A DNA stretch of 64,000 nucleotides from Deltaproteobacteria bacterium. Lineage in GTDB: Bacteria; Myxococcota_A; Polyangia; Polyangiales; JADJMO01. Positions 1 through 64,000 of the stretch are shown here, one piece after another. The number at the start of each line of letters is the position of its first letter. Within the stretch, counting starts at the first letter, position 1. The stretch is taken from NCBI GenBank assembly GCA_016182965.1, contig JACPFM010000024.1, positions 15,891 to 79,890 on the forward strand, given 5' to 3'. The position numbers were made by a program, and so were the translations under genes. The notes under the pieces are model-generated. The model searched no databases. It worked only from the letters and a program-made list of their open reading frames with translations, and was not told the DNA's origin.

Positions 1-199
1 ACCCGTTCTTCAGCAGGTTCTCGGGCTCGGTGCACGACGCGGCGTCCGGCACGATTGCATCGGCGGCATCGGCGTCGGCGCCGTCGGCCGCCGCGCCGTC
101 GCCCGAGCCGGCGCCCGAGTCGGTCGCAGACTGCACCTGCTCGCCAGTGCATCCCGAGAGGGCGAACGCGACGAGGCAAACCTGGAACGGCCAGCGCAT
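1..199 (-). CDS. lipoprotein, 5' part only (gene runs off the left edge of the window)
   Basis: Not in the ORF track because no stop lies in the window. Reverse strand from ATG (plus-strand cat at 197-199) reads MRWPFQVCLVAFALSGCTGEQVQSATDSGAGSGDGAAADGADADAADAIVPDAASCTEPENLLKNG. This is a signal peptide with lipobox LSGC. Confidence 0.5.
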   Translation of the reverse strand, partial: MRWPFQVCLVAFALSGCTGEQVQSATDSGAGSGDGAAADGADADAADAIVPDAASCTEPENLLKNG

Positions 200-230
200 G
201 GCGCGGGAGACTAGCCCAAGTAGAGGGCTC

Positions 231-836
231 TCAGAACGATGCGCGGTAGCCGAGGGCCGTGCTGAACGCGTCGACGAACCCGTGCCCCTCGTTCTGCACC
301 ACCGCCTCCGCGAGCTGCCCGAGCGTCACCTCCTCGACGAACAGGCTGTGGCGGAGGATCGCGGCGCCGCGCTCGCGCACGCCGATCTCCGCGCCGAACA
401 CGACCAGCGGCTGCAGGCCCGTCGGCTGGTAGTACCCCGCCGGATAGACGTCCGGCTGCACGATGAACGAGTTCTTCATCGACGCGAGGAAGGCGCCGAA
501 GCCGGCGTACAGCGGCCGCACGAAGAACTGATCGTGGCTGCCGAAATCGAGGCGCAGCGGCCGCACCGAGACCACCAACGAGCCGAGGTGCACCGGCGGC
601 GCGCCGTCGCGCGCGGGCACGTAGCCGTACGTCCCGCCGACGTTCAGCACGTCGTCGAACGCGGAGAAGCCGAGCCCCGCGGTGAACATCCCGAGGAACC
701 CGCCGGTCTGCACGCGCGCGTAGTCCGGCGCGTACCATCCGAGCCGATCGCGCTCGCCCGCCGCCTCGCCGACGTCCCCGGCGCGCGCCTCCATCGAGAC
801 CAGGAGCGCCGCCACCGCCACGCCCACGCCCTTCAT
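231..836 (-). CDS. hypothetical exported protein, possible small outer-membrane beta-barrel
   Basis: Internal ATG (cat 834-836) of track ORF 231..1811 gives 201 aa: MKGVGVAVAALLVSMEARAG..., a signal-like N-terminus. The protein is Gly/aromatic-rich and ends ...ALGYRASF (terminal Phe as in OMPs). The part of the ORF upstream of this ATG is Arg/Pro-rich shadow frame. The start overlaps the upstream stop by 4 nt (ATGA). Confidence 0.6.
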   Translation of the reverse strand: MKGVGVAVAALLVSMEARAGDVGEAAGERDRLGWYAPDYARVQTGGFLGMFTAGLGFSAFDDVLNVGGTYGYVPARDGAPPVHLGSLVVSVRPLRLDFGSHDQFFVRPLYAGFGAFLASMKNSFIVQPDVYPAGYYQPTGLQPLVVFGAEIGVRERGAAILRHSLFVEEVTLGQLAEAVVQNEGHGFVDAFSTALGYRASF

Positions 837-1717
837 CGCAGCGGTCCCGGCGGCGGCGGATCGCAGCCGGGCGACGTCGTGGCCAGCGTCGGCACGCAGC
901 TGTCGATGACGCACGACTCGAGGCGGACCCTCTCGCCGTCGGTCGTGATCACGTAGAACGAGCCGTCGAGCGCGCTCTTCGCCTTGATGAAGCGGATGCC
1001 CTCCACCTGGCGCGCGCCCCAGTCGGCGTGCAGGTGCCCGTAGAGGTAGGCGTCGGCGCCGCCCTCGCGGAGCGTCCGCCACAGGCGCTGCGTCTGCGCG
1101 GGCGAGAGATGCGGCTCCGACGTCGGCGGGTGATGGGTCACGACGAAGGTGCGCGCGTCGCGCCCGCGATCGAGCTCGCGCCGGAGCCAGCCGAAGTCCG
1201 GCTCCGGCATCCGCCACTCGAGGGTGTTGGTGTTGAAGAAGAGGAAGTGAACGCCCGCGTGCTCGACCACGAAGTTGTCGGGCCCGAACATCGAGGCGTA
1301 GACCGAGACGCCGTTCGACAACCCGTCGTGGTTGCCGGCGACGGCGAAGAACGGCGCGCGCAGGCGGGAGAACGCGCCGTACAGCCAGCGGTACTCCTGC
1401 GTCATCCCGAGATCGGTGAGGTCGCCCGCGTGCACCACCAGCTCGACCTCGGGGCGGCCATTCAAGTAGTCGACGATGCGGTTCCAGTGCCGATACGCGT
1501 CGTGCGTGTCCGAGAGGAACGCGAAGGTGAGCGGCCGCTCCCGCGAGACGGCCGGCCGCTGGTTGCGCGCCAGCTTGGCCAGGTTCTTCGCCGTCTGATC
1601 GCGCATCTCCTCGGGCAGCCCGACCTCGAAGGGGCTGAACTGGATGCAGGCGAGCGCGGTCGTGCCGGCGAGCGCCGCGAACCCGCGAAACAGGCTGCGA
1701 GCTCGGCCATTGGTCAC
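833..1717 (-). CDS. metallophosphoesterase (calcineurin-like), lipoprotein-type signal
   Basis: GTG start (cac 1715-1717) gives VTNGRARSLFRGFAALAGTTALAC (lipobox LAC). Motifs present: LSDTHD, HAGDLTD, AGNHD, THHPP, GHLH. The rest of track ORF 833..2416 is shadow frame. Confidence 0.85.
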   Translation of the reverse strand: MTNGRARSLFRGFAALAGTTALACIQFSPFEVGLPEEMRDQTAKNLAKLARNQRPAVSRERPLTFAFLSDTHDAYRHWNRIVDYLNGRPEVELVVHAGDLTDLGMTQEYRWLYGAFSRLRAPFFAVAGNHDGLSNGVSVYASMFGPDNFVVEHAGVHFLFFNTNTLEWRMPEPDFGWLRRELDRGRDARTFVVTHHPPTSEPHLSPAQTQRLWRTLREGGADAYLYGHLHADWGARQVEGIRFIKAKSALDGSFYVITTDGERVRLESCVIDSCVPTLATTSPGCDPPPPGPLR

Positions 1718-1894
1718 GCGATCTCTGATTCGAGCGCGCGTTCCGTGTTGCTCGCGGCAGGCGCGTCGTCGGCCTCGACGGGGCCACGACGCGCGCACCG
1801 CTGAGCACCACCCATCGACGCCGGTGGGACTCGACGCCCGCCCTCGTGGCCCTAGGGTTGCGTTTCGCGTTCGCCGATCGCCGAAGGAGCCGCC

Positions 1895-3136
1895 TTGTCC
1901 GTTCGAACTCCCGTCGCCCTCATCCTCCTCGCAGCTCTCGCCGGGTGCGCCGCCTCCAAGGGCGACCGGACCGAGAGCGCCACGCTCGACGGCGGACTCG
2001 ATCCGGCGAAGGAGCCAACGGCCGACGCCGCGCCCGTCGGCGACGCCGATCCGGGGCCGGGGTTCGGCACCGACTCGGCGCTCCCGTCGCCCGATCCCGA
2101 GAAGGACAACGACGGCGACGGCTGGGCCTTCAAGGACGACTGCAACGACAAGGATCCGATGGTGAACCCGGGCGCGTACGACGTGCTCGGCGATGGCGTC
2201 GACAACGACTGCAACGGAACGGTCGACGATCCCTCGGTCGGCTGCGACACGACGGGCATCAAGCTCGACACCAAGAACGCGCTCGACTTCGCGCGCGCCC
2301 TCGGCATCTGTCAGGTCGCCGACCCGAGCGGCGAGGGCAAGGACAAGCGCTGGGGCCTCATGTCGGCGCAGCTGGTCCGCGCCGACGGCACGCCGGTCGG
2401 CGATCCCATGCAGCACGGCATCATGCGGAAGTTCGGCACCAACGTCTCCGCCAAGAGCGGCGCGAACCTGGTCGTGCTCTCCAGCGGCACCGCGCGCACC
2501 CCCGATCAGCCCGGCTTCATCACGGCGATCTCGCCGTCGTTCCGCACCGCCAGCGAGGTCGCGCCGCCGCCCGGTTGGCCCAAGCCCACCTCCGGCTGCC
2601 CGACGCCGTCCAAGACGACGGCGAACGACAGCGTGGGCCTGAAGCTCACGATGCGCGTCCCGACCAACGCGAAGTCGTTCTCCTTCGATTTCGACTTCTA
2701 CTCGTCGGAGTACATCAACTTCGTCTGCAGCTCCTACAACGACTCGTTCGTCGCCCTGCTCAAGACGGGCGCCAAGCTCGACCCGGCGAGCTCCGGCAAC
2801 GTCTCCTTCGACGCGATGAAGAACCCGATCAACGTCAACTCCGGGTTCTTCGAGGTCTGCACGCCGGGCAGCAGGAGCGGCAAGACGTTCGCGTGCGCCA
2901 AGGGGACCAAGGAGCTCGAGGGCACCGGCTTCTGGGATCCGTCACGCGCCGAGCAGAACGGCGCCACGTCGTGGCTCCGCACCAAGGCGCCGGTCATGCC
3001 GGGCGAGACGATGACCATCCAGTTCCTCATCTGGGATACCGGCGACCACATCCTCGATTCGACGGTGCTGATCGACAACTGGCAGTGGGACGCCACGCCG
3101 TCGACCAACCCGTCGACCGATCGCCCGCCGGCGTGA
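1895..3136 (+). CDS. lipoprotein with Cys/Asp metal-binding motif and choice-of-anchor-L-like domain
   Basis: TTG start with AAGGAG 7 nt upstream. MSVRTPVALILLAALAGC lipobox. DNDGDGWAFKDDCNDKDPMVNPGAYDVLGDGVDNDCNG motif. C-terminal region (FDFDFYSSEYINFVCSSYNDSFVALL...FLIWDTGDHILDSTVLIDNWQW) resembles the choice-of-anchor L family from memory. Confidence 0.75.
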   Translation: MSVRTPVALILLAALAGCAASKGDRTESATLDGGLDPAKEPTADAAPVGDADPGPGFGTDSALPSPDPEKDNDGDGWAFKDDCNDKDPMVNPGAYDVLGDGVDNDCNGTVDDPSVGCDTTGIKLDTKNALDFARALGICQVADPSGEGKDKRWGLMSAQLVRADGTPVGDPMQHGIMRKFGTNVSAKSGANLVVLSSGTARTPDQPGFITAISPSFRTASEVAPPPGWPKPTSGCPTPSKTTANDSVGLKLTMRVPTNAKSFSFDFDFYSSEYINFVCSSYNDSFVALLKTGAKLDPASSGNVSFDAMKNPINVNSGFFEVCTPGSRSGKTFACAKGTKELEGTGFWDPSRAEQNGATSWLRTKAPVMPGETMTIQFLIWDTGDHILDSTVLIDNWQWDATPSTNPSTDRPPA

Positions 3137-3142
3137 TCGAGC

Positions 3143-4519
3143 TCAGGCGAGCGGCGCGAAGCGTGCGGTGAAGTGGCGGAGCGCCGGCGGCGACGACACG
3201 ATGCGGTAGCCGCGGAGCTCGTTCGCGCGCTCGGCGACCTTGCAGCAGACCTCGGCCACGAAGTCGACGTGGCTCTGCGTGTACACGCGCCGCGGGATGG
3301 CCAGGCGCACGAGCTCGAGCGCCGAGGGCGCCTCGGTCCCGTCGGGGCGCAGGCCGAACATCACCGAGCCGATCTCGCACCCGCGGACGCCGCCCTCGAG
3401 GTAGAGCGCGGTCGCCACTGCCTGCCCCGGGTACTGCAGCGGCGCGATGTGCGGGCACATCGCGCGCGCGTCGAGGTACACCGCGTGCCCGCCCACCGGT
3501 TCGACGATCGGGATGCCGAAGGCGCGCAGCTTGTCTCCGAGGTACGCCGTCGAGCGGATGCGGTAGCGGAGGTAGTCGTGATCGACGACCTCCTCGAGAC
3601 CGCGCGCGATCGCCTCGAGATCGCGCCCGGCGAGGCCGCCGTAGGTGGGGAAGCCCTCGGTGAGGATCAGCAGCTCGCGGCAGCGACGCGCGAGCTCGTC
3701 GTCGTTCACCGCGAGCCAGCCGCCGATGTTCGCGAGGCCGTCCTTCTTCGCCGACATGGTCATGCCGTCGGCGAGCGCGGCCATGTCGCGGACGATGTCC
3801 TTCACGTCGCGATCGCCCTGCCCCGGCTCGCGCTCGCGGATCATCCAGGCGTTCTCGGCGAAGCGGCAGGAGTCGAGGAACAGCGGGACCGAGAAGCGAT
3901 CGCAGATCGCACGGACGCCGCGCAGGTTCTCGAGGCTGACCGGCTGGCCGCCGCCCGAGTTGTTGGTGATGGTGACGAACACCGCCGGGACGTGGCCGCG
4001 GTGCTCGGTCAACGCGGCCTCGAGCCGGCCGAGGTCCATGTTCCCCTTGAACGGGTGGGTGCTCGACGGGACGCGCCCTTCGGGGATGACCAGGTCGATC
4101 GCGCTCGCGCCCGTGTACTCCACGTTGGCGCGCGTCGTGTCGAAGTGGGTGTTGTTGATGATGACCTTGCCCGGTCCGCCGATCACCGAGAAGAGGATCT
4201 TCTCGGCCGCGCGCCCCTGGTGGGTCGGGATGACGTGGCGGAAGGGGAACAGCGACTTGATCGACGCCTCGAAGCGGAACCACGACGGGCTGCCCGCGTA
4301 GCTCTCGTCGCCGCGCTGGATGCCGGCCCACTGCTCCGAGGACATCGCGCCGGTTCCCGAGTCGGTGAGCAGATCGATGAGCACGTCGTCGGAGTGCAGG
4401 CCGAACAGGTTGTACCCCGCCTCGCGCAGCTTCGCCTCGCGCTCCTGCCGCGTGGTCATGCGGATCGGCTCGACGGACTTGATGCGAAACGGCTCGATGA
4501 TCGTGCGGAACCCGTCCAT
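3143..4519 (-). CDS. PLP-dependent beta-eliminating lyase, tryptophanase / tyrosine phenol-lyase family
   Basis: MDGFRTIIEPFRIKSVEPIRMTTRQEREAKLREAGYNLFGL..DLLTDSGTGAMS..IPTHQGRAAE..GGQPVS..CRFAENAW..MSAKKD (PLP lysine)..EGFPTYGGLAGRD..VEPVGGHAVYLDA..RLAIPRRVYTQSHVDF..LRHFTARF aligns along its whole length with E. coli TnaA and Citrobacter TPL as I recall them. Start taken at the second Met (4519). Confidence 0.9.
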   Translation of the reverse strand: MDGFRTIIEPFRIKSVEPIRMTTRQEREAKLREAGYNLFGLHSDDVLIDLLTDSGTGAMSSEQWAGIQRGDESYAGSPSWFRFEASIKSLFPFRHVIPTHQGRAAEKILFSVIGGPGKVIINNTHFDTTRANVEYTGASAIDLVIPEGRVPSSTHPFKGNMDLGRLEAALTEHRGHVPAVFVTITNNSGGGQPVSLENLRGVRAICDRFSVPLFLDSCRFAENAWMIREREPGQGDRDVKDIVRDMAALADGMTMSAKKDGLANIGGWLAVNDDELARRCRELLILTEGFPTYGGLAGRDLEAIARGLEEVVDHDYLRYRIRSTAYLGDKLRAFGIPIVEPVGGHAVYLDARAMCPHIAPLQYPGQAVATALYLEGGVRGCEIGSVMFGLRPDGTEAPSALELVRLAIPRRVYTQSHVDFVAEVCCKVAERANELRGYRIVSSPPALRHFTARFAPLA

Positions 4520-4554
4520 GCGCGGAGCGTGCGCACGCCGTTCCACGCGCGAAC

Positions 4555-5802
4555 ATGACGACGGTCATGGACATCATGGACAGCCAGCCTCGCGACGCCG
4601 GGCCCGCCTCGTGGCATCGTGCCGCGATGCGCCTCGCGAGCCGACTCGCCGCCGCCGCCGGCCTCATCGGCGCGCATCGCGACGTGCTCGCCGCACGGCC
4701 GGCCGGCTCCGGCGTGCCGGCCGCGCTCGATGCACGCGGGTGGACGGGGTTTCTCGCAGATCTCGGCGACGCATCCGTCGACGCCTTCGAGATCGCCGGC
4801 CTCGACGCTGACTGGAGCGCGGCGCCCCCGTCGCTCGCGGCGATGGTCGCCGAAGCGCGGGCCGTGTGCGCGGTGCCCGAATTGACCGAGGGTGCGCTCG
4901 GGCGCGACGCACCGCGCCATCGCCGTGCGTCGCGGCGCGGCGAGACCCCGCGCAAGTCGGCGCAGATCGACGCGTTCGCGTGGGTGCTCCTCCCGATCGC
5001 GCGCGACGCAGGTCGGATCGTCGACGTCGGCTCGGGGCACGGTCACCTGACCCGCGAGCTCGAGGCGCGGCTCGCGCGCCCGGTGCTCGGGCTCGAGCGC
5101 GACGTCCGCCTCACGGCGCGCGCGCGCTCGCTCGGCGGCGCGTTCGCGGAGACCGACGTGCTCCGCGACGGTCTGCCCCTCGAAGCCGGCGACTGCGTCG
5201 TCGGGCTGCACGCGTGCGGCGAGCTCGGCGACGTGATGGTGCGGAGCGCCGCCGAGCACCGCGCGTCCATCGCGCTCGTCGGCTGCTGCCTGCAGAAGCG
5301 ACGCGACGACGCGCGCGTGCCGCTGTCGGAGGCCGAGCCCGTCCTCGCCACGCGGCTGCTCGGCCTCAGCAACCTCGTCGCGCGCGAGGAGGGCGTCGAG
5401 GCCTCGCGCGCCGACAACCTCGCCGCCCGCGCGCGGCGGCTCGCGCTCCATCGGCTGCTGGTCGAGCGCGTCGGCCCGCTGCGGCTCGGCGCGGAGATGG
5501 ACGGCCTCAACCGGCGCGCCGCCCACGCCGATCTCTCGACGCTCGTCGAGCGGGCGTTCGCGCGGCGAGCGCTCGCGGTCCCGTCCGCGGCCGACGTGCG
5601 CGCGGCCGACGCCTGGGCGCGCGAAGAGCACGCCCGCGCGCGGCGCCTCTCGCTCCCGCGCGCCTTGCTCGCGCGCGTGCTCGAGGTGTTCGTGCTCGCC
5701 GATCGCGCCTGCTTCCTCGAGGCGCACGATCGAGAGGTCGTCGTCGGGAGGGTGTTCCCCGCGGGCGTGAGCGCGCGGAACCTGGCGCTGGTCTCTCGCT
5801 GA
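4555..5802 (+). CDS. SAM-dependent methyltransferase (Methyltransf_32-like)
   Basis: 415-aa ORF with motif I VDVGSGHGHLTRELE and GLHACGELGD..ALVGCCLQK, typical of the PF13679-type family from memory. Divergent from the lyase gene with a 35-nt gap. Confidence 0.65.
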   Translation: MTTVMDIMDSQPRDAGPASWHRAAMRLASRLAAAAGLIGAHRDVLAARPAGSGVPAALDARGWTGFLADLGDASVDAFEIAGLDADWSAAPPSLAAMVAEARAVCAVPELTEGALGRDAPRHRRASRRGETPRKSAQIDAFAWVLLPIARDAGRIVDVGSGHGHLTRELEARLARPVLGLERDVRLTARARSLGGAFAETDVLRDGLPLEAGDCVVGLHACGELGDVMVRSAAEHRASIALVGCCLQKRRDDARVPLSEAEPVLATRLLGLSNLVAREEGVEASRADNLAARARRLALHRLLVERVGPLRLGAEMDGLNRRAAHADLSTLVERAFARRALAVPSAADVRAADAWAREEHARARRLSLPRALLARVLEVFVLADRACFLEAHDREVVVGRVFPAGVSARNLALVSR

Positions 5803-5814
5803 GCGGCGGGGCGG

Positions 5815-6957
5815 TCACGCCAGGGTATCGATCGTCGGGAAGCGCGCGTCTTCCGTGACGCAACCCCAGAGGAAGCACGCAAGACCGAGGTCACCCGTCC
5901 ACAGGGAGTAGCGTCCCTGCCCGTAGCGCGAGCGCGTCGCGTCGCAGCGCGCGATGGCGTTCATCGCGAAGGCCCGCGCACGATCGAGCCACGTCGCGTC
6001 GCCGGTCGCCGCGTGCAGCGCGAGGAACGCATACCCGTTACCGGCGTCGCCGTGACAGAGGTTCGTCCCCTTGCGGAGCGGGCCGGCGCGCTCGATGGCC
6101 GCGCCCGCCGCGCTCAGCGTCGGCAGCGACGCGCGCAGCCCGGCGAGGCCGACCACGAACCCGGGCGCGCCATGGCAGATCTGCATCAGGCGCGGCCGCT
6201 CCCCCGCGGTCGCCGGCCAGCTCGCGAGCTCGCCTTCTCGCACGGCCGTGCGCTCGGTCGCCGCGGCGACGCTCGTCTCGATCTCTTCGCGTACGCGCGG
6301 ATCGAGCAGCGGCGCGGCGCGCAGGAGCACCGCGGCGTTGCCGGCGAACCCGTGCACGAGGCCGAGGTAGCGCTCGGCGCCGCCGAAGAGACGCTGGGAG
6401 AACAGCCCGTCGGCGTCGCGCGTCGACCACATCGAGACGGCGCCGCGGCGCGCCAGCTCGGCGAAGCGGACGTCGCCGGTGCGCGCGTGCACCCGCGTGG
6501 CGACCAGCACGGCGCCGGGCGCGCCGAGCATCAGCTCGTTGGAGGGCAGCGCGAGGCACGCCTCGATCTCTCGCAGCAGCGCGTCCGCGAGCTCGGCGTC
6601 GGGCGCGACGGCGTTCGCGACGGCGAGCGCCCCGAGCCGGCCCATGAGGAACCCGCGTGATCGCGACCGCTCGTCGCACGTCGCGCGCGCGACGTCGCGG
6701 AGCCACGGCGGCGCGCTCGCGACGCCGGCGCGCGCGAGATGATCGATCGCCCACACGACGCCCGCGGTGCCCCAGTAGATCGACGTCGGCGGCGGCGGCC
6801 CGTGGGTCTCGGGCTCGTCGAGCGGATGCACGGGGAAGCCGCGCCCGTCGAACGCCCGCGCGGCGTCGTCGACGACGCGCGCGATGGCGTCGCGCGCGAC
6901 GCGCTCGTCCCAGACCCGCGACGGCAGCTCGAGGTGGCGGTCCGGCTCGAACAGCAT
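5815..6957 (-). CDS. LanC-like (lanthionine synthetase C-like) protein, stand-alone
   Basis: Zn-ligand / active-site motifs of the LanC fold are present: GLVHGFAGNA, MQICHGAPGFV, NLCHGDAGNGYAF. Start moved to the ATG at 6957 because GGAGGGGGG lies directly upstream; the track start at 6987 is a TTG. No signal peptide. Confidence 0.8.
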   Translation of the reverse strand: MLFEPDRHLELPSRVWDERVARDAIARVVDDAARAFDGRGFPVHPLDEPETHGPPPPTSIYWGTAGVVWAIDHLARAGVASAPPWLRDVARATCDERSRSRGFLMGRLGALAVANAVAPDAELADALLREIEACLALPSNELMLGAPGAVLVATRVHARTGDVRFAELARRGAVSMWSTRDADGLFSQRLFGGAERYLGLVHGFAGNAAVLLRAAPLLDPRVREEIETSVAAATERTAVREGELASWPATAGERPRLMQICHGAPGFVVGLAGLRASLPTLSAAGAAIERAGPLRKGTNLCHGDAGNGYAFLALHAATGDATWLDRARAFAMNAIARCDATRSRYGQGRYSLWTGDLGLACFLWGCVTEDARFPTIDTLA

Positions 6958-6987
6958 CCCCCCTCCGATGCCGCCGCCCGACGGCAA

Positions 6988-7692
6988 TCACGACCCGAGC
7001 AGCTTGCGGACCTCGGCGATCGGCTTGCCCGCGAAGCGCTTCTTCGCCTCGTCGGCGTTGCTGAACGAGCGGGTGAACATGCGGTCGACGTAGAGCGTGC
7101 CGTCGAGGTGATCGACCTCGTGCTGGAGGATGCGCGCCGGCCAGCCCTTCACCCGCCACACCTGCTCGACGCCGTGCTCGTCGAGCCCGGTGACCTCGAC
7201 CTCGCGGCTGCGCTCCACGAGCCCCACGTAGCCGCGGACGCTCAAGCAGCCCTCGAAGAACGTGGCGCGATCGTCCTTCCCGTCGGAGATCGGGCGGAGC
7301 ACCGGGTTGACGAACACGCGCGGGCCGAACGCGAAGCGCTCGCGCTCCTTGCGCTCCTCGGGCGTGAGCTTCGACATCAGCTCTTCGCGGTCCTCGAGCA
7401 CGATGACGCGCAAGGGGACGCCGATCTGCGGCGCGGCGAGGCCGACGCCGGGCGCCTTGCGCATGGTGTCGATCATGCGGGCGACGAGCGCCTGGAACTC
7501 CGGCGTCGCGATGCGCTCCTTGGGCACCTCCTCGGCGCGCGAGCGCAGCACCGGCTGGCCGATCTGGACGATGTCGGGAGCGGCGGACGCCGAGGGCGAA
7601 GGAGCCGGCGCCGGCGACGACGCGGGCGCAGCCGGGGCGCCGCAGCCGATGGGCGAGAGGACGACGAGGAGGATGCCGAGCGCGCGACGCAT
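6988..7692 (-). CDS. def: peptide deformylase with N-terminal signal/lipoprotein-like extension
   Basis: All three PDF motifs are present: GVGLAAPQIG, EGCLSV, QHEVDHLDG. The N-terminus MRRALGILLVVLSPIGCGAPAAPASSPAPAPSPSASAAP looks like a signal peptide with Cys followed by a Pro/Ala/Ser linker. Confidence 0.9.
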   Translation of the reverse strand: MRRALGILLVVLSPIGCGAPAAPASSPAPAPSPSASAAPDIVQIGQPVLRSRAEEVPKERIATPEFQALVARMIDTMRKAPGVGLAAPQIGVPLRVIVLEDREELMSKLTPEERKERERFAFGPRVFVNPVLRPISDGKDDRATFFEGCLSVRGYVGLVERSREVEVTGLDEHGVEQVWRVKGWPARILQHEVDHLDGTLYVDRMFTRSFSNADEAKKRFAGKPIAEVRKLLGS

Positions 7693-7707
7693 GCCGCGAG
7701 CCTGTCC

Positions 7708-8403
7708 TCACGCGGCGCGGAAGTCGACGACGAACGCGTTCGGGGCCTCGGCCTCGACGATCCAGCGCGAGAGCGGGATCCACCGCGCCGCGCGATCGAG
7801 CACGATCGCGTCGGAGGAGGCGGCGATCTCGCCGGCCGCGACGCGCGCGTCGACGTCGCGCGCGAGCTCCACCTCGACGGCGACGGGCCACCCGCGCGCC
7901 GCGTCGCGAACGACGGAGGCGAGCTCGCCCGAGCGGCTGACCGGGGCATCGATGAGGAACGATGTCGACGCCGGCGCGAGCGCCCCGAGCCGCGCGCCGA
8001 CGAGCGCGATCGCTCGCCGGGTGAGGTCGCCCACCCGATGGCTCCCGCGCATCCCCGCGAGATCGCGCAGCGCGCCGTCGCGCCCGACGAGCGCGAGGCC
8101 GCCGCCGAGCGCGACCTCGACGGTGACCAACACATTGAAGCCGTCGACGACGAGCGCCCTGCCCGCCACGTATTCGGGGCGGAGGGCGCGCGCCCTTCGA
8201 GTGGCCGCTACCTCCGCCGCCGCCACGCTCCGCGCGATCGCGCGACGCTGCCGCTCGTCGAGCTGATGTCGACCGCCGACGAACGAGACGGCGCTCGCGA
8301 GCGGGTACCCGCGCCCGAGCAGCCACTCGACCTCCTCGGCGCCTGCGATCACGCGCGCGAGCGCCGCGCCCGTGAACCGGGACTCGTCGAGAGGATCACG
8401 CAT
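7708..8403 (-). CDS. DUF434-like domain protein (hypothetical)
   Basis: ATG at 8403 (cat 8401-8403) gives 231 aa: MRDPLDESRFTGAALARVIAGAEEVEWLLGRGYPLASAVSFVGGRHQLDERQRRAIARSV... The RGYP..FVG..HQL..R pattern matches my memory of DUF434. The upstream part of the track ORF is an Arg-rich artefact. Confidence 0.5.
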   Translation of the reverse strand: MRDPLDESRFTGAALARVIAGAEEVEWLLGRGYPLASAVSFVGGRHQLDERQRRAIARSVAAAEVAATRRARALRPEYVAGRALVVDGFNVLVTVEVALGGGLALVGRDGALRDLAGMRGSHRVGDLTRRAIALVGARLGALAPASTSFLIDAPVSRSGELASVVRDAARGWPVAVEVELARDVDARVAAGEIAASSDAIVLDRAARWIPLSRWIVEAEAPNAFVVDFRAA

Positions 8404-8414
8404 CGGCCGGAGGA

Positions 8415-8729
8415 TCAGTCGTCGGTCGGCTTGGGAGGCGGCTTGGTGACCGCATCCTCCCGCGACTCCCACTTCGCGTCGACGTCGGCGGGGCTCTCGA
8501 TCGCACCGAGCTCGAGCAGCCGCGCGACGACCATCGCGGTCTCGCGGACGCTCAGGTTGAGGAGCACGGCGATGTCGCCGACCGGCGTGTCGCCGTCCAT
8601 CCGCGCGAGCACCTGCGCCTCGATCGGACCGAGCGGGCACGCCGCGGCGTGGGCGGTGCGAACGAACACGTCATCCTCGCGCGGCGTGCGGATGGCGCGC
8701 GTCGGGTTCGGGCGCGGCTTCGGGACCAT
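8415..8729 (-). CDS. small hypothetical protein with winged-helix-like segment
   Basis: ATG at 8729; 104 aa. LGPIEAQVLARMDGDTPVGDIAVLLNLSVRETAMVVARLLELGAI resembles a wHTH module common in myxobacterial proteins. 11-nt gap to the next gene. Confidence 0.45.
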   Translation of the reverse strand: MVPKPRPNPTRAIRTPREDDVFVRTAHAAACPLGPIEAQVLARMDGDTPVGDIAVLLNLSVRETAMVVARLLELGAIESPADVDAKWESREDAVTKPPPKPTDD

Positions 8730-8779
8730 CTCGTCGCCAGCATAGCGAACCACAACGACTTGGCGAATTTCTCGAAACG

Positions 8780-9265
8780 CTACATCTCGTCCGCGCGCCG
8801 CTGCCACATGTACAGGATCGGCTGGAACACGAGATCGGCGAAGCCGAAGAACGTGAGCAGGATGAACGTGAAGCCGAAGACGACCTGCGCCGGGCGCAGC
8901 ACCGCGTCGCCCACCGGCGCGGCCGACTGGTTGCGCGTGAAGAAGAAGACGGCGAGCGCGCATACCACCGACCCGGCCGCCGAGAGCATCCCGCGGGCGA
9001 GGCTCGGCGCGCGCATCAGCCACCAGCCGAGCCCCGCGACGGTGCCGGCGAACACGACCGGCAACGGCGATCCTGCCGCGAGCTGAAGCCCCGACCGCGG
9101 GACCCCCGCCTGGATCTGCCAGGTCTGCAGGTACGTCGCGACGAGGACGACCCCAGCCGTGACGCGGAGCACGCCGATGAGGCGCACCAGCGACAAGAGC
9201 ACGCCCTTGAGGTGGACGTCGCGCAGCGGACGATCGGGAGCGGCGATGAGCGCCATCGCCCCCAC
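8780..9265 (-). CDS. hypothetical integral membrane protein (about 4 TM)
   Basis: 161-aa ORF with four hydrophobic stretches (VLLSLVRLIGVL.., GSPLPVVFAGTVAGLGWWL, AAGSVVCALAVFFF, VVFGFTFILLTFFGF). First gene of a tightly spaced minus-strand cluster. Confidence 0.5.
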   Translation of the reverse strand: MGAMALIAAPDRPLRDVHLKGVLLSLVRLIGVLRVTAGVVLVATYLQTWQIQAGVPRSGLQLAAGSPLPVVFAGTVAGLGWWLMRAPSLARGMLSAAGSVVCALAVFFFTRNQSAAPVGDAVLRPAQVVFGFTFILLTFFGFADLVFQPILYMWQRRADEM

Positions 9266-9330
9266 TTAGACGCACGCGCGCGCGCCGGAAAGGCGCCCGC
9301 CCGAGGGGCCTCTGGTACAGTCCGCGGCGG

Positions 9331-10218
9331 ATGGACGACGCGGCTCCCGAGAGCGGGGAACGGAACGGTCGCGAGGGCCGCGCCGGCGGCGCGCCCGACT
9401 CACGGGGTCGCCTCGATCCGCGCCTGCCGCTCGGCGTCTTCGACAGCGGCCTCGGAGGCCTGACGGTCGTGCGCGAGATCGCCGCCGCCCTCCCCGGCGA
9501 GCGCATCCTCTACCTCGGCGACACCGCGCGCGTCCCCTACGGCACCCGCTCCGCGGCGACGGTCGTGCGCTACGCGCAGGGCTGCGCGCGCGCGCTCGTC
9601 GACCGCGGCGTCAAGGCGCTGGTGGTCGCGTGCAACACGGTGAGCGCCGTCGCGCTCGACGTGCTCCGCGCCGATCTCGATCTGCCGGTGATCGGCGTGA
9701 TCGAGCCGGGCGCGCGCGCCGCCGTCTCCGCGTCGCGCCGGCTGCGCATCGGCGTGCTCGGGACCACCGGCACCGTCGCCTCCGGCGCCTACCCGCGCGC
9801 GGTCCTCTCGGTCTCGACCCGCGCCGAGATCGTCGCGCACCCGGCGCCGCTGCTCGTGCCGCTCGTCGAGGAGGGCTGGCTCGACGGCGAGGTCCCGCGG
9901 CTGGCCGTCCGCCGCTACCTCGAGCCGCTCGCGCGCGCCGACGTCGACGTGATCGTCCTCGGCTGCACGCACTACCCGCTCCTCCGCCCGATCATCGAGG
10001 AAGAGGCGCGCGCGATGATGGGCGACGTGCAGGTGGTCGACAGCGCGCACGCGACGGCCGCCGAGCTCGCGGGGCTCCTCGCGGAGCGCTCGCTGGCGAT
10101 CCCCGAGCCGCGCGGCGACATCGAGCTCCTGGTCACCGATCGCCCGCGCTCCTTCGCCGAGGTGACCACGCGCTTCCTCGGCGGCCCGCCGCGCGAGGTG
10201 CACGTGATCGATCTGTAG
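9331..10218 (+). CDS. murI: glutamate racemase
   Basis: GVFDSGLGGLTV, YLGDTARVPYG, VVACNTVSA (catalytic Cys), VLGCTHYPLL (second Cys). Has a roughly 35-aa N-terminal extension. Confidence 0.9.
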   Translation: MDDAAPESGERNGREGRAGGAPDSRGRLDPRLPLGVFDSGLGGLTVVREIAAALPGERILYLGDTARVPYGTRSAATVVRYAQGCARALVDRGVKALVVACNTVSAVALDVLRADLDLPVIGVIEPGARAAVSASRRLRIGVLGTTGTVASGAYPRAVLSVSTRAEIVAHPAPLLVPLVEEGWLDGEVPRLAVRRYLEPLARADVDVIVLGCTHYPLLRPIIEEEARAMMGDVQVVDSAHATAAELAGLLAERSLAIPEPRGDIELLVTDRPRSFAEVTTRFLGGPPREVHVIDL

Positions 10219-10267
10219 CGGCGCCACCGTAGCCTTGGGCTTCGAGCGCGCGGCCAGCGTCGAGCGA

Positions 10268-10283
10268 CGTGCCGCCCGGCACG
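10268..10283 (+). terminator. GC hairpin downstream of murI (possible terminator)
   Basis: CGTGCC-GCCC-GGCACG, a 6-bp stem with 4-nt loop about 50 nt after the murI stop. No U-tract. Confidence 0.25.
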
Positions 10284-10419
10284 CCTCTGGGGGCTCGTGC
10301 GGACGGGCCGCGGTCCGGCATCGAGGCCGAGCGGCATCGCGCGCCTCGGCGAGCGGAAAAGGCGCGTTCGGCGCGCGCGGGCTGAGCTCCGACTTCTTGG
10401 CGACCGGGCCGCGACGGTA

Positions 10420-11058
10420 TCACGCGTCGTTTGAGCGGACCGCGCGGAGATCTTCGAACGCGGGGTGTCGGGGAATCCCGACCAACGCGTCGGAGATCCA
10501 CAAAGGCAGCTCCGCGTAGACCTTCCGGATGGCCCCGTCGCTGCAGCGCACGCACAGGAGAGCGTCGACGCCGTCGCGCGAGTTGTCGAAGACGTATGCG
10601 CGGTGCGCCAACGGAAGGGCGGCCGTGAGGTTCACGATGGATTTCTCGTAGCGAGAGATGATCTTCTCGATCGGCACGCTATGCCCCCCCGACATCACGC
10701 GCTGGGTGACGCGTGCGGCGTTGATCGTCGGGCTCTCGGTGCCGACGAAGAAGAGGCGCACGAAGTAGCCGGCGCTCCTGGCGCGACGAATGAACTCCAA
10801 CTTGTCCGGCGCGGACAGTACCGTCTCGAACGCGATGCCACGCTCGTTGGCCAGGAGCTCCTCTCGGCGATTCTCCGCCCATCGCGCAGCGTCGAGCACC
10901 GCACGGGTCGAATTCCAATCACCAAAGCGGTCCCGAGCGATCTCGTCCGGGTTGATGTACTCGACGCCCTCGCTCCAGCGGTCTTCTCGTAGCCGCTCGG
11001 TCACCGTCGTCTTGCCGGCTCCGTTCGGTCCGGCCACGACGATCAGGACCGGACTCAC
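10420..11058 (-). CDS. zeta-toxin-like P-loop kinase (COG4185-type), putative toxin
   Basis: VVAGPNGAGKTT Walker A, INPDEIA, FETVLS, GYFVRLFFVGTESPTINAARVTQRVMSGGHSVPIEKIISRYEKS, VFDNS. This matches the zeta toxin / predicted ABC-type ATPase family pattern. Local GC is visibly lower than in flanking genes. Confidence 0.85.
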   Translation of the reverse strand: MSPVLIVVAGPNGAGKTTVTERLREDRWSEGVEYINPDEIARDRFGDWNSTRAVLDAARWAENRREELLANERGIAFETVLSAPDKLEFIRRARSAGYFVRLFFVGTESPTINAARVTQRVMSGGHSVPIEKIISRYEKSIVNLTAALPLAHRAYVFDNSRDGVDALLCVRCSDGAIRKVYAELPLWISDALVGIPRHPAFEDLRAVRSNDA

Positions 11059-11279
11059 TTCTTCTCCGGAGTCGATGGCGATGTCCCGGTCGCCCGAGCA
11101 CGGGCCTCGGCCATGCGCTCCCGCATCTCTCGTTCAGCGAGCGCACGGCGTGCGGTGACGCCTTGAAACGCGCGATGCATCAGCTCACGGAGCTCCTCGT
11201 CCGTCGGCTCGTAGTTCGGGTCAGCGAGGTTCCGGTCAGCCACCGGACAATGGTAAGGCCTCGACGAGGATGGCGCCAA
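11055..11279 (-). CDS. putative antitoxin (small charged helical protein)
   Basis: 74-aa ORF overlapping the toxin start by 4 nt. No family recognised. The start codon is uncertain (TTG at 11279; an internal GTG is possible). Confidence 0.4.
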   Translation of the reverse strand: MAPSSSRPYHCPVADRNLADPNYEPTDEELRELMHRAFQGVTARRALAEREMRERMAEARARATGTSPSTPEKK

Positions 11280-11291
11280 TGCGCGAGCGGC

Positions 11292-12539
11292 TCAACGTCT
11301 AGCGCCGCAGCCGACGCCGCGAAAGACGCGAGCGCGGTCGACGATCACGTCCGGGCAGCCGTCGCAGTCGATGTCCCCGACCACCACGTCGGACGAATCC
11401 ACCTCGCGACCGAGGGGAACGCTCGGACCGGCGATGCGTGAGCTGCCCCGTCCGAAGAACAGCGACAGCGCGGTGTTCACGCCGTCCTCGTCGCGGACGA
11501 CCGTCGCGAAGTCGGCCTGTCCGTCGCCGTCGACGTCGCGCGCGGCGATGGCGAGCGTGTCGCGCGGCCGCCGCGACGGAGCCCACGGCAGCTCGGCGAA
11601 CCCACCCGACGGCTGTTGTCGGACGACGAGGGCCCCCGGTCCGTAGAGCTCCAGCGTACGCACCCCGACGACCAGATCGATCAAGCCGTCGCCGTCCATG
11701 TCGGCGACGTTCAGGGCGCGGTAGGACGCCGGCGTCGAGGCGTGGGTCGATCGCGCGAGATCCCAGGCACCGGCGGCGCTGCGGTGCAGGACGCCGAGGT
11801 ACGGGTCGTTCACGAGGACGGCGAGCTCGAGCCCCGGCGTCGAATCGATGTCGGCGAGCACGACGCCCTGCACGGCGATGCGCGGATCGTGGCCCGTGAA
11901 GCTCACCGAGTCCTGCCGCGGAAACGCTCCGGTTGCGTCGCCGAAGAACGTGGTGATCCGCAGCGAATCGCGGATGGAGACCACGACGTCGTCGAGGCCG
12001 TCTCCGTCTACGTCCCCCACCGTCAGCTCGTTGGGATCGGCAGCCTTCGTGCGATTCACGACCTCGATCGCTCCGGTCGCACCGATGCGCAGCGTGACCA
12101 GCGCGCTTCGATTGGCCACGACGAACGCGGGTCGACCTCCCAGGGTGATGAGCGCGAGTGCGTGACCGCCCGAGCCGACGCGCAGCGGCGCGCCGAAGCC
12201 GCCGTCCGCCCGTTGCGGAAGGACCCAGGAGCCGGTCTCGGAGACACCGACCACGTCTGCTCGCCCGTCTCCGGTGACGTCACCGATCGCGACGCCCGAC
12301 GCCGAATCGGGCAGCGGCATCGACTCCACGAGCCGGTAGTCGACCGCCGGCGCCGGCCGGAGCGGCGACCCGAGCCCGTTCGACCGACACCCCTCCGTCA
12401 CGATCGGCGGACCATCGAGCGCGACGTCGGCCCCCCCATCGACCGCCGCGTCGTCCGCGGGTGCGTCGCCACCCGATAGGCCGCTGCGTGCACCGCAGCC
12501 GGCGAACACGAGGGCCAAGACGACGATTGCGCGGTTCAT
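11292..12539 (-). CDS. FG-GAP/VCBS repeat lipoprotein
   Basis: ATG at 12539: MNRAIVVLALVFAGCGA lipobox. Repeated DVTGDGRADVV, DVDGDGLDDVV, DMDGDGLIDLV, DVDGDGQADF, DIDCDGCPDV Ca-binding loops. The upstream part of track ORF 11292..13484 is shadow frame of the kinase gene. Confidence 0.8.
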   Translation of the reverse strand: MNRAIVVLALVFAGCGARSGLSGGDAPADDAAVDGGADVALDGPPIVTEGCRSNGLGSPLRPAPAVDYRLVESMPLPDSASGVAIGDVTGDGRADVVGVSETGSWVLPQRADGGFGAPLRVGSGGHALALITLGGRPAFVVANRSALVTLRIGATGAIEVVNRTKAADPNELTVGDVDGDGLDDVVVSIRDSLRITTFFGDATGAFPRQDSVSFTGHDPRIAVQGVVLADIDSTPGLELAVLVNDPYLGVLHRSAAGAWDLARSTHASTPASYRALNVADMDGDGLIDLVVGVRTLELYGPGALVVRQQPSGGFAELPWAPSRRPRDTLAIAARDVDGDGQADFATVVRDEDGVNTALSLFFGRGSSRIAGPSVPLGREVDSSDVVVGDIDCDGCPDVIVDRARVFRGVGCGARR

Positions 12540-12657
12540 GGCCAGGCCGGATCCTGCCACTTCCCTGTTCGGCGCTCCACCGCTCCGCGCCGGATTCCAA
12601 CGGTCGAGTTCAGGAAGCGACACTCTCGGTCGCACAACGATGGCGCCGTCACTCTCG

Positions 12658-12680
12658 GACCGACGACTGACGACTCGCGC
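12658..12680. repeat. solitary short copy of the TGACGAC heptamer motif
   Basis: gaccgacgactgacgactcgcgcg. It shares the string CGACTGACGACTCGCGCG with 37031-37048. In minus-strand mRNA sense it is the GTCGTCA-type arm, beginning 12 nt after the kinase stop (12689-12691). Confidence 0.7.
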
Positions 12681-12688
12681 GTGAGCGG

Positions 12689-13984
12689 CTACCTCCGCGC
12701 GACGAGCACCAGGATCACGATCAACAGCACGACCACGAGCGCGATCAGCGCGGTGTTCGTCTTGTTCGCGGGCGGGGCAGGACCGGGGACAGGCTGCGGC
12801 TGCGGCGGCGGGGGCGCGCTCGAGACCATCGTCTCGGCTGGCGGCGGCGCGGGCGGCATCGGGCTCGCCAGCGTGCCGCTCGACGGCGCCGCCGGTAGCG
12901 CGCCGGCGCTCGCCAGCGTTCCGCTCGAAGGCATGGGCTCGCGCAGGGCGACACCGCTCGCCGGCTCGGGCGCGCGCCGGGTCGAGACGTCCTCCTCCCG
13001 CGGACGCGGCGCGGGCGGGGCCAGCGACGCGCGGGCGGCGCGCTTCGCGCCGAGCACGCCGCTCTCGCGCAGGCCGAGCGCGTCGCGCAGCGCCGCGCGC
13101 ATCTCGCGCGCGTCCGCGAAGCGCGCCTTGGGATCCTTCTCGAGCGCGCGGAGGCAGATCGCTTCCAGCGCAGGATCCGCCGCCGCGCGCAGCGTCGTCG
13201 GCGGCGTGGGCTTCTGGTTGATGTGCGCGAGGAGCAGCTTGACGCTGTTCGACGACTTGAACGGCAGCTGCCCGGTGAGCATGTGATAGAGGATCACGCC
13301 GACCGAGTAGAGATCGCTCCGGCCGTCGAGCGGATCGCCCTTCGCCTGCTCCGGCGCCATGTAGTCGGGCGTGCCGACGAGCGAGCCCGCGATGGTGAGC
13401 GTCGCGGTCGCGGTCGCGGGCGGCTGCGTCGGATCCTTCGGCGGCTCCTGCGTCTTGACCTGCTTCGCGATGCCGAAGTCGCATAGCTTCACGATCTCGG
13501 CCGCGTCGCCGTCGTCGTCCCGACCGACGACGACCATCACGTTCTCCGGCTTGAGATCGCGGTGGACGATGCGCGCGTCGTGCATCACGGCGAGCGCGGC
13601 GAGGAGCTGACCGATCAGCTCGGCGACGCGCGTGCGATCGAGCGGGAAGTCGTCCTTCATGATCGCGCTCAGCGGCCGACCGTCGATCAGCTCCATCGCG
13701 ATGTAGAGGAGATCGCCGTCCTCGCCGAAATCGATCACCCGCATGAGGTTCGGGTGATCGAGCTGCGACGCGGCGTTCGCCTCGCGCTTGAACCGCGCGG
13801 CGTACGTCGGGTCATCGAGGAGCTCGGTGCGCAGCACCTTGATCGCGACCGCGCGGCGCAGGCTCTTCTGCCGCGCGCGGTACACGGCACCCATGCCGCC
13901 GCGACCGATCAAGCACTCGATCTCGAACTTGCCGTCGATCAGCCGCCCGATGAGCGGGTCGGTGGCGGGCTCGGGGCCGAACAT
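12689..13984 (-). CDS. Ser/Thr protein kinase with C-terminal TM anchor
   Basis: [40 protein letters not shown]. Pro/Ala-rich linker and terminal TM segment ALIALVVVLLIVILVLVARR. ATG at 13984 preferred over the GTG at 14005. Confidence 0.9.
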   Translation of the reverse strand: MFGPEPATDPLIGRLIDGKFEIECLIGRGGMGAVYRARQKSLRRAVAIKVLRTELLDDPTYAARFKREANAASQLDHPNLMRVIDFGEDGDLLYIAMELIDGRPLSAIMKDDFPLDRTRVAELIGQLLAALAVMHDARIVHRDLKPENVMVVVGRDDDGDAAEIVKLCDFGIAKQVKTQEPPKDPTQPPATATATLTIAGSLVGTPDYMAPEQAKGDPLDGRSDLYSVGVILYHMLTGQLPFKSSNSVKLLLAHINQKPTPPTTLRAAADPALEAICLRALEKDPKARFADAREMRAALRDALGLRESGVLGAKRAARASLAPPAPRPREEDVSTRRAPEPASGVALREPMPSSGTLASAGALPAAPSSGTLASPMPPAPPPAETMVSSAPPPPQPQPVPGPAPPANKTNTALIALVVVLLIVILVLVARR

Positions 13985-14196
13985 GCGGGCGCGAGAGTAG
14001 CGCACGGCGCGGGCCGTGGCCGCATGCGCCGCCGAGCCAGGGAATTTTGCGGTCCGTGCGCGGCGCTGCGTCGCTCGCCCGCCGCGCGCGCTCGAGGAGG
14101 CGATCGGGATGGGAGCGGATTACCGGGACCGTGCGTCGCTCGTGGTCGGGTCCGCGGCGAGACGACGCGGAGGCCGACGCCGGCTACCATTTGTCC

Positions 14197-14379
14197 GTGA
14201 ACCGCGCGCCGGTCCGCGCATGGGCGCTCGTCCTCCTTTCGATCGCGGTCGCGCTGTTCGTCTCGCCGCTGCGCGCGACGTGGGTCTCCGCCGCGCCGTG
14301 GTGGGCGATCCTGTTCGCGTGGGGCGCCGTGGCGGTGCTCGCGGTGCTCAGCGCCCGAAGGGCCGACGATGCGGAGTGA
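14197..14379 (+). CDS. small 2-TM membrane protein translationally coupled to the sensor kinase
   Basis: In-frame GTG at 14197 within track ORF 14047..14379 gives about 60 aa: VNRAPVRAWALVLLSIAVALFVSPLRATWVSAAPWWAILFAWGAVAVLAVLSARRADDAE. It overlaps the ATG of the next gene (14369) by 11 nt. The start is uncertain. Confidence 0.35.
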   Translation: MNRAPVRAWALVLLSIAVALFVSPLRATWVSAAPWWAILFAWGAVAVLAVLSARRADDAE

Positions 14380-17175
14380 CGTCGCGCTCCTCGCCGCCGG
14401 GACGATCGGTTACCTCGCGCTGCTCTTCTCCGTCGCGCGCGTCGTCGATCGCGGCGGACGCGCGGTGCACCTCGCCCGGAGCCCGGTCGTCCAGCTCCTC
14501 GCGCTCGGCATCTACGCGTCGACGTGGACCTTCTACGGCACCGTCGGGTTCGCCCGCCGCACCGGGTTTCTCTACCTCGCGATCTACCTCGGACCGACCA
14601 TCGCGTGCCTCGCCGCGCCCTTGATCTGGGAGCGGGTGCTGCGCGTGTCGCGCGAGCAACGGCTCTCGTCCGTGGCCGATCTGTTCGCCGCGCGCTTCCG
14701 GAGCCCCGCGGTGGGCGCGGCGGTCACCGTCCTCTCGGTGACCGCGAGCGTGCCGTACCTCGCGCAGCAGATCCGCGCCGTCGAGGACGCGACGACGGTC
14801 CTCGTCGGCACCTCCGCGCGAGGCGCCATCGCCGTCGGGTTCGCGGCCGTGCTCGCCGCGTTCGCGGTCCTCTTCGGCGCTCGCTCCAAGGAGCTGCACG
14901 AGCCGCGCGGCGGGCTGGTGGTCGCCGTCGCGCTCGAGTCGCTCGTGAAGCTCGTCGCCTTGATCGCGGTCGCGATCGTCGCCACCGCCGCGGTCGGCGG
15001 GCTCGGCGCGGTCGACGCGCGCCTGCGTGAGACCTCGCGCGCCGCGATCGGCGGTCCGACGTGGACGACGCTGATCCTGCTGTCGGCGTCGGCGTTCTTC
15101 CTGTTGCCGCGGCAGTTCCACGTCGCGTTCGCCGAGGGGAGCTCGCAGAAGACCTTCCGCCGGGCCACCGCGGGGTTCCCGCTGTACCTGCTCGCCACGG
15201 CGGCGACGTTCCCGTTCATCGTCGCGGCCGCGAACCAACACCCCGAGCTCGCGCCCGACGTCGTCGTGCTCGCGTTGCCGCGTCGGATGGGCGCGTCCGT
15301 CGTCACGCTCCTCGCGTTCCTCGGCGGCATCTCCGCCGCGTTCGCGATGGTCAGCGTCACGGCGATCGCGCTCGCGGCGATGGTGGTCCACCACCTCGTC
15401 CTCCCGCTCCGCCCGGCGCTGCTCCGGCACGACGCGTACGGGCGGGTGCGCAACCTGCGCGCCGCGCTGATCGTGGCGCTCGTCGCGTGCGGCCTCCTCT
15501 TCGCCTTGGCGCGCCCGCCGGGCGAGCCGCTCGCGGATTTCGGCCTCGTGTCGTTCGTCGCGTTCGCCCAGCTGCTCCCCGCGCTCGTGGCCGCCCTCTT
15601 CGCGCGCGGCGCGAGCGCCGTCGGCGTGCTCGCGGGCCTCGCCGCCGGGACCGTCGTGTGGGTGATGACCGCGCTGATCCCCTGGTTGTCGCGTGCGACA
15701 TCAGGTGTCGCCGATCCGTGGACCCTTCCCACGTGGGCATCGCTGGCGGCGAACGTCATCGGGCTGGCCGTCGGCTCGACGCTTCGCCCCCCGCGCGCGG
15801 AGGAGCGCGACGCGGCCGCCCGGTTCGTCGACGAGCCCCTCGCCGCGCACGCCCCCGGCGCCCTCGCCCGCTCGCCGCGCGAGTTCCTCGACGGGCTCGC
15901 GCCGCTGCTCGGCGAGGCGACGGCGCGGGCGGAGGTCGAGCGCGCGTGCCGCGAGCTCGGGCTCGGCCTCGAGGAGCGGAGGCCGGAGGCCCTGCGGGCG
16001 ATCCGCGACCGACTGCTGCAGAACCTCTCGCGCGTGGTCGGACCGATCGTCGCGCGCACGATCGTCGACGCCGCCGTCGACGCGACGAGCGATCCCGGCG
16101 ATCGGCTGCGCGAGCTCGACGCGCGCCTGGCGGTGGCCGGGCCGCTGTCCGGCGCCGCGGCCGAGATCGATCGCGTGCGCCGGCACCTCCGCGCCGTCGT
16201 CGATCGGCTCCCCATGGGCGTCTGCGTCGTCGACGGCGAGCGGAGGGTCGTGCTGTGGAGCGAGGCGCTCGCGCACCTCACCTCGGTCGTGCCCGAAGCG
16301 GCCGTCGGCCTCGGGCTGCTCACGCTGCCTGCCCCGTGGGGCTCGCTCCTCGACGAAGAGCTCGACCGCGGCGTCGACGCCGAGGTGCAGGTCGGCAGCC
16401 GTCGGGTGCGGGTGCGGCGCGCGCGCCTCGAGGGCGACGACGGCCGATTCGACCTCTTGCTCGTCGAAGACATGACCGAGCGCCGCGCGCTCGAGGACGA
16501 GCTCGTGCACCGCGATCGCCTCGCCGCGATCGGGCGGCTCGCCGCGGGCGTCGCCCACGAGATCGGCAACCCGCTGACCGGGATCACCTCCCTCGTGCAG
16601 AACCTCCGCGACGACGTCGACGACGACGCGCGCGCCCGCCTCGATCTCGTGCTCACCGAGTCGAGGCGCATCGCCGCGATCGTGCGGGCCCTGCTCGGCT
16701 ACAGCCGCAACGCCCCGGAGGCGCTCGACCGGAGGCCCGTCTCGCTGCGCGAGATCGCCGAGGAGGCGGCGCGGCTCGTGCGGCTCGATCGGGAGCGCGC
16801 CGCCACCCGGACGACGATCGACCTCGCCGACGACCTCGTCGTCGTGGGCGATCGACCGCGTTTGACGCAGCTCGTCGTCAACCTGCTGACCAACGCGTGC
16901 GACGCAGCGCCGAGCGGGACCGTTCGCGTGAGCGGTGAGCGGGACGGCGACGCCGTGGTCCTGCGGATCGCCGACGACGGCGCCGGGATGCCCGAGTCGG
17001 TTCGTGCGCGGATCTTCGAGCCGTTCTTCACGACCAAGCCCGTCGGGCGCGGGACCGGCCTCGGGCTGTCGCTGGTCGAGGCGATCGCGCGCGCGCACGG
17101 CGGCACCGTCGACGTGCAAAGCGTCGAGGGACGCGGTACCACGATGATCGTCCGCATGCCTTCCGCCGGAGCCGG

Positions 17176-17179
<4 letters not shown>
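14369..17179 (+). CDS. sodium:solute-symporter-domain sensor histidine kinase (CbrA/CrbS-like)
   Basis: The N-terminal roughly 480 aa is polytopic and SSF-like. It is followed by a PAS-like region and H-box AHEIGNPLTGI, then N/G boxes NLLTNACDA, DDGAGM, GTGLGLSLV. Confidence 0.9.
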
Positions 17180-18474
<1,295 letters not shown>

Positions 18475-18482
18475 GGAGAATC

Positions 18483-18504
18483 CCCCCGGACTTCAGTCCG
18501 GGGG
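18483..18504 (+). terminator. stem-loop immediately after the response-regulator gene
   Basis: CCCCCGGAC-TTCA-GTCCGGGGG: perfect 9-bp stem and 4-nt loop, starting 9 nt after the stop. No U-tract (common in GC-rich genomes). Confidence 0.5.
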
Positions 18505-18514
18505 ACTCGCCTTG

Positions 18515-18529
18515 GTTACCGAACGTAAC
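18515..18529. promoter_or_regulatory. AT-rich inverted repeat GTTAC-N5-GTAAC, candidate enhancer-binding-protein site
   Basis: GTTACCGAACGTAAC lies about 70 nt upstream of the sigma54-like element. It is an AT-rich dyad in an otherwise GC-rich spacer. Assignment as a UAS is inference only. Confidence 0.25.
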
Positions 18530-18594
18530 GGGCGACGTTCCCCTTCCACCCGCGCGACGCAGCGCGTGAGCGGGAATCCTCGCGGATCGTCTCT

Positions 18595-18609
18595 GGCGCG
18601 CGCGTTGCG
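18595..18609 (+). promoter_or_regulatory. sigma54-type promoter (-24 GG / -12 GC)
   Basis: TGGCGC-GCGCG-TTGC matches TGGCAC-N5-TTGC with exact GG/GC spacing. It sits downstream of a sigma54 activator gene and upstream of the porin-acs-actP genes. Caveat: the -12 element is only about 14 nt from the porin ATG. Confidence 0.45.
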
Positions 18610-18623
18610 AAGAGCTCTCGCGC

Positions 18624-19958
18624 ATGCGACCTCTCGCCCTCTTCGGCCTCGCCGCGATCGCCCTGACGACGACCGCGCGCGCAGTCGCCGCGGAGTGGGA
18701 TCCCGGCGAGGGGGCGAAGCTGAAGCTGTCGGCCGACGGCAAGGCGAGCATCCGCTTCCTCACCTGGCATCAGGTGTGGTTGCGGCACGGCGAGCTCAAC
18801 CCCGGCTCGATCGTGCGCGAGCAGGAGCGCGACACGGCGACCGACATCGGCATCCGGCGCTCGCGGTTCCTGATCCACGCGAGGCCCACCGCGGACCTGA
18901 CGATCGTCCTGCACTTCGGGATCAACAACCAGAGCACGGTCGGGGGCGGCTTCGGCGCCGGCACCGACGGACCGAAGAAGCCGCAGCTGTTCGTCCACGA
19001 CGCGTACGGCGAGCAGCGCGTGCTGGGCCAGGCGCTCTACCTCGGCGCCGGGCTGCACTACTGGAACGGGATCTCGCGCATGTCGAGCGCGAGCACCGTC
19101 ACGTTCCTCGGCATCGACTCGCCGATCGTGCACTGGCCGACGATCGACAAGACCGATCAGTTCGCCCGGATGATCGGCGTCTACGCCAAGGGGGAGCTCG
19201 GTCGGGCGCACTACCGTGTCGCGCTGAACCAGCCGTTCGTCACCGAGTCCAAGCCCGCCGAGCGGCGCGCCGACTTCGCGTCCGACACGCGCACCTTCGC
19301 CGTGCAGGGGTACGCGAAGATCGATCTCTTCGACAAGGAGAGCCACGCGCTCCCCTACTTCGCCGGGACGTACCTCGGGAAGAAGCGCGTGCTGTCGCTC
19401 GGCGTCGGCTGGTTCTACCACCCGCGCGGGGCGGTGTGGCTGGAGGACGGCGCGCGCGTGCACGGCGCCGTGCTCCTCCGCGGCCTCGACGCGTTCCTCG
19501 ACCTGCCGATGGACCGCGGTCGTCAGGCGCTCACCGCCTACGCGAGCCTGCTCCACTACGACCTCGGACCGAACTACCTGCGCAGCGTCGGGATCATGAA
19601 CCCATCGACCGGGCTCGCGACCGACGGCCGTACGTCGATCAACGGCGCGGGCAACGCGGCGCCGATCCTCGGCACCGGCACCATCGTCTACGCGCAGGCC
19701 GGTTGGCTGCTGCCCGGAACGCTCGGCGACGCGGGGCGACTGCAGCCGTACGTCGCGTTCACCCTCGCCAGGTTCGACGCGCTCGACGATCGGGTGACCA
19801 TCCCCGAGGCGGGCGTGAACTGGCTGATCGTCGGCCACCACGCGAAGCTCACCCTGCACGCGCGCAGTCGCCCCGTGTTCTTCGCCCAGCCCGACGGACG
19901 TCCCCGCGCCGAGGGGCGCAAGGGCGAGGTCATCGTGCAGGGCCAGTTCTTCTTCTGA
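18624..19958 (+). CDS. outer-membrane porin (phosphate-selective porin O/P-like)
   Basis: Signal peptide [25 protein letters not shown]. Alternating beta-strand-like sequence. C-terminal ...VIVQGQFFF (terminal Phe). Confidence 0.7.
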
Positions 19959-19975
19959 CCGCCCAGGAGGACGTC

Positions 19976-21861
19976 ATGGACCGAGCCGAATACGAGCGAC
20001 TGTATGCAGAGAGCCTGCGCGATCCCGAGGCCTTCTGGCGCAAACAGAGCGAGCGGCTGACCTGGTATCACCCGCCGCACTCGATCCTCGACGTCGACCT
20101 GGAGGAGGTCGACTTCTCGTGGTTCTCCGGCGGGCGACTCAACGTGTCGTACAACTGCGTCGACCGGCACGCCGAGACCCGCCCGAACAAGCCCGCGCTC
20201 ATCTGGGTGGAGAACGATCCCGGCAAGCAGCGCGCCTGGACCTTCCGGCAGCTGAAGCACGAGGTCGGGCGGATCGCCAACGTGCTGCGCGCGCACGGCG
20301 TGCGCAAGGGCGATCGCGTGTGCCTGTACATGCCGATGATCCCCGAGCTGGTGTTCACGATGCTCGCCTGCGCGCGCATCGGCGCGGTGCACTCGGTGGT
20401 GTTCGGCGGGTTCTCGTCGGAGTCGCTCCGCGAGCGCATCCTCGACGCGCAGTGCGCGGTGGTCGTCACCGCCAACGAGGGCCCGCGCGGCAACAAGCGG
20501 ATCCCCCTCAAGCAGATCCTCGACGTCGCGCTCGAGGGCGTCGACAGCGTCAAGTACGTCTTCGTCGTCCGGCGCACGGCGACGGAGGTCGCGATGAAGC
20601 AGGGACGCGATCTCTTCCTCGACGAGGAGACCGTCAAGCAGCGCTCGACGTGCCCCGCCCAGTGGATGGCGTCGGAGGATCCGTTGTTCATCCTCTACAC
20701 GTCCGGCTCGACCGGCCGCCCCCCACCGCGGGCTACCTGCTCTACGCGGCGCTGACGCACGAGACGATCTTCGGCGCCGAAGAGGACGCGGTGCACTTCT
20801 GCACGGCAGACGTCGGCTGGATCACTGGACACAGCTACGTCGTCTACGGGCCGCTGGCCAACGGCGTGACCACCGTCCTCTTCGAGGGTCAGCCGACGTG
20901 GCCCAACGCGGGGAGGTGCTGGGACATCGTAGACGCGGTGAAGGCGACCTCGTTCTACACCGCGCCGACCGCCCTGCGGTCGCTGATCGCGGAGGGCGAT
21001 CAGCACCTCGAGCGGTCCTCGCGCGAGTCGCTGCGCGTCCTCGGCTGCGCCGGCGAGCCGATCAACCCGGAGGTCTGGCGCTGGTACCACGAGAAGGTCG
21101 GCCGCGGGCGCTGCATGGTCGCCGACACGTGGTGGCAGACGGAGACCGGCGGCGTCCTGGTCGCCCCGATCCCCGGCGCGGTCGACGAGCTCAAGCCCGG
21201 CTCGGCGATGAAGCCTTTCTTCGGCATCGAGCCGATCCTCGTCGACGAGGAGGGCCGCGTCGTCGACGGCAACGGCGTCAGCGGCAACCTGTGCATCGCG
21301 CGTCCGTGGCCCGGGCAGGCCCGCACGCTGTGGGGCGATCACCGGCGCTTCCGCGAGACCTACTTCGGCAGGTTCCCGAGCCTGTACTTCACCGGCGACG
21401 GCTGCCGTCGCGACGAGGACGGCGATCTGTGGATCACCGGACGCGTCGACGACGTCCTCAACGTGTCGGGTCACCGCCTCGGCACCGCCGAGATCGAGAG
21501 CGCGCTGGTGGCGCACGAGGCCGTCGCCGAGGCGGCGGTGGTCGGCATCCCGCACGCCATCAAGGGAACCGGCATCTACGCCTACGTCACCGTCCGCGCC
21601 GACGCGGCCGAGTGGCCGTCGGAGCAGCTCGTCGGCGCGCTCAAGGAGCAGGTCCGCCACGTGATCGGCCCGATCGCGACGCCGGACGGCATCCGCGTGG
21701 TCGCCGGGCTCCCCAAGACGCGTTCCGGGAAGATCGTGCGGCGCCTGCTGCGCACCATCGCGATCGGCGGATCGGACTGGGGCGACGTCTCGACGCTCGC
21801 CGATCCGAGCGTGCTCGACGAGCTGACCAAGGGACGCGCCGCTCCGGCGCAGGCTACGTGA
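19976..21861 (+). pseudogene. acs: acetyl-CoA synthetase, disrupted (deletion plus frameshift in the P-loop)
   Basis: RBS GGAGGA at 19963-19968. Codons 1-249 read ...[16 protein letters not shown], then run to a stop at 20753-20755. The remainder ([75 protein letters not shown]) continues in the -1 frame to 21861. The conserved KGVLH(T) is missing at 20722/20723. Confidence 0.85.
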
Positions 21862-21871
21862 AGGAGGCGAG

Positions 21872-22252
21872 ATGTCGAACGAGAAGACGTCGGAGAAGCT
21901 GGCTCGTGATCTCGATCGCCTCGCGTCGATGCGCGCCCGCGTCGCCCTGGGGCTCACCGCGGCGATGCTCGTGTCCTACTTCGGATTCATCCTGCTCGTG
22001 GCGTTCCGCAAGCCCATGCTCGGAGCGACGATCGTGCCGGGCTTGAGCCTCGGCATCGCGCTCGGCGCGGCGGTGATCGCGATCGCCTGGACGCTCACGG
22101 GCATCTACCTGCGCTGGGCCGGCGCCCGCTGGGACACGGCGGTGGAGGCGCTCCGGCGCGAGCACGGCCTCGCCCCGGCGCCGGCGGCCGCGACGGCCGA
22201 GGCGATCGTGATCGTCCCGGTCTCGCCGTCGGTCGCGCCGGAGGCGTCGTGA
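21872..22252 (+). CDS. DUF485 (YjcH-like) inner-membrane protein
   Basis: 126 aa with two TM segments (LGLTAAMLVSYFGFILLVAF, LGIALGAAVIAIAWTLTGIYL). Precedes actP and overlaps it by 4 nt, as yjcH-actP does in E. coli. Confidence 0.8.
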   Translation: MSNEKTSEKLARDLDRLASMRARVALGLTAAMLVSYFGFILLVAFRKPMLGATIVPGLSLGIALGAAVIAIAWTLTGIYLRWAGARWDTAVEALRREHGLAPAPAAATAEAIVIVPVSPSVAPEAS

Positions 22253-23781
22253 CGACGTCGCTCGGGCAGCCGAGCGGGACGGCCGTCGCGTTCTTCGTGG
22301 TGTTCATCGGGCTGACGCTGGCGATCACCGGCTGGGCGGCGCGCAAGACCAAGAGCACCTCCGAGTTCTTCACCGCTGGCGGCAACGTGACCGGCGCGCA
22401 GAACGGCTTCGCGCTCGCCGGCGACTTCATGAGCGCCGCGAGCTTCCTCGGCATCGCGGGGCTCGTCGCGCAGTCCGGCTTCGACGGGCTGATCTACTCC
22501 GTCGGTTGGCTGGTCGGCTGGCCGGTCGTCACCTTCCTCGTCGCGGAGCCGCTCCGCAACCTCGGCAAGTACACGTTCGCCGACGTCCTCGCGGCGCGGC
22601 TGCGTCAGCGTCCGATCCGGATCGCCGCGGCGTTCTCCGGCCTCACGGTGGTCGGGTTCTACCTGATCGCGCAGATGGTCGGCGCGGGCTCGCTCGTGCA
22701 GCTCCTGTTCGGGCTCTCGTACGAGACGGCGGTGCTGGCGGTCGGCGGCGTGATGCTCGTCTACGTGCTGTTCGGCGGGATGATCGCGACGACGTGGGTG
22801 CAGATCGTGAAGGCGGTGCTGCTCCTCGGCGGCGCGATCCTGCTCGCGGCGATGACGCTGTCGAAGTTCGGTTGGAGCCCGCTCCGGCTGTTCGACGCGG
22901 CGGCCACGAAGTACGGGCCGGCGGTCCTCGCGCCCGGCAAGCTGGTGACCCGGCCGCTCGAGGCGATCTCGCTGGGGATCGCTCTGATCTTCGGGACCGC
23001 GGGGCTGCCGCACATCCTCATGCGCTTCTACACCGTGCGCGACGCGAAGACCGCCCGCGCCTCGGTCTTCTACGCGACCGGGATCATCGGGCTGTTCTAT
23101 CTGGTGACGTTCGTCCTCGGCTTCGGCGCCGCGGTGCTCGTCGGACGCGACTCGATCGCGTCGGTCGAGAAGGGGGGCAACATGGCGGCGCCGCTGCTCG
23201 CGGAGGTCCTCGGCGGGCGCCCGATGCTCGGCTTCGTCTCCGCCGTGGCGTTCGCCACGATCCTCGCCGTCGTCGCCGGTCTCACGCTCTCGGGCGCGGC
23301 GGCCCTCTCGCACGACCTCTGGGTCTCGGTGGTGAAGCGCGGGAAGGCGAGCGAGGACGAGCAGCTCTTGGTCGCCAAATCGGCGACGGTCGCGCTCGCC
23401 GTCTCCGCGATCGGGCTCGGGATCGCGTTCAAGGGTCAGAACGTCGCGTTCATGGTCGGCCTCGCCTTCGCCATCGCGGCGAGCGCGAACTTCCCCGCGC
23501 TCTTGATGAGCGTGACGTGGCGTCGGTTCACGACGCGCGGGGCCGTCGCCAGCATGGTCACCGGCACGGTCGTCTCGCTCGGTTTGATCGTGATGTCGCC
23601 GACGGTGCAGGTCGATCTGCTGCACCACGCGAGCGCGCTGTTCCCGCTGAAGAACCCCGCGCTGATCAGCGTCCCGCTGTCGTTCGTCGTCGGGATCGTG
23701 GTGTCGCTGCTCGCGCCGGAGCCCGAGTCGGAGTCCGCCTGGGCGGGCGTGCGGGCGCGCATGTACCTCGGCGACGGCTGA
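22249..23781 (+). CDS. actP: cation/acetate symporter (SSF family)
   Basis: FFTAGGNVTGAQNGFALAGDFMSAASFLGIAGL, GLPHILMRFYTV. Polytopic, and located in the acs/DUF485 context. Confidence 0.9.
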   Translation: MTTSLGQPSGTAVAFFVVFIGLTLAITGWAARKTKSTSEFFTAGGNVTGAQNGFALAGDFMSAASFLGIAGLVAQSGFDGLIYSVGWLVGWPVVTFLVAEPLRNLGKYTFADVLAARLRQRPIRIAAAFSGLTVVGFYLIAQMVGAGSLVQLLFGLSYETAVLAVGGVMLVYVLFGGMIATTWVQIVKAVLLLGGAILLAAMTLSKFGWSPLRLFDAAATKYGPAVLAPGKLVTRPLEAISLGIALIFGTAGLPHILMRFYTVRDAKTARASVFYATGIIGLFYLVTFVLGFGAAVLVGRDSIASVEKGGNMAAPLLAEVLGGRPMLGFVSAVAFATILAVVAGLTLSGAAALSHDLWVSVVKRGKASEDEQLLVAKSATVALAVSAIGLGIAFKGQNVAFMVGLAFAIAASANFPALLMSVTWRRFTTRGAVASMVTGTVVSLGLIVMSPTVQVDLLHHASALFPLKNPALISVPLSFVVGIVVSLLAPEPESESAWAGVRARMYLGDG

Positions 23782-23835
23782 TGTCGCGTGGCGCTCCCTC
23801 GACGGCCGTCCGCGGTCGGGCTATCGCAGTGCGTC

Positions 23836-24678
<843 letters not shown>

Positions 24679-25198
24679 CGCGGATCGCCTCGACGAAGCG
24701 CTGCGCCTCTCGATCGTCGACCACCGACAGCGCCTCGAGCTGCGCGGGCCGCTGGCCGAGCGCGATCAGCAAGAGCTCGAGCGCCCGCTGCGCGCCGATC
24801 GCGGCGGCGTGGCGCCCGGGGAGCTCGATCGCCGCGCGCCGCACGCGCAGGCCGTCGAGCGCGTCGAGCACGTCGGACAGCGCGGCGAGGTACCGCTGCT
24901 CGTCGAAGGTCGCGCGCGGACCGAGCCCGACGAGGAGCACCTTGTCGAAGGGCAGCCGCGGCCGCGCGGGGAGCAGGAGGCGCTCGCCGATCGCGCCGGT
25001 GAGGAACCCGCCGAGGCACAGCCGGGAGAGGCGCGCGCCGAGCCGCCAGTCGACGAGGCCCGCGGCGCCGCGCGGTGGCGAATCGTCGTCGAAGCACGCG
25101 CCGACCAGCACGTCGGCGCCCGCGCGATCGAGCGCGCGCAGATCGCGCTCGATCCACCCGAGCTCGAGGCCGATCGGGAGCGCGTCGGTCATGCCCCC

Positions 25199-25699
25199 TC
25201 AGCGGCGGCGAGGCGGTCGTCGGGACGGACGGTCTTCGCGGCCGCGGCCGGCGTCGTCGGCGACCCGCTCGAGGATGCCGTTGACGAACTTGGCCGAGTC
25301 GTCGCCGCCGTAGCGCTTGGCGAGCTCGACCGCCTCGTCGATGGCGACCGGCCGCGGGACGTCGCGGCGCGCGACGAGCTCGAGCGTGGCGACCCGCAAG
25401 ACGTTGCGATCGACCCGCGGCATCCGCTCGAGGCGCCAGTTGGTGCTCGCCTTGCGGATGGCCTCGTCGACCTCGTCGAAGCGGGGGGCGAGATCGCGCA
25501 GGAGCGACTCGGCGAAGGCGCGCGCCTCGGGATCGAGCTCCTCGGCCTGCGCGTCGGGGTCCTCGAACGACCGGAAATAGGTCGCGATCGCCTGATCGAC
25601 GTCGATGGTCCGACGCCGCTCGCCCTCCAGCATCCCGGCCGCGTCGAGGCCGTAGAGGACCTGCAGCGCCACCGCTCGTCCGCCCGTCCTTGCACCCAT
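25199..25699 (-). CDS. nusB: transcription antitermination factor NusB
   Basis: ATG at 25699. RAVALQVLYGLD..., WRLERMPRVDRNVLRVATLEL, AIDEAVELAKRYGGDDSAKFVNGILERV. Confidence 0.85.
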   Translation of the reverse strand: MGARTGGRAVALQVLYGLDAAGMLEGERRRTIDVDQAIATYFRSFEDPDAQAEELDPEARAFAESLLRDLAPRFDEVDEAIRKASTNWRLERMPRVDRNVLRVATLELVARRDVPRPVAIDEAVELAKRYGGDDSAKFVNGILERVADDAGRGREDRPSRRPPRRR

Positions 25700-25771
25700 G
25701 CCCGACCCCCTGTAGTTCCTCGCCGTCCCGCGGTCGAGAGTGCCCTGCACCTCGCCGCGCGACGAACCGCC

Positions 25772-26890
25772 ATGCAATCGTCGCCCCCTTCACGGCGAGA
25801 AGGCTTCGCGGCGCTGCGCGACGCGCTCCGCGACCGGCTGCGCTCGGTCCTGTCGCGCCACGGCCGGAAGCTGTGGTGGCTCCACTCCTTCTACGCGCTC
25901 GCCCTCGGCGTCTCGGTGGTCCTGTTCGCCCAGAAGGGGCTCGCCCACGCGCGCTGGCTCGCCATCTCCATCGTCCTGGCGTGGCTGCTGGTCATCGCGC
26001 TGTTCCGCATCTTCGGATCGGGCGCGACGCAGGAGAGCTTCGAGGCGCCGGCGTCGCGGATCGCGCCGCCGACCACCAGCACGAGCCCCGGCGCGCAGCT
26101 GCGGTTCCTGGTGATGACGTACGTGCTGAAGAACCTCTACCAGGGGATGCTCTTCTTCCTGCTGCCCTTCTATTGGAAGTCGAGCACCTTCGGCACGCTC
26201 AACATGTCGTTCGTCGCGCTGCTCGGGCTCTGCGCGCTGGCCGCGACGCTCGACGTGGTGTTCGACGAGCTGATCATGCGAAGGCGCCTGCTCGCGTCGC
26301 TGTTCCACGGCTTCACATTGTTCGCGACCATGACGTTGCTGGTCCCGGCGGTGTTCACCGAGACGCGCACGCTCCACGCGCTGGTCGCGGCGGCCGCGGT
26401 CACCGTGCTGGCCTTCTGGACGCTGCACGTGTCGCCGCGCGCGTTCCTCCGCAACCGCAACCTCGCGCTGCTGGTCGGCACCGTCATCGCCGGGATGGCG
26501 CTCGCCTGGTTCGGTCGGGCGCTGGTCCCGCCCGTCCCGATGTACGTGGCGCACGCCGCGGTCGGCCCGATGATCCTCGCCGACGGTCGCCTGCAGATGG
26601 AGGTGTCGACGCTGCACACCTCGGCGATCCGACAGCTCGTCGCCGTCACCGATGTCGTCGTTCCGGCCGGCGTCGGTGACGAGCTGCACCACGTCTGGCG
26701 CCGGGAAGGCGAGCCGGTGCATCGGAACGCCGCGCCGCAGCGCGTCAAAGGACCGAGCGGGACGCTCCGGCTCCAGTCGATGATCGGCGGCGAGCGCCTG
26801 CCCAAGGACCTCGCCGGCGCGTGGTCGGTCGACGTGGTGACGCGCGACGGTCAGCTCGTCGGTCGCCTGGCCTTCCTGGTCATCGAGTGA
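25772..26890 (+). CDS. integral membrane protein with C-terminal DUF2914-like beta domain
   Basis: ATG at 25772; 372 aa with about 7 TM segments. The C-terminal soluble part (HHVWRREGEPV...GAWSVDVVTRDGQLVGRLAFLV) resembles DUF2914 from memory. The part of the track ORF upstream of 25772 is the antisense shadow of nusB. Confidence 0.6.
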   Translation: MQSSPPSRREGFAALRDALRDRLRSVLSRHGRKLWWLHSFYALALGVSVVLFAQKGLAHARWLAISIVLAWLLVIALFRIFGSGATQESFEAPASRIAPPTTSTSPGAQLRFLVMTYVLKNLYQGMLFFLLPFYWKSSTFGTLNMSFVALLGLCALAATLDVVFDELIMRRRLLASLFHGFTLFATMTLLVPAVFTETRTLHALVAAAAVTVLAFWTLHVSPRAFLRNRNLALLVGTVIAGMALAWFGRALVPPVPMYVAHAAVGPMILADGRLQMEVSTLHTSAIRQLVAVTDVVVPAGVGDELHHVWRREGEPVHRNAAPQRVKGPSGTLRLQSMIGGERLPKDLAGAWSVDVVTRDGQLVGRLAFLVIE

Positions 26891-27162
26891 CGCCCGTGCG
26901 TACGCGCAGACGTTGACATGGCGCTTGCAGCGCCCTGCTCGCATGGGCCCCGGCATCCTCGAACGGCTCGTCACGGCGCTCTTCGGGAGACCTTGCGCCA
27001 AGATGCCACGGGACGAGCGCGGACGAACGCAGCGATCGGCCGAGCCCGCACCGGAGCGAGCCGGGCCGTCCGACGAGCGCGCCGCGCGCCCGACCCGACG
27101 GGCGCGTTTCGTGGTCCCCGGTCCGGCGCAGCACCTCCCGAGCTGGATCGAGGGCGCCGACG

Positions 27163-29154
27163 TCAGCGCGCGAACCTCTCGCCATTCCATCCGAAGCTGA
27201 CGCTGGTCTCGCTGCCCCAGGGCAGGAGCAACGGCTCGAGGCCGGGCGTCGGCTCCTCCTTGCCGAACGGCCAGCTCGCCTTGTCGAAGCCCTTCGCGCT
27301 GCCCTTCATCAGCTCGATCTTGCCGGGCGTGCCCCCCTTCGCGGTGATGATGCGGAAGCTCGCCTCCACGCGATCGCTGCCCATCGCGCGCGACGTCTCG
27401 GCGCCGAACACCTGCGCGATCGCGAGCCCCTTGCCTTGAGGCTTGGGCGAGTAGACGAGCAGCACCTCGCGGAGGACCTCCTTCTCGGTCTTGTCGGACC
27501 CGCCGGTGAGCTTCGCGCGCAGGATCCCTCGGACGATCAGATCGTCGCGCCCGTCGCCGGTGAGATCCTTCGCGGTGACGTCGAGGATGTCCTTGTCGTT
27601 GGCGAAGCGGCCGAGGCCGAGGACGGCGTAGCCGCCGTCTCCGGTGGCGATCACCAGCTCGCGCCCGAAGAGCGCCGCGCGCCCTTTCTTGCCGGGGATC
27701 ACCGTCGCCGCCACGTCGATGCGCCCGGCGGCGCCCTCGGGCAGGCCCTTGTCCTTCTTGTATCGGGCGAGCGCCGCGGTCACGAGATCGCCGGTGGGCA
27801 CCGGCTCCGCGGTCTTGGCCGGCTGCGCCGTCTCGACGGCCTTCGCGGGCTCCACCGTCTTCGGCGTGGGCTTCTGCGCGACCTCTTTGTCCTTGGTGAA
27901 CGACGCGCCGTTCCACGTGAACGTGCGCTCCTTCACCGCGCCCCACGGCCAGAGGATCGGATCGACGTCGGCGGCGATCGGCTCGGCGTAGCCGTCGACC
28001 GTCCAGCCCTTCGGCTTCTCGTAACCGACCGTGATGCTCGGCTTCTTGCCGGCGCCGAACGTCACCACGTCGCGCAGCGCGTTGCCGCCCGACTCGACGA
28101 GCGTCTCGTGCGCGAACACGCGCGAGGGCACCGCGCCGGAGAACGCCCACACCGAGAGCGCCTCGCGCGTCGTGCCCGCGCCCTTGGTCCGCGTGGTCAG
28201 CACCAGATCGGACTTGCCGTCGGCATTGGCGTCGCGCAGGTCGACCGCCACCACGTCGGCGCCGAGGTCGACGCCGAGCCACTGCTTGCCCTCCTTGAAG
28301 GTCGGCCCGAGGACGTACAGCGAGCGCCCGAGGAAGATCAGCCGCTCGGCGAGCGCGTCGCCGGTGACGTCGGCGAGGACCTGGAAGGCCACGTCCTTGA
28401 GGTTCTGCTTCTTGGCCGCGAGCGCCGCGGGCAGCGACTGCTCCGGCTCGGTGAGCAGCCCGCCGAGCGCGCCGGGCGCGTCGACGGAGCCCGGGCCCGT
28501 CGCCTTGATCGCCCGCACGGCCTTTCCTGCAGGGTCGCCGTCGTAGGCGCGGAGGGCGCCGCGGAGGCCGACCCGGAGCTTCTTGCCGTCTGGGAACGCC
28601 GACCACGGGACGAACGCCTCGAGCGTGTACCCGCCGCCGGCGCGGTTCGCCTCGATGATCTTCGCGCCGTCGATGGTCTTGCCGGCGAGCGGCCCGGCCC
28701 GGAACTTCACGACGCCGGAACTGGACCCGGGAACGCCCGCGTAGAACCCGATCTCGTGCACCGCCGCGGCCTCGAGGCCCTTGGCGACGCCGGCCTTGGG
28801 GAAGGCGATGATCAGCGACACGCAGTCCTCGGTCGGGCCGAACGACGACGTGCGGGCGATGCCGCCGGCCTTGGCCACCTCGGCGCCGACCCACACGCCC
28901 TGGTCGTCGTACCCGGCGAAGAAGGTCGCCTTGGAGGTGCCGGGCTGGATCGACTCGTTGCCCGGGTTGGTCCCCGGCCAGTCCTTCATCTTGCCGTCGA
29001 GCTTGATGGCGTTGGGCGCGAGGTGGTCGAGGATGACGTCGGCGGCGCCGGCCGATCGGGCGGAGAGCAGGGCGGCGACGATCACGGCGGCGGCCGCGGC
29101 CGTGGAGGCGATGGGGGTGCGGACGAGGGGGGGCATGCCTTGCGTGGGACGCAT
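27163..29154 (-). CDS. large secreted hypothetical protein with FG-GAP-like loops
   Basis: Signal MRPTQGMPPLVRTPIASTAAAAAVIVAALLSARSAGAADV. DANADGKSDLVL and DLTGDGRDDLIV loops. Lys-rich linker KPTPKTVEPAKAVETAQPAKTAEP. Start alternatives at 29136 and 29217. Confidence 0.7.
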   Translation of the reverse strand: MRPTQGMPPLVRTPIASTAAAAAVIVAALLSARSAGAADVILDHLAPNAIKLDGKMKDWPGTNPGNESIQPGTSKATFFAGYDDQGVWVGAEVAKAGGIARTSSFGPTEDCVSLIIAFPKAGVAKGLEAAAVHEIGFYAGVPGSSSGVVKFRAGPLAGKTIDGAKIIEANRAGGGYTLEAFVPWSAFPDGKKLRVGLRGALRAYDGDPAGKAVRAIKATGPGSVDAPGALGGLLTEPEQSLPAALAAKKQNLKDVAFQVLADVTGDALAERLIFLGRSLYVLGPTFKEGKQWLGVDLGADVVAVDLRDANADGKSDLVLTTRTKGAGTTREALSVWAFSGAVPSRVFAHETLVESGGNALRDVVTFGAGKKPSITVGYEKPKGWTVDGYAEPIAADVDPILWPWGAVKERTFTWNGASFTKDKEVAQKPTPKTVEPAKAVETAQPAKTAEPVPTGDLVTAALARYKKDKGLPEGAAGRIDVAATVIPGKKGRAALFGRELVIATGDGGYAVLGLGRFANDKDILDVTAKDLTGDGRDDLIVRGILRAKLTGGSDKTEKEVLREVLLVYSPKPQGKGLAIAQVFGAETSRAMGSDRVEASFRIITAKGGTPGKIELMKGSAKGFDKASWPFGKEEPTPGLEPLLLPWGSETSVSFGWNGERFAR

Positions 29155-29267
29155 GATCGGCCGGATTGTTCGCCCGCGGAAGCCGGACCTTGGGGTCCCG
29201 CACGCCCGAGCCCGCACGGAACACTGGGCGCGAGCCGACCCGGTCCCGATTCTGGTAACGTCGCCGG

Positions 29268-29834
29268 GTGCAGGTCGCGCCGAGGGTCGTTCGTGAGGGT
29301 CTCGTGCTCCGGGAGGCGACCCGGCTCGACGCGCATGCCATCGCCCGCATCCTGAAGGAGGTCTCCGACCTCGGGCTGGTCGCCCGAGCCGACGAGGTCG
29401 ATCCCGCGGCGGTGTCCCGGCAGATCGAGGTCGCCCGCGCCGCGGCCAACAGCCTGGTGATCGTCGCCGCCGTCCCCGATCGCGCCGTCCCCGACCATGA
29501 GGACGACAAGGTGATCGGCCTGCTCACATTGGAGGGCGCCCCGCTCCTGCGACTGCACGACGTCGCGCGCCTGAACATGGCGGTGACGCCCGCCTTTCAC
29601 AGCCAGGGCATCGGCCGGGAGCTCGTGGAGTACGCCACCCACTGCGCCGACGCTTCCGGTCAGATCCGCAAGATCGAGCTCCTCATCCGCGCCAACAACG
29701 ACCGCGCGCTGCGGCTCTTCGAGGGGCTCGGGTTCGTCGAGGAGGGTCGCCTCCGCGCCCGCCTGCGGCGCGACGACGGCAGCTACGTCGACGACGTCTG
29801 CATGGCGCGCTTCAAGCCGGAACAGGGTCGATGA
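29268..29834 (+). CDS. GNAT family N-acetyltransferase
   Basis: Acetyl-CoA binding motif region LNMAVTPAFHSQGIGRELVEYA...NDRALRLFEGLGFVEEG. Confidence 0.8.
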   Translation: MQVAPRVVREGLVLREATRLDAHAIARILKEVSDLGLVARADEVDPAAVSRQIEVARAAANSLVIVAAVPDRAVPDHEDDKVIGLLTLEGAPLLRLHDVARLNMAVTPAFHSQGIGRELVEYATHCADASGQIRKIELLIRANNDRALRLFEGLGFVEEGRLRARLRRDDGSYVDDVCMARFKPEQGR

Positions 29835-30430
29835 GCGCTCTGCGTCGATGGATCGCGCGGGTCGCGGTGCCGTTCGTGGTGCCGTTCGTGCTTGGGGGGC
29901 TCACCTGGGTCGCGTGGGCGGCCAACGGCGACAACCCGGCCGTGCAGGCGCAGCAGGTGCTCGCCGAGCTCGAGGCGATGCGCGCCGGGCCGGCGCTCTC
30001 CGGCCCGCCAGCCGACGGAGGGGCCGACGGAGTGGCCGCGCCCGCGCCGGTCTCCATGCCGGCGCTCGACGCGGCCGCACACGCGATCGGCGAGTCGAAG
30101 AAGGCGCTCTCGCGCGCCGGCGAGCTGCGCAACGTCGGCGACGTCGCGCGCGCCGAGGTGGCCGAGGACGCCGCGCTCGAGTGGGCGCTCGCCGCGCGCG
30201 ATCTGGTCAAGGGCATCGAGCTCGAGCGCAAGGCCGACGAGCAGGCCGCGGCGGCGACGAGCGCGAGCAGCAAGGCGACGCGCGCGCGCACGCTGCTCGA
30301 GGAGTCCATCGCCAAGCGCGCCAAGCTGCAGCAGGAGCTCGACGCGCTCGACAAGGAGGCCGAGGCGCGCGCGCTCGACGCCGGCCCCGCCGACGCGGGG
30401 AAGCCGAACAAGAAGGGCGGCGCGAAATGA
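29831..30430 (+). CDS. hypothetical exported coiled-coil protein
   Basis: N-terminal hydrophobic segment VAVPFVVPFVLGGLTWVAWA. The Ala/Glu/Lys-rich remainder looks helical. 4-nt overlaps with both neighbouring genes. Confidence 0.5.
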   Translation: MSALRRWIARVAVPFVVPFVLGGLTWVAWAANGDNPAVQAQQVLAELEAMRAGPALSGPPADGGADGVAAPAPVSMPALDAAAHAIGESKKALSRAGELRNVGDVARAEVAEDAALEWALAARDLVKGIELERKADEQAAAATSASSKATRARTLLEESIAKRAKLQQELDALDKEAEARALDAGPADAGKPNKKGGAK

Positions 30431-31560
30431 GGCGCCAGCTGCGAGCGCTCGCGCGCTTCACGCTCCTCCCGCTGGTCGCGCTCGTGGCCGCCTGCCCCAG
30501 GCCGCCCAAACCGGTGGTGTTCGCGCACCTCGATCAGACCCGCACCACGGCGGCCGTCAGCGCCGCGCGCGACGGGAGCCCCACGACGTGGGCGAAGGCC
30601 GAGTCGCTCCGCAAGAAGGCCGAGGAGGCGTTCGCGCGCGGCGACACCGCGACCGCCGACCTGCTCGGCCAGCACGCGCTGGCCGCCTACCACCACGCCG
30701 CGGCGACCGCGCGGCTCACGAAGGCCACCGTGCGGCAGTCGCTCGAGGCGGCGCGGCTCGCCAAGGGCGAGGAGCTGCTCGCCGCCGACGAGGCCGCGCG
30801 CGTCGACATCGATCGCGAGATCGATCGTCTCGAGGCCGAGATCGCCATCCGCAAGGAGGCGCTCTCGCCGGTCGGCTCCGGCAAGACCGACGCCGCGCGC
30901 GAGGCCGCGCGGTGGATCGCCGCCCGCGCCAACCTCGCCGTCGCCGACGCGACCTGCAGCGGCGCCGCCCTGCTCGCGCCCACCGCCAAGGGCGTGAGCG
31001 AGGCGCGGAAGATCCTGGCCGAGGTCGCCGCCAAGGCGAAGAACGACAAGTCGGCCGCGCCGATCGACGCATCGACGCGCGCGCGCGCCCTCTGCCTCAA
31101 GGCGCTGACCAACGCCCGCGCGGTCGCGGTCGCGGGCGCCGGTCCGCTCGGCGACGAGCTCTCCGCGGAGCTCGCCGCGGCCGGGTTCCAGACGGCGCGC
31201 GACGAGCGCGGCGTCGCCGCCGTGCTGCCGATGGTGCCGGCGAACGAAGCGCCGTTCGAGGCGGGCGCGAAGTTGACCGCAGCCGGCAAGAAGCGCCTCG
31301 CCGCGCTCGGCGCGATCGCCAAGGCCCACCCCACGTGGGCGCTCGTCATCGTCGTGCACGCCGCGCCCGGCAAGACCGACGCGGCCCGCGACGCCGCGCG
31401 CGCCAAGGTGGTCTCGCAGGAGCTCGCCGCCGTCGGCGTCGACGCGAGCCGCATCGCGGTCAGCACGCCGGGCGCTGCGCTGCTCGCGCACGACCCCAAG
31501 GACCCGAAGTCGCACCCGAAGAACGAGCGCGTCGAGCTCGTGTTCGTCGCCGGGTCGTGA
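30427..31560 (+). CDS. lipoprotein with OmpA-like C-terminal domain
   Basis: MRRQLRALARFTLLPLVALVAAC lipobox. C-terminal ...LVIVVHAAPGK..AKVVSQELAAVGVDASRIAV...NERVELVFV resembles the OmpA/MotB peptidoglycan-binding fold. Confidence 0.6.
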   Translation: MRRQLRALARFTLLPLVALVAACPRPPKPVVFAHLDQTRTTAAVSAARDGSPTTWAKAESLRKKAEEAFARGDTATADLLGQHALAAYHHAAATARLTKATVRQSLEAARLAKGEELLAADEAARVDIDREIDRLEAEIAIRKEALSPVGSGKTDAAREAARWIAARANLAVADATCSGAALLAPTAKGVSEARKILAEVAAKAKNDKSAAPIDASTRARALCLKALTNARAVAVAGAGPLGDELSAELAAAGFQTARDERGVAAVLPMVPANEAPFEAGAKLTAAGKKRLAALGAIAKAHPTWALVIVVHAAPGKTDAARDAARAKVVSQELAAVGVDASRIAVSTPGAALLAHDPKDPKSHPKNERVELVFVAGS

Positions 31561-31575
31561 CCGGCGCCGTCGTGA

Positions 31576-32229
31576 CTACTGCTCGACCCAGGCGCGGAGG
31601 TCGAGATCGGGCCCTTTGGAGCGCTGCCACGCCGGGCGCATGAGCAGCTGCTGCACCCAGTTGACGATCTTCGGGTACTCCGACAGATCGAGCTCCATCT
31701 CGACGAGGCGACGCAGCGTCGGCGCCCACGCGCAGTCGGCGATGGAGAACGGACCGCACGCGTACCCTCCGACCGACTCCGGCGGCAGGATCGCCTCGAC
31801 GCCGTCGAGGCAGGTGCGCACGTTCCCCTCGATCTTCCGCTCGTCGTCCGCGTCGCGGACGCCGTGCGGGAAGTTGGCGAAGCGCCGGCGCTCGAGGGGC
31901 GCGATGCGCGGCCGCATGGTGCACCCGAGCAAGTCGAGCATGCGGTCGACGCCGGCCCGCAGCTTGGGGCTGCGGGGATAGAGCTCCTCGCCGCCCTTGG
32001 TCTCGGCGAGGTAGCGCAGGATGGTGTTCGACTCGGTCAGGACGAAGTCGTTGTCGATCAGCGTGGGCAGCAGCCCGAACGGGTTGATCGCGAGGTACTC
32101 CGGCGTGCGGGTACCGACCCCGAACATCGCGACCTCCCGCGACTCGTAGGCCAGCTCCAGCTCGGCGAGCAGGAAGCGGACCTTCTGCGCGTTGCTCGAC
32201 AGCGGCGATTCGAAAAGGATCAGGCTCAT
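31576..32229 (-). CDS. glutathione S-transferase
   Basis: N-terminal thioredoxin-like domain (SSNAQKVRFLL..INPFGLLPTLIDNDFVLTESNTILRYL) and a helical C-terminal domain. Confidence 0.85.
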   Translation of the reverse strand: MSLILFESPLSSNAQKVRFLLAELELAYESREVAMFGVGTRTPEYLAINPFGLLPTLIDNDFVLTESNTILRYLAETKGGEELYPRSPKLRAGVDRMLDLLGCTMRPRIAPLERRRFANFPHGVRDADDERKIEGNVRTCLDGVEAILPPESVGGYACGPFSIADCAWAPTLRRLVEMELDLSEYPKIVNWVQQLLMRPAWQRSKGPDLDLRAWVEQ

Positions 32230-33077
32230 TCGTCGGCTCTCTTCTTGGCCGCGCTCTCCCGACCGGCGCGCTTCTTCGGCTTGGCCAACTTCACCTCGGG
32301 CTCAGGCTTCTTCGTCCCGAAGAAGTACACGAGGACGATGGAAAGGAAGTACAGCAGGCACAACGGTACGCTGACCAGGGTCTGGCTGACCACGTCGGGG
32401 GGGCTGAAGATGGCGCCCACCACGAAGGCGATCAGGATGAAGTAGCGACCGAAGCGCCAGAGCTGCCGGTGATCGACCAGCCCGACGATCCCCATGAACA
32501 GGAGGATCAGCGGCAGCTCGAACGACAGCCCGAAGATGAGGATCGTCTGCAGGACGGTGTCGAAGTACCCGCTCACCATCTGCATCGGCGCGATGCGCAT
32601 GTCGGTGCCGGGGATCGGCGTGTGCAGCGTGAAGAAGTACTTGAACGCCATCGGCAGCGCGACGAAGTACGCGAAGGCGCCGCCGGCGACGAAGAGCAGC
32701 GTCGCGAACGTCACGAACGACAGGCTCAGCCGGCGCTCGCGCTTGTAGAGCCCGGGCGCGATGAACGCCCACAGCTGGTAGAACATCGCGGGGCTCGCGA
32801 GGAACAGCGCCGCGTACAGCGCCACCCGCATGTAGACGGTGAACGGCTCGGCGAGCGCGCCGTGCAGCTCCGGCGCGTCCTTGAGGTTCGCGAGCTTCCA
32901 GGCCTTCGCCAGGGGCCGCGTGATGAAGCCGAGCAAGACGTCGGCCTTCCACCAGCAGATCAGGAAGGCGACCACGTAGATCTTGAGCGCGCGGATGATG
33001 CGTAGCCGGAGCTCCGAGAGGTGCTCCAGGAAGGTCATCCGCTTTTCGTCGAGATCGGGGCTGACCGCGGTCGTCAT
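32226..33077 (-). CDS. tatC: twin-arginine translocase subunit TatC
   Basis: MTFLEHLSELRLRIIR, FYQLWAFIAPGLYKRERR, FELPLILLFMGIVGLV. Six TM segments. Confidence 0.92.
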   Translation of the reverse strand: MTTAVSPDLDEKRMTFLEHLSELRLRIIRALKIYVVAFLICWWKADVLLGFITRPLAKAWKLANLKDAPELHGALAEPFTVYMRVALYAALFLASPAMFYQLWAFIAPGLYKRERRLSLSFVTFATLLFVAGGAFAYFVALPMAFKYFFTLHTPIPGTDMRIAPMQMVSGYFDTVLQTILIFGLSFELPLILLFMGIVGLVDHRQLWRFGRYFILIAFVVGAIFSPPDVVSQTLVSVPLCLLYFLSIVLVYFFGTKKPEPEVKLAKPKKRAGRESAAKKRADE

Positions 33078-33562
33078 GTGGCGCGCGCCTCCCCGGGCTC
33101 CGAGCTCGTCGACGTGCGCTCGGCGGACGCCGTGGCCGAACCAGCCCCGGTCGAGGCGGCCACCACGCCCTCGGGGACCTGCAGCTTCGGCAGCTCCGAC
33201 CCGAGCTCGGGGTAGACGAACGAGTCCTCGGGCAAGAGGCCCTGCGCGTCGGCGCCGATCACCGGGTACTCCCGCTCACGGCGGATGCGATCGACCTCGA
33301 CGTTGGGCAGCGACAGCTGCTCGGGCTGCCCGGGCTTGGCGTAGTCCATCCGCTCGATGTGGTCGGCGAGGCGCTCGAGATCCTGGAAGTCGCCGCGGAG
33401 GACCTCGTCGAGGCCGGTCTCCCGACGCACGTCGGTCATCAGCCGCTTGATCGAGCCGATGGTGCGGCCCGCCGTGCGCAAGAGCTTCGGCAGGTCCTTC
33501 GGCCCGATCACGATCAACGCGACCAGCGCTAGGACGACGAGCTCGCCGAAAGAAAAACCCAC
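33074..33562 (-). CDS. TatA/TatB family protein (TatB-like by length)
   Basis: GTG start. MGFSFGELVVLALVALIVIGPKDLPKL followed by an amphipathic helix and a long acidic tail. Overlaps the tatC start by 4 nt. Confidence 0.85.
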   Translation of the reverse strand: MGFSFGELVVLALVALIVIGPKDLPKLLRTAGRTIGSIKRLMTDVRRETGLDEVLRGDFQDLERLADHIERMDYAKPGQPEQLSLPNVEVDRIRREREYPVIGADAQGLLPEDSFVYPELGSELPKLQVPEGVVAASTGAGSATASAERTSTSSEPGEARAT

Positions 33563-33581
33563 GGGGGTGGCAGTCTAGCAA

Positions 33582-33689
33582 GTCGTCCGTCATCAGTCGT
33601 CAGTCGTCAGCGCTGCCACGTCCGGTCGGCTGTGCTTCGCCCCAGCGCGGTTCTCGCCCGATGACTGACGACTGACGACCGATGACTCA
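33582..33689. repeat. inverted heptamer-array cassette between the response-regulator gene and tatB
   Basis: Arm 33582-33610: GTCGTCC GTCATCA GTCGTCA GTCGTCA G. Arm 33662-33689: TGAC TGACGAC TGACGAC CGATGAC TCAG, which contains the regulator stop codon at 33687-33689. The arms are reverse complements (22 nt with 1 mismatch), separated by a roughly 54-nt core. Confidence 0.95.
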
Positions 33690-34295
33690 GAATTCGCCGA
33701 AGAGGTCCTGGATGCGCGCGTCGAGCGACACCGCGATCTTGTAGAGCGAGCTGATCGACGCCGACGACTCGGCGCGCTCGATCTGCGAGAGCAACGACAC
33801 CGACAGCCCCGTGCGCCGCGCCATCCGCTTCAGCGTGCGGATCTTCTCCTTGCGGAAATTCCGGATCGTGTCGCCGATCGCCTTGTGCAGCTGCTCCTCC
33901 GGCGTGCGCGCGAGGCCCTTCTTGCGCATCACACGGTTGAGCACCTCGCGGAACTCGTCGACGTTGAACGGCTTCTTGATGTAGTCGACAGCGTCGAGCT
34001 TCATCGACGCGACCGCCGTCTCGAGGTTCGGGTAGCCGGTGAAGATCACCACCGCGATGTCGCTGTCGACCTTCCGGATGCGCTTCAATACCTCGATGCC
34101 GTCGAGGCGCGGCATCATCAGGTCGAGCACGATCAGGTGGTAGCCGCCGTGGCGGACCTCCTCCTCGACCTGGAGCGGATCGCTGAGCGTCTTGACCTGG
34201 TAGCCATCCCGCTCCAGCAGCGTCTGCATGTAGTCGAGGATCGCGCGCTCATCGTCGACGATGAGGATCTTGATCGCGGGAAGCTGCACGGTCAT
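33687..34295 (-). CDS. response regulator, receiver plus XRE-type HTH
   Basis: ILIVDDE..HLIVLDLMMPRLDG..KP receiver domain. C-terminal LKRMARRTGLSVSLLSQIERAESSASISSLYKIAVSLDARIQDLF is a Cro/C1-type HTH. GC is lower than in neighbouring genes. Confidence 0.85.
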   Translation of the reverse strand: MTVQLPAIKILIVDDERAILDYMQTLLERDGYQVKTLSDPLQVEEEVRHGGYHLIVLDLMMPRLDGIEVLKRIRKVDSDIAVVIFTGYPNLETAVASMKLDAVDYIKKPFNVDEFREVLNRVMRKKGLARTPEEQLHKAIGDTIRNFRKEKIRTLKRMARRTGLSVSLLSQIERAESSASISSLYKIAVSLDARIQDLFGEF

Positions 34296-34473
34296 GCGGT
34301 CCAGTGTAAGCGGATCCGTCCTCGGTGTTCAAGCGGGTCGGCCGGGCCCCGCGCGGCTCGTGCACCGCCCGAAGCTCGAAACGCCGCGGAACCAAGCCGA
34401 TCGCGTGCTGACCCGGTGCGTCACGAGGATCCCTCTTGTCAGGTACGGCGCTTTGACGAATGGTGCGCGACCG

Positions 34474-35670
34474 ATGAGCGTCACGCCCTCCACCAAGAAC
34501 GCCGTTGCGGCGACCGCGGCGCACGAAAACGGCAAGAACGGCGCGGCTCACGTGTTGGGGCCGGCGCTCTCGCCGCTGGTCACGCACGAGCCGGTCCGCG
34601 TGATGCGCGAGGACGGCACGGTCGATCCGGCGCGTGATCCGAAGCTGTCGGACGACCGGCTCGTCGAGCTGTACTCGATGATGGTCCGCACGCGCATCAT
34701 CGACGAGCGCCTCGTGACCTTGCAGCGCCAGGGCCGCATCGGGTTCCACATTGGCTCACTCGGCGAAGAGGCGACGATCATCGGGTCGGCCGCCGCCGCG
34801 CGCCCGCAGGACTGGATCTTCCCCTGCTATCGCGAGTTCGGCGCGCTCCTGCTGCGGGGAATGCCGCTGCAGAGCTACGTCGACAACATGTTCGGCAACG
34901 CGAACGATGCGGTGCGCGGGCGCCAGATGCCCGACCACTACACCGGCAAGCCGTATCATTTCGGCTCCGTCTCCTCCCCCATCGGCACGCAGATCACGCA
35001 GGCTGTCGGCTTCGCGTGGGCGGCCAAGATGAAGAAGGACGACCTGGTCACCCTCGTGTACTTCGGCGAGGGCGCCACCTCGTCGAACGAGTTCCACAAC
35101 GGGGCGAACTTCGCCGGCGTCTTCAAGACCCCCACCGTCTTCCTCTGTCGCAACAACGGGTGGGCCATCAGCATCCCGGCGAGCAAGCAGTCGGCGTCGC
35201 AGACGTTCGCCGACAAGGCCGTCGCCTACGGCATCCGCGGCGTCCGCGTCGACGGCAACGACGTGCTGGCCGTCTACCTCGCCACGCGCGAGGCCATCGA
35301 GCGCGGCTCGCGCGGCGAGGGTTCGACGCTCCTCGAGCTCCTCACCTACCGCCTGTCCGGCCACTCCACGAGCGACGACCCGAAGGCCTACCGCAAGGAC
35401 ACCGAGGTCGAGGCCTGGAAGAGCAAGGACCCGAACGTGCGGTTCCGCGGGTGGCTCGAGCGCCGGGGCCTATGGAACGACGAGAAGCAGACCAGGCTCG
35501 AGGAGGCCGCCGCGGCCGAGCTGCAGGCGTGCGTGCAGGCCGCCGAGAAGGCGCCGACGCCGACGCTCGAGTCGATGTTCGACGACGTGTACGCGGAGCT
35601 GCCCTGGCACCTCCGCGAGCAGCGTGACGAGCTCGTGCGCGGCCCGCGCGCCAAGGGGCACGGACACTGA
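34474..35670 (+). CDS. 2-oxoisovalerate (branched-chain 2-oxoacid) dehydrogenase E1 alpha
   Basis: ATG at 34474. QGRIGFHIGSLGEEA, YREFGALL, TPP motif YFGEGATSSNEFHNGANFA, NNGWAIS, YRLSGHSTSDD. Confidence 0.9.
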   Translation: MSVTPSTKNAVAATAAHENGKNGAAHVLGPALSPLVTHEPVRVMREDGTVDPARDPKLSDDRLVELYSMMVRTRIIDERLVTLQRQGRIGFHIGSLGEEATIIGSAAAARPQDWIFPCYREFGALLLRGMPLQSYVDNMFGNANDAVRGRQMPDHYTGKPYHFGSVSSPIGTQITQAVGFAWAAKMKKDDLVTLVYFGEGATSSNEFHNGANFAGVFKTPTVFLCRNNGWAISIPASKQSASQTFADKAVAYGIRGVRVDGNDVLAVYLATREAIERGSRGEGSTLLELLTYRLSGHSTSDDPKAYRKDTEVEAWKSKDPNVRFRGWLERRGLWNDEKQTRLEEAAAAELQACVQAAEKAPTPTLESMFDDVYAELPWHLREQRDELVRGPRAKGHGH

Positions 35671-35671
35671 G

Positions 35672-35689
35672 GCGCGCCTACCGGCGCGC
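35672..35689 (+). terminator. GC hairpin directly after the E1alpha stop
   Basis: GCGCGCC-TACC-GGCGCGC: 7-bp stem and 4-nt loop, starting 2 nt after TGA (35668-35670). No U-tract, and inside an operon, so it may be a stabiliser or attenuator rather than a terminator. Confidence 0.35.
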
Positions 35690-35690
35690 A

Positions 35691-35718
35691 GTCGTCAGTC
35701 GTCAGTCGTCAGTCATCA
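35691..35718. repeat. heptamer array, stop-proximal arm: (GTCGTCA)x3 + GTCATCA
   Basis: Read directly: gtcgtca gtcgtca gtcgtca gtcatca. Confidence 0.95.
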
Positions 35719-35750
35719 GCCGAGACGCGAGGATGCCCTTGGCGCTGACA

Positions 35751-35764
35751 AGTGAGCGCTCACT
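35751..35764. repeat. perfect 14-bp palindrome AGTGAGCGCTCACT
   Basis: Self-complementary over all 14 positions. It lies between the heptamer arm and the octamer array. Confidence 0.9.
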
Positions 35765-35862
35765 ACTGAGGGAGACTGAGGGACTGAGGGACTGAGGGAC
35801 TGAGGGACTGAGGGACTGAGGGACTGAGGGACTGAGGGACTGAGGGACTGAGGGACTGAGGC
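35765..35862. repeat. tandem octamer array (ACTGAGGG): 11 perfect + 1 imperfect copy
   Basis: First copy at 35765-35772, then a 2-nt AG insert, then 10 perfect copies at 35775-35854, then ACTGAGGC. Eleven GGG tracts are spaced by 5 nt on the coding strand. Confidence 0.95.
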
Positions 35863-35882
35863 ACCGACGACCGACACCCTCT

Positions 35883-35943
35883 CGACTGACGACTGACGAC
35901 TGACGACTGACGACTGACGACTGACGACTGACGACTGACGACT
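35883..35943. repeat. heptamer array, start-proximal arm: (CGACTGA)x8 + CGACT (equivalent to TGACGAC units)
   Basis: Eight perfect units at 35883-35938 plus a partial unit. Followed by GGAG (35945-35948) and the E1beta ATG at 35957. Confidence 0.95.
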
Positions 35944-35956
35944 CGGAGACCGACCG

Positions 35957-36931
35957 ATGCCCCAGATGAACATGGTCCAGGCGATCAACGACGCGCTTCG
36001 CCTGGAGATGCGCAAGAACGACACGGTCGTGGTCCTCGGCGAAGACGTCGGGAAGGTCGGCGGCGTGTTCCGCGTCACCGCCGGGCTCTACGACGAGTTC
36101 GGCGACGACCGCGTCATCGACACGCCCCTGAGCGAGGGCGGGATCATCGGCACCGCGATCGGCATGGCCCTCTACGGCCTCGTGCCGGTGCCCGAGATCC
36201 AGTTCGGCGACTTCATCTTCCCCGCCTACGACCAGATCGTCAGCGAGCTCGCCAAGTTCCGCTACCGCTCCGGCGGCGAGTACGTGAGCAAGCTGGTCAT
36301 CCGCACGCCGGTGGGCGGCGGCATCCGCGGCGGCCACTACCACTCGCAGTCGCCCGAGTCGCAGTTCATCCACGTCGCCGGCCTGAAGGTGGTCTGCCCG
36401 TCGAACCCCTACGACGCCAAGGGCCTCTTGCTCGCGTCGATCCGCGATCCCGATCCCATCCTCTTCTTCGAGCCCAAGCGCATCTACCGCGCGGCCAAAG
36501 GCGAGGTGCCCGAGGGCGAGTACACCGTGCCGCTCGGCAAGGGCCAGATCGTCAAGCCCGGCAAGCACGTGACGGTCGTCGCGTGGGGCGCGATGCTCTA
36601 CGAGGCGCTCGACGCGGCGGCGCAGGCGCAACAGAAGGGCATCGACTGCGAGGTCATCGACCTCCGCACGCTGTGGCCCCTCGACATCGACATCATCGTC
36701 GAGAGCGTGAAGAAGACCGGCCGCGTGATCGTGGTCCACGAGGCGCCGAAGTCCTGCGGGTTCGGCAGCGAGATCGTGGCCCTGATCAACGAGAAGGCGT
36801 TCCTCCACCTCGAGGCGCCGCCGGTGCGCGTCACCGGCTTCGATACGCCGTTCCCCTACACGCTCGAGATGGAGTACCTCCCCCTCGCGCACCGCATCCT
36901 GCCCGCCATCGTGCAGACGGCGCAGTACTAG
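35957..36931 (+). CDS. 2-oxoisovalerate dehydrogenase E1 beta
   Basis: MPQMNMVQAINDALRLEM..VVLGEDVG..GGVFRVT..DTPLSEGGIIG..PEIQFGDF.., transketolase-like pyrimidine-binding and C-terminal domains. Confidence 0.92.
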   Translation: MPQMNMVQAINDALRLEMRKNDTVVVLGEDVGKVGGVFRVTAGLYDEFGDDRVIDTPLSEGGIIGTAIGMALYGLVPVPEIQFGDFIFPAYDQIVSELAKFRYRSGGEYVSKLVIRTPVGGGIRGGHYHSQSPESQFIHVAGLKVVCPSNPYDAKGLLLASIRDPDPILFFEPKRIYRAAKGEVPEGEYTVPLGKGQIVKPGKHVTVVAWGAMLYEALDAAAQAQQKGIDCEVIDLRTLWPLDIDIIVESVKKTGRVIVVHEAPKSCGFGSEIVALINEKAFLHLEAPPVRVTGFDTPFPYTLEMEYLPLAHRILPAIVQTAQY

Positions 36932-36965
36932 TCGTCAGTCATCAGTCATCAGTCATCAGTCATCC
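36931..36965. repeat. heptamer array, stop-proximal arm: GTCGTCA + (GTCATCA)x3 + GTCATCC
   Basis: Begins with the last base of the E1beta TAG (36929-36931). Confidence 0.95.
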
Positions 36966-37030
36966 GGGGGGCCTCGCTCGCCGATGCATGCTTCGAGGTG
37001 ACGGACGCTGACGAAAGAACCGACGGCTCA

Positions 37031-37088
37031 CGACTGACGACTCGCGCGACTGACGACTGACGACTGACGACTGACGACTGACGACTCG
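37031..37088. repeat. heptamer array, start-proximal arm: CGACTGA, CGACTCG, CG, (CGACTGA)x5, CGACTCG
   Basis: Five perfect units at 37047-37081. Followed by GAGGA (37088-37092) and the E2 ATG at 37100. Confidence 0.95.
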
Positions 37089-37099
37089 AGGAACTCAAC

Positions 37100-38524
37100 A
37101 TGGCCCGCTGGGAATTCAAGCTGCCCGACATCGGCGAAGGCGTGACCGAAGGCGAGATCGTCTCCTGGCTCGTGAAGCCGGGTGAGCACGTCAAGGAAGA
37201 CCAGCCGATGGTCGAGGTCATGACCGACAAGGCGACGGTCACCATCACCTCGCCGAAGACGGGGACGATCGCCGAGCTGCACGGCAACGTCGGCCAGGTC
37301 GTGAAGGTGCACGCGGTGCTGGTCAGCTACGACCTCGGCAACGGCGGCACCGCCTCCACCTCCGCGAGCACGTCGGCGGCCGCGGCCCCCTCCCCGAGCG
37401 TCGCGGCGGCGCCTACCGCGCAGTCCGCCGGGCTCGGGACGAAGGCGGCCGGTCCTGCTGCCACGGCGGTCGGCGACATCAGGGAGGATCTGCCGGGCAT
37501 GTCGCTGATGCGCGGCTCGGCCCCGGCCGAAGCCCCGATCGCGGCCGCCGCGCCGGCGACCTCCGGCTACTTCGCCGAGAAGCCGCTCGCCACGCCGGCG
37601 ACGCGCAAGCTCGCGCGCGATCTCGAGGTCGATCTGCGGCGGGTGCCGCCGACGGGCGAGAACGGCCGGGTGACCCGAGACGACGTGCAGCGCTTCAAGG
37701 GCGGAGCCCACGCCAACGGCCACCATGCGCCCGCCGCGCCCGCCGCGCCCGCCGCGGCGCCTCCCGCGCCGGCCGCCGCCCGCGCGCCGGTGGTCATCGC
37801 GCCGCCGGCCGGCAACGCACAGGAGCTCGAGGAGCGCGTCCCCTTCGTCGGCGTGCGCCGCAAGATCGCCGAGCGGATGGCGCAGTCCAAGCACACCGCG
37901 GCGCACTTCACCTTCGTCGAGGAGTGCGACGTCACCGAGCTGAAGAGGGTGCGCGAGCGCCTCAGGCCGCACGCCGAGAAGGCGGGCGTCAAGCTCACGC
38001 CGCTCGCGTTCATCGCCAAGGCGGTCGTCGCCGCGCTGGCCAGGCACCCGACGCTCAACAGCGCGCTCGACGAGTCGACCAACGAGCTGGTCATCCGCAA
38101 GTACGTCAACCTCGGCATCGCCGCCGCGACCGACGCGGGGCTGATGGTCCCGGTGGTCAAGGACGCCGATCGCAAGTCGATCCTCGAGCTCGCGCGCGAC
38201 ATCGAGCGCCTCGGCACCGGCGCGCGCGACGGCAAGCTCAAGCCGCAGGATCTGAGCGGGTCGACGTTCACCATCACGTCGCTCGGCGCGCAGGGCGGCC
38301 TGTTCGCCACGCCGATCATCAACTTCCCCGAGGTGGCGATCCTCGGCGTGCACCAGATCAAGCAGAAGCCGGTGGTGCGCGACGGGCAGATCGTCATCGG
38401 CGAGGTGATGCTCCTGTCGCTCTCGTTCGACCACCGCATCATCGACGGGCACGTCGGCGCGGCGTTCGCTTACGAGGTGATCGGCTACCTGCAGGAGCCC
38501 GATCGGCTGCTCCTCGAGGGCTGA
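37100..38524 (+). CDS. dihydrolipoamide acyltransferase E2 (branched-chain type)
   Basis: Lipoyl domain (VEVMTDKATVTITSP), Ala/Pro linkers, E3/E1-binding domain (ATPATRKLARDLEVDL) and a catalytic domain with SFDHRIIDG. Confidence 0.92.
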   Translation: MARWEFKLPDIGEGVTEGEIVSWLVKPGEHVKEDQPMVEVMTDKATVTITSPKTGTIAELHGNVGQVVKVHAVLVSYDLGNGGTASTSASTSAAAAPSPSVAAAPTAQSAGLGTKAAGPAATAVGDIREDLPGMSLMRGSAPAEAPIAAAAPATSGYFAEKPLATPATRKLARDLEVDLRRVPPTGENGRVTRDDVQRFKGGAHANGHHAPAAPAAPAAAPPAPAAARAPVVIAPPAGNAQELEERVPFVGVRRKIAERMAQSKHTAAHFTFVEECDVTELKRVRERLRPHAEKAGVKLTPLAFIAKAVVAALARHPTLNSALDESTNELVIRKYVNLGIAAATDAGLMVPVVKDADRKSILELARDIERLGTGARDGKLKPQDLSGSTFTITSLGAQGGLFATPIINFPEVAILGVHQIKQKPVVRDGQIVIGEVMLLSLSFDHRIIDGHVGAAFAYEVIGYLQEPDRLLLEG

Positions 38525-38602
38525 TCGCGGCGCACAGCAAGAGGGGGCGAGCGGACGCGAGCGTTTGCGCACGAGCCCTGCCGGTGGTAGCCCGGTGGCG
38601 GC

Positions 38603-40150
38603 GTGCCCCGTTTCGATGTGAGCGAAGACGTCCCCAACGGCCCCGCGCCCCCCTCGCCCGAGCCGGCGCAGAGCGGCAGCGTCGCGGCGCGCTCGCAGGT
38701 CGACGAGACCTCGCCCGCGATCTCCGGCCGCGCGCACGCGTGGTTCTGGCTCGCCATCGGCTGCGCGATCGTCGGCGTGGTGCAGGTGCCGCTCGTGCTC
38801 GTCGCCCACCGCGGCGCGGCGCCCCCGACGGCCGTGGCGGCCGCCCCCGCGCCGCCGATCGCGAGCGCCGCCTCCGCGATCGCGACGCCTGCCGCGAGCG
38901 CGCTCCCGCCCGAGCCCGCCACCGCGCCGCGCCTCGCGCAGCTCGAGGGCGACGCGATCGAGGTGCTCCACACCAAGGTCGGCAAGCGCACGTGCGTCCA
39001 GGCGCTCGAGGCGCTCGGCGTCGCTCCCGGCGATCTCGCGCGCGTGTCGACCGCCCGCTCGCCGCTGCGGAAGCTCGACGGCTGCTCGCCGAACGATCGC
39101 GTCTTCGTGGCGCTCGGACGCGCCGATCGTCGGCTGCGCGGCCTCGAGATCGAGACCGCGCCGGGCACCCTCGTGCAGGTCCTCGAGAAGCAGGTCGCCG
39201 GCGAGGCGGGCGCGAGCCTCGAGCTCGTCGCCGAGGCGGTCACGCTGCCGGTGACGCACAAGCGCTTCACGACCTCATTCGTCGTGACGACCGACGTCCC
39301 TTCGGCGGTCGTCGCCGCAGGGCTCGACGGCTCGATCGTCGAGCTGCTCGACGAGGCGATCGGCTCGCGCCACGACGTCCCGGCGCCGGTGCGCGGGTCG
39401 ACCTTCCGGGTGATCGCCGACGCCACGCTCGTCGCGGGCCTGTTCGACCGCTGGGACGAGGTCGTCGCCTTCGAGTACCGCCCGCGCGCCGATCTCGCGC
39501 CCGTGCGCCTCTATCACACGCGCGGGAAGCCCGGCGCGCTCGGCTGGTTCGATCCCAAGGGGCATCAGCCGGTGCGCACGCGGTGGCGCATGCCGCTCGC
39601 CTTCCCGCGCATCACCTCGCGCTTCAACCCGCGGCGGCTCCACCCGGTGCTCAAGGTGGTGATGCCGCACAACGGCTGCGACTTCGCCGCGGCGCCCGGC
39701 ACGCCGGTGTACGCGATCGGCCCCGGCGTGGTGCAGTTCCGCGGCGACAGCGGCCCGAGCGGCAACCTGGTGACCATCGGGCACGAGGGCGGCATCGAGT
39801 CCGGCTACGCGCACCTGTCGCGGTTCGCGCCCGGCGTGGTCGCCGGCACCCACGTCGAGGCGCGCACCGTCGTCGGCTACGTCGGGACGACCGGCCGCTC
39901 GACGGGGCCGCACCTGCACCTCTCGGTGAAGCGCAACGGCGTCTTCGTCGATCCCCTGTCGCTCAAGATGGACGCCTTCCGCGTCGTCCCGCCGAGCGAG
40001 CGCTCCGGCTTCTCCGCGCGCAAGGCGGAGGCCGACGCGCTCCTCGACGCGATCCCGTGGCCGGCCGATCTGCCCGTGGTGGCGGCCCCCGCCGCGGCCT
40101 CCGCCTCCGCCGAACCGGCCGGCGAAGAAGGAGACGAGCCGCTGCACTGA
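38603..40150 (+). CDS. M23 family metallopeptidase, membrane-anchored
   Basis: GTG start. TM segment WFWLAIGCAIVGVVQVPLVLV. HNGCDFAAAPGTPVYA, GYAHLS and GPHLHLSV motifs. Confidence 0.8.
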   Translation: MPRFDVSEDVPNGPAPPSPEPAQSGSVAARSQVDETSPAISGRAHAWFWLAIGCAIVGVVQVPLVLVAHRGAAPPTAVAAAPAPPIASAASAIATPAASALPPEPATAPRLAQLEGDAIEVLHTKVGKRTCVQALEALGVAPGDLARVSTARSPLRKLDGCSPNDRVFVALGRADRRLRGLEIETAPGTLVQVLEKQVAGEAGASLELVAEAVTLPVTHKRFTTSFVVTTDVPSAVVAAGLDGSIVELLDEAIGSRHDVPAPVRGSTFRVIADATLVAGLFDRWDEVVAFEYRPRADLAPVRLYHTRGKPGALGWFDPKGHQPVRTRWRMPLAFPRITSRFNPRRLHPVLKVVMPHNGCDFAAAPGTPVYAIGPGVVQFRGDSGPSGNLVTIGHEGGIESGYAHLSRFAPGVVAGTHVEARTVVGYVGTTGRSTGPHLHLSVKRNGVFVDPLSLKMDAFRVVPPSERSGFSARKAEADALLDAIPWPADLPVVAAPAAASASAEPAGEEGDEPLH

Positions 40151-40171
40151 GCTCCGCTCCGAGCGCTCTCG

Positions 40172-40192
40172 CTTCGACCTTCGACCTTCGAC
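40172..40192. repeat. tandem heptamer (CTTCGAC)x3
   Basis: gCTTCGACCTTCGACCTTCGACcc in the M23 to RavA-like spacer. Confidence 0.9.
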
Positions 40193-40260
40193 CCAGCGCG
40201 CATCCATCGCGGCAACGCTCCGGCCACGCGAGCGCGAAAGTGCACTACGATGGCGCCCCG

Positions 40261-41427
40261 ATGCCGGCAGCGCCCCTCCATCGCCGTCTCGAAGCGGTCG
40301 CGCGCGATCTGGAGACGCGGTTCCTCGGCCGCAGCGAGGTCATTCGCTGCATGCTCGTGTCGGCGCTCGCCGGCGAGCACGTGGTGCTGGTCGGTCCGCC
40401 GGGCACCGCCAAGAGCGCGCTTGCCCGCACCTTCGCGCGCCTGTGCGACGCGGTGTACTTCGAGTACCTGCTCACGCGCTTCACCGAGCCGAACGAGCTG
40501 TTCGGGCCGGTCGACATCGCCGCGTTCCGCGAGGGCACCTACCGGCGCAAGACCGCCGGCATGCTCCCCGAGGCCGAGATCGTCTTCCTCGACGAGGTGT
40601 TCAAGTCCAACAGCGCGATCCTCAACTCGCTGCTGACGCTGCTGAACGAGCGGCGATACGTCTCCGGCGGCGTGACCGTCGAGTGCCCGCTGATCACCGT
40701 GATCGGCGCGTCCAACGAGGTGCCGGCCGACGCCGATCTCGCCGCGATCTTCGATCGCTTCCTGCTGCGCGTCCGCGCCGACTACCTCGACGCGTTCCAC
40801 TTCCAGGACCTGCTGCAGCGCGGCTGGGAGCTCGAGGCGCAGCTCGTGTCCAACGCGCGCCCGCAGCCGCTGCTCGGCGCGGCCGAGCTGCGCGAGGCCC
40901 AGAGGCAGCTCGCGCGGCAGACGCGCTTCGACGACGCCTTCCTCAACGCCTACCGCGGCCTCGTGTTGCAGATCCGCGCCGAGGGCATCGGCCTCTCCGA
41001 CCGACGCGTCGTGAAGCTCCTCAAGCTGTGCGCGGCCAGCGCGTTCCTCGACGGCCGCGTCGCGCCCGATGCGAGCGATCTGTTCCTCCTCAAGCACGTG
41101 TGGAACGCGGAGGATCAGGCGGCGATCCTCGAGTCGCTCGTGCAGCCGGTGCTCGAGGCGCACTACCGCGAGCACCCTGAGGCCCGCCGCATCGGCGCCG
41201 CCGCGGTCGGGCTCCCGGCGATCGAGGCCGAGATCGAGCGCGTGCGCACCGTGCTCGCCGGCGGCGGCGCGCTCTCCGACGTGCAGCTGTTCTCGCAGCT
41301 CAAGCTGCTGGGCGAGCTGAAAGGCGCGCTCGCCAGCCACGCCGACGGCAAGGCGCGCGAGCTCGCCGGCCGCGTCGACACGCTGCTCGACGCCGCCTTC
41401 AAGGGCGGCCGCTTCGGCGCGCTCTGA
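40261..41427 (+). CDS. MoxR-class AAA+ ATPase, RavA-like
   Basis: ATG at 40261. LVGPPGTAKSALAR (Walker A), FEYLLTRFTEPNELFGP, AEIVFLDEVFKSNSAILNSLLTLLNER (Walker B / sensor) and SDRRVVKLLKLCAASAFLDGR align with E. coli RavA as recalled. The upstream 779 aa of track ORF 37924..41427 are shadow frame. Confidence 0.85.
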   Translation: MPAAPLHRRLEAVARDLETRFLGRSEVIRCMLVSALAGEHVVLVGPPGTAKSALARTFARLCDAVYFEYLLTRFTEPNELFGPVDIAAFREGTYRRKTAGMLPEAEIVFLDEVFKSNSAILNSLLTLLNERRYVSGGVTVECPLITVIGASNEVPADADLAAIFDRFLLRVRADYLDAFHFQDLLQRGWELEAQLVSNARPQPLLGAAELREAQRQLARQTRFDDAFLNAYRGLVLQIRAEGIGLSDRRVVKLLKLCAASAFLDGRVAPDASDLFLLKHVWNAEDQAAILESLVQPVLEAHYREHPEARRIGAAAVGLPAIEAEIERVRTVLAGGGALSDVQLFSQLKLLGELKGALASHADGKARELAGRVDTLLDAAFKGGRFGAL

Positions 41428-41480
41428 TGGTGTCGGCGCTCACGGCACCGCGGCGACGTCGGTGTCGCTCGCGCGGGCCG

Positions 41481-41503
41481 GGTCGAAGGATCAAGGTCGA
41501 AGG
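41481..41503. repeat. two copies of GGTCGAAGG (reverse complement of CCTTCGACC) with 14-nt period
   Basis: GGTCGAAGG atcaa GGTCGAAGG, enclosed by the 7-bp inverted repeat CCGGGTC (41478-41484) / GACCCGG (41507-41513). Confidence 0.8.
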
Positions 41504-41532
41504 CGAGACCCGGTGCTGTAGAATGACGCGAC

Positions 41533-41799
41533 ATGCGCGCCATTCGCGTCCTCGACTCCGCCCCCCTCGTCCGTCGCGGTGTCGTCGTGCTCGAGCTCGA
41601 CACGCCGAGTCCGCTGCTCGGCGTCGCCATCGGCATGTTCGCCGAGATCGTGTGGAAGGACGGCGGCCGCGAGCGCGTCGACATCAAGGGCCTGGGCTTC
41701 GCCAGCTCCACGCCCGAGCACGCGCACCTGATCGTCGGCGCCCCCAAGCGCGGCGAGTTCCAGGAGATCGAGCGCATCGAGATCGAGCCGCGCGCGTGA
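41533..41799 (+). CDS. small hypothetical protein
   Basis: 88-aa ORF with ordinary composition and a 6-nt gap to tatD. No family recognised. Confidence 0.4.
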   Translation: MRAIRVLDSAPLVRRGVVVLELDTPSPLLGVAIGMFAEIVWKDGGRERVDIKGLGFASSTPEHAHLIVGAPKRGEFQEIERIEIEPRA

Positions 41800-41805
41800 G
41801 GGCGC

Positions 41806-42585
41806 GTGCGCGCGATTGACACGCACGTGCACCTCGACGACCCGGCGTTCATCGAGGGCGCAGCGGCGGTGTGGCAGGAGGCGCGCCGCGCCGGCGTGGA
41901 GGGCGCGATCGCGGTGGGGGTGGAGCCGGCGACGTGGTCGCGCACCCTCGCGGTCGCGCGCGGGCTGCCGGGCGTGCGCGTCGCGCTCGGGATCCACCCG
42001 CAGGCGGTGCCCGCGCTCGACGACGAGACCATCGGGCGCGCGCTCGCGGATCTGCCGGCGCTGCTCGGCGACCACGGCGCGGTGGCGATCGGCGAGTGCG
42101 GCCTCGACGGGCCGGCCGGCGATCTCGATCGGCAGGGGCGCGTGCTCCGCGAGCAGCTCGCGCTCGCGCGCGATCTCGCGCTGCCGGTGTCGCTGCACGT
42201 CTTCCGGGTGCACGGGCCGGCGCTGAAGCTCCTGCGCGACCTCGGTCCGCTCCCGGCCGGCGGGGTGGTCCACAGCTACTCGGGCTCCGCCGAGCTGGTG
42301 CGCGACTACCTTCGCCTCGGGTGGTCCTTCTCCTTCGCGGGCGCGGTCACCCGCTCGAACGCGAAGCGCCCGCTGGCCGCGGCGCTGGCGGTGCCGCTCG
42401 ATCATCTCCTGGTGGAGACCGACGCGCCGTTCCAGCCGACCGGCGCCGACGCGCGCGATCGCACGCGCGGCGAGCCGCGCGATCTGCCGGAGGTGATCGG
42501 CGCGCTTGCGCGCGCGCGCGGGCTCGATCCCGAGGAGCTCGCCGAGACGACGACCGCGAACGCGCGGCGCATCTTCCGCCTGTGA
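41806..42585 (+). CDS. TatD family metal-dependent hydrolase
   Basis: GTG start. IDTHVHLDD, GECGLD, SLHVF, VVHSYSGS, LLVETDAPF. Confidence 0.88.
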   Translation: MRAIDTHVHLDDPAFIEGAAAVWQEARRAGVEGAIAVGVEPATWSRTLAVARGLPGVRVALGIHPQAVPALDDETIGRALADLPALLGDHGAVAIGECGLDGPAGDLDRQGRVLREQLALARDLALPVSLHVFRVHGPALKLLRDLGPLPAGGVVHSYSGSAELVRDYLRLGWSFSFAGAVTRSNAKRPLAAALAVPLDHLLVETDAPFQPTGADARDRTRGEPRDLPEVIGALARARGLDPEELAETTTANARRIFRL

Positions 42586-42617
42586 GTCGACTACGCCGTG
42601 GCCGGCCGAAAATCGCG

Positions 42618-43442
42618 TCAGGGGAAAAAGAGGATCGGGTGGTCGGTGGTGAGGTCGAAGTGCAGGTGATCGAAGTGCGAGGCGTTGTAGTTCGGGCTGA
42701 TGCCGCTATCGAACGCCTCGGTCGCGTTCACCTGGCAGAAGATCGCCCATAGCTCCCGCGCCACCTTGGTGTCGGGCAGCGGCTTGGCGGCGGTGGTGCC
42801 GCAGGAGGTCTGGCCGATCTTGCCGTGGAAGTCCTTCTCGACGCTCCACAGCTGGCCCTTCTTGGTCTTGAACCCGGAGACGTCGATCGCGAAGCCGATG
42901 CGGTGCCGCAGCGGCGCGTTGGGGTCGAGGATCGCCTGGTTCGGGCGGTGGAACGACTTCACCATCACGTGGGTGATCGAGTGCTTCTTGACCACCTTCG
43001 CGAGCTCGATCAACGACACCGCCAGCCGGCAGTCGATGGCGTCGCCGGCGGCGACGGTGCGCTGCGCGTACGAGCGGCCGGTGTCGAAGTGCACGCCGCC
43101 GATGGCCCCGGTGACGATGATCGGGAACTCGATCTTCGGGGCGCCCGGCGCCTTGCTGAAGGGCACCTTCGCCTTCTTGAGCGCCTTGATGCAGGCGGCC
43201 TCGTCGAGAGCGCCGATCTGCGCGCTCTTGCGGGCGGCGGCGACGGCGAAGCCGAAGCTCGCGTCGTCGCCGTCGCTCCGGGCCGCGTCGCGCGCCGGGC
43301 TGTCATAGGCCTCGCCCGGCGGCGGCGCCTCCACGACGTCGTTGACGCGCGCGCCGCCCTCGACCGGGGCGCGATCGGCGGCCGGGGGGAGCGCCGCGAG
43401 GACGCCCCCGAGGAGCAGACCGACCGCGCGCCACGAGCCCAT
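42618..43442 (-). CDS. exported protein with extensin-like C-terminal (LAS-type) domain
   Basis: ATG at 43442. Signal MGSWRAVGLLLGGVLAALPPAA. RHRIGFAIDVSGFKTKKG and SPNYNASHFDHLHFDL resemble the Extensin-like_C family from memory. Confidence 0.55.
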   Translation of the reverse strand: MGSWRAVGLLLGGVLAALPPAADRAPVEGGARVNDVVEAPPPGEAYDSPARDAARSDGDDASFGFAVAAARKSAQIGALDEAACIKALKKAKVPFSKAPGAPKIEFPIIVTGAIGGVHFDTGRSYAQRTVAAGDAIDCRLAVSLIELAKVVKKHSITHVMVKSFHRPNQAILDPNAPLRHRIGFAIDVSGFKTKKGQLWSVEKDFHGKIGQTSCGTTAAKPLPDTKVARELWAIFCQVNATEAFDSGISPNYNASHFDHLHFDLTTDHPILFFP

Positions 43443-43665
43443 CCGAGGGGCCCTAGCATACCGCCTTCGCCGCGGCCCAGTTCTCGCCCTCGCGGCGCCG
43501 CCCGTCGACCGTACCGTCCCGGGCGTTCCACCTTCGGCACCAAGATGCGACGCGCGCGGACTCGGCGCAGCGGGACCTTGCTGCCTACATGCACGGCGTG
43601 TCAGGGATACGCGCCATAACGCCAACTCCGCGGCGACGCCCGCGGAGACCGTCTCGAGGAGCCCC

Positions 43666-44916
43666 ATGCGCCGCCTTCCCTTGCTCGCCGCCGCCGCCGT
43701 CGTCCTCGTCGCCTGCGCCAGCGCGACCGATCGCGAGGGGCACGAGGCGCTCGGGAAGACCTCCTCCCCGGTGATCAACGGCGAGGTCGACACGCCGCCG
43801 CGGTACGACTCCACGATCCTCATCCAGACGGTCCTGTCCGGCGGCTACGGCGCCGGGTGCACCGGCACGCTGATCTCGCCGCACGTGGTGATCACCGCGC
43901 GCCACTGCGTCTCGAACTACAACGAGAGCAGCCGCACCTTCGGCGCCGACTACGACCCGAAGAACATGTACATCTGGTACGGGACGGAGCCGCGCGGCAG
44001 CGAGGACAACCTCGTCGCGCGCATCGTCCACCCGGGCGGCAGCTACATCGACAACAACGACTTCGCGCTGCTGGTCCTGAAGAACGCGGCCACCAAGATC
44101 CCCTTCGCGCAGATCCGTCTGGCCAAGCCGCCGGTGAAGGGCGAGAAGGTCGCGGTCGCCGGCTACGGCCTGACCACCACCGACACCGGCACGCCCACCA
44201 GCCTCCACAAGCGCTACCGCCGCGAGAACCTGGCCATCGCTGCCGTCGGCCCGGTCGAGAGCTACGGCATCGGCGCGAAGGAGATCGTGCTCGGCGAGTC
44301 GATCTGCCAGGGCGACTCCGGCGGCCCGGTGTACGCGCAGGGCAGCGTCGCGCTGCTCGCCGTCACCTCGCGCGGCGGCAACGGCAAGGCGCCGACGGCG
44401 ACGCAGCCGTGGCTCGGGTGCGTCGGCTCGAGCACGTACAACCTGTTCACCCGCGTCGACGGGTTCAAGGATCTGATCGTCAAGACGGTGACCGACGTCG
44501 GCGAGAAGGTGTGGGAGGAGGGCGAGCCGAAGCCCGAGCCCCCGGCCGTCCCGGTGCCCGATCCCGGCGCGCTCGGCGCCGTGTGCGCGAACGGCGAGGA
44601 GTGCGCGTCGAAGCTGTGCGTCGAGTGGAACGGCTCCAACGTCTGCTCCGAGGCGTGCAGCGACCTGCTCCCCTGCCCGACCGGGTTCTTCTGCAACGGC
44701 GGGTACTGCCTCGCCGGCGAGCCGCCGCCTCCCGATCCGGGCACCACGCCGGCGGCCGGCGCCGCCCCGGGGACGACCAGCTCCGGCTCCTGCGCCGTCA
44801 GCGGCGCGCGCGCGAGCGACGCCGCCGAGGGCTCGCTCGGGTTCCTCGCCGTGGCGCTCGGCCTCGCCGCGACGCGCGCGCGTCGCTCGGTCCGTCGTCG
44901 TCGCGCCGCGCAGTAG
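43666..44916 (+). CDS. trypsin-like serine protease with Cys-rich domain and MYXO-CTERM-type tail
   Basis: RBS GAGGA. Lipoprotein-like MRRLPLLAAAAVVLVAC. Triad ITARHCV / NDFALLVL / GDSGGPV. Cys-rich module CANGEECASKLC...CPTGFFCNGGYC. Tail GSCAVSG...LGFLAVALGLAATRARRSVRRRR. Confidence 0.85.
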   Translation: MRRLPLLAAAAVVLVACASATDREGHEALGKTSSPVINGEVDTPPRYDSTILIQTVLSGGYGAGCTGTLISPHVVITARHCVSNYNESSRTFGADYDPKNMYIWYGTEPRGSEDNLVARIVHPGGSYIDNNDFALLVLKNAATKIPFAQIRLAKPPVKGEKVAVAGYGLTTTDTGTPTSLHKRYRRENLAIAAVGPVESYGIGAKEIVLGESICQGDSGGPVYAQGSVALLAVTSRGGNGKAPTATQPWLGCVGSSTYNLFTRVDGFKDLIVKTVTDVGEKVWEEGEPKPEPPAVPVPDPGALGAVCANGEECASKLCVEWNGSNVCSEACSDLLPCPTGFFCNGGYCLAGEPPPPDPGTTPAAGAAPGTTSSGSCAVSGARASDAAEGSLGFLAVALGLAATRARRSVRRRRAAQ

Positions 44917-44937
44917 GAAGAGCTCCGAGGCTCGAAG

Positions 44938-46191
44938 ATGCGATCGCTCCTCCTCGCCGTCTCGTCGTTCGCCTGGCTCGTCGGCTCGCTCGGCTGCACG
45001 GTCGACGCCTCCTCCGACCCGGAGCGCGTCGGCCGCGCGTCCGCTCCGATCGTCAACGGCACCATCAGCGTCGCCGGCGAAGACGACTCCGCCGTCGCCG
45101 TCCTCAACCTGCCGCCCGGCGGCGGGTTCAACGGCGCGTGCTCCGGCGTGCTCATCTCGCAGAAGATCGTGCTCACCGCGCGTCACTGCGTGGCGCGCAC
45201 GCAGGCCGGCGGCATCGCCTGCACCAAGGACGGGCGGTCGATCTCCGGCGGCGGCGTGCTCAGCGACTACCCGGCCGAGAACCTCGCGATCATGACCGGT
45301 CCGCGCATCCAGTTCTCGCGGTTCGGCACCGCGCCGCGCGGCACCAAGGTGATCCACACCGGCGCGCGCAACCTCTGCGACAACGACATCGCGCTGGTCA
45401 TCCTCGACCAGCCCATCACCGACATGCCGATCGCCCAGCTGCGACTCGACGGCCCGCCGGTCGAGGGCGAGAACATCCTCGCCGTGGGCTGGGGCGTGAG
45501 CAACGACGCGTCGACCGACTACCTGCGCCGTCGCCGCAGCGACATCCCGATCGTGAAGGTCGGCCCCGCGTCGTCTTCCACCGGCGGCGGCGTCGGCCCA
45601 CACGAGCTCCAGATCGGCGAGGGCATCTGCAGCGGCGACAGCGGCGGCCCCGCGTACGCGATGACCACCAAGGCGGTGCTCGGTGTCGTGTCGCGCGGCG
45701 GCAACGGCTACCCGGCGACCGAAGAGGACCCGACGTACATCAGCTGCGTCGATCAGGAAGGCTACGTCACGCGCAACCTCTACACGCGCGTCGATCAGTA
45801 CAAGGACCTCATCCTCTCCGCCTTCGCCGAGACCGGCGAGGAGCCGTGGCTCGAGGGAGGCCCCGATCCGCGCAAGAAGAAGTTCGGCGAGGCGTGCGGC
45901 GGCGGCGACGACTGCCGCTCCGCGCTGTGCCTCGAGGCGGCCGGCGCCAAGCGGTGCTCGGAGCTCTGCGCCGACGACGCCTGCCCCGACGGCTACTCGT
46001 GCATCACCATCGGCGAGCCGGCCGGCGGCACCAAGGTGTGCGCGCCGGCGGCCGTGCAGCCGGCCGGCGACGCGTCGGGCGCTTCGGGCGGCTGCGCCGT
46101 CGGCGGCGAGCCCACCGGCCTGGTTTGGCCCCTGGGCCTCGCGCTCGCCGCGGCGGCCATCGTGCGCGGTCGACGCGCGCGCCGCCGCTGA
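44938..46191 (+). CDS. trypsin-like serine protease paralogue with Cys-rich domain and MYXO-CTERM-type tail
   Basis: Signal MRSLLLAVSSFAWLVGSLGC. Triad LTARHCV / NDIALVIL / GDSGGPA. Cys-rich module CGGGDDCRSALC..CPDGYSC. Tail GGCAVGG..WPLGLALAAAAIVRGRRARRR. Confidence 0.85.
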   Translation: MRSLLLAVSSFAWLVGSLGCTVDASSDPERVGRASAPIVNGTISVAGEDDSAVAVLNLPPGGGFNGACSGVLISQKIVLTARHCVARTQAGGIACTKDGRSISGGGVLSDYPAENLAIMTGPRIQFSRFGTAPRGTKVIHTGARNLCDNDIALVILDQPITDMPIAQLRLDGPPVEGENILAVGWGVSNDASTDYLRRRRSDIPIVKVGPASSSTGGGVGPHELQIGEGICSGDSGGPAYAMTTKAVLGVVSRGGNGYPATEEDPTYISCVDQEGYVTRNLYTRVDQYKDLILSAFAETGEEPWLEGGPDPRKKKFGEACGGGDDCRSALCLEAAGAKRCSELCADDACPDGYSCITIGEPAGGTKVCAPAAVQPAGDASGASGGCAVGGEPTGLVWPLGLALAAAAIVRGRRARRR

Positions 46192-47616
46192 TCAGTCGGC
46201 GTCGTACGGAACGACCTCGGTCGACGCGAGGTCCGGGATGGCCTTGGCGATCGTGTCCTTCAGCTCGCTCGCGGTGCCGACGACCACCACCGCGAGATTG
46301 GCGGGGTGCAGGCGCGCCTTCAGCGCGGCGTTCGCCTGATCGAGGGTGACCGCCCTCACGCGCGCGACGTACGCGGTGTGGTAGTCGGCGGGCAGCCCGT
46401 AGACCTCCTCGTCGACCGCCTGCCGCACCCGCTTGTAGGCGGTGTCGACGTCGAACGCGTACGACTCCGAGAGGTAGCTCTGCGCGAAGGCGAGCTCCTG
46501 CGCGGTGATGCCCTTGTCGACGAGCTCCGCGAACATCGAGAGCTCGAGGCCGAGGCACGCCGCGGCGTCGGTCGCCGAGGGGAACGTCCACATCGAGAAC
46601 GCGTCGCGCTTGCGATCGATCGGCAAGCGGCTGTACGCGCCGTACGACCAGCCGCGCTTGCTGCGCACCTCCTTCATCAGGCGCGCGGTGAAGGTGCCGC
46701 CGAACACGGTGTTCGCGACGTGCAGCGCCACGTGATCGGCGTCGAGCGCGTGGGTGCCGAGCGCGCCGACGAGGATCTGCGTCTGGGTGCGCGCGGGCTT
46801 GTCGACGAAGAGCAGACGGCGGCCCTTGGGGATGGTCGGATCGGGCGTCGGATCCGCCACCGCCGCCCCCTCGGGGATGGCCGCGAGCAGCGGCAGGACG
46901 ATCGTCTTCAGCTCGGCCTCGCTCAGATCGCCGGCGGCGCCGAGCACCACGTTGCCGCGACGGACGTGCAGCGCGTGCGAGGCGACGACATCGGCGCGCG
47001 TGATGCCGGGGATGCTCTTCGGCGTGCCGGCGATGCTGCGGCCGTAGGGGTGCTCGCCGAACACGGCGCGCCGGAAGAACTTCGACGCGAGGCTCTTGTC
47101 GGAGTCGCGCGCGTCGATGATCTCGGCGACCGCCTCGCGCCGCAGCCGCGCGAGCTCGTCCTCGGGGAACGTCGGCTTGGTGATCAGGTCGCGGAGCAGC
47201 GCGACGAACGGCTCGAGGTTGCGCCGGATGACCTGCGCGTGGATGTTGATCGACGAGGGCCCGACGTCGACCGAGAGCTCGCCGCCGAGGCGATCGATGA
47301 GCGCCTCGATGTCGTCGCTGGTGCGGCCCGCGGCGCCGCGCCGGAGCATGCGGGCGAAGAGGCGCGTCTGCCCGAGCTTGTCCTTCGCCTCGAGCGCCGC
47401 GCCCGAGCGAAAGGAGATCGAGAGATCGACGAGCGGGATCTCGTGGCTCTCGACGAGGTAGGCGATCGCGCCGCCGCCCGCGTCGACGCGGGAGGGCCGC
47501 GGCGGCGGGGTGACCGTCTTCGGCGCCGGCGAGACCGCGGGCGCGGCGTCGACCGGCGCGTGCGTGAGCAGGTGCGCGCCGACCGCGAGACCGTGCAACA
47601 GACCGCGGCTGCTCAT
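46192..47616 (-). CDS. M16 (pitrilysin/insulinase) family protein, non-catalytic-type subunit
   Basis: ATG at 47616 overlaps the upstream stop (ATGA). M16 fold-like sequence without an HxxEH motif. Signal-like N-terminus. Confidence 0.75.
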   Translation of the reverse strand: MSSRGLLHGLAVGAHLLTHAPVDAAPAVSPAPKTVTPPPRPSRVDAGGGAIAYLVESHEIPLVDLSISFRSGAALEAKDKLGQTRLFARMLRRGAAGRTSDDIEALIDRLGGELSVDVGPSSINIHAQVIRRNLEPFVALLRDLITKPTFPEDELARLRREAVAEIIDARDSDKSLASKFFRRAVFGEHPYGRSIAGTPKSIPGITRADVVASHALHVRRGNVVLGAAGDLSEAELKTIVLPLLAAIPEGAAVADPTPDPTIPKGRRLLFVDKPARTQTQILVGALGTHALDADHVALHVANTVFGGTFTARLMKEVRSKRGWSYGAYSRLPIDRKRDAFSMWTFPSATDAAACLGLELSMFAELVDKGITAQELAFAQSYLSESYAFDVDTAYKRVRQAVDEEVYGLPADYHTAYVARVRAVTLDQANAALKARLHPANLAVVVVGTASELKDTIAKAIPDLASTEVVPYDAD

Positions 47617-49166
47617 CGGATGGCTCCCTTGCCGGCGACCGGCGACTTCTTCTCGGGTTTGTGGGCGATCGCCTCGTCGGCTTCGCCGTCGTCGCCCCCC
47701 TCGTCGCCGTCGTCGCCGTCGGCGCTGCCGGCGGTGCCGTCGGGGAACACGCGGATGACCGTGCGTTGCGCGTCGACGAGGTACTTCTTCGCCACCCGCA
47801 GCACGTCGGCGCCGGTGACCGCGCGGTAGGCCTCGAGCCGGGCGAAGCCGGCGCCGGGATCGTGGAGCACCGTGTCGTAGAAGCCGATCTGCTCGGCCTT
47901 CCCCGAGGCGGTCTCGAGCCCCTGGAGGAACGCGAGCTCGAGGCGGCTCTTCGCCTTCTCGAGCTCCTCGGCGGTCGGCTCCTTGGTCTTGATCGCCTGG
48001 AGCTCCGTCGCGAGCGACCTCTCGAGCTCCTCGGCCGTGTGCGCCTCGCGCGCGGTCAGCCACACCTCGTAGACGCCGGGATCGGCGAACGTGGCGAGCC
48101 ACCCGCGGATGTCGCTGGCGATCTCCTGCTGCTTGATCAGCGCGCGGTACACGCGCGACGAGCGGCCGCCGAAGAGGATCTCGTTCATGATGGTGAGCGC
48201 GACGTGATCGGCGTCGCCGACCGGGGGCGCCTTCCAGCCGATCATCACCTTCTCGGTGGCCGTCGGCTTCTTCACCTCGAGGCGACGCTCGGCGTCCTGC
48301 GGAGGCTCCTTCGGCAGCTTGCGCTCGGGGATCTTCGAGGGCTGCAGCGAGCCGTAGTGATCCTGGATCAGCCGCAGCACCTCGTGCGGCTGCACGTCTC
48401 CGACGACCACCACGGTGACGTTGTTCGGCGCGTAGTACGTCCGGTAGAACGACTCGCAGTCCTGCGTGGTGAACCCCTGGATGTCCTCCATCCACCCGAT
48501 GGTCGGCCAGTGATAGGGGTGCGTGGTGAAGGCGGTCTTGTAGAGCAGCTCGTTGATCGAGCCCTCGACGTCGTCGTCGACGCGGTAGCGGCGCTCGTTG
48601 GCGACGACCTCCTTCTCGCTGCCGACCTGCTTGTCGCGCAGGACCAGGTTGGCGAGCCGATCGGCCTCGAGCTTGATGGCGAGGCCGACCTTCGGGGCGG
48701 GGAGGCTCTCGTGGTAGTAGGTCCAGTCGACCCAGGTGCCCGCGTTCGACTCGGCGCCGTTCTCTTCGAGGATGCGATCGAACTCGCCGGCCGCGAGGTG
48801 CGACGTCTCGTTGAACATCAGGTGCTCGAACAGGTGCGCGATGCCGGTCTTGCCGGGCTTCTCGTCGCGCGAGCCGACGCGGACCCACGTGTGATAGCTG
48901 ACGACCGGGGCGTTGCGATCGACGAGCACGAGGACGCGCAGCCCGTTGCCCATGCGGTAGCGCTGCACCTTCATCGCCGGACCGAACAGCGCGTCGCCGT
49001 CGTACTCGAGCTGGGCGAGCGGCCCGCGGCCGATGTTGAGCTCGTCGATCATGTGGAGCCGGGCCATGTCGAGCTTTGGAGCTCGCGCAGGCTTGCAGGC
49101 GGGTTCGGCGGCCGCCACGGTCGCGGCGAGGGTCACGTTCATCAGCAGGGCTCCGAGCGTGCGCAA
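47613..49166 (-). CDS. M16 family zinc peptidase (catalytic HxxEH)
   Basis: GIAHLFEHLMFNE, with a downstream glutamate region EENGAESNAGT. Signal-like N-terminus. The start is TTG at 49166 or ATG at 49142. Confidence 0.85.
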   Translation of the reverse strand: MRTLGALLMNVTLAATVAAAEPACKPARAPKLDMARLHMIDELNIGRGPLAQLEYDGDALFGPAMKVQRYRMGNGLRVLVLVDRNAPVVSYHTWVRVGSRDEKPGKTGIAHLFEHLMFNETSHLAAGEFDRILEENGAESNAGTWVDWTYYHESLPAPKVGLAIKLEADRLANLVLRDKQVGSEKEVVANERRYRVDDDVEGSINELLYKTAFTTHPYHWPTIGWMEDIQGFTTQDCESFYRTYYAPNNVTVVVVGDVQPHEVLRLIQDHYGSLQPSKIPERKLPKEPPQDAERRLEVKKPTATEKVMIGWKAPPVGDADHVALTIMNEILFGGRSSRVYRALIKQQEIASDIRGWLATFADPGVYEVWLTAREAHTAEELERSLATELQAIKTKEPTAEELEKAKSRLELAFLQGLETASGKAEQIGFYDTVLHDPGAGFARLEAYRAVTGADVLRVAKKYLVDAQRTVIRVFPDGTAGSADGDDGDEGGDDGEADEAIAHKPEKKSPVAGKGAIR

Positions 49167-49241
49167 GTGGGGTCGACCGTCATAGCACGGCCGATGCTGC
49201 GGACGCCTCGTCGGATGCGCTCGCGAGCGCGGCGACCAGCC

Positions 49242-49661
49242 TCACCTCTCGGCGAGGGCGCGGCGGACCATGAACTCGACCGGCTCGATCATGTCGACCG
49301 GTCGGAGCCTCGTGTCGGGGTGCGCCCTGGCCCAGACGCGAAACACCTCGTCGGCGAAGCCCTGCCCGATCGCGCCGACACCGCCGAAGTCGAGGACGAC
49401 CTCGCGGAACCGCTCGAGGCCGTGCAGGAGCCGCTTGGCCTCCGAACGGGAGACGAACGTCGTCCCGATGGCGAAGAGGCGAACGACCGTTCGCGTTCGG
49501 TCGAACGCGAGATCGGTCGTGTACTCATCGAAGATCATCCGCAGCTCCCTCGGCGTGTCGCGATCGACCTCGAAGCGCACCCGGGTGCCGGTCCGCTCGG
49601 GCGCAGCGCCCACCGCCTGGTCGGCGCGAGAAAATGTAAACTCGTCGACACGAATCGACAA
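49242..49661 (-). CDS. STAS-like DUF4325 domain protein
   Basis: The C-terminal half, SRSEAKRLLHGLERFREVVLDFGGVGAIGQGFADEVFRVWARAHPDTRL, matches the DUF4325 pattern as recalled. GC is lower than in surrounding genes. Confidence 0.5.
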   Translation of the reverse strand: MSIRVDEFTFSRADQAVGAAPERTGTRVRFEVDRDTPRELRMIFDEYTTDLAFDRTRTVVRLFAIGTTFVSRSEAKRLLHGLERFREVVLDFGGVGAIGQGFADEVFRVWARAHPDTRLRPVDMIEPVEFMVRRALAER

Positions 49662-49734
49662 CGAAACGTCAACTCGCGTTCCGGACCGTCCCTTTCGAGG
49701 AGCTCCGCGGGGCGCGCGTCACATGCGACCGGCG

Positions 49735-50991
49735 CTACGGGCCGACGACGCGATTGCGGCCGCCGGCCTTGGCCGCGTACAGCCGCTGATCGGCCCGCGC
49801 GACGAGCAGATCGCCGTCGAGGGTGCGCGGGATCTCGCCCTGGTAGAGCTCGACGATCGTCGCGACGCCGAACGAGGAGGTGACCGGGATCGCGCCGCCC
49901 TGCCAGGGCACCGGCAGCCGCTCGATGCCGCGGCGCAGCCGGTCGGCGAACATCACCGCGTTGGGGCCGTCGATGCCGCGCGCGAGCAGCGCGAACTCCT
50001 CGCCGCCGATGCGGGCGAACACGTCCTCGACGCGGATGGCCTTGCCGATCGCCGCCGAGACGCCGCGCAGGACCGCGTCGCCCGCCGGGTGCCCGTAGGT
50101 GTCGTTGACCTTCTTGAAGAAGTCGATGTCGAGGAGGATGAGCGACAGGTGGCCGCGGTGGCGGAGCGCGTGGGCGATCTCGCTCTTGAGCCGCTCCTGG
50201 AAGTGCTTGCGGTTGTACGCGCGCGTGAGCGGATCGCGCACGGCCGACTCGTACAGCTGGTGCTGCAGCTGCGCCTCCATGTCGTCCATGAAGGTGAAGC
50301 GCACGACGACCTCGGTGCCGACCTGGATGCGATCGCCGTCCTTGAGGGCGCGGAAGGTGACGCGCTGATCGTCGACCCAGGTGCCGTTCGTGGAGCCGAG
50401 GTCCTCGACGATGTACTCGAAATCGCCCTGCCTCACGATGCGTGCGTGCTTGCGCGAGACGCCGTCGGAGTCGAGGTGGATGGTGCTCTGCGGACCGCGA
50501 CCGAGGACCGTCTCCTCGTTGGTCAGCTTGAACATCTCGCCGGCGCGCGCGCCGGCCATCACGGTGAGGTACGCGCGCTTGGTCTGCTGCGCGCTCTGCG
50601 GCCGATACGCCGGCGCGCCGACGATCGTGGCGCCGACGCGCGTCTGCTCGCCGTCGTCATCGCCGAACCCCTCGAGCCCGGGGGGCATCATCGACGAGAG
50701 GATGAAGTCCTGCGACGGCACCGGATTGGCCGGCGCGGGCGGAGGCGGCGGCGGAGGGGCCGGCGGAGCGGCCGCCGGCTGCGCGGGGCGCGGCGCGTTG
50801 CCGAACGCGCCCTGCGGCACCGGCGCGTTGCCGAACGCCCCCGGCGGCACGGGCACGTTGCCGAACCCCGGCGGTGAGTGCGGCACGGTCGCCTGCCGCC
50901 TCAGCGCCGCAGGATCGCGCGGCACCGGCGTCGGCTCTTCGCCCGACGGACGCCGGGGCGGAGGTCGCGGGGGCTGCTTCGGATCGGCCAT
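49735..50991 (-). CDS. FHA-domain diguanylate cyclase (GGDEF)
   Basis: Pro-rich N-terminus. FHA domain (LGRGPQSTIHLDSDGVSRKHARI..DLGSTNGTWV). GGDEF domain with I-site RVED five residues before GGEEF. Confidence 0.9.
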   Translation of the reverse strand: MADPKQPPRPPPRRPSGEEPTPVPRDPAALRRQATVPHSPPGFGNVPVPPGAFGNAPVPQGAFGNAPRPAQPAAAPPAPPPPPPPAPANPVPSQDFILSSMMPPGLEGFGDDDGEQTRVGATIVGAPAYRPQSAQQTKRAYLTVMAGARAGEMFKLTNEETVLGRGPQSTIHLDSDGVSRKHARIVRQGDFEYIVEDLGSTNGTWVDDQRVTFRALKDGDRIQVGTEVVVRFTFMDDMEAQLQHQLYESAVRDPLTRAYNRKHFQERLKSEIAHALRHRGHLSLILLDIDFFKKVNDTYGHPAGDAVLRGVSAAIGKAIRVEDVFARIGGEEFALLARGIDGPNAVMFADRLRRGIERLPVPWQGGAIPVTSSFGVATIVELYQGEIPRTLDGDLLVARADQRLYAAKAGGRNRVVGP

Positions 50992-51006
50992 CGGGGTTCG
51001 GAGCGT

Positions 51007-52584
51007 CTAGCGGGCGCCGGGGCAGAGAGTGGGGGACGAGTAGGCGGGCAACGCGTCGATGGTCGCGGCGGTCAGCTTGTTCGAGTCGGCGATTTGCTTG
51101 AAGAGGGCGCTCGCCTTGGTCGGGGTCCGGGTCCGCGCCGGGGAAGCATAGTCGATCCGGAACAAACCGAAGCGCGGGCAGAACCCGCGGTCCCACTCGA
51201 AGTTGTCGGTGAGCGACCAGTAATAGTAGCCGCGGACGTCGATGCCGTCGTCGGCGATGGCCCGCCCGATCTCCCACAGGTGCTCGGCGAGGTACCGCGA
51301 CTTGTTCGCGTCCTTCGCGTCGCCGACGCCGTTCTCGGTGATGTAGATGGGCAGGGAGTACTTCTTGAGCTGCCGCAGGACGTCACGGAACCCTTGCGGG
51401 TAGATGTCCCAGTTCATGTCCGTCTTCGGCAGATCGGTCGGCAGCGCGTCGTACGCGGGGAGCCCGCCGATGTACTTCAGCTTCAGCGCGCCCGAGACGG
51501 TCGACACGCCGTAGTAGTTGAGACCGAGGAAATCGACGGTGCCCTTCAGCGCCGGATCGGCCTTCTTGTCGTTCGGGCCGTCGTACTTGCCGTCGGCGTC
51601 GTCGTCCCAGTCGCCGAAGACCAGCGCGTTGTACAGCCACTCGTTCCACAGGTAGTCGGTCTTCTTCGCGGCGGTGAGGTCGGTCTCTTCGCACGCGTCG
51701 TAGGGTTTGAAGACGCGGTTGTGCTTGGCGATCGAGACCCACGCGGCGTGCCCGCTGCCCGCGTCGACCGTGTCGCTCTCGTGGAGCGCCCGGTAGCCGG
51801 CGACGTGCGCCTTCACCAGCTTCTTGGCCGCGTTGAACATGCGGTCGATGTCGAGCGGCGGGCCCGGCGGGTGCGCGCCGGCGAGGTAGGCGCCGACCAT
51901 CAGGACGAGCGGCTCGTTGATGGTGATCCAGTCGTCGACCTCGGCGCCGAACTCCTTGCCCATGCGCTTCGCCCACTCGCCGAAGAGCGGGGCCATCTCG
52001 TCGCGCTCGAAGCCCTGCGGCTCCTTGGGCTTGGTGATGTCGTCGAGCCAGTCGGGCGTCGCGAAGTGGTGGATCGTCACCATCGGGTGGATCCCCGCGT
52101 CGCGCAGCGCCTTCAGGAGCTTGTGGTAGGCGGCGAGGCCCGCGGCGTCGGGCTCGTTCTTGTCGAACGACTCGCGCGTCGGATAGATGCGCGACCACTC
52201 GATGGAGAAGCGGTAGGCCTTGGCGCCCGCGGCCACGAGCGCGGCGACGTCGTCCTCGAGGTGCGCGAAGGCGTCGGGACCGTCGTCGGGTTTGTCGCCG
52301 CGCGCGACCTTCCCGGCCACGTTCGCCCACTGGTACCAGTCGGCGTGCACGAGGCCCTTTTCGATCTGCATCCCGGCCGACGCCGCGCCGAACCGGAAGC
52401 CGGCGGGGAACGTCGTCTCGGCGCCGCCGCTCCGCACGTAGGGCGTGATCGACGCCCCGGGCTTGCAGGGATCGGGGGCGTCCGCGCCGGCGTCGCCCGC
52501 GTCGAGCGGCGCGCCAGAGGGCGCGTCCTTCGACGAGCAAGCCGTCAGAGCCGTAAGGATCAGGGCGAGGACACCCCCACGCAT
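51007..52584 (-). CDS. glycoside hydrolase family 1 (beta-glucosidase-like) lipoprotein
   Basis: ATG at 52584: MRGGVLALILTALTAC. YRFSIEWSRI, acid/base motif TINEP, nucleophile motif YITENG, WSLTDNFEW. Confidence 0.88.
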   Translation of the reverse strand: MRGGVLALILTALTACSSKDAPSGAPLDAGDAGADAPDPCKPGASITPYVRSGGAETTFPAGFRFGAASAGMQIEKGLVHADWYQWANVAGKVARGDKPDDGPDAFAHLEDDVAALVAAGAKAYRFSIEWSRIYPTRESFDKNEPDAAGLAAYHKLLKALRDAGIHPMVTIHHFATPDWLDDITKPKEPQGFERDEMAPLFGEWAKRMGKEFGAEVDDWITINEPLVLMVGAYLAGAHPPGPPLDIDRMFNAAKKLVKAHVAGYRALHESDTVDAGSGHAAWVSIAKHNRVFKPYDACEETDLTAAKKTDYLWNEWLYNALVFGDWDDDADGKYDGPNDKKADPALKGTVDFLGLNYYGVSTVSGALKLKYIGGLPAYDALPTDLPKTDMNWDIYPQGFRDVLRQLKKYSLPIYITENGVGDAKDANKSRYLAEHLWEIGRAIADDGIDVRGYYYWSLTDNFEWDRGFCPRFGLFRIDYASPARTRTPTKASALFKQIADSNKLTAATIDALPAYSSPTLCPGAR

Positions 52585-52684
52585 CTCGACGGCACGTACG
52601 CGATCTCGGCCCGTCCGTGCGGGGGATTCGGCAGAGCCCCGCAAACGGGCGGCGAGTCGGCCCGGCGACCGTACAATCGGGTGG

Positions 52685-53206
52685 ATGGGACGCATCCGGC
52701 AGACGATATCGCTCGTGCTCTGCCTGGGCGCGTTCGGCTGCACCGGATCGGGTCGCGTCGCCGCCGCGCACCCGCTCGCGAGGTCCCCCGCCCCCGTCGT
52801 GACCACGAGGCTCGCGAGCGGCGCGTCGTTCCGCGCCGCCGACGCGAAGGGCAAGGTGCTGCTGCTCGATTTCTGGGCGACGTGGTGCCCGCCCTGCAAG
52901 GCAGCGTTTCCGCGGCTCGACGCGCTCTACCGGAAGCACCGCGCCGACGGCCTCGAGGTCGTCGCCGTGAGCGAGGACGACGACGACGCGAAGGCCGCGG
53001 CGTTCGCGAAGGAGGCGAACGTGACCTTCACGATCGCCTACGACGACGACGGCAAGGCGGCCGAGGCGTTCGCGGTGCAGTCGATGCCGACCTCGTACCT
53101 CGTCGACCGGCGAGGCGTCGTGCGGTACGTGCACGCGGGCTATCACCCCGACGAGGCCGATCAGATCGAGGCGGAGCTCACGGAGCTCCTGGCGGAGGCG
53201 CCGTAA
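52685..53206 (+). CDS. TlpA-family thiol:disulfide oxidoreductase lipoprotein
   Basis: ATG at 52685: MGRIRQTISLVLCLGAFGC. LLDFWATWCPPCK active site. Confidence 0.85.
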   Translation: MGRIRQTISLVLCLGAFGCTGSGRVAAAHPLARSPAPVVTTRLASGASFRAADAKGKVLLLDFWATWCPPCKAAFPRLDALYRKHRADGLEVVAVSEDDDDAKAAAFAKEANVTFTIAYDDDGKAAEAFAVQSMPTSYLVDRRGVVRYVHAGYHPDEADQIEAELTELLAEAP

Positions 53207-53252
53207 CCGATCGCGCCGCAGGGCGACCCACCTCGACGGCTCGGCGCACCGA

Positions 53253-56200
53253 TTGATCTTGCGCACGCCGTCTCAGCGCGGGTGCACCCATTGCATCCGC
53301 GCGCGCCGCCGCGGCGTCCTCGGATCGCGATCGCGCCCGCTTGCGGGCTCGCGCCCGAGGACCGCCACCTCCCGAGGAAATCATGCGTTCCTCGGCGGCA
53401 GCAGCGGCGACTACGCGACCTCGGTCGCGACCGACGGCGCGGGGAACGTGTACGTGACCGGCAGCGCGTGGTCGACCGACTTCCCGACGACCGCCGGCGC
53501 CCACCGCGCGACGGCGCCGGGCAACAACGACGCCTTCCTCACGAAGCTCGCGAGCACCGGCGTGACCTCGTGGTCGACCTACCTCGGCGGATCGGCCTCC
53601 GACTCCGGCTACGGCGTCGCCACCAACGGCACCGACGTGTACGTCGCCGGAACCACGGGCTCGAACAACTTCGACGGCTACGCGCGGTCGGCCACCGACT
53701 ATCAGGCCTTCGTCACGAAGTTCGTCGCCTCGACCGGCGCGCGCACGTGGTCCGTCTACGTCGGCGGCACCGGCAGCGACGAGGCTCGCGACGTCGCGCT
53801 GGGCAGCGGCGGCCGCCCCGTCCTCGTCGGCTTCACGAACGGTCTGTTCCCCGTGACGTCCGACGCGGTGCAGGGCACCTTCGGCGGCGTGAGAGACGGC
53901 TTCGTCGCGATCCTCGAGACGACGGGCGCTCTGACCTACGCGACGTACTTCGGCGGGAGTGAAGAAGACGGCACCACCAGGGTGGCGACCGACTCGACCG
54001 GCCAGATCTACTTCGTGGGCGACACCCGCTCGGGGATTTCCCGCGCGTCGGAGCGTTGCCGGGAACCGGGCCGACGTGGGAGGACGAGGTGCCGTTCCTC
54101 TCGAAGCTCTCGGCCGACGGCAAGACGATCGTGATGTCGACGTGGTTCGGCGCCGGCGCCGGCAACGGCAAGGGAACCGCGACCGGCGTCGCGCTCGACG
54201 CCAGCAAGAACGTCTTCGTCCTCTCCAAGGTCAACGGCGGCGGCTTCCCCGGCCCGGGCGGCTGGGACGACACGTTCGACGGCTGGGGCGACGCGTGGAT
54301 CTACGCGTGGCCGGCGCCGCAGACGAACGGCGCGTCGTGCCTCGCCGGCGGCCAGTGCACGAGCGGGAACTGCGCCGATGCCGTCTGCTGCGACACGGCC
54401 TGCGCAGGCACGTGTCAGGCGTGCACCGCCGTGAAGAAGGGCTCGGGCGCCGACGGCACGTGCGCGGCGATCGCGAACGGGACCGATCCCGACAAGGAGT
54501 GCACGGTCGCGAGCTGCGCGAGCACCACGGTGCTCACCAGGGCGCAGCTGTGCAACGGCCTCGGCGCGTGCCGCAGCGACGGCACGACCGCGTGCGCGCC
54601 GTACTTCTGCGCCGCGGCCAAGTGCGGGACCACCTGCACGATCCACTCGGACTGCCAGACCGGCAGCTATTGCCTGCTCGGCGCCTGCACGCCGTCGAAG
54701 GCCAACGGCGTGGCCTGCGGCGAGGCGCGCGAGTGCACGAGCCTGCAGTGCGTCGAAGGCATCTGCTGCAACGACGCGTGCGCGGGCGGCTGCCAGTCGT
54801 GCAAGGCGGCCCTCAAGGGCAGCGGCAGCGACGGCACCTGCGGCGCGATCGCCGCCGATACCGATCCGAAGAACGCCTGCACGCAGGACGGCGGCTACCC
54901 GGGCTCGTGCGGCGCCGACGGCCTGTGCAACGGCGCGGGCGCGTGCCGCGCCTATGCGAAGACCGGCACGGTGTGCGTCGCCCAGTCGTGCGCGAGCGGC
55001 ACCGTCGACAACGCGCGCACCTGCAACGGCTCCGGCGTCTGCAGCACGCTGACGCAGACGAGCTGCGGCGGGTACGCCTGCTCCGGCACCGGCTGCTCGA
55101 CCAGGTGCTCGAGCGACGCGCAGTGCGTGTCGACGCACTACTGCGGCGGCGGCGCGTGCGTCGCAAAGAAGGCGAGCGGCACCGCGTGCGGCGCGGGCAA
55201 CCAGTGTCTCACCGGCAACTGCGTCGACGGCGTGTGCTGCAACGCTCCGTGCAGCGGCACCTGCCAGGCGTGCACCGCCGCGAAGAAGGGCTCGGGCACC
55301 GACGGCACGTGCGCCTCCATCGCCGACGGGGTCGACCCGGACGACGAGTGCTCCGGCGACGCGTGCGTCAGCGGGACGATGACCTACCAGGTGTGCAACG
55401 GCAGCGGGGCGTGTCGGGGCAAAGCGGTCTCCTGCGCGCCGTACGTGTGCAACGCCGGCGGCACCGCCTGCGCGATGACCTGCACCGTCGACGCGAACTG
55501 CGGCAGTGACAGCTATTGCTCGCCGGCCAGGAGTGCGCGCCGAGGCTCTCCGCCGGCGCGATCTGCAGCGTCGGCAACGAGTGCAAGCTCGGCCTCTACT
55601 GCGTCGACGGCGTCTGCTGCGACAAGCCGTGCAGCGGCGGCTGCGAGGCCTGCTCGGCGGCCAAGAAGGGCCAGGGCACCGACGGCGTCTGCGGCCCGAT
55701 CAAGGCCGACATCGACCCGAAGAACGCCTGTGCGGTCGGCTCGGGGTACCCGGGCTCATGCGGCGCCGACGGCATGTGCGACGGCGCGGGCGGCTGTCGC
55801 GCATTCGCCAAGAGCGGCGTGCAGTGCGCGGCGCCTGGCTGCGAGGGGGCCTCGCTCGTCAGCGCGCGGACGTGCGACGGCGGCGGCTCCTGCCAGCCGG
55901 CGACGCCGACCACCAGCTGCGGCGCGTACACCTGCAGCGGCAGCGCCTGCCGGACGGGCTGCACGAGCAGCGCGGACTGCGCGGCCGGGTACTACTGCGG
56001 CGGCACGACCTGCCAGCCGAAGAAGGCGAACGGCGCCGCCTGCGGCATCGCCGGGGAGTGCACGAGCGGCAACTGCGTCGACGCGGTCTGCTGCAACGAC
56101 GCGTGCACCGGCACGTGCTCCTCGTGCACCGCGGCGAAGAAGGGCACGGGTGTCGACGGCACCTGCGGCCCCATCCTCGACGGACGCAACCCCGACGGCG

Positions 56201-58026
56201 AGTGCGGCGCCACCACCTGCATCGCCGGCTCGCTCTCGCAGCCCGTGTGCAACGGCACCGGATCGTGTCGGGCGAGCGTGACCGCCTGCGCGCCATGGGC
56301 GTGCGCGGCGAGCGGCACCGCGTGCGCGACGACCTGCGCGAGCGACTCCGACTGCGCGTCGACCGCGTACTGCGACGCGACCAACAACTGCGTCGTCAAG
56401 AAGACCAACGGCGCCGCCTGCGGCGAGCGCAACGAGTGCGCGAGCAACAACTGCGTCGACGGCGTCTGCTGCAACACCGCGTGTCTCGGCGGCTGCGTGG
56501 CATGCACCGCGGCGCTGAAGGGCAGCGGCGCCAACGGCGTATGCGACGCGATCAAGGCGGACACCGACCCGAAGAACGCGTGCGAGGTCGGCCTCGACTA
56601 CCCGTCGAGCTGCCGCTCCGACGGTATGTGCGACGGCACCGGCACCTGCCGGACGAACGCCAAGGCGGGGACGGTCTGCGCGCTGGCCGGCTGCAAGGAC
56701 GGCTCGCTGAACGGCGCCCGCACGTGCGACGCCGCCGGCACCTGCCAGCCGGCGTCGACGACCGGCAGCTGCGGCACCTACGCCTGCGCGGGCGCGGGCT
56801 GCGCGACCAGCTGCACGACCGACGCGAGCTGCAACGCGGCCAGCTACTGCGTGGGCGGCGCGTGCGTCGCCAAGAAGGCGAACGGCGCGGCGTGCGGGGC
56901 GGCCAACGAGTGCGCGAGCGGCAGCTGCGCCGACGGCGTCTGCTGCGACGTCTCCTGCAGCGGCAAGTGCCAGGCGTGCACCGCGGCCAAGAAGGGTTCG
57001 GGCACCGACGGCACCTGCGGCGCGATCGGCGACGGCGCCGATCCCGACGACGAGTGCACCGGCGACACCTGCGTGAGCGGCACGCTCACCGTGCAGGTGT
57101 GCGACGGCAGCGGCGCCTGCAAGGGCAAGTCGAGCTCCTGCGGCAGCTTCGGCTGCAACAGCACCGGCGACGCTTGCCTGAAGGCCTGCACCGTCGACGG
57201 CGACTGCGGCGCCGACTACTACTGCACCGCGGGCAAGGAGTGCGCGAAGCGCAAGCCCGCGGGCTCCGCGTGCGCCGCGCGTAACGAGTGCACCGCCGGG
57301 TTGTTCTGCGCCGATGGCGTCTGCTGCGATCAGGCGTGCAACGGCCAGTGCCAGGCATGCAACGAGAAGGGCAGCGAGGGCTCGTGCATCGCCGTCGTCG
57401 GCGCGCCGCGCGGCGGTCGCACGGCGTGCAAGGGCGACGGCTCCGCGTGCAACGGCGCGTGCGACGGCGTCAACGGCGGCGCGTGCGTCTTCCCCTCTAC
57501 GAGCACGACGTGCGGCGACGGCTGCAAGGACGCGAAGCTCGCGGTGTGCGACGGGGTCGGCGCGTGCCTCGCGCCGGTCGCGTGCCCGGGCAACCTCGCC
57601 TGCGACGGCCCGAACAAGTGCAAGTCGAGCTGCGCGGCCGACGCCGATTGCGTCACCGGCTATCGCTGCGTCGACGGCAAGTGCGCGCCCAAGCCGACCG
57701 CGACGTGCTCGGCCGACGGGCTGTCGTCGGTCTCGAGCGAGCCGGGCAGCGCGTCGCGCAGCTGCGCGCCTTACAAGTGCGGTCCCTCCGGCGACTGCCT
57801 CGGCAGCTGCGCCAACACCTCCGACTGCGCACCGGGCAGCGCCTGCGATCTCTCGAAGTCACCTGGGCAGTGCGTGCCGAGCGCGGGGGGCGCCACCGAC
57901 GAAGGCGGCGGGTGCGCGACCAGCGCGCCCTCTGCGCCGACCTCGAACGCCCTCGCCGCGGCCGGCGCGCTGGTGGCCGCGCTCGCGATCGCCCGTCGGC
58001 GACGGTCGGGGTCGCACCAGGGTTGA
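53253..58026 (+). pseudogene. SBBP beta-propeller plus Cys-rich-repeat surface protein with MYXO-CTERM-type tail, interrupted by two -1 frameshifts and lacking a signal peptide
   Basis: Three track ORFs (53253..54134, 54056..56281, 55516..58026) join seamlessly at protein level. Junction 1: ...YFVGDTRSG | DFPRVGALPGTGPTW at the G-run 54032-54035. Junction 2: ...CTVDANCGSDSYC | (x)AGQECAPRLSAGAIC at about 55520. Eight Cys-rich modules each contain (D/E)(G/A)(V/I)CC. Tail GGCATSAPS..AAAGALVAALAIARRRRS. The first SBBP repeat starts mid-unit and no export signal is present. Confidence 0.75.
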
Positions 58027-58098
58027 TCGCGCGCAACCCGCGAACACGCGACACAGGCGCAGCGACGGGCGATCGGAAGCAGAACGCAGCGGCTGAAT

Positions 58099-59937
58099 AT
58101 GGCCGCGCCGCTCTTTGCGCCATGCGGGGCGTGCTACGTTCGGGCCATGTCGGCGGCTCGACCTCCCGGCCCCCCGCCGCGGCGCGCGTCCGCGCCCGAA
58201 CCGCCGCCGCCTCCCCCGCCGCCTCCGCCGCCTCCGGAGCATCCCCGGGCGCTCGCGCACGAGCGGCCGGCCATCACGGTGAACGAGCCCGTGCCCGCGT
58301 CGGGCAACTTCGCCATCTCGGGGCCGCACGATCTGGCGAAGCTGTGCCCGAAGTGTCTCGGTCGCTACCCGGCCGACTTCAACGTCTGCCCCAAGGACGC
58401 GACGCCGCTCGAGCTCGCCCCGCAGGACTCCGATCCGCTCCTCGGCGCGGTGCTCGGCGCGACCTACCAGATCACGCGCGTCCTCGGCGAGGGCGGCATG
58501 GGCAAGGTCTACGAGGCCAAGCACCTGCGCCTGTCGTCGCGCCGCTTCGCCGTGAAGGTGCTGCACGCCGAGTACGCGCGCCACGCCGACGTCCTGTCGC
58601 GCTTCCAGCGCGAGGCGGAGGCCGCCGCGTCGATCGCGCACACGCACGTCCTCGAGGTGTTCGACGTCGCGCGCACCGACGACGGGCGGCCCTACATCGT
58701 CGGCGAGTTCCTCGAGGGCGAGGACCTGCACGAGTTCCTCGAGCGGGTCGGACGGGTCGACGTGCCGACGGCCGTCGCGATCACCCGCCAGCTCTGCGGC
58801 GCGCTCCACGCCGCGCACGCCAACGGCATCGTGCACCGCGACCTGAAGCCGGAGAACGTCTACGTCCTGCGCAACCGCACGCCGATCGGCGGCCGTGGCG
58901 CGCCGTTCGTGAAGATCCTCGATTTCGGCATCTCCAAGGTCGCCGGCAAGGAGACCAACCTCACGCGCACGGGCATGATCATGGGCACGCCGAACTACAT
59001 GGCGCCCGAGCAGGCCCGCGGCGAGAAGGTCGATCAGCGCGCCGACGTCTACGCGCTCGGCGCCATCCTCTACCGCATGCTCACCGGCAAGCGGGCCTTC
59101 GAGGGCACCGACGCCGGCTCGGTGATCACCGCGGTGCTCAGCGAGGAGCCGCGGCGGCCCCGCTCGATCGAGCCGTCGATCCCCGAGGCGGTCGAGATGG
59201 TCGTCCAGCGCGCGATGGCCAAGGACAAGACCGAGCGCTATCAGGACATGCGCGAGTTCGATCGCGAGCTCGCCGTGTTCGACGTGCTCGAGGGCGGCGG
59301 CGCGCAGTCTTTGCCGCCGCGCGCGGCCGCGACGGTCACCGTGATGCCGGAGGGCGTGACGACCGACGAGCACGCGCGGACGTTCATCGGCGACAACGCG
59401 CCGGCGCCGGCCGCCGCGGCGGTCGTCGAGCGTCGCGCCACCGAGCGCAATCAGCTCGAGCAGAAGGGGCGCGAGGCCAAGCTCGCGCGGCCGACGATCG
59501 TGCTCCTCACGCCGGTCGCCCTCTTGTGGATCATCACCGTGGTGGTCGGCGCCGCGACCGGCGTCATCCGCGCGGTCTCGAACAAGCACGAGATCAGCGA
59601 CACCGAGCTCGGGCTGATGGTCCTCTTCTCGCTGGTCGCCGGCGTCACCCCGCTCATCGTGTGGATCGTCCACATCGTGAAGAACGTGTGGCGCAACTCG
59701 GTGCGCGCGGTGGAGCTCGCGGCGGACATGCGGCGCTTCCTCGCAGGCTCGCTCATCGGCTACGGGCTGGCCTCGGTCACCGTCCGCGTCGTCTACACCA
59801 TGATCGCGCGTGACAGCCGCATGGTGATCCTCGGCTGGTGGGACCTGATGTTCCTCGCGTTCGCCTTCTTCGGCGGCGCGTTCGGCGCCGGGATCGGTCC
59901 GCTCGTGCGGTTGCGCCGCCGGTTACTGAACGCGTGA
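58099..59937 (+). CDS. Ser/Thr protein kinase with poly-Pro N-terminus, Cys4 zinc-ribbon-like motif and C-terminal 4-TM domain
   Basis: [12 protein letters not shown] tract, [58 protein letters not shown]. Four hydrophobic helices lie near the C-terminus. Alternative start at 58147. Confidence 0.88.
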
Positions 59938-60977
59938 GCCCCGACCGACTGGCGCCCGCGACGCCGGAGGACGACAATCGCCCGGCCGTGTCCGCCGAGG
60001 CCCGCCCGAGCACGCCCGAAGAGCGCCGCGCCGGCCGCGCGCGTCGTCCGGGCGCGCGCGATCCCGCCGCCGCCTACCGGCGCATCGCGTGGTCGCTCAT
60101 CCTGCTCGTGCTGGTCCCCTCGGGGCTGCTCATCGCGGTCGGCACCATCCTGCTGGTCCGCGGCACCCCCGACTGGAACCTCGTCCTCGGCATCCTCGTG
60201 CTGGTGTTCGTCGGGCTGCTGGCGACCGGCACGACGCTCGTGTGGGTGTTCATCGCGAAGGAGACCGGGCTCTCGCAGCTGCAGACCGACTTCGTGTCCA
60301 AGGTCTCGCACGAGCTGCGCACGCCGCTGACCTCCATCCGCATGTTCGTCGACACGCTGCGGCTGCGACGCGCGAGCAATCCGGTGCAGATGGACGAGTG
60401 CCTCGATCTGCTCGCGCGCGAGACCGTGCGGCTCACCGAGCGCATCGATCAGCTCCTCGAGTGGGGGCGCATGGAGGCCGGTCGGCGCATCTACGATCTG
60501 CGCCCCGACGACATCGGCGACGTCGTGCGCGAGGCGCTCGAGCACTTCGCGCCCCTGCAGCTGCAGGGCGACGCGGAGGTCCGCGTGCGCATCGACCCCG
60601 ACGCGCCGCGGGTGCTCGTCGATCGGCCGGCGATGGTCATGGCGATCCTCAACCTGCTCTCCAACGCGTACAAGTACGGCGGGCACCCGCGCGAGATCGA
60701 CGTCGAGGTCGAGAAGGTCGACGCCGGTCACGCGGTCGAGATCCGGGTGCGCGACAACGGCGAGGGCATCCCGCGCGCCGAGCACAAACGCATCTTCCAG
60801 AAGTTCTACCGCCGCGACGATCGCCTATCCCGCAAGCAGGAGGGCTCCGGGCTCGGGCTCTCCATCGTGACGCACGTCGCCCGCGGTCACCGCGGCGAGG
60901 TCCGGCTCGACAGCGAACCGGGCAAGGGCTCGACCTTCATCCTCGAGCTGCCGGCCTTCGAAGGAGAAGAAGAATGA
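59934..60977 (+). CDS. sensor histidine kinase (PhoR/SenX-like, 2 TM)
   Basis: An in-frame GTG at 59934 overlaps the kinase stop (GTGA). H-box SHELRTPLTSI. LLSNAYKYG, DNGEGI, GSGLGLSIV. Confidence 0.85.
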   Translation: MSPDRLAPATPEDDNRPAVSAEARPSTPEERRAGRARRPGARDPAAAYRRIAWSLILLVLVPSGLLIAVGTILLVRGTPDWNLVLGILVLVFVGLLATGTTLVWVFIAKETGLSQLQTDFVSKVSHELRTPLTSIRMFVDTLRLRRASNPVQMDECLDLLARETVRLTERIDQLLEWGRMEAGRRIYDLRPDDIGDVVREALEHFAPLQLQGDAEVRVRIDPDAPRVLVDRPAMVMAILNLLSNAYKYGGHPREIDVEVEKVDAGHAVEIRVRDNGEGIPRAEHKRIFQKFYRRDDRLSRKQEGSGLGLSIVTHVARGHRGEVRLDSEPGKGSTFILELPAFEGEEE

Positions 60978-60980
60978 ATT

Positions 60981-61703
60981 GTGGCATGGAGGCTTCCTGA
61001 CGTGGCCGTCCCGACCACCCAGCGCGCGCACGTCGTCCTGATCGAGGACGACCCGAGCATCAGCGTCGGACTGCGGATGAACCTCGAGGCCGAGGGGTAT
61101 CGCGTGTCCGTCGCCGATGACGGCGAGGCCGGTCTCGCGCTCGCGCGGCAGCCCGACGTCGACCTCTTGATCCTCGACGTGATGCTCCCGCGCGTGAACG
61201 GCTTCGAGATCCTCCGGCAGCTGCGCCGCGAGGGGCGGCAGATGCCGATCATCGTCCTGTCCGCCCGCTCGAGCGAGATCGACAAGGTCATGGGCCTCGA
61301 GCTCGGCGCCGAGGACTACGTGGCCAAGCCGTTCGGCCTCGCGGAGCTGCTCGCGCGCGTGCGGGCCGCGCTGCGCCGGGCGACGATCGTGCAGCGGCCC
61401 TCGCAGGTCCACCGCTTCGGCGAGATCGAGATCGACGAGGGCACCCGCGAGGTGCGCCGCGCCGGCGCGATGGTCGAGCTGACCGCCACCGAGTTCGACG
61501 TGCTCCTCGCGCTCCTCGAGGCCAGCGGCCGCGTCCTGTCGCGCGAGCAGATCCTCGAGAAGATCTACGGCCCGGGCCACCACGGCACCGCCCGCACCAT
61601 CGACAACTTCCTCATGCAGCTGCGCAACAAGCTCGAGGGCGACCCGCAGGCACCGCGACACCTCGTGACGGTGCGCGGCGTCGGGTATCGGCTGGTGCCC
61701 TGA
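60981..61703 (+). CDS. OmpR/PhoB-family response regulator
   Basis: VVLIEDD..DLLILDVMLPRVNG..KPF receiver domain and a winged-helix output domain (LTATEFDVLLALL...VRGVGYRLV). Confidence 0.9.
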   Translation: MAWRLPDVAVPTTQRAHVVLIEDDPSISVGLRMNLEAEGYRVSVADDGEAGLALARQPDVDLLILDVMLPRVNGFEILRQLRREGRQMPIIVLSARSSEIDKVMGLELGAEDYVAKPFGLAELLARVRAALRRATIVQRPSQVHRFGEIEIDEGTREVRRAGAMVELTATEFDVLLALLEASGRVLSREQILEKIYGPGHHGTARTIDNFLMQLRNKLEGDPQAPRHLVTVRGVGYRLVP

Positions 61704-61918
61704 GAGGGCCAGGAGCGACACCGTTCGTCGCACCCGGGGTGTCCAGGCGCCGACACCCCACGCGGAGGCCTCGTGGCCAGGCCTTTGCACGGGGCGTGGG
61801 CCCGCGACCGAGAGGCTCCTTTCGGGGCCTGAGTCGCGGTCGTCACGTGTGCCGTCGCTGGCACACCGCGACGCTCCTGTCAGATGCGTCCTCGGCTTCC
61901 ACTCGCGCTCGACCTTCC

Positions 61919-62878
61919 ATGACCGATCCCTCCACCGCCGCAGCATCGTTGACCGCAGTGGACGCGAGGCCGATCGCCTCACGCCGTGGACCTCCGACCT
62001 GGCTGGCGCGGCTTCTCGACTCCCTTTGGCCCGCGCGCGAGGCGCGCCGCTTCGGGCACGTGCGCGCCGACGTGCGCGAGACGATCGCGGAGCTGCTCTC
62101 GCGTACCGGCGCCGCGCGCGACGCGGCCGAGACGCTGGCGCTGACCGGTCACGACGCGCAGGCGCTCGAGCTGCTCCGGCGCTCCGTTCGCGAAGCGCGC
62201 GAGGACCTTGCCGCCTTCGATGGCTCGTCGCTCGCCGAGGCCGCGCGGCGGGCCGTCTCCGACGCGCACCGGGCGCTGCGCGAAGCCCCCGCGCCCTTCG
62301 CCGTCGCTTCCGACCTCGAGCTCGAGGCGCATCGGCGCGCGCTCTCGAGCGTCCATCGCGCGCTGCGTGCGCTCTCGTGGGCGCCGCGCGACGTCGCGCG
62401 GATCGGCCGCGAGCGCCTGCTGATCGCGGCCTCCGTCGTCGTGGCCTTCGCGGTGACCACGACGATCGCGGAGTACATCCTGCGCGCGCCGAAGCCGGTC
62501 GCATCGGCGATCCGCGGCGCCACGCACCCCGCCGCCGCGGTCCTCGACGGAGATCCGGAGTCCGAGTGGCTGCTCCCCGACGGGGTGGGAGGCTGGCTCG
62601 ATCTCCACCTCCGACCGCAACGGTTCGTGGGGCGGCTGCGCCTGGTCAACGCAGTGAACCCGCCCTACTTCGATCGCAGCGCCGGCAAGTTCACGATCGA
62701 GGTCCATCGGGACGGCCAGCTCGTGAAGTCGGTGACCGGCGCGTTCGACGAGAGCGATCCCGAAGGCACGCGCGCGATCCGCGACGTCGCCGTCGGCGAG
62801 CGCGCCGAGCGCGTGCGAATCGTCCTCGAGAAGCCATCGCGGGCCGGCGCCGGTCTCGCCGAAGTGAAGGTCGACTGA
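61919..62878 (+). CDS. membrane-anchored hypothetical protein with C-terminal galactose-binding-like (discoidin-type) domain
   Basis: ATG at 61919. Single TM segment LLIAASVVVAFAVTTTIAEYIL. C-terminal WLLPDGVGGWLDLHL..RLRLVNAVNPPY.DR..KFTIEV..GAGLAEVKV resembles F5/8-type-C-like modules. Confidence 0.5.
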   Translation: MTDPSTAAASLTAVDARPIASRRGPPTWLARLLDSLWPAREARRFGHVRADVRETIAELLSRTGAARDAAETLALTGHDAQALELLRRSVREAREDLAAFDGSSLAEAARRAVSDAHRALREAPAPFAVASDLELEAHRRALSSVHRALRALSWAPRDVARIGRERLLIAASVVVAFAVTTTIAEYILRAPKPVASAIRGATHPAAAVLDGDPESEWLLPDGVGGWLDLHLRPQRFVGRLRLVNAVNPPYFDRSAGKFTIEVHRDGQLVKSVTGAFDESDPEGTRAIRDVAVGERAERVRIVLEKPSRAGAGLAEVKVD

Positions 62879-62885
62879 GCGCGCG

Positions 62886-64000
62886 ATGGTCCTTTCGAGC
62901 CGGCTCCGATGGGCGTGTTCGACGACGGTCCGCGCGTGCGCGGTGTTCGCGGTCTACGCGCTGCTCGCGCGCGTCGTCAGCTGGGCGGCGTTCCAACCCG
63001 GGTGGAGCGAGAATCACGAGGCGCTCGCCATGTTCGAGCGCGTCGAGGGCTTCCGCCGCGCGTTCACCGCCGGCGACTGGTTCCCCGTGTGGTCGCCGTT
63101 TCCCAACAACGGCCACGGAGCGGCGATGCCGCTGCTCTATCACCGCGCGTTCAACTTCGTGGCCGGGCTGCTCGCTTGGAAGTTCGGCACCTACCGAGCG
63201 GTCAAGACGGCGATCGCGCTCCTGATCGCCTTCGGGGCGTTCGGCGCGCACCGCGCCGCGCGGACGCTCGGCGCGCGTCCGTTCCTCTGCTTCGCGGCCG
63301 GCGCGACGTTCGCGACGGCGCCGTACGTGCTGACGGAGTGGTTCGTGCGCGGCGCGGTCGCCGAGCTGACGGCGATGATGATCCTGCCCTGGCTCGTCGG
63401 GGCGACGATCCGCTTCAGCCGCGGCGAGTCGGTCGGCGTGCGGATGGGCGTGCTCAGCGCAGTGCTCTTCCACGCGCACGCCATGATCGCGTTCTTCGCG
63501 CTGCCGCTGCCGGTCTTCGCGGGCGTGGCTTCCATCGCCTGGCCGCTGCGCGGAGATCGCCGGGCCGCGATCCTCCGCGTGCTGTCCGCCGGCCTGCGCT
63601 TCTCGCTCCCGTTCCTGCTGCTGACCGGACCGGCGCTGCTCGGCATCTACCTGGTGCGCCGCCAGTTCCGGACCGACATCCTCGAGGACCTGCAAGCGGT
63701 GCAGCAGTACGTGCCGTTCACCCGGTATCTGCTCGATCCGCAGGAGCTCGGTGGCGCCGTCCAGCTCTTCAGCGTGGAGATCGGCCCCGCGATCGTGCTC
63801 TCGCTCGTGGTGCTCGCCTTCGCGTCCGCCGTGACCCGGACGCGGGTGCTCGGTCCGGCCATCGCGTTCCTGGCGGGCGCCCTCGCCTTCTACCTCTGCC
63901 TGCTGCACCCGTGGTCTTCGCTCTTCTTCCGCGTCGTACCCGGCGCGATGCTGCTGCAGTTCCCGTGGCGGCTGCTGGTCTTCGTGGTGCCGCTCTCGGT
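62886..64000 (+). CDS. polytopic membrane protein (GT-C-like?), 3' end beyond the window
   Basis: Not in the ORF track (no stop before 64000). I translated from ATG 62886: MVLSSRLRWACSTTVRACAVFAVYALLARVVSWAAF...FPVWSPFPNNGHGAAMPLLYHRAFNFVAGLL... The frame stays open for 371 codons with many TM segments. Confidence 0.6.
   Translation, partial: MVLSSRLRWACSTTVRACAVFAVYALLARVVSWAAFQPGWSENHEALAMFERVEGFRRAFTAGDWFPVWSPFPNNGHGAAMPLLYHRAFNFVAGLLAWKFGTYRAVKTAIALLIAFGAFGAHRAARTLGARPFLCFAAGATFATAPYVLTEWFVRGAVAELTAMMILPWLVGATIRFSRGESVGVRMGVLSAVLFHAHAMIAFFALPLPVFAGVASIAWPLRGDRRAAILRVLSAGLRFSLPFLLLTGPALLGIYLVRRQFRTDILEDLQAVQQYVPFTRYLLDPQELGGAVQLFSVEIGPAIVLSLVVLAFASAVTRTRVLGPAIAFLAGALAFYLCLLHPWSSLFFRVVPGAMLLQFPWRLLVFVVPLS

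Follow-up and report, generated by a model that had tools for sequence, protein, structure and literature searches.

Peptide deformylase (PDF) is regarded as a strictly intracellular, ribosome-bound enzyme, and it is an antibiotic target on that basis. To our knowledge, the characterised PDFs are all cytoplasmic or organellar and act co-translationally. At the locus considered here, which belongs to a 64-kb stretch of DNA that was analysed as a whole (the window), the usual traits of the enzyme (cytoplasmic, ribosome-associated, often fmt-adjacent) do not seem to apply, as the def product carries a predicted export signal and has no adjacent fmt. The locus thus raises the question of whether a bacterial PDF may work outside the cytoplasm, and also whether this PDF forms a functional pair with the LanC-like gene that follows it, as a sequence-only reading of the same DNA had proposed.

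The def gene (6988..7692, on the minus strand, as are all the features given below) encodes a product of 234 amino acids (aa) plus stop and was assigned by Pfam, NCBIfam and fold matches. PF01327 covers aa 40-205 (E 1.1e-45, 155.5 bits, cut-off 22.8, Pfam), and the product also passed the NCBIfam models NF001159 (177.9 bits, cut-off 125) and TIGR00079 (104.6 bits, cut-off 103.95). The catalytic domain, placed by Pfam, structure matches and motifs at aa 40-234 (6991..7575), contains motif I, GVGLAAPQ (aa 82-89, 7426..7449), motif II, EGCLSV (aa 147-152, 7237..7254), and motif III, QHEVDHLDG (aa 190-198, 7099..7125), so that the earlier description of a def gene with full catalytic motifs at this place was borne out. 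In PDFs generally these motifs read GΦGΦAAXQ, EGCLS and QHEXDH, and they supply the metal ligands, one Cys and two His, and the catalytic Glu (PMC12690207). The three motifs are invariant across the 120 nearest def homologs and intact in all 69 of the 69 long forms, and this conservation points to an active enzyme under selection in the clade. By direct reading, the sole usable start codon is the ATG at 7692, since the frame is closed by a TGA 15 nt upstream and no ATG, GTG or TTG occurs in codons 2-47. With only one start codon possible, the N-terminal extension ahead of the domain must be translated.

The N-terminus of the def product is MRRALGILLVVLSPIGC. Direct reading, together with the same layout in homologs, delimits a signal peptide at aa 1-16 (MRRALGILLVVLSPIG, 7645..7692), which consists of M-R-R, giving the basic n-region RR, and a 13-residue hydrophobic core, ALGILLVVLSPIG, the mean hydropathy over the 12 residues before the Cys being 2.45. 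An h-region was defined as an uncharged, hydrophobic segment of 7-22 residues after a basic n-region, and the def product has such a segment. It is followed by the lipobox Cys17 (7642..7644) in the context S-P-I-G-C, the predicted +1 lipidated residue of the mature protein. Set against the consensus [LVI][ASTVI][GAS]-C, the lipobox P-I-G-C fits at positions -1 and -2, but Pro at -3 departs from the classical [LVI]. A Pro/Ala/Ser-rich linker, predicted to be a disordered tether and free of in-frame start codons, occupies aa 18-39 (7576..7641); the linker described in the sequence-only reading is therefore present, but its length is 22 residues and not 25. In the AlphaFold model the linker shows low pLDDT and no secondary structure, the signal segment has a pLDDT of about 55, and the N-terminal 40 residues lie outside the predicted fold.

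This arrangement is not peculiar to the window gene. The 5′ end could be read in 18 related Myxococcota genome loci; with the upstream frame translated independently of annotation, 17 of these show a basic start and a hydrophobic core that leads to a lipobox Cys. Among the 120 nearest homologs, 74 are N-terminally extended, and a strict lipoprotein rule was passed by 59 of them (about 70 by eye), compared with 2.7% of shuffled extensions and 0/120 of the LanC-like homologs used as control. A strict lipobox is present in 39 extended homologs and a relaxed one in a further 20 or more, and the Cys that closes the hydrophobic core is kept across the clade, with a median position of 18. Short forms of 196 aa, which are cytoplasmic, constitute a sister clade, and the existence of these genuine short forms indicates that the signal is a gained, lineage-specific feature. 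Cysteine content and net charge were also considered as marks of export, and long and short forms proved alike in both. As for the route, Tat export was rejected, as homologs start with MKR, MR and similar sequences and do not keep the twin Arg seen in the window protein; for this reason the Sec route is assumed.

The extension might nevertheless not be an export signal, in which case the protein would be a cytoplasmic accessory or housekeeping PDF, such as an inhibitor-tolerant spare, whose N-terminus is either a membrane tether at the cytoplasmic face or neutral. Two points speak for this: the cytoplasm and organelles are where the PDFs characterised to date all work, and the Pro at -3 of the lipobox is non-canonical. 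Tolerance to actinonin by loss of Arg97 is known (PMC12690207), and the Arg97-equivalent of the window PDF is Val156, with Tyr155 beside it. Against this stands the distribution of charge, because 57 of the 59 scored homologs carry basic residues ahead of the hydrophobic core, which by the positive-inside rule places the PDF domain outside. A Cys at the core end with a low-complexity linker, conserved here across families, is a hallmark of lipoproteins, unlike cytoplasmic tethers, and genuine short cytoplasmic forms occur separately. We consider a cytoplasmic location of the window PDF quite unlikely. Judged from its conserved signal, the window PDF is probably exported as a lipoprotein and works outside the cytoplasm, and the earlier suggestion of an export- or lipoprotein-type N-terminus gains support from the conservation of the signal across the Myxococcota clade, the localisation itself being a prediction.

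Ten of 19 related loci have a possible internal start, an in-frame ATG or GTG located 4-7 codons before the domain with a Shine-Dalgarno (SD)-like motif upstream, and in 6 loci this motif is a perfect GGAGG, which uses the rare Gly codon GGA (16 of the 317 Gly codons elsewhere in these genes). In addition, annotation pipelines place the start of one and the same gene differently, giving 218 aa in one case and 196 aa in the other, and a pipeline that chooses the internal start can thereby hide the export feature. For the Archangium lineage, the internal GGAGG and ATG suggest that two isoforms could be produced from one gene, and in lineages with an internal start the enzyme may mainly serve the cytoplasm. 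Each of these observations would also favour the reading that initiation at the first start yields an exported lipoprotein, that initiation at the internal start of the same gene yields a cytoplasmic PDF, and that the latter is the physiologically important product. However, a suitably placed internal start is absent in the window gene and its closest relatives (L024, L109, L001, L017, L020 and L023), and since no start codon exists in codons 2-47 this reading cannot apply to the window gene; we regard it as extremely improbable.

We compared the PDF with solved structures and with PDFs of other types. AtPDF1A (1zxz, 2.5e-48) and human mitochondrial PDF (3g5k, 6e-43) came out on top, and the other types matched more weakly, Leptospira at best at 2e-31 and Pseudomonas 1B at about 1e-25. 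The AlphaFold model (pLDDT 90) gave the same ranking as the sequence; its top Foldseek matches were all PDFs (E 6e-25), with a TMt of 0.91 to 1zxz/4je6 for this predicted model. By sequence and predicted fold, the window PDF is a member of the type 1A subclass. AtPDF1A was reportedly found to be a zinc enzyme by Serero et al. in 2001, and by analogy the metal of the window PDF would be zinc. A point against export is the sensitivity of PDFs to oxidation, which affects both their metal centres and their catalytic Cys. A zinc like that of AtPDF1A would be better adapted to oxidising conditions than type 1B's Fe(II).

Searching the 64-kb window by tblastn with the window PDF and E. coli Def as queries revealed no second def, and fmt was found beside def neither in the window nor in any related locus examined. 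The lack of fmt beside the clade genes agrees better with an accessory def than with a housekeeping one. More than one PDF is carried by 48% of bacterial species, and accessory PDFs confer actinonin tolerance through loss of Arg97 (PMC12690207). The survey of 5,042 genomes in that work mentions neither signal peptides, lipoproteins nor Myxococcota, and searches of the literature open to full-text search turned up no PDF described as secreted or as a lipoprotein.

The second question concerns the gene downstream. Co-transcribed or not, the LanC-like gene (5815..6957) encodes a stand-alone LanCL-type protein of 380 aa plus stop, identified by PF05147 (1.3e-21, 77 bits, cut-off 23.2, Pfam) and by matches to LanCL structures, and its start, the ATG at 6957, agrees with the 380-aa NCBI protein P0121. 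Direct reading gives a spacer of 30 nt between the two genes (6958..6987), in which the LanC-like gene has its own Shine-Dalgarno GGAGG (6966..6962), as had been stated from the sequence alone. The acid His motif VHGFAGN (6337..6357) and the Zn-ligand motifs ICHGAPG (6160..6180) and LCHGDAGNG (6034..6060) are likewise intact as described earlier, and the residues H202, C261 and C301-H302 align with those of LanCL2 and LanCL1, the roles of which in LanC and LanCL proteins were taken from PMC9934072. The best solved-structure matches are human LanCL2 (6wq1, 1.7e-18) and LANCL1, with no bacterial LanC listed, and the models for LanL, LanKC and LanM were matched only in their cyclase domains and far below the cut-offs. 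Cys261 is followed by His, which is the LanCL signature, whereas class I LanC has Tyr after the first Zn-ligand Cys. We found no LanB, LanM, LanKC or other lanthipeptide gene within about 10 kb, and beside the LanC-like gene there is no precursor peptide and no room for one, in agreement with the earlier statement that such partners are missing. Since no lanthipeptide dehydratase or precursor is adjacent, the protein is not a class I NisC-type LanC cyclase. Homologs with 43-48% identity occur in Sorangium, Burkholderia, Reyranella and Caulobacteraceae and share no conserved neighbour. The protein would be a zinc enzyme of the LanCL type, located in the cytoplasm and catalysing the addition of a thiol to a dehydro-amino acid.

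Co-transcription of def and the LanC-like gene is plausible because they share the strand, the gap is 30 nt and no terminator-like site is present between them, where the scan of 5500..9400 for terminator- and promoter-like sites returned none but is uninformative at 75% GC. On this arrangement, and on the apparent catalytic integrity of both enzymes as judged from their motifs, one could build a two-enzyme module in which formyl-peptide processing is combined with a thioether- or glutathione-adding enzyme acting on a common peptide substrate. The co-occurrence test goes against it. No LanC-like gene was found in any of 24 def loci (up to 10 kb), including those of relatives at 81-85% identity, and no def was found in any of 83 LanC-like loci, including that of the closest homolog at 60% identity. 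The predicted compartments also differ, as the PDF is predicted to be exported and the LanC-like protein lacks a signal peptide, and no dehydratase, kinase/lyase or precursor gene lies alongside. Co-conservation in relatives had been named in the sequence-only reading as a point on which the proposal could be refuted; it is absent, the pairing is therefore not supported, and the two-enzyme module, which we judge highly improbable, is close to refuted. The adjacency of the two genes appears to be a one-off, a local accident of gene order, and the LanC-like gene, a member of a widespread stand-alone family, would share the def transcript by local gene order alone. The pairing, which headed the original finding, is of no consequence.

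The gene upstream of def (7708..8640) encodes a DUF434 + DUF5616 protein (PF18481, 6.3e-39; PF04256, 2.5e-15). Its stop is located 15 nt before the def ATG, and the gene is probably on the same transcript as def. It was found beside def in 0 of the 24 related loci. When ORFs around the 24 def loci and the 83 LanC-like loci were clustered, nothing recurrent appeared as a clue to function beyond lineage-specific synteny, namely a PilZ-like gene and an anti-sigma-like gene in Archangium and a 122-aa ORF in 12 LanC-like loci. No peptidase, transporter or other conserved neighbour of def that would hint at a substrate was found among them.

On balance, we favour, with reasonable though far from full confidence, the reading that the window def encodes an accessory, lipid-anchored, extracytoplasmic type 1A deformylase for free N-formyl peptides and that the LanC-like gene is a chance neighbour. 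The signal would carry the PDF precursor across the inner membrane, probably via Sec; the Lgt/LspA pathway would then modify Cys17 with lipid and cut off the signal peptide, and the flexible 22-residue tether would hold the catalytic domain at the surface of an envelope membrane. The anchoring site might be the outer membrane or vesicles. There the enzyme would meet free N-formyl-Met peptides only and not nascent chains, so that essential cytoplasmic deformylation would have to fall to another def elsewhere in the genome. Its most likely role would be the unblocking of formylated peptides that lysed prey or sibling cells set free and that could then pass to aminopeptidases and transporters, and a second possible role would be the inactivation of formylated peptide toxins.

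The export evidence serves equally well for an exported PDF with a protective role in the envelope, where it would bind natural PDF inhibitors ahead of their entry into the cell, or else deformylate and so weaken N-formylated peptide toxins of competitors, such as leaderless bacteriocins or phenol-soluble modulins. Natural PDF inhibitors have been proposed to shape competition, with accessory PDFs as a counter (PMC12690207; bioRxiv 10.1101/2025.06.07.658423). A stoichiometric sink would be a weak defence, though; loss of the Arg97-equivalent would lower rather than raise inhibitor binding, and no biosynthetic or immunity genes lie nearby. The present data do not separate protection from scavenging, and we hold protection to be unlikely. 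A wider proposal is that zinc-type (1A) active PDFs of Myxococcota are extracytoplasmic lipoproteins, at the periplasmic membrane face, at the surface or in outer-membrane vesicles, that deformylate fMet peptides of prey or competitors for nutrition or the disarming of toxins, and that Archangium makes a cytoplasmic isoform in addition by means of an internal ribosome-binding site. This we put forward tentatively, giving it somewhat less than an even chance; if it holds, the PDF would be the first bacterial N-terminal protein-processing enzyme known to act extracellularly.

If the favoured reading is true and the clade consists of lipid-anchored, catalytically intact PDFs, some bacteria would have an extracytoplasmic means of processing free N-formyl peptides. 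Such peptides, familiar otherwise chiefly as signals to animal immune cells, would gain a testable role in predation, nutrition or interbacterial warfare. The clade also links bacterial enzymes with the eukaryotic mitochondrial PDF1A type.

Comparison with AtPDF1A and human mitochondrial PDF shows both the kinship and the difference. The domains are 49-51% identical with the same predicted fold, motifs I-III are identical, the same insertion lies between motifs I and II, and in each case a cleavable N-terminal targeting extension, predicted as such for the window PDF, precedes the domain. However, the window extension is of the bacterial lipoprotein signal type and not a mitochondrial presequence, and it would lead away from ribosomes and not into a translating compartment; moreover, AtPDF1A has Arg at the Arg97-equivalent position, where the window PDF has Val. 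The accessory PDFs, Vibrio cholerae Def2 and the integron- and plasmid-borne enzymes (Lamberioux et al. 2025, PMC12690207), resemble the window gene as extra def genes unlinked to fmt, with catalytic motifs intact and the actinonin-contacting Arg97 lost, but they are cytoplasmic and able to replace the canonical PDF, and the window def, unlike the integron- and plasmid-borne ones, bears no sign of a mobile element. Alternative-initiation proteoform pairs (reviewed in PMC13515050) are paralleled in the Archangium lineage, where an internal SD and start lie downstream of the signal peptide and the gene would yield exported and cytoplasmic products; the Archangium case is a prediction from sequence, and the window gene differs in having no internal start. 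As for the neighbour, it has the alpha/alpha-toroid LanC domain of eukaryotic LanCL1 and LanCL2, enzymes that add glutathione to dehydro-amino acids, together with their Cys-Cys-His zinc ligands, their acid His and their Cys-His dipeptide; with the bacterial LanC-like proteins, found as 43-48% identical homologs in many Proteobacteria, it shares its stand-alone state.

The def ORF (7692..6988, minus strand), in a window of about 72% G+C, encodes 234 aa. The product matched Pfam Pep_deformylase over residues 40-205 (E = 1.1e-45), scored above threshold with the NCBIfam peptide deformylase (PDF) models and contains motifs I-III, as defined previously (PMC12690207), in exact form (GVGLAAPQ, EGCLSV and QHEVDHLDG). 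The identical protein was retrieved in the search under the annotation 'MAG: peptide deformylase [Deltaproteobacteria bacterium]'. The only possible start is the ATG at 7692: a TGA stands in frame 15 nt before it, codons 2-47 include no ATG, GTG or TTG, and initiation at the first GTG would cost the domain its first conserved strand. Because there is a single usable start, the N-terminal 39 residues are translated. They consist of MRRALGILLVVLSPIG, Cys17 and a Pro/Ala/Ser stretch of 22 residues; this linker length was the one point corrected in the otherwise accurate sequence-only reading of def and the adjacent LanC-like gene.

That reading had proposed an export-type N-terminus, and the question was addressed by comparing the 120 nearest cluster representatives from a protein search (61-85% identity), 74 of which carry an extension of at least 15 residues before the PDF domain. 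Judged by eye, about 70 of these 74 begin like a classical lipoprotein precursor, with a start that includes K/R, a hydrophobic core without charged residues, a lipobox ending in Cys (LLVAC, LLAAC, LSLGC or VLSGC, for instance) and a Pro/Ala/Ser/Thr-rich linker. A deliberately stringent lipoprotein rule was passed by 59/74, compared with 2.7% of shuffled versions of these extensions and 0/120 LanC-like proteins. As a check independent of gene callers, the frame upstream of the PDF match was translated in related genome loci, and the same signal was found in 17 of 18 Myxococcota loci with a readable 5′ end (labeled Polyangiaceae, Archangiaceae, Myxococcaceae, Myxococcales and similar). The lone exception, locus L015, encodes a truly short protein, as a stop codon precedes its Met by four codons. 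The PDF of Labilithrix luteola, which is cultured and has a complete genome, has the signal too. In the AlphaFold model of the window PDF (pLDDT 90), residues 1-40 lie outside the fold, at low confidence and with no secondary structure. These results support the predicted export signal. The window lipobox, P-I-G-C, departs from the textbook consensus by its Pro at -3, and therefore the N-terminus here may instead be a signal peptide of type I or an anchor that stays uncleaved; in each of the three cases the positive-inside rule would place the PDF domain outside the cytoplasm.

The three catalytic motifs are kept in all 69 long forms, and aligning 54 sequences revealed 35 invariant positions. 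In a neighbor-joining tree, about 30 of the 196-aa forms make up one clade, and at the one locus of this clade that was checked the upstream sequence encodes no signal. The 'short' entries scattered within long-form clades look like gene calls from an internal Met. The protein records P0101 and P0396, of the same 90% cluster, represent one gene in two versions, a 218-aa product that includes a lipoprotein signal and an NCBI-sourced 196-aa entry that begins at an internal Met. Thus, depending on the start that a pipeline picks, the export signal can drop out of the record and 'short' PDFs can be overcounted.

In orthologues of the Archangium and Myxococcaceae type, P-G-G-K-G-M within the linker is encoded by CCN GGA GGN AAR GGN ATG, which places a perfect GGAGG 7 nt before an in-frame ATG located 5 codons before the PDF domain. 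An internal ATG or GTG 4-7 codons before the domain, together with an SD-like motif, was found in 10 of the 19 related def loci (L005, L006, L007, L013 and L014, where it lies about 10 codons past the lipobox Cys, and L008 and L009-L012), and the motif is GGAGG in 6 of these 10. GGA is a rare codon, accounting for 16/317 Gly codons elsewhere in these genes. This pattern suggests that each such gene yields an exported isoform and a second, cytoplasmic one, a concept with precedents (PMC13515050). The window def and its nearest relatives have no such internal start.

The LanC-like gene (5815..6957, minus strand; 380 aa; PF05147, 1.3e-21) begins with an ATG at 6957, 30 nt past the def stop, preceded by GGAGG at 6966..6962, and its product is identical to NCBI protein P0121. 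The acid His and the Cys/Cys-His zinc ligands are intact, and the surroundings contain neither a precursor gene nor one for a lanthipeptide dehydratase or a LanM/LanKC/LanL enzyme. Among solved structures, the protein is best matched by human LanCL2, human LanCL1 and plant GCR2 rather than by NisC-type cyclases. The residue after the first zinc-ligand Cys is His, the LanCL signature, where lanthipeptide LanCs have Tyr (Ongpipattanakul et al., PMC9934072). The gene is an ordinary member of a large, known family of stand-alone, roughly 400-aa proteins, with members at 43-48% identity in Sorangium, Burkholderia, Paraburkholderia, Reyranella, Methylibium and Caulobacteraceae, and comparison of neighboring ORFs revealed no widely conserved neighbor of the family. 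In 12 (L044 and 11 others) of the 83 metagenomic loci, the LanC-like gene is directly followed, after about 100 nt, by an ORF of about 122 aa, which may be a lineage-specific partner of these proteins.

A functional pairing of def with the LanC-like gene had been proposed, to be given up if the two were not co-conserved. They are not. In the 19 loci obtained by scanning a genome collection with the window PDF (up to 10 kb on each side), neither a LanC-like gene nor any other window neighbor was present, and no def, searched with the window PDF and E. coli Def, was found near the gene in 83 LanC-like loci (80 from a metagenome scan and 3 from the closest homolog, 60% identity). Downstream of def, its three closest relatives (81-85% identity) differ from the window and have, respectively, an unannotated 201-aa ORF with a sulfatase gene after it, a gene for a DUF4336 protein, and an ORF on the opposite strand. 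The LanC-like protein has no signal peptide, and so the two products are predicted to reside on opposite sides of the inner membrane. As judged from these comparisons, the pairing is a chance adjacency. Upstream of def, a DUF434 and DUF5616 gene (7708..8640, minus strand; 15-nt gap) is probably on the same transcript, and stands beside def in no relative examined. Also in the vicinity are a convergent Methyltransf_32 gene, a glutamate racemase, a lipoprotein with a canonical LAALAGC lipobox and a MopE-type metal-binding motif (1895..3136, plus strand), a beta-eliminating lyase of the tryptophanase/tyrosine phenol-lyase family (3143..4546, minus strand) and a zeta-toxin-like kinase (10420..11058, minus strand).

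No fmt adjoins def at any long or short member examined, which fits an accessory copy; a 2025 survey counted two or more PDFs in 48% of bacterial species, with def kept beside fmt in only 58% (PMC12690207). At the position of E. coli Arg97, the window PDF has Val156, preceded by Tyr155 (codons 7225..7230, minus strand), and the clade consensus around it is EGCLSVxGYVGLVER. Arg97 contacts actinonin, and its loss in Vibrio Def2 lowers actinonin susceptibility (PMC12690207), so weaker inhibitor binding by the window PDF is possible. For this protein, the comparisons show a type 1A PDF domain with intact catalytic motifs, an obligatory and conserved predicted lipoprotein-type signal with a flexible tether, accessory genomic status and a non-conserved neighbor.

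Many Myxococcota are predators, with numerous hydrolases exported as lipoproteins, and formylated peptides must lose the formyl group before aminopeptidases can degrade them. The window PDF would be exported by Sec, lipidated at Cys17 by Lgt/LspA and anchored in the envelope, where it would fold with zinc, as in AtPDF1A, reportedly a zinc enzyme, and act on free N-formyl-Met peptides. Nascent chains are absent outside the cytoplasm, and plausible substrates are therefore formylated peptides set free by lysis of prey or kin, or peptide toxins that carry a formyl group. The data are equally compatible with toxins and with scavenging; we rank nutritional unblocking first because of the predatory habit and the exported lipoprotein hydrolases. 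Essential cytoplasmic deformylation would have to come from another def, and the 64-kb window contains no second copy.

By both sequence and predicted structure, the window PDF domain is closest to type 1A, including Arabidopsis PDF1A (1zxz; 2.5e-48, 51% identity, TMt 0.91) and human mitochondrial PDF (3g5k), whereas bacterial type 1B and type 2 PDFs are far more distant. The Myxococcota clade as a whole (domain at 6991..7575, minus strand, in the window) is about 50% identical to the plant and human mitochondrial enzymes (1zxz, 4je6, 3g5k) and much less similar to other bacterial PDFs. When 1.84 billion representatives were scanned exhaustively with HMMER, only 142 matched at E ≤ 1e-30. The similarity and the scarcity of matches hint that the Myxococcota PDFs and eukaryotic PDF1A are evolutionarily linked. 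Many of the 142 have long eukaryote-style presequences, and lipoprotein-type N-termini were limited to a few clusters at 50% identity. Unusual architectures were seen among the PDF1A-like representatives P0243, P0245, P0251, P0009, P0304, P0329 and P0252: some are fusions of a long N-terminal domain to PDF (397-674 aa), one consists of two PDFs in tandem (339 aa), and three have type-I-signal-like hydrophobic N-termini, so that exported PDFs may also occur outside Myxococcota. Searches of openly accessible full texts, among them the broadest recent survey of such accessory enzymes and its supplements (PMC12690207), found no mention of signal-peptide or lipoprotein PDFs or of Myxococcota PDFs. 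The predicted exported PDF appears to be a new form of a known enzyme, and a conserved, predicted extracytoplasmic PDF is surprising because the enzyme is otherwise regarded as strictly ribosome-associated.

Follow-up and report, generated by a model that had tools for sequence, protein, structure and literature searches.

The acetyl-CoA synthetase gene (acs) of the window, by which we mean the whole 64-kb stretch of DNA analysed here, carries a 16-nt deletion that removes half of a catalytic motif and shifts the reading frame. An independent copy of the locus, intact and otherwise identical, was found in public metagenome data, and the window acs is therefore either a recent knockout allele or an assembly error. 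We judge it probable that this is a genuine, very recent loss-of-function allele, which an uncultivated Myxococcota population carries alongside the intact one.

The acs reading frame and its deletion

The acs gene starts at the ATG at 19976, with AGGAGG located 8 nt before it, and the lesion was confirmed to the base by reading of the open reading frames and by comparison with a near-identical contig (L001, described below). The gene is represented by the following features:

19976-20755, + strand: acs 5' fragment, defined by reading frames and Pfam
20722-20723, + strand: deletion junction, where the intact allele has 16 further nt, AAGGGCGTGATGCACA
20725-21861, + strand: acs 3' fragment, in the -1 frame relative to the 5' fragment, defined by reading frames, alignment to 2p2b and Pfam

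The 5' fragment encodes 249 native residues up to ...STGRP, followed by 10 out-of-frame residues and a premature TGA stop at 20753-20755, while the 3' fragment encodes 378 residues, from TAGYLLY... to the native stop at 21859-21861. The gene thus does not form a single uninterrupted reading frame, and the earlier note had read both the stop and the continuation of Acs in the -1 frame correctly. The 3' fragment retains the C-terminal domain and the A10 catalytic lysine motif (PKTRSGKI, within LPKTRSGKI). Pfam analysis places ACAS_N at the start of acs and AMP-binding_C at its end (E=9e-24), and the AMP-binding profile is divided between the two pieces, the 5' one covering profile positions 2-177 and the 3' one 185-378. 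Residues 22-648 of the Salmonella Acs (2p2b) align to the window acs (E=1e-219) with one gap, KGVLHT, which falls at the junction.

Across the junction the window reads GGCCGCCCC joined directly to CCACCGCGG, and the C6 run at 20719-20724 arises from this joining. The placement of the 16-nt gap is unique, and comparison of the flanking bases with the ends of the deleted segment gives a junction microhomology of 0 nt. The residues lost are K-G-V-M-H, together with the first base of the next Thr codon. A deletion of 16 nt at 20722/20723, inside the C6 run, had been proposed from the window alone, and the comparison with L001 shows this to be exact; the loss of five P-loop residues also stands, but the fourth of them is M (KGVMH in L001) and not the L of the proposed K-G-V-L-H.

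As encoded, the window acs is a predicted pseudogene or null allele, and its reading frames indicate that it cannot give an active enzyme. An in-frame GTG is present at 20791, 36 nt past the premature stop, and re-initiation could occur there. The claim that acs is inactivated holds for the window copy, which cannot give functional Acs, but it does not extend to the organism as a whole, as an intact, otherwise identical allele exists in the same population.

Identity of the enzyme and the lost A3 motif

NCBIfam scores were taken on the Acs sequence with the 16 nt restored from L001. The restored protein passes the curated equivalog and subfamily cut-offs for acetate--CoA ligase, with 920.9 bits against TIGR02188 (cut-off 724.95) and 934 bits against NF001208 (cut-off 657), and aligns end to end with the AMP-forming Acs of Salmonella enterica (1pg4, 2p2b). 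The window copy differs from such enzymes in lacking the KGVMH of A3 and in being split over two frames: it reads TSGSTGRP, after which the frame shifts and the second half of the A3/P-loop motif is absent.

The lost segment belongs to core motif A3, the phosphate-binding loop of the ANL superfamily, whose consensus is (T/S)SG(T/S)TGLPKGV(M/L)(L/H) and in which substitutions reduce or abolish activity (PMC8388817). The best 120 full-length Acs homologues, which share 65-73% identity and are mostly from Myxococcota, all carry TSGSTGxPKGV[LMV]H..[AG]GY without interruption (120/120). The earlier argument that the loss goes beyond a homopolymer miscall is borne out by the 16 extra nt of L001; likewise, the alignment to relatives that had been proposed for sizing the deletion gives, with the near-identical L001, exactly 16 nt.

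Two Acs homologues on the match list (P0036 and P0045) come from a single Archangium gephyra genome, from which it follows that loss of one copy may be tolerable in this group, and Acs redundancy is plausible. The search for a second acs or an ackA-pta pathway, as recommended in the earlier note, was made within the 64-kb window, where a Pfam survey of the ORFs revealed neither a further acs nor an ackA or pta gene.

An intact allele in the same groundwater population

The Logan contig SRR12113421_175203 (L001, 3,973 bp) was retrieved through an exact-protein match of the neighbouring ActP. Aligned with window positions 20381-24337 (3,957 nt), it shows 0 mismatches and one 16-nt gap: at window 20722/20723 it has the additional AAGGGCGTGATGCACA, and it encodes the intact ...STGRPKGVMHTTAGY... 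in one frame. The run SRR12113421 is a groundwater metagenome from Modesto, California (bioRxiv 10.1101/2024.02.19.580942).

Logan contigs from this run and from its sibling run, SRR12113422, were compared with the window. Contig L082 (SRR12113421) matches window 18206-20387 (2,182 nt) at 100%, as does L084 over window 40461-45983 (5,523 nt), while L083 matches window 37062-48834 (11,773 nt) with one mismatch. This mismatch, at 39057, is a clean SNP (G in the window, T in L083) which turns an Arg codon (CGC) into a Leu codon (CTC) in the gene for an M23 peptidase, located at 38603-40150. Over about 17.9 kb, the window and the Logan contigs therefore differ by one SNP and one 16-nt indel, with no further difference. 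Such near-identity implies that both sample one population with slight real microdiversity, and the matching sequences place the intact allele in the same groundwater population, or aquifer sample series, as the window.

The contig L085 (SRR12113422), which was reached via DUF485, ends about 670 nt short of the lesion, and this route gave no second contig covering the site. Adjacent contigs of a de Bruijn graph are expected to share k-1 bases; L082 and L001 overlap by only 7 nt (window 20381-20387). This short overlap suggests a coverage drop-out and a low abundance of the organism in SRR12113421, in which case few reads stand behind the intact allele there and they set no bounds on the allele frequencies.

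The host, an uncultivated groundwater bacterium of the Myxococcota, has no close relative among the GTDB representative genomes, in which the closest Acs, from Myxococcota MAGs and Polyangium, has 69% amino-acid identity. An exact search of these genomes with a lesion-spanning 59-mer gave no match, and neither did a gapped pattern accepting either allele, or a junction-specific 30-mer, in JGI metagenome contigs, from which the organism is absent. In a protein collection searched by exact look-up, neither the truncated 5' product nor any of nine possible 3' products was on record, and six other window proteins likewise gave no match. The Logan contigs for this organism are short. The collections searched for the junction and its products evidently do not contain the source assembly of the window.

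The acs operon and its regulators

The genes and sites surrounding acs are as follows:

14369-17179, + strand: sensor histidine kinase with PAS, HisKA and HATPase domains (Pfam), homologues of which adjoin acs in relatives
17176-18474, + strand: NtrC/AtoC-type sigma54-dependent response regulator with REC, AAA+ sigma54 interaction and HTH domains
18594-18608, + strand: candidate sigma54 -24/-12 box, TGGCGCGCGCGTTGC, with 1 mismatch to the consensus
18624-19958, + strand: porin-like protein of 444 aa, with a weak ExtI porin match; next to acs in L003 and L004
21872-22252, + strand: DUF485 (YjcH-like) small membrane protein (Pfam)
22249-23781, + strand: ActP-like cation/acetate symporter of the SSF family (Pfam; NCBIfam best match to the ActP subfamily)

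The acs, DUF485 and actP genes lie on one strand, with a gap of 10 nt between the first two and an overlap of 4 nt between the last two, and neither a sigma70-like promoter nor an intrinsic terminator was found within 18400-24000. This arrangement is consistent with a single transcription unit. The kinase, regulator, acs, DUF485 and ActP genes are also clustered in the related loci L002, L003 and L004, with differences in order and orientation; all three share the order acs, DUF485, ActP and have an unbroken acs, and L003 and L004 have the porin-like gene as well.

The regulator matches the Pfam sigma54-activator domain (Sigma54_activat) at E=1.8e-72, and its gene start is overlapped by the 3' end of the sensor kinase gene. 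About two one-mismatch matches to the -24/-12 consensus are expected by chance in the whole window, and the window-wide count is not above this; as the match alone is weak, support for the promoter comes from its position and its conservation. The box has the GG-N10-GC element, the gene for an enhancer-binding protein is adjacent, and six relatives (L002, L003, L004, L049, L079 and L081) have an equivalent box upstream of their first operon gene, one of these boxes being the near-identical TGGCGCGCGTGTTGC of a Myxococcaceae MAG. The operon thus appears, from these features of its sequence, to be controlled by a sigma54 promoter and the adjacent two-component activator. Only 16 nt separate the end of the box from the ATG at 18624 of the porin-like gene, while the L003 equivalent lies about 60 nt upstream of its start codon; so short a distance implies that the transcript has almost no leader or that the start codon is set wrongly. 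Just past the regulator stop, at 18484-18506, comes CCCCCGGACTTCAGTCCGGGGG, a nearly perfect GC-rich inverted repeat that lacks a T-run and might act as a terminator-like hairpin or as a binding site for a protein.

The N-terminal half of the sensor kinase (14369-15940, about 500 aa) is hydrophobic and probably forms a multi-pass membrane region, for which no Pfam match, SSF included, was obtained even at E<=5. It may represent a sensing domain that is not yet characterised and perhaps responds to acetate or short-chain acids. Kinase homologues adjoin acs in Myxococcota and in Halopseudomonas (L079, L081), and the same holds for the kinase-regulator pair. The best NCBIfam matches, AtoS for the kinase core and NtrC/AtoC for the regulator, liken the pair to the sigma54 systems of the AtoS/AtoC and CbrA/CbrB type, which serve short-chain acid use; however, all scores fall far under the equivalog cut-offs and the N-terminal region of the kinase sets it apart from these systems.

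The 444-aa protein preceding acs scores 34 bits against the ExtI porin model (cut-off 150) and has no Pfam match; it ends in ...QFFF and shows, by eye, an N-terminal hydrophobic leader, and from these traits a porin is plausible. The ActP-like symporter scores 683 bits against the ActP subfamily model (cut-off 750). The sigma54-controlled porin-acs-DUF485-actP context described in the earlier note is supported as regards the activator, the conserved box and the gene order, but its porin is a sub-threshold match. Its view that the rest of the operon is intact was also sustained, the DUF485, actP, porin-like, kinase and regulator genes all being full length.

The acs-yjcH-actP operon of E. coli is an acetate-scavenging operon under the control of sigma70 and CRP. 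The window operon resembles it in the order of acs, the YjcH-like DUF485 gene and the ActP-like gene and in their tight spacing, and differs from it in the porin-like gene that precedes acs and in its apparent control by a sigma54 promoter and an adjacent two-component activator.

Other genes in the window

A bpMoxR-type AAA+ ATPase is encoded at 40270-41427, adjoining an M23 peptidase gene and two genes for trypsin-like proteases; the bpMoxR family marks MoxR-vWA-beta-propeller ternary systems. A LanC-like protein and two Ser/Thr protein kinases are encoded at 5815-6987, 12689-14005 and 58099-59937, and a Zeta-toxin-like P-loop kinase at 10420-11133, gene content which is typical of Myxococcota. 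The region 53200-58100 has a weak or atypical coding signal, and neither its 772-codon stop-free frame (53963-56281) nor several short, high-GC3 minus-strand ORFs gave a Pfam match.

A real allele or an artefact

The lesion, its exact size, the existence of an intact allele and the conserved operon context are demonstrated, and what has to be weighed is how the deletion came to be in the window. If it is a young loss-of-function allele, a 16-bp deletion would have stripped K-G-V-M-H from the A3 phosphate-binding motif of an AMP-forming acetyl-CoA synthetase and shifted the frame, so that translation would end 10 codons past the deletion and no active Acs would be made from this copy, and the deletion and intact alleles would share one population. 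The deletion would then exist in real DNA molecules, beyond the assembly, and its haplotype would lose acetate activation from this locus. A polar effect of the premature stop is possible, and the expression of DUF485 and actP downstream may drop.

About 45 other ORFs in the window cover Pfam models end to end, with none of them split, and a GC3 frame scan of the window revealed no other unexplained frame switch. The absence of a further split gene indicates that the assembly is not systematically indel-prone, an explanation which we therefore rejected, while the clean SNP at 39057 indicates that the window does capture true variants. Given 0 nt of microhomology at the junction, a de Bruijn assembler, if one was used, would not have created it by a repeat-mediated mis-join, because the junction k-mers must occur in reads.

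The main competing explanation, which we consider clearly less likely than a young null allele, is a local artefact of assembly, polishing or curation, whereby the acs of the organism is intact and 16 bases were lost during contig building or editing. It draws on the fact that the deletion is seen solely in the window, and in no other public sequence or protein record searched, whereas the one independent assembly that covers this site has the intact sequence and is identical elsewhere, which also counts against a real allele. Furthermore, the deletion removes an invariant catalytic motif that is normally protected by selection. The rest of acs is free of further mutation, as an artefact would have it, although this fits a very young lesion equally well. 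An artefact is harder to reconcile with 0 other split genes among the ORFs of the 64 kb, 0 other indels in the 17.9 kb compared with Logan contigs, an ordinary DNA secondary structure (z = -0.5), a junction without any repeat or microhomology to mislead a k-mer assembler, and a size of 16 nt, which is far above that of a homopolymer miscall.

Two ways in which the bases might have been lost were considered and rejected. A hairpin-mediated deletion or sequencing drop-out is not indicated, as the intact 60-mer folds ordinarily (z = -0.5 and +0.2 for the two strands), and a slipped-strand or microhomology deletion would require shared bases, of which there are none at either breakpoint. A blunt deletion without microhomology is not the commonest type of spontaneous deletion. 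In other respects, namely one small out-of-frame deletion in a pristine gene with an intact allele alongside, the window acs resembles segregating loss-of-function alleles and frameshift pseudogenes, and the lack of junction microhomology is the sole slightly unusual feature in comparison with these.

A more far-reaching form of the young null allele, in which it is real, at appreciable frequency and maintained beside the intact allele in the aquifer Myxococcota population, is in our view improbable. Should it be true, it would be a natural instance of the adaptive loss of a gene from a conserved acetate-scavenging operon under sigma54 control, selected perhaps because uncontrolled Acs activity is costly, or because acetate activation is dispensable or shared in the community.

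We give very little credence to a fixed, older pseudogene in a lineage that gave up Acs-dependent acetate scavenging and whose operon is decaying. Disruption at an essential motif would suit such a history, but apart from the 16 nt acs does not differ from the intact allele, the five companion genes are all full length, and the pristine state of the rest of the operon and the coexistence of an intact allele in the same aquifer sample series make it unlikely. Programmed recoding, in which ribosomal frameshifting or transcriptional slippage at the C6 run of the junction restores the product, can practically be dismissed, since no frameshift can return five missing invariant residues which the 120 closest homologues and the other allele of the population encode in one frame.

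Implications for annotation and for the acetate operon

At this locus, which the same population also carries intact, the window represents a single haplotype or the version given by a single assembly. The lesion is ordinary in either case, as a very recent knockout allele or as a local error of assembly; it is no new kind of biology and is of little importance past annotation. In annotation, acs should be recorded here as frameshifted (a pseudogene or variant allele), with mention of the population's intact copy, and metabolic reconstructions from this genome should not infer that the lineage cannot activate acetate. The module of kinase, sigma54 activator, porin-like protein, acs, DUF485 and actP extends the known acetate-scavenging operons, without being a new system, and its conservation in Myxococcota offers mildly useful comparative information.

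Follow-up and report, generated by a model that had tools for sequence, protein, structure and literature searches.

A region of branched-chain keto-acid dehydrogenase genes from a myxobacterium (Polyangiaceae) carries three spacers with inverted arrays of a 7-base tandem repeat. We interpret these elements, with a probability of roughly 0.55, as fast-evolving inverted heptamer SSR cassettes in which the arms are copies of one another and the transcripts would form mRNA hairpins that are tolerated or mildly modulatory. The class is that of heptamer long SSRs, which are sporadically abundant in bacteria, and the repeat type has already been described in a few of them. The unit, CGACTGA, which is TGACGAC rotated, is related to the published TAACTGA repeat (MacGregor 2015; PMC4679880) but is richer in GC. 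A first-pass annotation of this DNA had described known intergenic families as not composed of inverted tandem heptamers, which is contradicted both by this kinship and by two earlier descriptions of such arrays (Aklujkar et al. 2009, PMC2700814; Rehm et al. 2015, PMC4692102).

Anatomy and predicted folding of the cassettes

The cassettes lie between the response regulator and tatB (A), E1α and E1β (B), and E1β and E2 (C), all within 3.5 kb and none elsewhere in the window, the 64-kb stretch of DNA that was analyzed. Gene identities around them agree with the Pfam domains at the locus (TatC, TatA_B_E, REC+HTH_3, E1_dh, Transket_pyr/Transketolase_C, and lipoyl/E3_binding/2-oxoacid_dh). Their common plan is a left array (G arm) of (GTCGTCA/GTCATCA)4-5 that begins 0-19 nt from the upstream stop codon, an unrelated core, and a right array (T arm) of (TGACGAC)4-9 that ends just 5' of the SD or start codon (Table 1). 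This order was reported by the first-pass annotation for the same three spacers, and it is present there, as are the SDs it noted at E1β and E2 but not at tatB. The T arm of cassette A, however, has four units, two perfect and two variant, rather than 2-3.

Table 1. Elements of cassettes A, B, and C and their flanking signals (window positions)
Feature	Position	Strand	Description
Cassette A G arm	33659..33689	-	mRNA sense TGA GTCATCG GTCGTCA GTCGTCA GTCATCG; units 33686-33659; TRF 33663-33687
Response-regulator stop TGA	33689-33687	-	adjoins cassette A G-arm units
Cassette A core	33610..33658	-	unique, ~50 nt
Cassette A T arm	33582..33609	-	mRNA sense TGACGAC TGACGAC TGATGAC GGACGAC
tatB GTG	33562-33560	-	19 intervening nt after cassette A T arm; no SD visible before it
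E1α stop	35668-35670	+	5' of cassette B
Short GC hairpin	35671..35690	+	GGCGCGCC-tacc-GGCGCGC; between E1α stop and cassette B G arm
Cassette B G arm	35691..35718	+	GTCGTCA x3 + GTCATCA
Cassette B core	35719..35886	+	includes degenerate inner units (…CTCTCGAC)
Octamers	35774-35861	+	11 perfect GACTGAGG, inside cassette B core
Cassette B T arm	35887..35943	+	8 perfect TGACGAC units; TRF 8.7 copies over 35883-35943
SD GGAG	35945-35948	+	directly after cassette B T arm
E1β ATG	35957	+	3' of cassette B
Cassette C G arm	36929..36965	+	GTCGTCA + GTCATCA x3-4; array from 36931
E1β stop TAG	36929-36931	+	its G doubles as first base of cassette C G arm
Cassette C core	36966..37021	+	unique sequence
Cassette C T arm	37022..37086	+	degenerate units 37022-37050, then 5 perfect TGACGAC 37051-37085
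SD GAGGA	37088-37092	+	after cassette C T arm
E2 ATG	37100	+	3' of cassette C

TRF reports six arrays in the three cassettes. A two-unit pattern allowing at most two mismatches matched the window 28 times versus 1.45 expected, a count equaled in none of 100 shuffles; 25 of these matches fall inside the three spacers, and the other three are isolated and carry 1-2 mismatches. As the annotation had stated, the cores are not homologous when compared pairwise by local alignment (p = 0.3-0.5), and the T arm presents TGA in all three frames while the G arm is free of stops. Searches of the spacers for a terminator, a promoter, or an Rfam family gave no match.

That the arms are able to pair is borne out by folding, which predicts long hairpins with MFEs of -76.8, -135.7, and -79.6 kcal/mol for A, B, and C (z-scores of -6.0, -6.3, and -3.3) and longest uninterrupted helices of 23, 25, and 12 bp, respectively. 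The annotation had also taken the 3 of 3 polarity of the cassettes relative to transcription to favor an RNA-level function. This polarity is an identity, rc(A+core+rcA) = A+rc(core)+rcA, and because the arm order is therefore the same on both strands, it is uninformative on this point. Nor do the stems carry a consistent sense-strand signal: of the six predicted in the window and in the one relative with cassettes, four are more stable as antisense, and A·C mismatches occur on the sense strand in cassette C and in all three cassettes of the relative.

Turnover among orthologous operons

Cassettes were found in only one of 83 orthologous operons (L108-L190). This operon, L108, comes from an independent metagenome assembly, its E1β is 94% identical to that of the window, and its cassettes occupy the same three spacers. 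The units differ in two of these, being GTCATCA/TGACGAC in spacer A, GTCYAGA/YCTAGAC in B, and GTCGACA/TGTCGAC in C. The cores of the two genomes are unalignable, whereas their E1β genes share 90% nucleotide identity, and the core of cassette A does not significantly resemble the L108 core or the L109 spacer. In relatives at 90-93% identity the spacers, which lack cassettes, measure 39-75 nt (the E1α-E1β spacer of P0003, at 93%, is 39 nt), median spacers in other orthologous operons are roughly 35 and 15 nt, and in C. crocatus E1β abuts E2. Period-7 arrays are scarce in 433 kb of relatives, where TRF reports seven; of the six stronger ones listed, five belong to L108.

As judged from these alignments, the comparison shows that the cassettes arose recently, in a lineage common to this genome and one close relative, and that unit sequence, copy number, and core turn over rapidly. 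It likewise shows, within this sample, that the two arms of a cassette always match even where units differ between cassettes, since arms are complementary in six of six cassettes across three unit types. Because the cassettes are missing from nearly all orthologous operons, the operon-segmenting device suggested by the annotation is not upheld as a conserved one, nor do they appear to serve this operon as a conserved means of regulation.

Under our preferred reading, arrays would lengthen by slipped-strand replication. Arm complementarity may result from one arm being copied off the other, by intramolecular template switching at a quasi-palindrome, and/or from tolerance of self-pairing insertions only. 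Each cassette would then fold on the polycistronic mRNA so that the hairpin base places the upstream stop codon near the downstream SD. In this manner, 100-290 nt of inserted sequence could be looped out where the junctions of related operons are short or overlap, and the net effect would probably be near-neutral or mildly modulatory. A hairpin this close to a stop codon may also influence termination upstream, or the stability or cleavage of the mRNA. The nearly identical arms of cassette A in the window and L108, with a fully diverged core, may just as well reflect purifying selection acting on the arms. Moreover, the presence of three cassettes in so short a segment, with a relative using the same spacers, looks non-random.

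Foreign genomes and alternative explanations

A scan of species genomes found the TGACGAC unit in about 15 phyla, with TGACGAC-type arrays in >100 independent genomes, some of which contributed several loci. These arrays mix TGACGAC with TGACAAC, TGACCAC, TGATGAC, and TGATAAC, the last of which is TAACTGA rotated. Neighboring period-7 arrays are inverted complements in 35 cases versus four direct copies of the same unit, and core length ranges from 3 to >200 nt. With gene calls made by a home-made GC3/RNY rule, co-directional foreign cassettes lie -4 to +8 nt from the upstream stop codon in eight of 10 and 3-28 nt from the downstream start codon in nine of 10. Stop codons often stand in array register (TAG-TCGTCA, TGA-GTCGTCA). 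By these distances, docking of the outer ends is shown both at the upstream stop codon and at the downstream SD or start codon. The cassette thus described in the window recurs in foreign genomes as an element that fills spacers. An orientation bias relative to genes, anticipated from the window, was seen for arrays whose partner arm was not detected; inside ORFs, the stop-free orientation prevails 30 to 1.

The scan also shows, at the level of repeat units, one family with the same arm order in many phyla. This order is 21:1, and it is left unexplained by slippage and hairpin tolerance; stop-codon content provides no general rule, as other units classified in this way split 5 versus 3. That one unit family recurs across so many phyla suggests that a specific mechanism or function could be involved.

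One such function, which we consider unlikely, is that of a selected RNA-level device that tunes subunit stoichiometry, either through RNase III sites or REP/BIME-like 3'-exonuclease barriers or through long-range translational-coupling stems, whose base would be melted by the ribosome that terminates at the stop codon, freeing the SD. The stability of the stems predicted for A and B is consistent with this proposal, as are the docking of the arms, both here and in foreign co-directional cassettes, and the retention of arms but not core in cassette A. For RNase III acting on a heptamer SSR hairpin there is one published precedent, hmw1A (PMC12721329). However, the cassettes are missing from 82 of 83 operons, including those of relatives at 90-93% identity, have no Rfam match and no sense-strand folding advantage, and are also found between convergent and between divergent genes. 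Liang, Rudd and Deutscher (2015) are reported to have found that a REP hairpin no more than about 15 nt from a stop codon lowers expression of the gene upstream, which would favor this proposal.

It is rather doubtful that the T arm is instead the functional part, a (NNACUGA)n leader before the SD or start codon that would influence translation initiation, either by serving as a standby site or by binding S1, Csp, or CsrA-like proteins, with the G arm a by-product or modulator. Such a leader role has been proposed for TAACTGA in Beggiatoaceae, and in BOGUAY the shared ACTGA core has the same forward orientation, with 147 of 170 sets pointing toward a start codon (PMC4679880). Foreign arrays within 30 nt of a start codon agree (T-before-start 22 versus G-before-start 5), although start-side counts are biased by the ORF definition because the T arm contains stops. 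Of the units before starts, 2.2% are the ATG-containing TGATGAC, compared with 7.3% of those after stops, and in both the window and L108 it is the G arm, not the T arm, where variant units (GTCATCA) build up. Conversely, 38 foreign arrays stand at stops in the reverse orientation versus the 22 at starts, L108 has other T-arm units at the same genes, including the stop-free TGTCGAC, and close relatives manage without any array.

We regard as improbable a non-autonomous mobile element (MITE- or REPIN-like) with heptamer-array terminal inverted repeats, mobilized in trans and spread horizontally among phyla. Such an element could account for the fixed order of inverted arms, the breadth of phyla, the genomes with several loci, and the clustering of three copies in the window. 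Against it, cores are unrelated between copies and differ greatly in length, arm unit number and sequence vary continuously, and a target-site duplication is not evident for the cassettes of the window or L108. In addition, Xanthomonas arrays lack IS or transposon association (PMC4692102), and 2.9 million viral contigs yielded only five matches.

Less probable still are DNA-level sites at which paired repeats bind a nucleoid or global regulator (IHF/HU-like), by analogy with the proposal for Geobacter metallireducens, where the architecture is the same (PMC2700814). The strand symmetry of the cassettes would suit such sites, as would the polarity of Xanthomonas arrays toward the nearest ORF independent of its orientation (PMC4692102). 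However, L108 has three unit types in one genome, and units that differ between its cassettes fit a single binding protein poorly; copy number is unconstrained (four to nine units), and none of the comparable systems in the literature searched has experimental backing. Finally, although tandem repeats are prone to mis-assembly, an assembly artefact is scarcely credible given the almost identical cassette A at the corresponding position in L108, arrays of 28-88 nt that we assume to be below typical sequencing-read length, and the many independent genomes with such arrays.

Relation to known repeat systems

The REP, BIME, and REPIN elements of enterobacteria and pseudomonads form intercistronic hairpins in the mRNA, with effects on its stability and on translation upstream. 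REP is a single imperfect palindrome with a conserved GTAG head, is mobilized by RAYT, and is not a tandem array. The cassettes share with these elements inverted arms, a variable linker, and an intercistronic location, but this is an analogy of working only; as tandem arrays rather than single palindromes, they are not members of these families.

In H. influenzae, the hmw1A (ATCTTTC)n heptamer SSR is one arm of a long 5'-UTR mRNA hairpin that is cleaved by RNase III, and its copy number tunes expression at a phase-variation locus of a host-adapted pathogen (PMC12721329). A heptamer SSR serves as the arm of a long hairpin in both cases, although that of the window is predicted, whereas the hmw1A hairpin has a 5'-UTR/promoter context and uses a G-rich region, not an inverted array, as its second arm. 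More generally, heptamers have been outlined as the most abundant class of long SSRs, with rich genomes phylogenetically scattered and polymerase slippage proposed (Mrázek et al. 2007). Long SSRs of this kind and cyanobacterial STRR heptamers are, in outline, descriptive classes whose definition does not extend to inverted pairing or gene-end docking.

The GGGAATC-type heptamer arrays of Xanthomonas and Nostoc are mostly intergenic, and each Xanthomonas genome has 70-75 cases of two nearby opposite-strand arrays in convergent orientation (Rehm et al. 2015; PMC4692102). There, the coding-strand array lies 0-50 bp from a stop codon or overlaps it, the complement lies 0-50 bp upstream of ORFs, and many arrays persist between the same genes in related species with highly variable length and sequence. 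Tandem heptamer pairs on opposite strands near stops and starts are common to Xanthomonas and the window. The taxa differ, Rehm et al. do not describe a stop-to-SD operon cassette, and their G-rich unit forms G-quadruplexes, which TGACGAC cannot, though the octamers of core B in the register GGGACTGA fit G3N5.

In Geobacter metallireducens, paired sites of 3-5 tandem 7-9-mers each (class 3 consensus MTYCTGA) lie on opposite strands at variable distance, with one pair between the co-transcribed proB and proA, and a sister species lacks the sites (Aklujkar et al. 2009; PMC2700814). The window likewise has paired arrays at variable distance; the units differ, and the Geobacter sites were read as those of a global regulator (IHF/HU), with docking on a stop codon or SD not described.

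TAACTGA direct repeats are known from marine Beggiatoaceae, cyanobacteria, and Bacteroidetes (MacGregor 2015; PMC4679880), and single-base variants of TAACTGA are rare as repeats in the BOGUAY genome. BOGUAY sets are short (two to six units), direct, with one inverted case reported, and mostly without an SD, whereas the arrays of the window are paired and have an SD at E1β and E2. TAACTGA and CGACTGA share ACTGA and occur together in mixed arrays (e.g., L024), both stand in forward orientation immediately before start codons with stops in all three frames, both occur in reverse orientation inside ORFs or after stops, and in both cases close relatives are array-free and have shorter spacers.

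Inverted heptamer cassettes in three neighbouring spacers

Direct reading of the window reveals one architecture common to three spacers. Each holds a stop-proximal array of GTCGTCA/GTCATCA heptamers (the G arm), a core, and a start-proximal array of TGACGAC heptamers (the T arm). Cassette A lies between a response regulator gene and tatB, and cassettes B and C lie between the genes E1α, E1β, and E2 of a branched-chain keto-acid dehydrogenase operon. In 3/3 cassettes two nearby arrays of one unit converge from opposite strands, and the T arms end 13-19 intervening nt short of the start codons. This arrangement had been described in the first-pass annotation and is borne out by direct reading, by TRF, which recovered all six arrays (3.6-9 copies, 82-100% match), and by pattern counts, in which a two-unit pattern gave 28 matches against 1.45 expected, with 25/28 inside the three spacers. 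Further confirmation comes from Pfam, which agrees with the identities of the flanking genes, and from the cores of A, B, and C, which bear no relation to one another.

Components of the three cassettes and genes flanking cassette A, in window coordinates
Feature	Position	Strand	Sequence or context
REC+HTH response regulator gene	33687-34295	minus	upstream of cassette A; Pfam
TatA/B-family gene	33074-33562	minus	downstream of cassette A; Pfam
Cassette A, stop and G arm		minus	mRNA sense: TGA GTCATCG GTCGTCA GTCGTCA GTCATCG
Cassette A, core		minus	about 50 nt
Cassette A, T arm		minus	mRNA sense: TGACGAC TGACGAC TGATGAC GGACGAC; GTG 19 intervening nt later
Cassette B, G arm	35691-35718		between E1α and E1β
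Cassette B, core	35719-35886
Cassette B, T arm	35887-35943		8.7 perfect units; then GGAG, ATG at 35957
Cassette C, stop and G arm	TAG 36929-36931 overlapping G arm 36931-36965		between E1β and E2
Cassette C, T arm	37022-37086		then GAGGA, ATG at 37100

The core of cassette B is itself repetitive, with eleven perfect GACTGAGG octamers at 35774-35861. Read in the register GGGACTGA, the octamer matches G3N5, a G-quadruplex motif, in the sense strand. It has GACTGA in common with the heptamer unit, and the formula (GACT+N3-4)n fits every T-arm-type array in the window and in the related locus L108 described below (GACTGAC, GACTCTA, GACTGTC, GACTGAGG).

Other repeats are present in the window. The gene 3' of E2 (38603-40150), where E3 (lipoamide dehydrogenase) might be expected, encodes a Peptidase_M23 protein according to Pfam, and 21 nt past its stop codon are three perfect CTTCGAC heptamers (40172-40193) with no inverted partner seen nearby. 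A GC-rich tandem repeat detected by TRF at 13028-13124 has a period of 19/38 nt, with 2-4.7 copies at 70-80% match.

The three spacers are predicted to fold into long hairpins. The MFE values of cassettes A, B, and C are -76.8, -135.7, and -79.6 kcal/mol, with z-scores of -6.0, -6.3, and -3.3 and longest uninterrupted helices of 23, 25, and 12 bp, respectively. The defining features of an RNase III processing stem are a duplex of at least ~20 bp and in vivo cleavage. Window cassettes A and B fold better as the sense strand, whereas C and the three cassettes of L108 fold better as the antisense strand. A sense-strand signature at the RNA level, in which G·U pairs fall in the sense and A·C mismatches in the antisense strand, is therefore mixed, with 4/6 cassettes favoring antisense. 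The antisense advantage in C and L108 arises because GTCATCA stands opposite TGACGAC, which gives A·C in the sense and G·U in the antisense strand. Searches of the three spacers found neither an intrinsic terminator (GC-rich stem plus U-tract) nor a sigma-70-like promoter, and Rfam gave no match at E <= 1 across 33000-37600.

Recent origin and rapid turnover among relatives

The E1β protein of the window has 87% identity to that of Chondromyces crocatus, and its best matches belong to Polyangiaceae/Polyangiales; exact-protein look-ups with the window's E1β and response regulator gave no match. One relative is L108, a JGI metagenome locus with 94% E1β identity (90% at the nucleotide level, 79% at third codon positions), which has the same gene order and carries cassettes in the same three spacers. 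Spacer A of L108 uses the window's unit and has conserved flanks, but its core is unalignable. Spacer B is built as GTCYAGA…YCTAGAC, and spacer C as GTCGACA/GTTAACA…TGTCGAC, an arm without stop codons. Across these spacers, unit, copy number, and core all differ between the two genomes, and the arms are complementary in 6/6 cassettes representing three unit types.

Other close relatives have no such arrays. In locus L109 (90% identity) the spacers span 50-75 nt without arrays, and in C. crocatus, also without arrays, 69 nt separate E1α from E1β, and E1β abuts E2. For the relative encoding E1β protein P0003 (93% identity), the E1α-E1β spacer is 39 nt as judged solely from gene coordinates. In 80 additional metagenome-derived orthologous operons, median spacers are roughly 35 and 15 nt, and the number with a heptamer cassette is 0. 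Period-7 arrays are likewise scarce in relatives, with a total of 7 TRF rows over 433 kb, and 5/6 of the stronger ones listed come from L108. Thus, the cassettes are lineage-specific and fast-evolving, each with complementary arms.

Several additional features were encountered in these loci. Two of the 80 operons, the more distant L187 (~4475-4750) and L189 (~4475-4741), carry inverted hexamers, (CGTGCC)n … (GGCACG)n, as a cassette in the E1β→E2 spacer, with the architecture seen in the window but a 6-nt unit. L108 also has (CGCCCCG)x7.7 at 4353-4406, in the divergent response-regulator/E1α intergenic region, where the window has no array. A 423-aa E1β protein (P0004; L191 314-1585) was considered as a spacer read-through but is actually an internally duplicated or chimeric E1β; its gene is on a short metagenome contig and has no connection with the cassettes. 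Descent of the cores from the ancestral spacer, and homology of an inner hairpin between the window and L108, both looked plausible by eye and were not significant (p = 0.04-0.8 across these tests).

Arm order and gene docking in other genomes

The first-pass annotation had emphasized that the polarity of the cassettes was 3 of 3 relative to transcription. The reverse complement of A + core + rc(A) is A + rc(core) + rc(A), which keeps the same arm order, so GTCGTCA comes first and TGACGAC second on both strands. The 3 of 3 count is therefore true by construction for any element of this form. What is informative instead is the preference for this order over the TGACGAC…GTCGTCA palindrome type, as well as the orientation relative to genes of arrays that have no partner.

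A search for three TGACGAC units in a single genome of each species yielded at least 107 loci from at least about 15 phyla, with GC content of 36-74% among the matches listed. Those listed include Acidobacteriota, Chloroflexota, Bacteroidota, Actinomycetota, Planctomycetota, Verrucomicrobiota, Cyanobacteria, Patescibacteria, Omnitrophota, Gemmatimonadota, Myxococcota, an archaeon, and others. A scan of viral contigs gave only 5 matches. Among the matches listed, period 7 is strongly enriched (370 TRF rows vs 54 of period 6), and TGACGAC is mixed within arrays with TGACAAC, TGACCAC, TGATGAC, and TGATAAC, the last being a rotation of TAACTGA.

Arm order is strongly biased among the matches listed. 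When the unit is defined degenerately, adjacent arms in foreign genomes run G→T in 16 cases and T→G in 1, and order read from TRF consensus units, with the window and L108 included, is 21 vs 1. Of the neighbouring heptamer arrays in the foreign matches listed, 35 pairs are inverted complements and 4 are same-unit direct copies. Stop-codon content was rejected as a general cause of arm order, since other units run from stops to open in 5 cases and from open to stops in 3.

The foreign cassettes are also docked on genes, as called by our own GC3/RNY rule. Among the matches listed, 10/14 cassettes with both flanks callable lie between co-directional genes, and most of these take up the whole spacer between stop and start, with a distance to the stop of -4 to +8 nt in 8/10 and to the start of 3-28 nt in 9/10. 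Arrays within 30 nt after stops are G-type in 38 listed cases and T-type in 12, and arrays within 30 nt before starts are T-type in 22 and G-type in 5, although start-side counts are inflated by stops within the T arm. The orientation bias relative to genes that the first-pass annotation had suggested checking is present in partnerless arrays among the matches listed (G vs T after stops, 27/10; T vs G before starts, 13/4). The stop codon is often in array register in these matches (TAG|TCGTCA, TGA|GTCGTCA), and listed arrays within ORFs have the stop-free orientation in 30 cases vs 1.

Two further patterns did not hold. A raw peak at 25-30 nt, suggestive of a preference for ~4 units like that reported in Xanthomonas, vanishes after correction for the register-specific 21-mer search, and polar array growth was rejected because residual periodicity falls off equally on both flanks (p = 0.7).

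Some individual loci are unusual. In two Patescibacteria (L012 2-29 and L017 4208-4235), a long ORF contains, in frame, four GTCGTCA units together with degenerate heptamers immediately 5' of a motif that we take to be GyrB-like; these in-frame arrays suggest that coding sequence tolerates the insertion of heptamer arrays when their orientation is free of stops. L091, from a Polyangia MAG, has several heptamer arrays within 8 kb (308-408, 2715-2798, 6710-6800, 7127-7160) with units GGGCCTC, CCGAAGT, CTGACGA, CCTCGGG/GAGGCCC, and GACTTCG, and one TGACGAC cassette is flanked by convergent stop codons. Desulfococcaceae HSG8 (L047) has very long arrays at 5-305, 1422-1659, and 7847-8000 that mix TGACGAC, TGACCAC, TGCCCAC, and TGACAAC. 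Some lie in the stop-free orientation inside ~3.8-kb open frames, which may mean either that repeats encode part of a protein or that the ORF is an artefact.

Origin of the cassettes and relation to known systems

We conclude that these elements are inverted heptamer SSR cassettes, a known kind of element, here with an ACTGA-type unit. Arrays would grow via slippage, and one arm may be copied to the other by template switching, or only insertions able to pair with themselves may be tolerated, or both. The modeled hairpin would loop the insertion out and leave the stop and SD adjacent, with a net effect that is probably near-neutral or mildly modulatory. This reading does not account for the fixed arm order of the TGACGAC unit family, the occupation of three neighbouring spacers in two genomes, and the conservation of the arms but not the core of cassette A. 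Because of these three points, less probable rivals stay in play, namely selection for a function in RNA or translation and a mechanism dedicated to the cassettes.

Another proposal is that ACTGA-type inverted heptamer cassettes, both intercistronic and intergenic, form one cross-phylum class made or maintained by a specific mechanism, and to this we give roughly one chance in four. Such a class may be marked by the order (GTnnTCA)n then (TGAnnAC)n, docking of the outer ends on stop and SD, and co-variation of the arms at the level of whole arrays; the mechanism may be an enzyme devoted to the task or selection on a function tied to translation, for example the juxtaposition of stop and start. 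If the proposal is true, what has been reported piecemeal from Xanthomonas, Geobacter, Beggiatoaceae, and cyanobacteria would be facets of one phenomenon. Any mechanism must accommodate two rules, namely the 21:1 arm order of the TGACGAC family among the matches listed and docking on stop and SD. The locus offers a clean natural experiment, with three cassettes within one well-understood operon, one close relative whose corresponding spacers carry different units, and further close relatives with none. Effects on mRNA processing, translational coupling, and subunit ratios, as well as the upkeep of arm complementarity, are now directly testable.

MITEs and REP-type elements are poor matches. 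MITEs have internal sequence conserved among copies and a target-site duplication; the cores here are unrelated, and no flanking direct repeats were seen in the window or L108. REP, BIME, and REPIN elements are imperfect palindromes of ~20-40 nt whose head (e.g., GTAG) is conserved, found in genomes that encode RAYT, unlike the tandem heptamers of the window arms. Long simple-sequence repeats (LSSRs) consist of units of 5-11 nt repeated head to tail beyond chance length. The cassettes have such tandem copies (TRF, pattern excess) and change rapidly between close relatives, and the absence of arrays in relatives of 90-93% identity resembles the rapid turnover of heptamer LSSRs, reportedly the most abundant long-SSR class in many bacteria (Mrázek 2007, as cited in later work).

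The exact repeat sequence was not found in the literature searched, which also assigns no function to heptamer arrays. The overall interpretation of the first-pass annotation is partly supported, in that the cassette is real and general, but its polarity argument is invalid and its claim of novelty is wrong. It had stated that known intergenic families are not built from inverted tandem heptamers, which is contradicted by two reports. Geobacter metallireducens has paired opposite-strand sites with 3-5 tandem 7-9-mers, including one class with consensus MTYCTGA and one pair between proB and proA (Aklujkar et al. 2009; PMC2700814). Xanthomonas has GGGAATC heptamer arrays, forming 70-75 inverted pairs per genome, for which no function was found (Rehm et al. 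2015; PMC4692102). A 5'-UTR hairpin that RNase III cleaves in H. influenzae has a heptamer SSR as one of its arms (PMC12721329).

TAACTGA direct repeats face start codons in 147/170 sets, are reversed inside ORFs, and are absent in close relatives (MacGregor 2015; PMC4679880). The unit differs from ours, although CGACTGA is identical at 5/7 positions, with ACTGA in common, and CGACTGA-type units share arrays with TGATAAC in other genomes among the matches listed. Placement is similar, with window T arms 13-19 nt before starts and a foreign count of 22 vs 5 among the matches listed, which is biased.

There is also a likeness to Xanthomonas, where the G-strand array overlaps stop codons or lies within 50 bp of them and its complement is just 5' of ORFs, with array polarity independent of ORF orientation and extensive sequence variation between species (Rehm et al. 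2015). Window cassettes have both the pairing and the abutment on the stop and the next ORF. The Xanthomonas unit is a G-tract capable of forming G-quadruplexes, whereas GTCGTCA/TGACGAC has no G-tract and only the GGGACTGA octamer of core B fits G3N5. Thus, the stop-side preference that Rehm et al. discussed with G-quadruplexes is also seen with a unit incapable of forming them.

Follow-up and report, generated by a model that had tools for sequence, protein, structure and literature searches.

What fills the long spacer between the E1alpha and E1beta genes of this Polyangiaceae genome, and does it act on the operon in which it lies? The E1alpha-E1beta junctions of 75 relatives have a median length of 34 nt and a maximum of 151 nt; at 286 nt, the junction here is the longest of the 76, and this comparison of lengths bears out a preliminary description of the locus, which had considered the spacer unusually long. 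The flanking genes are intact, with Pfam E1_dh in E1alpha, Transket_pyr and Transketolase_C in E1beta, and E2 downstream. The spacer is one of three neighboring intercistronic spacers, within the 64-kb stretch of DNA analyzed (the window), that are filled from stop codon to Shine-Dalgarno (SD) sequence by microsatellite-built palindromes. Our best explanation, held with about even confidence, is that slippage-built, co-evolving inverted microsatellite arms would pair within the polycistronic mRNA so that the spacer is looped out, which would be likely to affect mRNA processing, stability or translational coupling.

Composition of the E1alpha-E1beta spacer

The spacer holds about four GTCGTCA units and two uninterrupted arrays, (GACTGAGG)11 and (CGACTGA)8.7; one heptamer array is the reverse complement of the other (Table 1). 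Tandem Repeats Finder (TRF) called (CAGTCGT)4.4 within the 5' arm (35689-35719, 95% matches), (GACTGAGG)11.0 at 35774-35861 (100% matches) and (CGACTGA)8.7 at 35883-35943 (100% perfect). Every spacer element listed in the preliminary description was recovered at its position by sequence inspection and TRF, as was the impression that the spacer is almost entirely repeat, and the roughly 20 GACTGA cores reported there amount to 19 on the plus strand (35774-35938). GACTGA is common to the octamer array and the 3' arm, and the core of this spacer has itself grown the 11-copy octamer array from it. The 5' arm contains no stop codon in any frame, and both the octamer array, which also holds 13 GAGG motifs, and the 3' arm contain TGA in all three frames.

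The GC hairpin behind the E1alpha stop codon is probably an ancestral portion of the spacer, judging from similar hairpins at the same position in three relatives (L205, L116 and L118), and, of the whole spacer, relatives conserve only the CGGAG...ATG segment. The 14-bp palindrome is present as described but is unremarkable, because 27 perfect palindromes of at least 14 bp occur in the window; its interpretation as an operator was rejected on these grounds.

Table 1. Positions of repeat arms, core features and translation signals in the three spacers
Feature	Position	Strand	Basis or remark
E1alpha stop codon TGA	35668-35670	+	Sequence
7-bp GC hairpin GCGCGCC-UACC-GGCGCGC, right after the E1alpha stop	35672-35689	+	Sequence; present in MFE fold
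5' arm, E1alpha-E1beta element: (GTCGTCA)x3.7, then GTCATCA	35689-35722	+	TRF, inverted-repeat pairs
Unique core segment of the E1alpha-E1beta spacer, holding the palindrome	35723-35764	+	Sequence
14-bp perfect palindrome AGTGAGCGCTCACT	35751-35764	+	Sequence
Octamer array: degenerate first unit from 35765, then (GACTGAGG)x11.0	35765-35862	+	TRF
3' arm, E1alpha-E1beta element: (CGACTGA)x8.7	35880-35943	+	TRF, inverted-repeat pairs
SD GGAG	35945-35948	+	2 nt beyond the 3' arm end
E1beta ATG start	35957 (segment 35945-35959)	+	~13-14 nt beyond the 3' arm end
5' arm, E1beta-E2 element: AGTCGTC, then (AGTCATC)x4	36930-36964	+	Repeat and inverted-repeat search
3' arm, E1beta-E2 element: (GACGACT)x9, one interruption	37022-37086	+	Repeat and inverted-repeat search
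E2 SD GAGGA; E2 ATG	37088-37092; 37100	+	Just past the E1beta-E2 3' arm
5' arm (transcription sense), response regulator-tatA element	33660-33687	-	Inverted-repeat search, relatives
3' arm, response regulator-tatA element	33581-33608	-	Inverted-repeat search

Sister elements at neighboring junctions

The feature is not confined to the E1alpha-E1beta junction: the E1beta-E2 (36930-37086) and response regulator-tatA (33581-33687) junctions share its layout of stop codon, (GTCAGTC)n, core, (GACTGAC)m, SD and start. Orientation relative to transcription is identical in all three elements despite their location in two divergently transcribed operons, and their core sequences are unrelated to one another. 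The E1beta-E2 5' arm starts within the E1beta stop codon TAG (36929-36931) and the regulator-tatA 5' arm begins at the regulator stop codon (33687-33689, minus strand). The 3' arms of both bkd spacers stop 2-3 nt short of the SD; the last base of the regulator-tatA 3' arm lies 18 nt ahead of the tatA/B GTG at 33562, with no clear SD. Because the same type of element also fills the E1beta-E2 junction and that of the unrelated, divergent regulator-tatA operon, the tie to E1alpha:E1beta stoichiometry implied in the preliminary description is unsupported, and the proposed effect is likely generic to operon junctions rather than a device specific to these subunits. Within the E1beta-E2 element, four AGTCATC units of the 5' arm face GACGACT in the 3' arm, which reads as one visible intermediate of unit replacement.

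The heptamer and octamer arrays are the top-scoring tandem repeats of the window and are far above chance, and 5 of its 10 perfect arrays with at least three copies have a period of 7. The intergenic heptamer arrays (4.4, 8.7, 5.0 and 9.0 copies in TRF, with 85-100% matches) all lie between genes and are heptanucleotide simple sequence repeats, being head-to-tail, of at least three copies, highly pure and noncoding. When the window was screened for inverted repeats of at least 25 nt that are at least 85% complementary and have arms no more than 400 nt apart, these heptamer pairs were the only ones. No further GACTGA cluster or strong inverted repeat was found elsewhere in the 64 kb. Rfam 15 gave no match at the gathering score in the window and none at an E value of ≤1 in 33400-37200, and neither a promoter nor an intrinsic terminator (GC stem plus U-tract) was found in the three spacers.

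Predicted pairing and folding

At least five alternative registers of a 21-bp stem had been predicted for the E1alpha-E1beta spacer; six were found, and a perfect 26-nt left segment pairs with the right array in five. The predicted fold of this spacer is dominated by the arm-arm stem (dG -135.7 kcal/mol, z -6.3), in keeping with its earlier characterization as structured. The E1beta-E2 and regulator-tatA spacers gave -79.4 kcal/mol (z -3.6) and -77 kcal/mol (z -6.0), respectively, and the corresponding three spacers of the relative L108 gave z scores of -4.9, -3.1 and -5.1, so that the arm-arm stem dominates the predicted fold in all six complete spacers of the window and L108 (z -3.1 to -6.3). 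In the ensemble, the 3' arm is the partner in 90-99% of the pairing of the 5' arm over the six spacers (98% in E1alpha-E1beta). The SD window is 0.37-0.52 unpaired, i.e., neither buried nor fully open. Within the E1alpha-E1beta 3' arm, the last, SD-proximal bin is paired (0.05 unpaired) and the preceding four bins are 42-69% unpaired; the (CGACUGA)n arm by itself is not self-structured (-4.9 kcal/mol).

Single mismatches in the stems are A.C on the sense strand in 14 of 18 cases, and the antisense fold is more stable than the sense fold in four of the six spacers. The arms lie 87-170 nt apart, a separation better suited to RNA folding than to cruciform extrusion in duplex DNA. The octamer array (35770-35854), with a motif of the G3N5 type, is the only sequence on the window plus strand to fit a G-quadruplex motif (at least four G3 tracts, loops of 1-7 nt). 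A quadruplex is not favored as the main structure: the motif exists, but ViennaRNA with quadruplex energies preferred a rod-like hairpin (-32.5 kcal/mol), and it is missing from the other five spacers.

Variation among relatives

Heptamer arrays occur at the same junctions in three close Polyangiaceae relatives (L108, L204 and L208) with different units, and in each case where the two arms could be recovered they were complementary. L108, whose coding DNA is 78-83% identical to that of the window, carries an inverted pair of heptamer arrays in each of the three corresponding spacers, two of them with different but still complementary units (AGAGTCY/AGACYCT and CAGTCGA/CTGTCGA). Its regulator-tatA arms are 93-95% identical to those of the window, whereas the core is unalignable and the adjacent coding DNA is 78% identical. 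Arrays abut the E1beta start and stop in L204 (95% E1beta identity) and L208 (91%), those of L208 being built from new units; for the (CGACTCT)n seen there, the predicted 5' arm would be (AGAGTCG)n. Both copy number and unit vary at the same junctions among the window, L204, L108 and L208. The three different units in the three L108 spacers rule out the arrays as sites for the adjacent XRE-type response regulator.

Presence is patchy among relatives of 90-95% E1beta identity. The equally close L205, P0003, L109 and L111 lack arrays, and in relatives whose E1beta is 90-93% identical the spacers are plain and measure 39-70 nt, which indicates that the elements are dispensable. The octamer array was found in none of the 208 fetched loci outside this genome and had no match in the literature searched. 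Long E1beta-E2 spacers in L164, L131 and L189 bear unrelated inverted repeats at both ends. P0004/L112 was uninformative as a comparison, since it proved to be a paralogue-like locus at greater distance, with a spacer of 12 nt.

CGACTGA-type arrays in other phyla

CGACTGA-type arrays are present at more than 107 loci in many phyla across GTDB, and forward arrays lie just upstream of start codons in Chloroflexota, Planctomycetota, Acidobacteriota and Myxococcota. Among the 115 arrays listed from other phyla, 20 are followed within 40 nt by the ATG of a long open reading frame (ORF), compared with 7 in the reverse orientation (p = 0.013), a forward bias weaker than that at the window locus. This broad distribution proves nothing alone, because, in viral contigs, control heptamers matched for composition are just as common (three and four loci, versus four for this unit) and because the expected number of arrays is high: five period-7 arrays in 467 kb give a rough rate of about 1 per 100-450 kb, and hundreds to thousands of arrays would thus be expected for any unit. 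The notion of CGACTGA as an intrinsically special heptamer is therefore unsupported. No enrichment of arrays beside 2-oxoacid dehydrogenase genes was seen among the matches listed from other phyla. One unrelated Thermomicrobiales operon (L064) has the same stop-arm-core-arm-SD-ATG layout.

Relation to known repeat systems

The REP/BIME, REPIN and Correia-type palindromes of E. coli, Pseudomonas and Neisseria are extragenic, lie between cotranscribed genes and form RNA hairpins that shield upstream mRNA from 3' exonucleases or undergo RNase III cutting. They are dispensable and strain variable but belong to families with a fixed consensus and hundreds of dispersed copies, and REPINs and MITEs have a transposase partner or target-site duplications. 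The window elements resemble them as dispensable, variable extragenic hairpin palindromes between operon genes and differ in having microsatellite arms of variable unit, with neither dispersed copies in the 64 kb nor target-site duplications.

An excess of heptameric microsatellites in bacterial intergenic DNA has been known since 2007, and we know of no such repeat for which a function has been established. This excess, seen in many bacteria and ascribed to polymerase slippage, is relayed by Rehm et al. (2015; PMC4692102), citing Mrazek 2007. TAACTGA direct repeats of Beggiatoaceae, cyanobacteria and Bacteroidetes, for which translational regulation has been proposed (MacGregor 2015; PMC4679880), are likewise tandem heptamers with an ACTGA core that are almost wholly intergenic, occur within essential operons and are unstructured when alone. 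They too lie in forward orientation with a start codon a few nucleotides downstream (13-18 nt beyond the 3' arms here) and have stops in all three frames forward and none in reverse (PMC4679880). Unlike those repeats, the unit here is CGACTGA or GACTGAGG, sharing only the ACTGA core, and varies by junction and species in a high-GC myxobacterium; a normal SD separates array from start, whereas the repeat regions of BOGUAY seldom have one; and the arrays form inverted, hairpin-forming pairs, of which a single case was reported for the 170 BOGUAY sets (PMC4679880).

The G-rich heptamers GGGAATC and GGGGAYT of Xanthomonas and Nostoc, found on the sense strand just past stop codons (PMC4692102), resemble the window arrays in being transcribed, near stop or start codons, occasionally paired in inverted orientation and enriched between co-oriented ORFs, also inside operons (pecE-pecF). 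However, they are defined by quadruplex-forming G tracts with four units preferred, whereas here G3 tracts occur only in the central octamer, the arms are not G-rich, and paired arms are the rule rather than the exception. In Geobacter metallireducens, tandem heptamers (MTYCTGA x5, containing CTGA) and octamers, annotated as multicopy elements, are likewise mostly paired on opposite strands (Aklujkar et al. 2009; PMC2700814), but these paired sites are dispersed genome-wide and were read, as a proposal, as DNA-binding sites of a global regulator, whereas the present arrays are clustered at three junctions inside transcription units. We regard the window elements as a fast-evolving, lineage-specific variant of the bacterial intergenic heptamer repeats already known as TAACTGA and GGGAATC.

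Proposed mechanism and alternative explanations

In the explanation that we favor, 7-nt replication slippage would expand and homogenize each arm, and complementarity would be kept by selection for pairing, by hairpin-templated copying or by both, so that the unit sequence could be replaced in both arms together. Operon transcription would run through the spacer, and in the mRNA the arms would zip into a stem of at least 26 bp, sliding among five to six registers. The stem would loop out about 150-190 nt, and the stop codon upstream would meet the SD/AUG of the next gene, placed just outside the stem, across its base, making the 286-nt spacer structurally short. Ribosomes terminating upstream could then melt the stem base beside the downstream SD, giving translational coupling, and the long duplex would also be a plausible 3' exonuclease barrier or RNase III target, giving segmental mRNA stability.

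Several observations favor this hairpin reading: one architecture and orientation in three elements of two divergent operons, recurring in the Thermomicrobiales operon; arm-arm stems dominating all six predicted folds; architecture kept while sequence changes in L108, with arrays in L204 and L208 as well; regulator-tatA arms conserved around an unalignable core; visible intermediates of unit replacement; and the missing promoter or terminator signal, the lack of an Rfam family and the intact flanking genes. The arm spacing, too, suits an RNA fold. Against function stand the absence of the elements from equally close relatives, the greater stability of most antisense folds and the A.C mismatches, since G.U would be expected under selection for an mRNA helix. 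Furthermore, neutral expansion into unconstrained sequence would also put arms at spacer extremes, high array purity is a sign of recent slippage rather than of selection, and inverted duplication or template switching can make complementarity without selection.

A purely neutral origin is accordingly a strong rival, which we judge possible rather than probable: with a high rate of 7-nt slippage, arrays would fill unconstrained intergenic DNA and snap-back or template-switch events would supply inverted copies, leaving a hairpin that is tolerated but functionless. Patchy presence, rapid unit turnover, perfect arrays as marks of recent expansion and persisting, uncorrected A.C mismatches all fit such an origin, as do the equally frequent control heptamers in viral contigs and the slippage origin ascribed to other intergenic heptamers (PMC4692102, citing Mrazek 2007). 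It accounts less readily for arrays kept at three shared junctions although coding DNA has diverged by about 20%, for regulator-tatA arms that outdo coding DNA in conservation around a randomized core, for complementarity that survives unit replacement, and for the confinement of arrays in 64 kb to three spacers plus one tiny array. Improbable in our estimation is that the units are bound by an RNA-binding protein acting as a multimer or cooperatively (S1, Csp or CsrA-like), or that GAGG motifs titrate 30S subunits. We know of no binder of these units; because each spacer has its own units, and a given junction has different units in different species, no one sequence-specific binder fits, and the octamer array with its 13 GAGG motifs is restricted to this genome among the 208 loci. 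Nevertheless, a role of this type has been suggested for the TAACTGA repeats that precede start codons (PMC4679880), the 3' arms resemble these in lying forward and ending 13 nt (bkd) or 18 nt (tatA) before the start, (CGACUGA)n alone is predicted to be unstructured, and the forward bias among the 115 arrays listed points the same way.

We give equally little credence to a structure at the DNA or transcription level (a template hairpin, a G-quadruplex or R-loop at the octamer array, G-rich on the nontemplate strand, or a U-less hairpin terminator) that would impose polarity on the operon. The mismatch pattern leaves the antisense, or template, strand better paired, the octamer array is the one quadruplex motif of the window plus strand, and G-rich heptamers lie just past stops in Xanthomonas and Nostoc (PMC4692102); however, the energy model prefers no quadruplex, five of the six spacers lack a G-rich array, the U-tract is absent, the 87-170 nt loop disfavors cruciform extrusion, and polarity would be a disadvantage between E1alpha and E1beta. 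Least credible, and very unlikely indeed, is a mobile palindromic element (MITE, REP or REPIN-like) inserting at operon junctions. The arms resemble terminal inverted repeats with shared outer ends (AGTCGTCAG...CTGACGACT), and the spacers of L164, L131 and L189 also end in inverted repeats. Nevertheless, none of the three elements is surrounded by target-site duplications (the flanks are unequal: GTACT vs CGAGG, GCGC vs CGGA, and TCTGA vs TGCTA), for which reason a MITE was rejected, and there is no conserved internal sequence. The many dispersed copies of a REP or REPIN are likewise wanting, only three copies, all within 3.5 kb, having been found in the 64-kb window; arm copy numbers are variable and asymmetric, and orthologous sites carry different units.

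Implications

A broader extension of the hairpin reading is that paired heptamer arrays are slippery RNA hairpins between cistrons, maintained as a class by selection, with register-tuned expression and that forward CGACTGA-type arrays are the high-GC counterpart of TAACTGA; we consider this unlikely. If it were true, arms would co-evolve by whole-unit replacement on both sides, keeping the stop codon near the next ribosome-binding site and preserving translational coupling over long spacers, and changes in copy number would shift the register and tune downstream expression. CGACTGA-type leader arrays would then point to a widespread, uncharacterized translational leader element.

The locus is a natural experiment, with three junctions, arrays present in four or more related genomes and missing from several, and arms that are complementary despite unit replacement. 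If the hairpins do not matter, slippage and inverted duplication can build big functionless RNA structures, a caution for structure-based screens for noncoding RNA. If they do matter, an operon needing stoichiometric subunits tolerates or exploits a 286-nt spacer, and the locus would provide a testable model for heptamer repeats.

Paired heptamer arrays at three gene junctions

A palindrome built from microsatellites spans the entire spacer, from stop codon to SD, at three junctions of the window (GC content, ~72%); this architecture is conserved between species. In the E1alpha-E1beta spacer (35671-35956), every element named in the preliminary description, from TGA to ATG, was found exactly as listed (table below). 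The left and right heptamer arrays are reverse complements, and the proposed multiple pairing registers were confirmed: a perfect 26-nt stretch of the left array can pair with the right one in five registers, and a stem of 21 bp can form in six. With 27 perfect palindromes of at least 14 bp in the window, the one at 35751-35764 does not stand out.

Features of the heptamer-bearing region of the window and of the corresponding L108 spacers
Feature	Position	Sequence or domains	Remarks
tatA/B	33074-33562		Other strand, codirectional with response regulator
Regulator-tatA element	33581-33687		Heptamer element
Response regulator	33687-34295	Response_reg, HTH_3	Other strand relative to bkd-type genes
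E1alpha, 2-oxoacid dehydrogenase	34261-35670	E1_dh (Pfam)
GC hairpin	35672-35689	7 bp	After E1alpha TGA stop
E1alpha-E1beta 5' arm	35689-35719	(CAGTCGT)4.4
Unique stretch		About 32 nt	Between 5' arm array and palindrome
Palindrome	35751-35764	14 bp
Octamer array	35774-35861	(GACTGAGG)11.0	100% perfect
E1alpha-E1beta 3' arm	35883-35943	(CGACTGA)8.7	100% perfect; about 20 nt after octamers; then GGAG, ATG
E1beta	35957-36931	Transket_pyr, Transketolase_C
E1beta-E2 element	36930-37086		Heptamer element
E1beta-E2 5' arm	36930-36964	AGTCGTC(AGTCATC)4	Overlaps E1beta stop TAG
E1beta-E2 core		57 nt	Between the arms
E1beta-E2 3' arm	37022-37086	(GACGACT)9	Then GAGGA, ATG at 37100
E2 acyltransferase	37100-38524
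L108 E1alpha-E1beta arms		(AGAGTCY)5 / (CTAGACY)4
L108 E1beta-E2 arms		(CAGTCGA/CAGTYAA)4 / (CTGTCGA)4	5' arm duplicated

The same design fills the neighboring E1beta-E2 and regulator-tatA spacers. In the direction of transcription, the latter begins with TGA, GTCATCG GTCGTCA GTCGTCA GTCATCG and the core, and its 3' arm (CTGACGA CTGACGA CTGATGA CGGACGA) is followed 18 nt further on by a GTG start. The polarity of all three elements relative to transcription is identical, although the two operons diverge, since in each a stop-free GTCAGTC-type arm abuts the upstream stop codon and a GACTGAC-type arm, with TGA in all three frames, ends 13 to 18 nt before the next start codon. The arrays of the E1alpha-E1beta spacer score highest among all tandem repeats of the window, and the heptamer array pairs are its only strong inverted repeats. 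Five of the 10 perfect arrays of at least three copies have period 7, and no GACTGA core clusters occur elsewhere in the 64-kb window. A perfect (CTTCGAC)3.1 array (40172-40193) lies in another spacer between codirectional genes, after the ORF at 38603-40150, and lacks an inverted partner.

As listed, the E1alpha ORF (469 amino acids, counted from its first ATG) runs into the divergent regulator gene in the region 34261-34480; comparison with L108, L109, and L110 (455, 390, and 397 amino acids) points to the ATG near 34474 as the real start. A short GC-rich hairpin just past the E1alpha stop, as at 35672-35689, recurs in the array-less loci L205, L116, and L118 and may be an ancestral intercistronic hairpin.

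Junctions and arrays in related genomes

The best relatives of the window E1beta (85 to 95% identity) are Polyangiaceae (Myxococcota), including Chondromyces, Minicystis, and Polyangium. Public assemblies and a metagenome scan supplied 84 related loci for measuring junction lengths. The expectation that E1alpha-E1beta junctions are short is correct for this family: the median was 34 nt (n = 75) and the maximum in relatives 151 nt, making the 286 nt of the window the longest. E1beta-E2 junctions had a median of 25 nt (n = 73) and reached 274 nt in relatives, versus 168 nt in the window. Long E1beta-E2 spacers with inverted repeats at both extreme ends were also seen in more distant Polyangiaceae-type relatives (L189, 4975-5250; L191, 4975-5241; L164, 1201-1412; L131, 3079-3262), the arms of L189 and L191 being hexamer arrays (CGTGCC / GGGCAC). 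Self-folding may therefore be a general property of long operon spacers in the group. The E1alpha-E1beta spacer of another relative (L126, 3907-4001; L127, 2476-2570) carries three direct copies of TTTCACCCCGACCG with period 14.

L108, a JGI metagenome contig whose E1beta is 94% identical to that of the window (coding DNA only 78 to 83%), shares the gene order and has inverted heptamer arrays in the corresponding three spacers. Its regulator-tatA arms use the unit of the window and match the window arms at 93 to 95% identity, but the intervening core is unalignable. L204 (95% identity), a 1,047-nt contig with both ends inside arrays, has at least four CGACTGA units and then 20 nt upstream of the E1beta ATG, and TAG followed by TCGTCAGTCGTCAG downstream. 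In L208 (91%), which also ends inside arrays on both sides, (CGACTCT)2-3...CGACTGA precedes E1beta, and TGA, GTC, and at least three GGTCCAG units follow it. Arrays were absent, and the spacers short and plain, in Chondromyces crocatus, L205 (91%), the P0003 contig (93%, 39-nt spacer), and the pair L109 and L111 (90%). In 467 kb of related loci, perfect arrays of period 7 with at least three copies number only five, four of them in L108. As judged from these comparisons, the trait is lineage restricted and dispensable; position and architecture are stable, and the unit sequence turns over fast.

Short-read assemblies of the close relatives break inside the arrays flanking E1beta (L204, 1-47 and 1023-1047; L208, 1-44 and 1020-1049); arrays of this type fragment assemblies and are probably underrepresented in MAGs. 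The divergent regulator/E1alpha region of L108 (4280-4490) contains a perfect (CGCCCCG)7.7 array with no counterpart in the window, flanked by A/T-rich segments and an inverted repeat of ~33 nt, GGCACCAAGGATCCAAGGAGGCACCAAGGATCC.

Predicted RNA folding

As single-stranded RNA, all three window spacers are predicted to pair arm to arm: E1alpha-E1beta at -135.7 kcal/mol (z = -6.3), E1beta-E2 at -79.4 (z = -3.6), and regulator-tatA at -77.0 (z = -6.0). No shuffled sequence matched the native stability of any of them. The L108 spacers are likewise predicted to fold arm to arm (z = -4.9, -3.1, and -5.1). In the predicted ensemble, the 3' arm takes 90 to 99% of 5'-arm pairing. In E1alpha-E1beta, 5'-proximal registers are favored, and the 3' arm has four heptamer bins that are 42 to 69% unpaired and a last bin, next to the SD, that is paired (0.05 unpaired). 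At 37 to 52% unpaired, the SD windows are neither buried nor fully open. By itself, the 3' arm is predicted to be essentially unstructured (-4.9 kcal/mol) and the octamer array to form a weak rod (-32.5 kcal/mol). The octamers make up the sole quadruplex-type motif (G3N1-7) on the + strand of the window; a quadruplex-aware energy model does not prefer G4 there. An Rfam search of the spacers matched no family.

Heptamer arrays in other organisms

Heptameric microsatellites are reported to be overrepresented in bacterial intergenic DNA, with polymerase slippage as a possible cause (Mrazek 2007, as cited in PMC4692102). In Xanthomonas and Nostoc, G-rich heptamers (GGGAATC/GGGGAYT) prefer gaps between co-oriented ORFs, including gaps within the pec operon; these repeats are transcribed, sometimes occur as inverted pairs, and differ at shared loci between related species (PMC4692102). 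In Beggiatoaceae, cyanobacteria, and Bacteroidetes, unstructured TAACTGA repeats with stops in every frame point toward start codons and have been proposed to act in translation (PMC4679880). Paired heptanucleotide arrays (consensus MTYCTGA) occur in Geobacter metallireducens (PMC2700814), and a Nostoc preprint describes altered reporter output upon heptamer-repeat deletion, giving no mechanism (10.1101/2022.06.06.494920). No mention of CGACTGA or ACTGAGGG arrays was found in the literature searched.

A scan for (GACTGAC)3 in one genome per GTDB species yielded at least 107 loci; the matches listed span many phyla and GC contents of 37 to 76%. Several of them resemble the window: a Thermomicrobiales locus (L064) reads TAG, (TCGTCAG)4, a 45-nt core, (CTGACGA)4, SD, and ATG between codirectional genes; three others (L062, L051, and L002) also have inverted pairs, and five (L040, L046, L008, L100, and L073) have one forward array immediately upstream of SD and ATG. 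All five inverted pairs ≤700 nt apart among the matches listed read 5'-(GTCAGTC)n...(GACTGAC)n-3' (two-sided P = 0.06), and the ATG of a long ORF lay ≤40 nt downstream of 20 forward versus 7 reverse arrays (P = 0.013; 115 arrays among the matches listed). The arrays in other phyla showed no association with dehydrogenase genes. Breadth of distribution is not evidence for a special unit, because two composition-matched control heptamers were as frequent in viral contigs (3 and 4 loci versus 4) and any heptamer would be expected, by a rough density estimate, to form hundreds or more arrays in a 596-Gb collection. In L008 (Roseiflexaceae; around 6241-6300), an ftsZ-like start codon lies 12 nt past a (CGACTGA)8.6 array. 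Ahead of this array, directly past the upstream stop, stands (GCAGTCA)4, a heptamer of another sequence with only partial complementarity to CGACTGA.

Origin and possible role

With moderate confidence, we interpret the elements as slippage-built spacers that are maintained by pairing, folded, and looped out, with an effect on coupling or stability. Slippage by 7 nt would grow and homogenize the arms, and intermediate states of unit change are seen, e.g., AGTCATC x4 opposite GACGACT. Complementarity, which is kept wherever both arms are visible, may be preserved by selection for pairing, hairpin-templated copying, or both. Transcribed as part of the operon mRNA, the spacer would fold into a stem looping out 150 to 190 nt, so that the stop codon of the upstream gene and the SD/AUG of the next one lie at the stem base. 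A terminating ribosome could then melt the base beside the SD, resulting in translational coupling, and the duplex of ≥26 bp might act as an exonuclease barrier or RNase III site.

The main rival, a functionless but tolerated product of slippage and inverted duplication, is a strong one, though less probable. Fourteen of 18 sense-strand single mismatches in the arm-arm helices of six spacers (window 33563-33686, 35671-35956, and 36932-37099; L108 3466-3590, 5850-6000, and 6976-7145) are A in the 5' arm opposite C in the 3' arm, mismatches that would become G.U wobbles in antisense RNA or in the DNA of the template strand; in four of the six, folding is predicted to be more stable for the antisense sequence. 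This asymmetry tracks transcription direction, not chromosome strand, and counts against a strong selective pressure to keep the mRNA helix perfect. Less likely readings are that the repeats bind protein or titrate 30S subunits, that they derive from a mobile element, and that they act as DNA-level structures, as quadruplexes, or as terminators lacking a U-tract. Searches of the three spacers found neither a sigma-70-like promoter nor an intrinsic terminator.

A suggested link to E1alpha:E1beta stoichiometry is unsupported, since this type of element is generic to junctions in the locus and is missing, hence dispensable, in close relatives. The element is of the already known intergenic heptamer-repeat kind; what is new is the paired, covarying arrays in a myxobacterial lineage.
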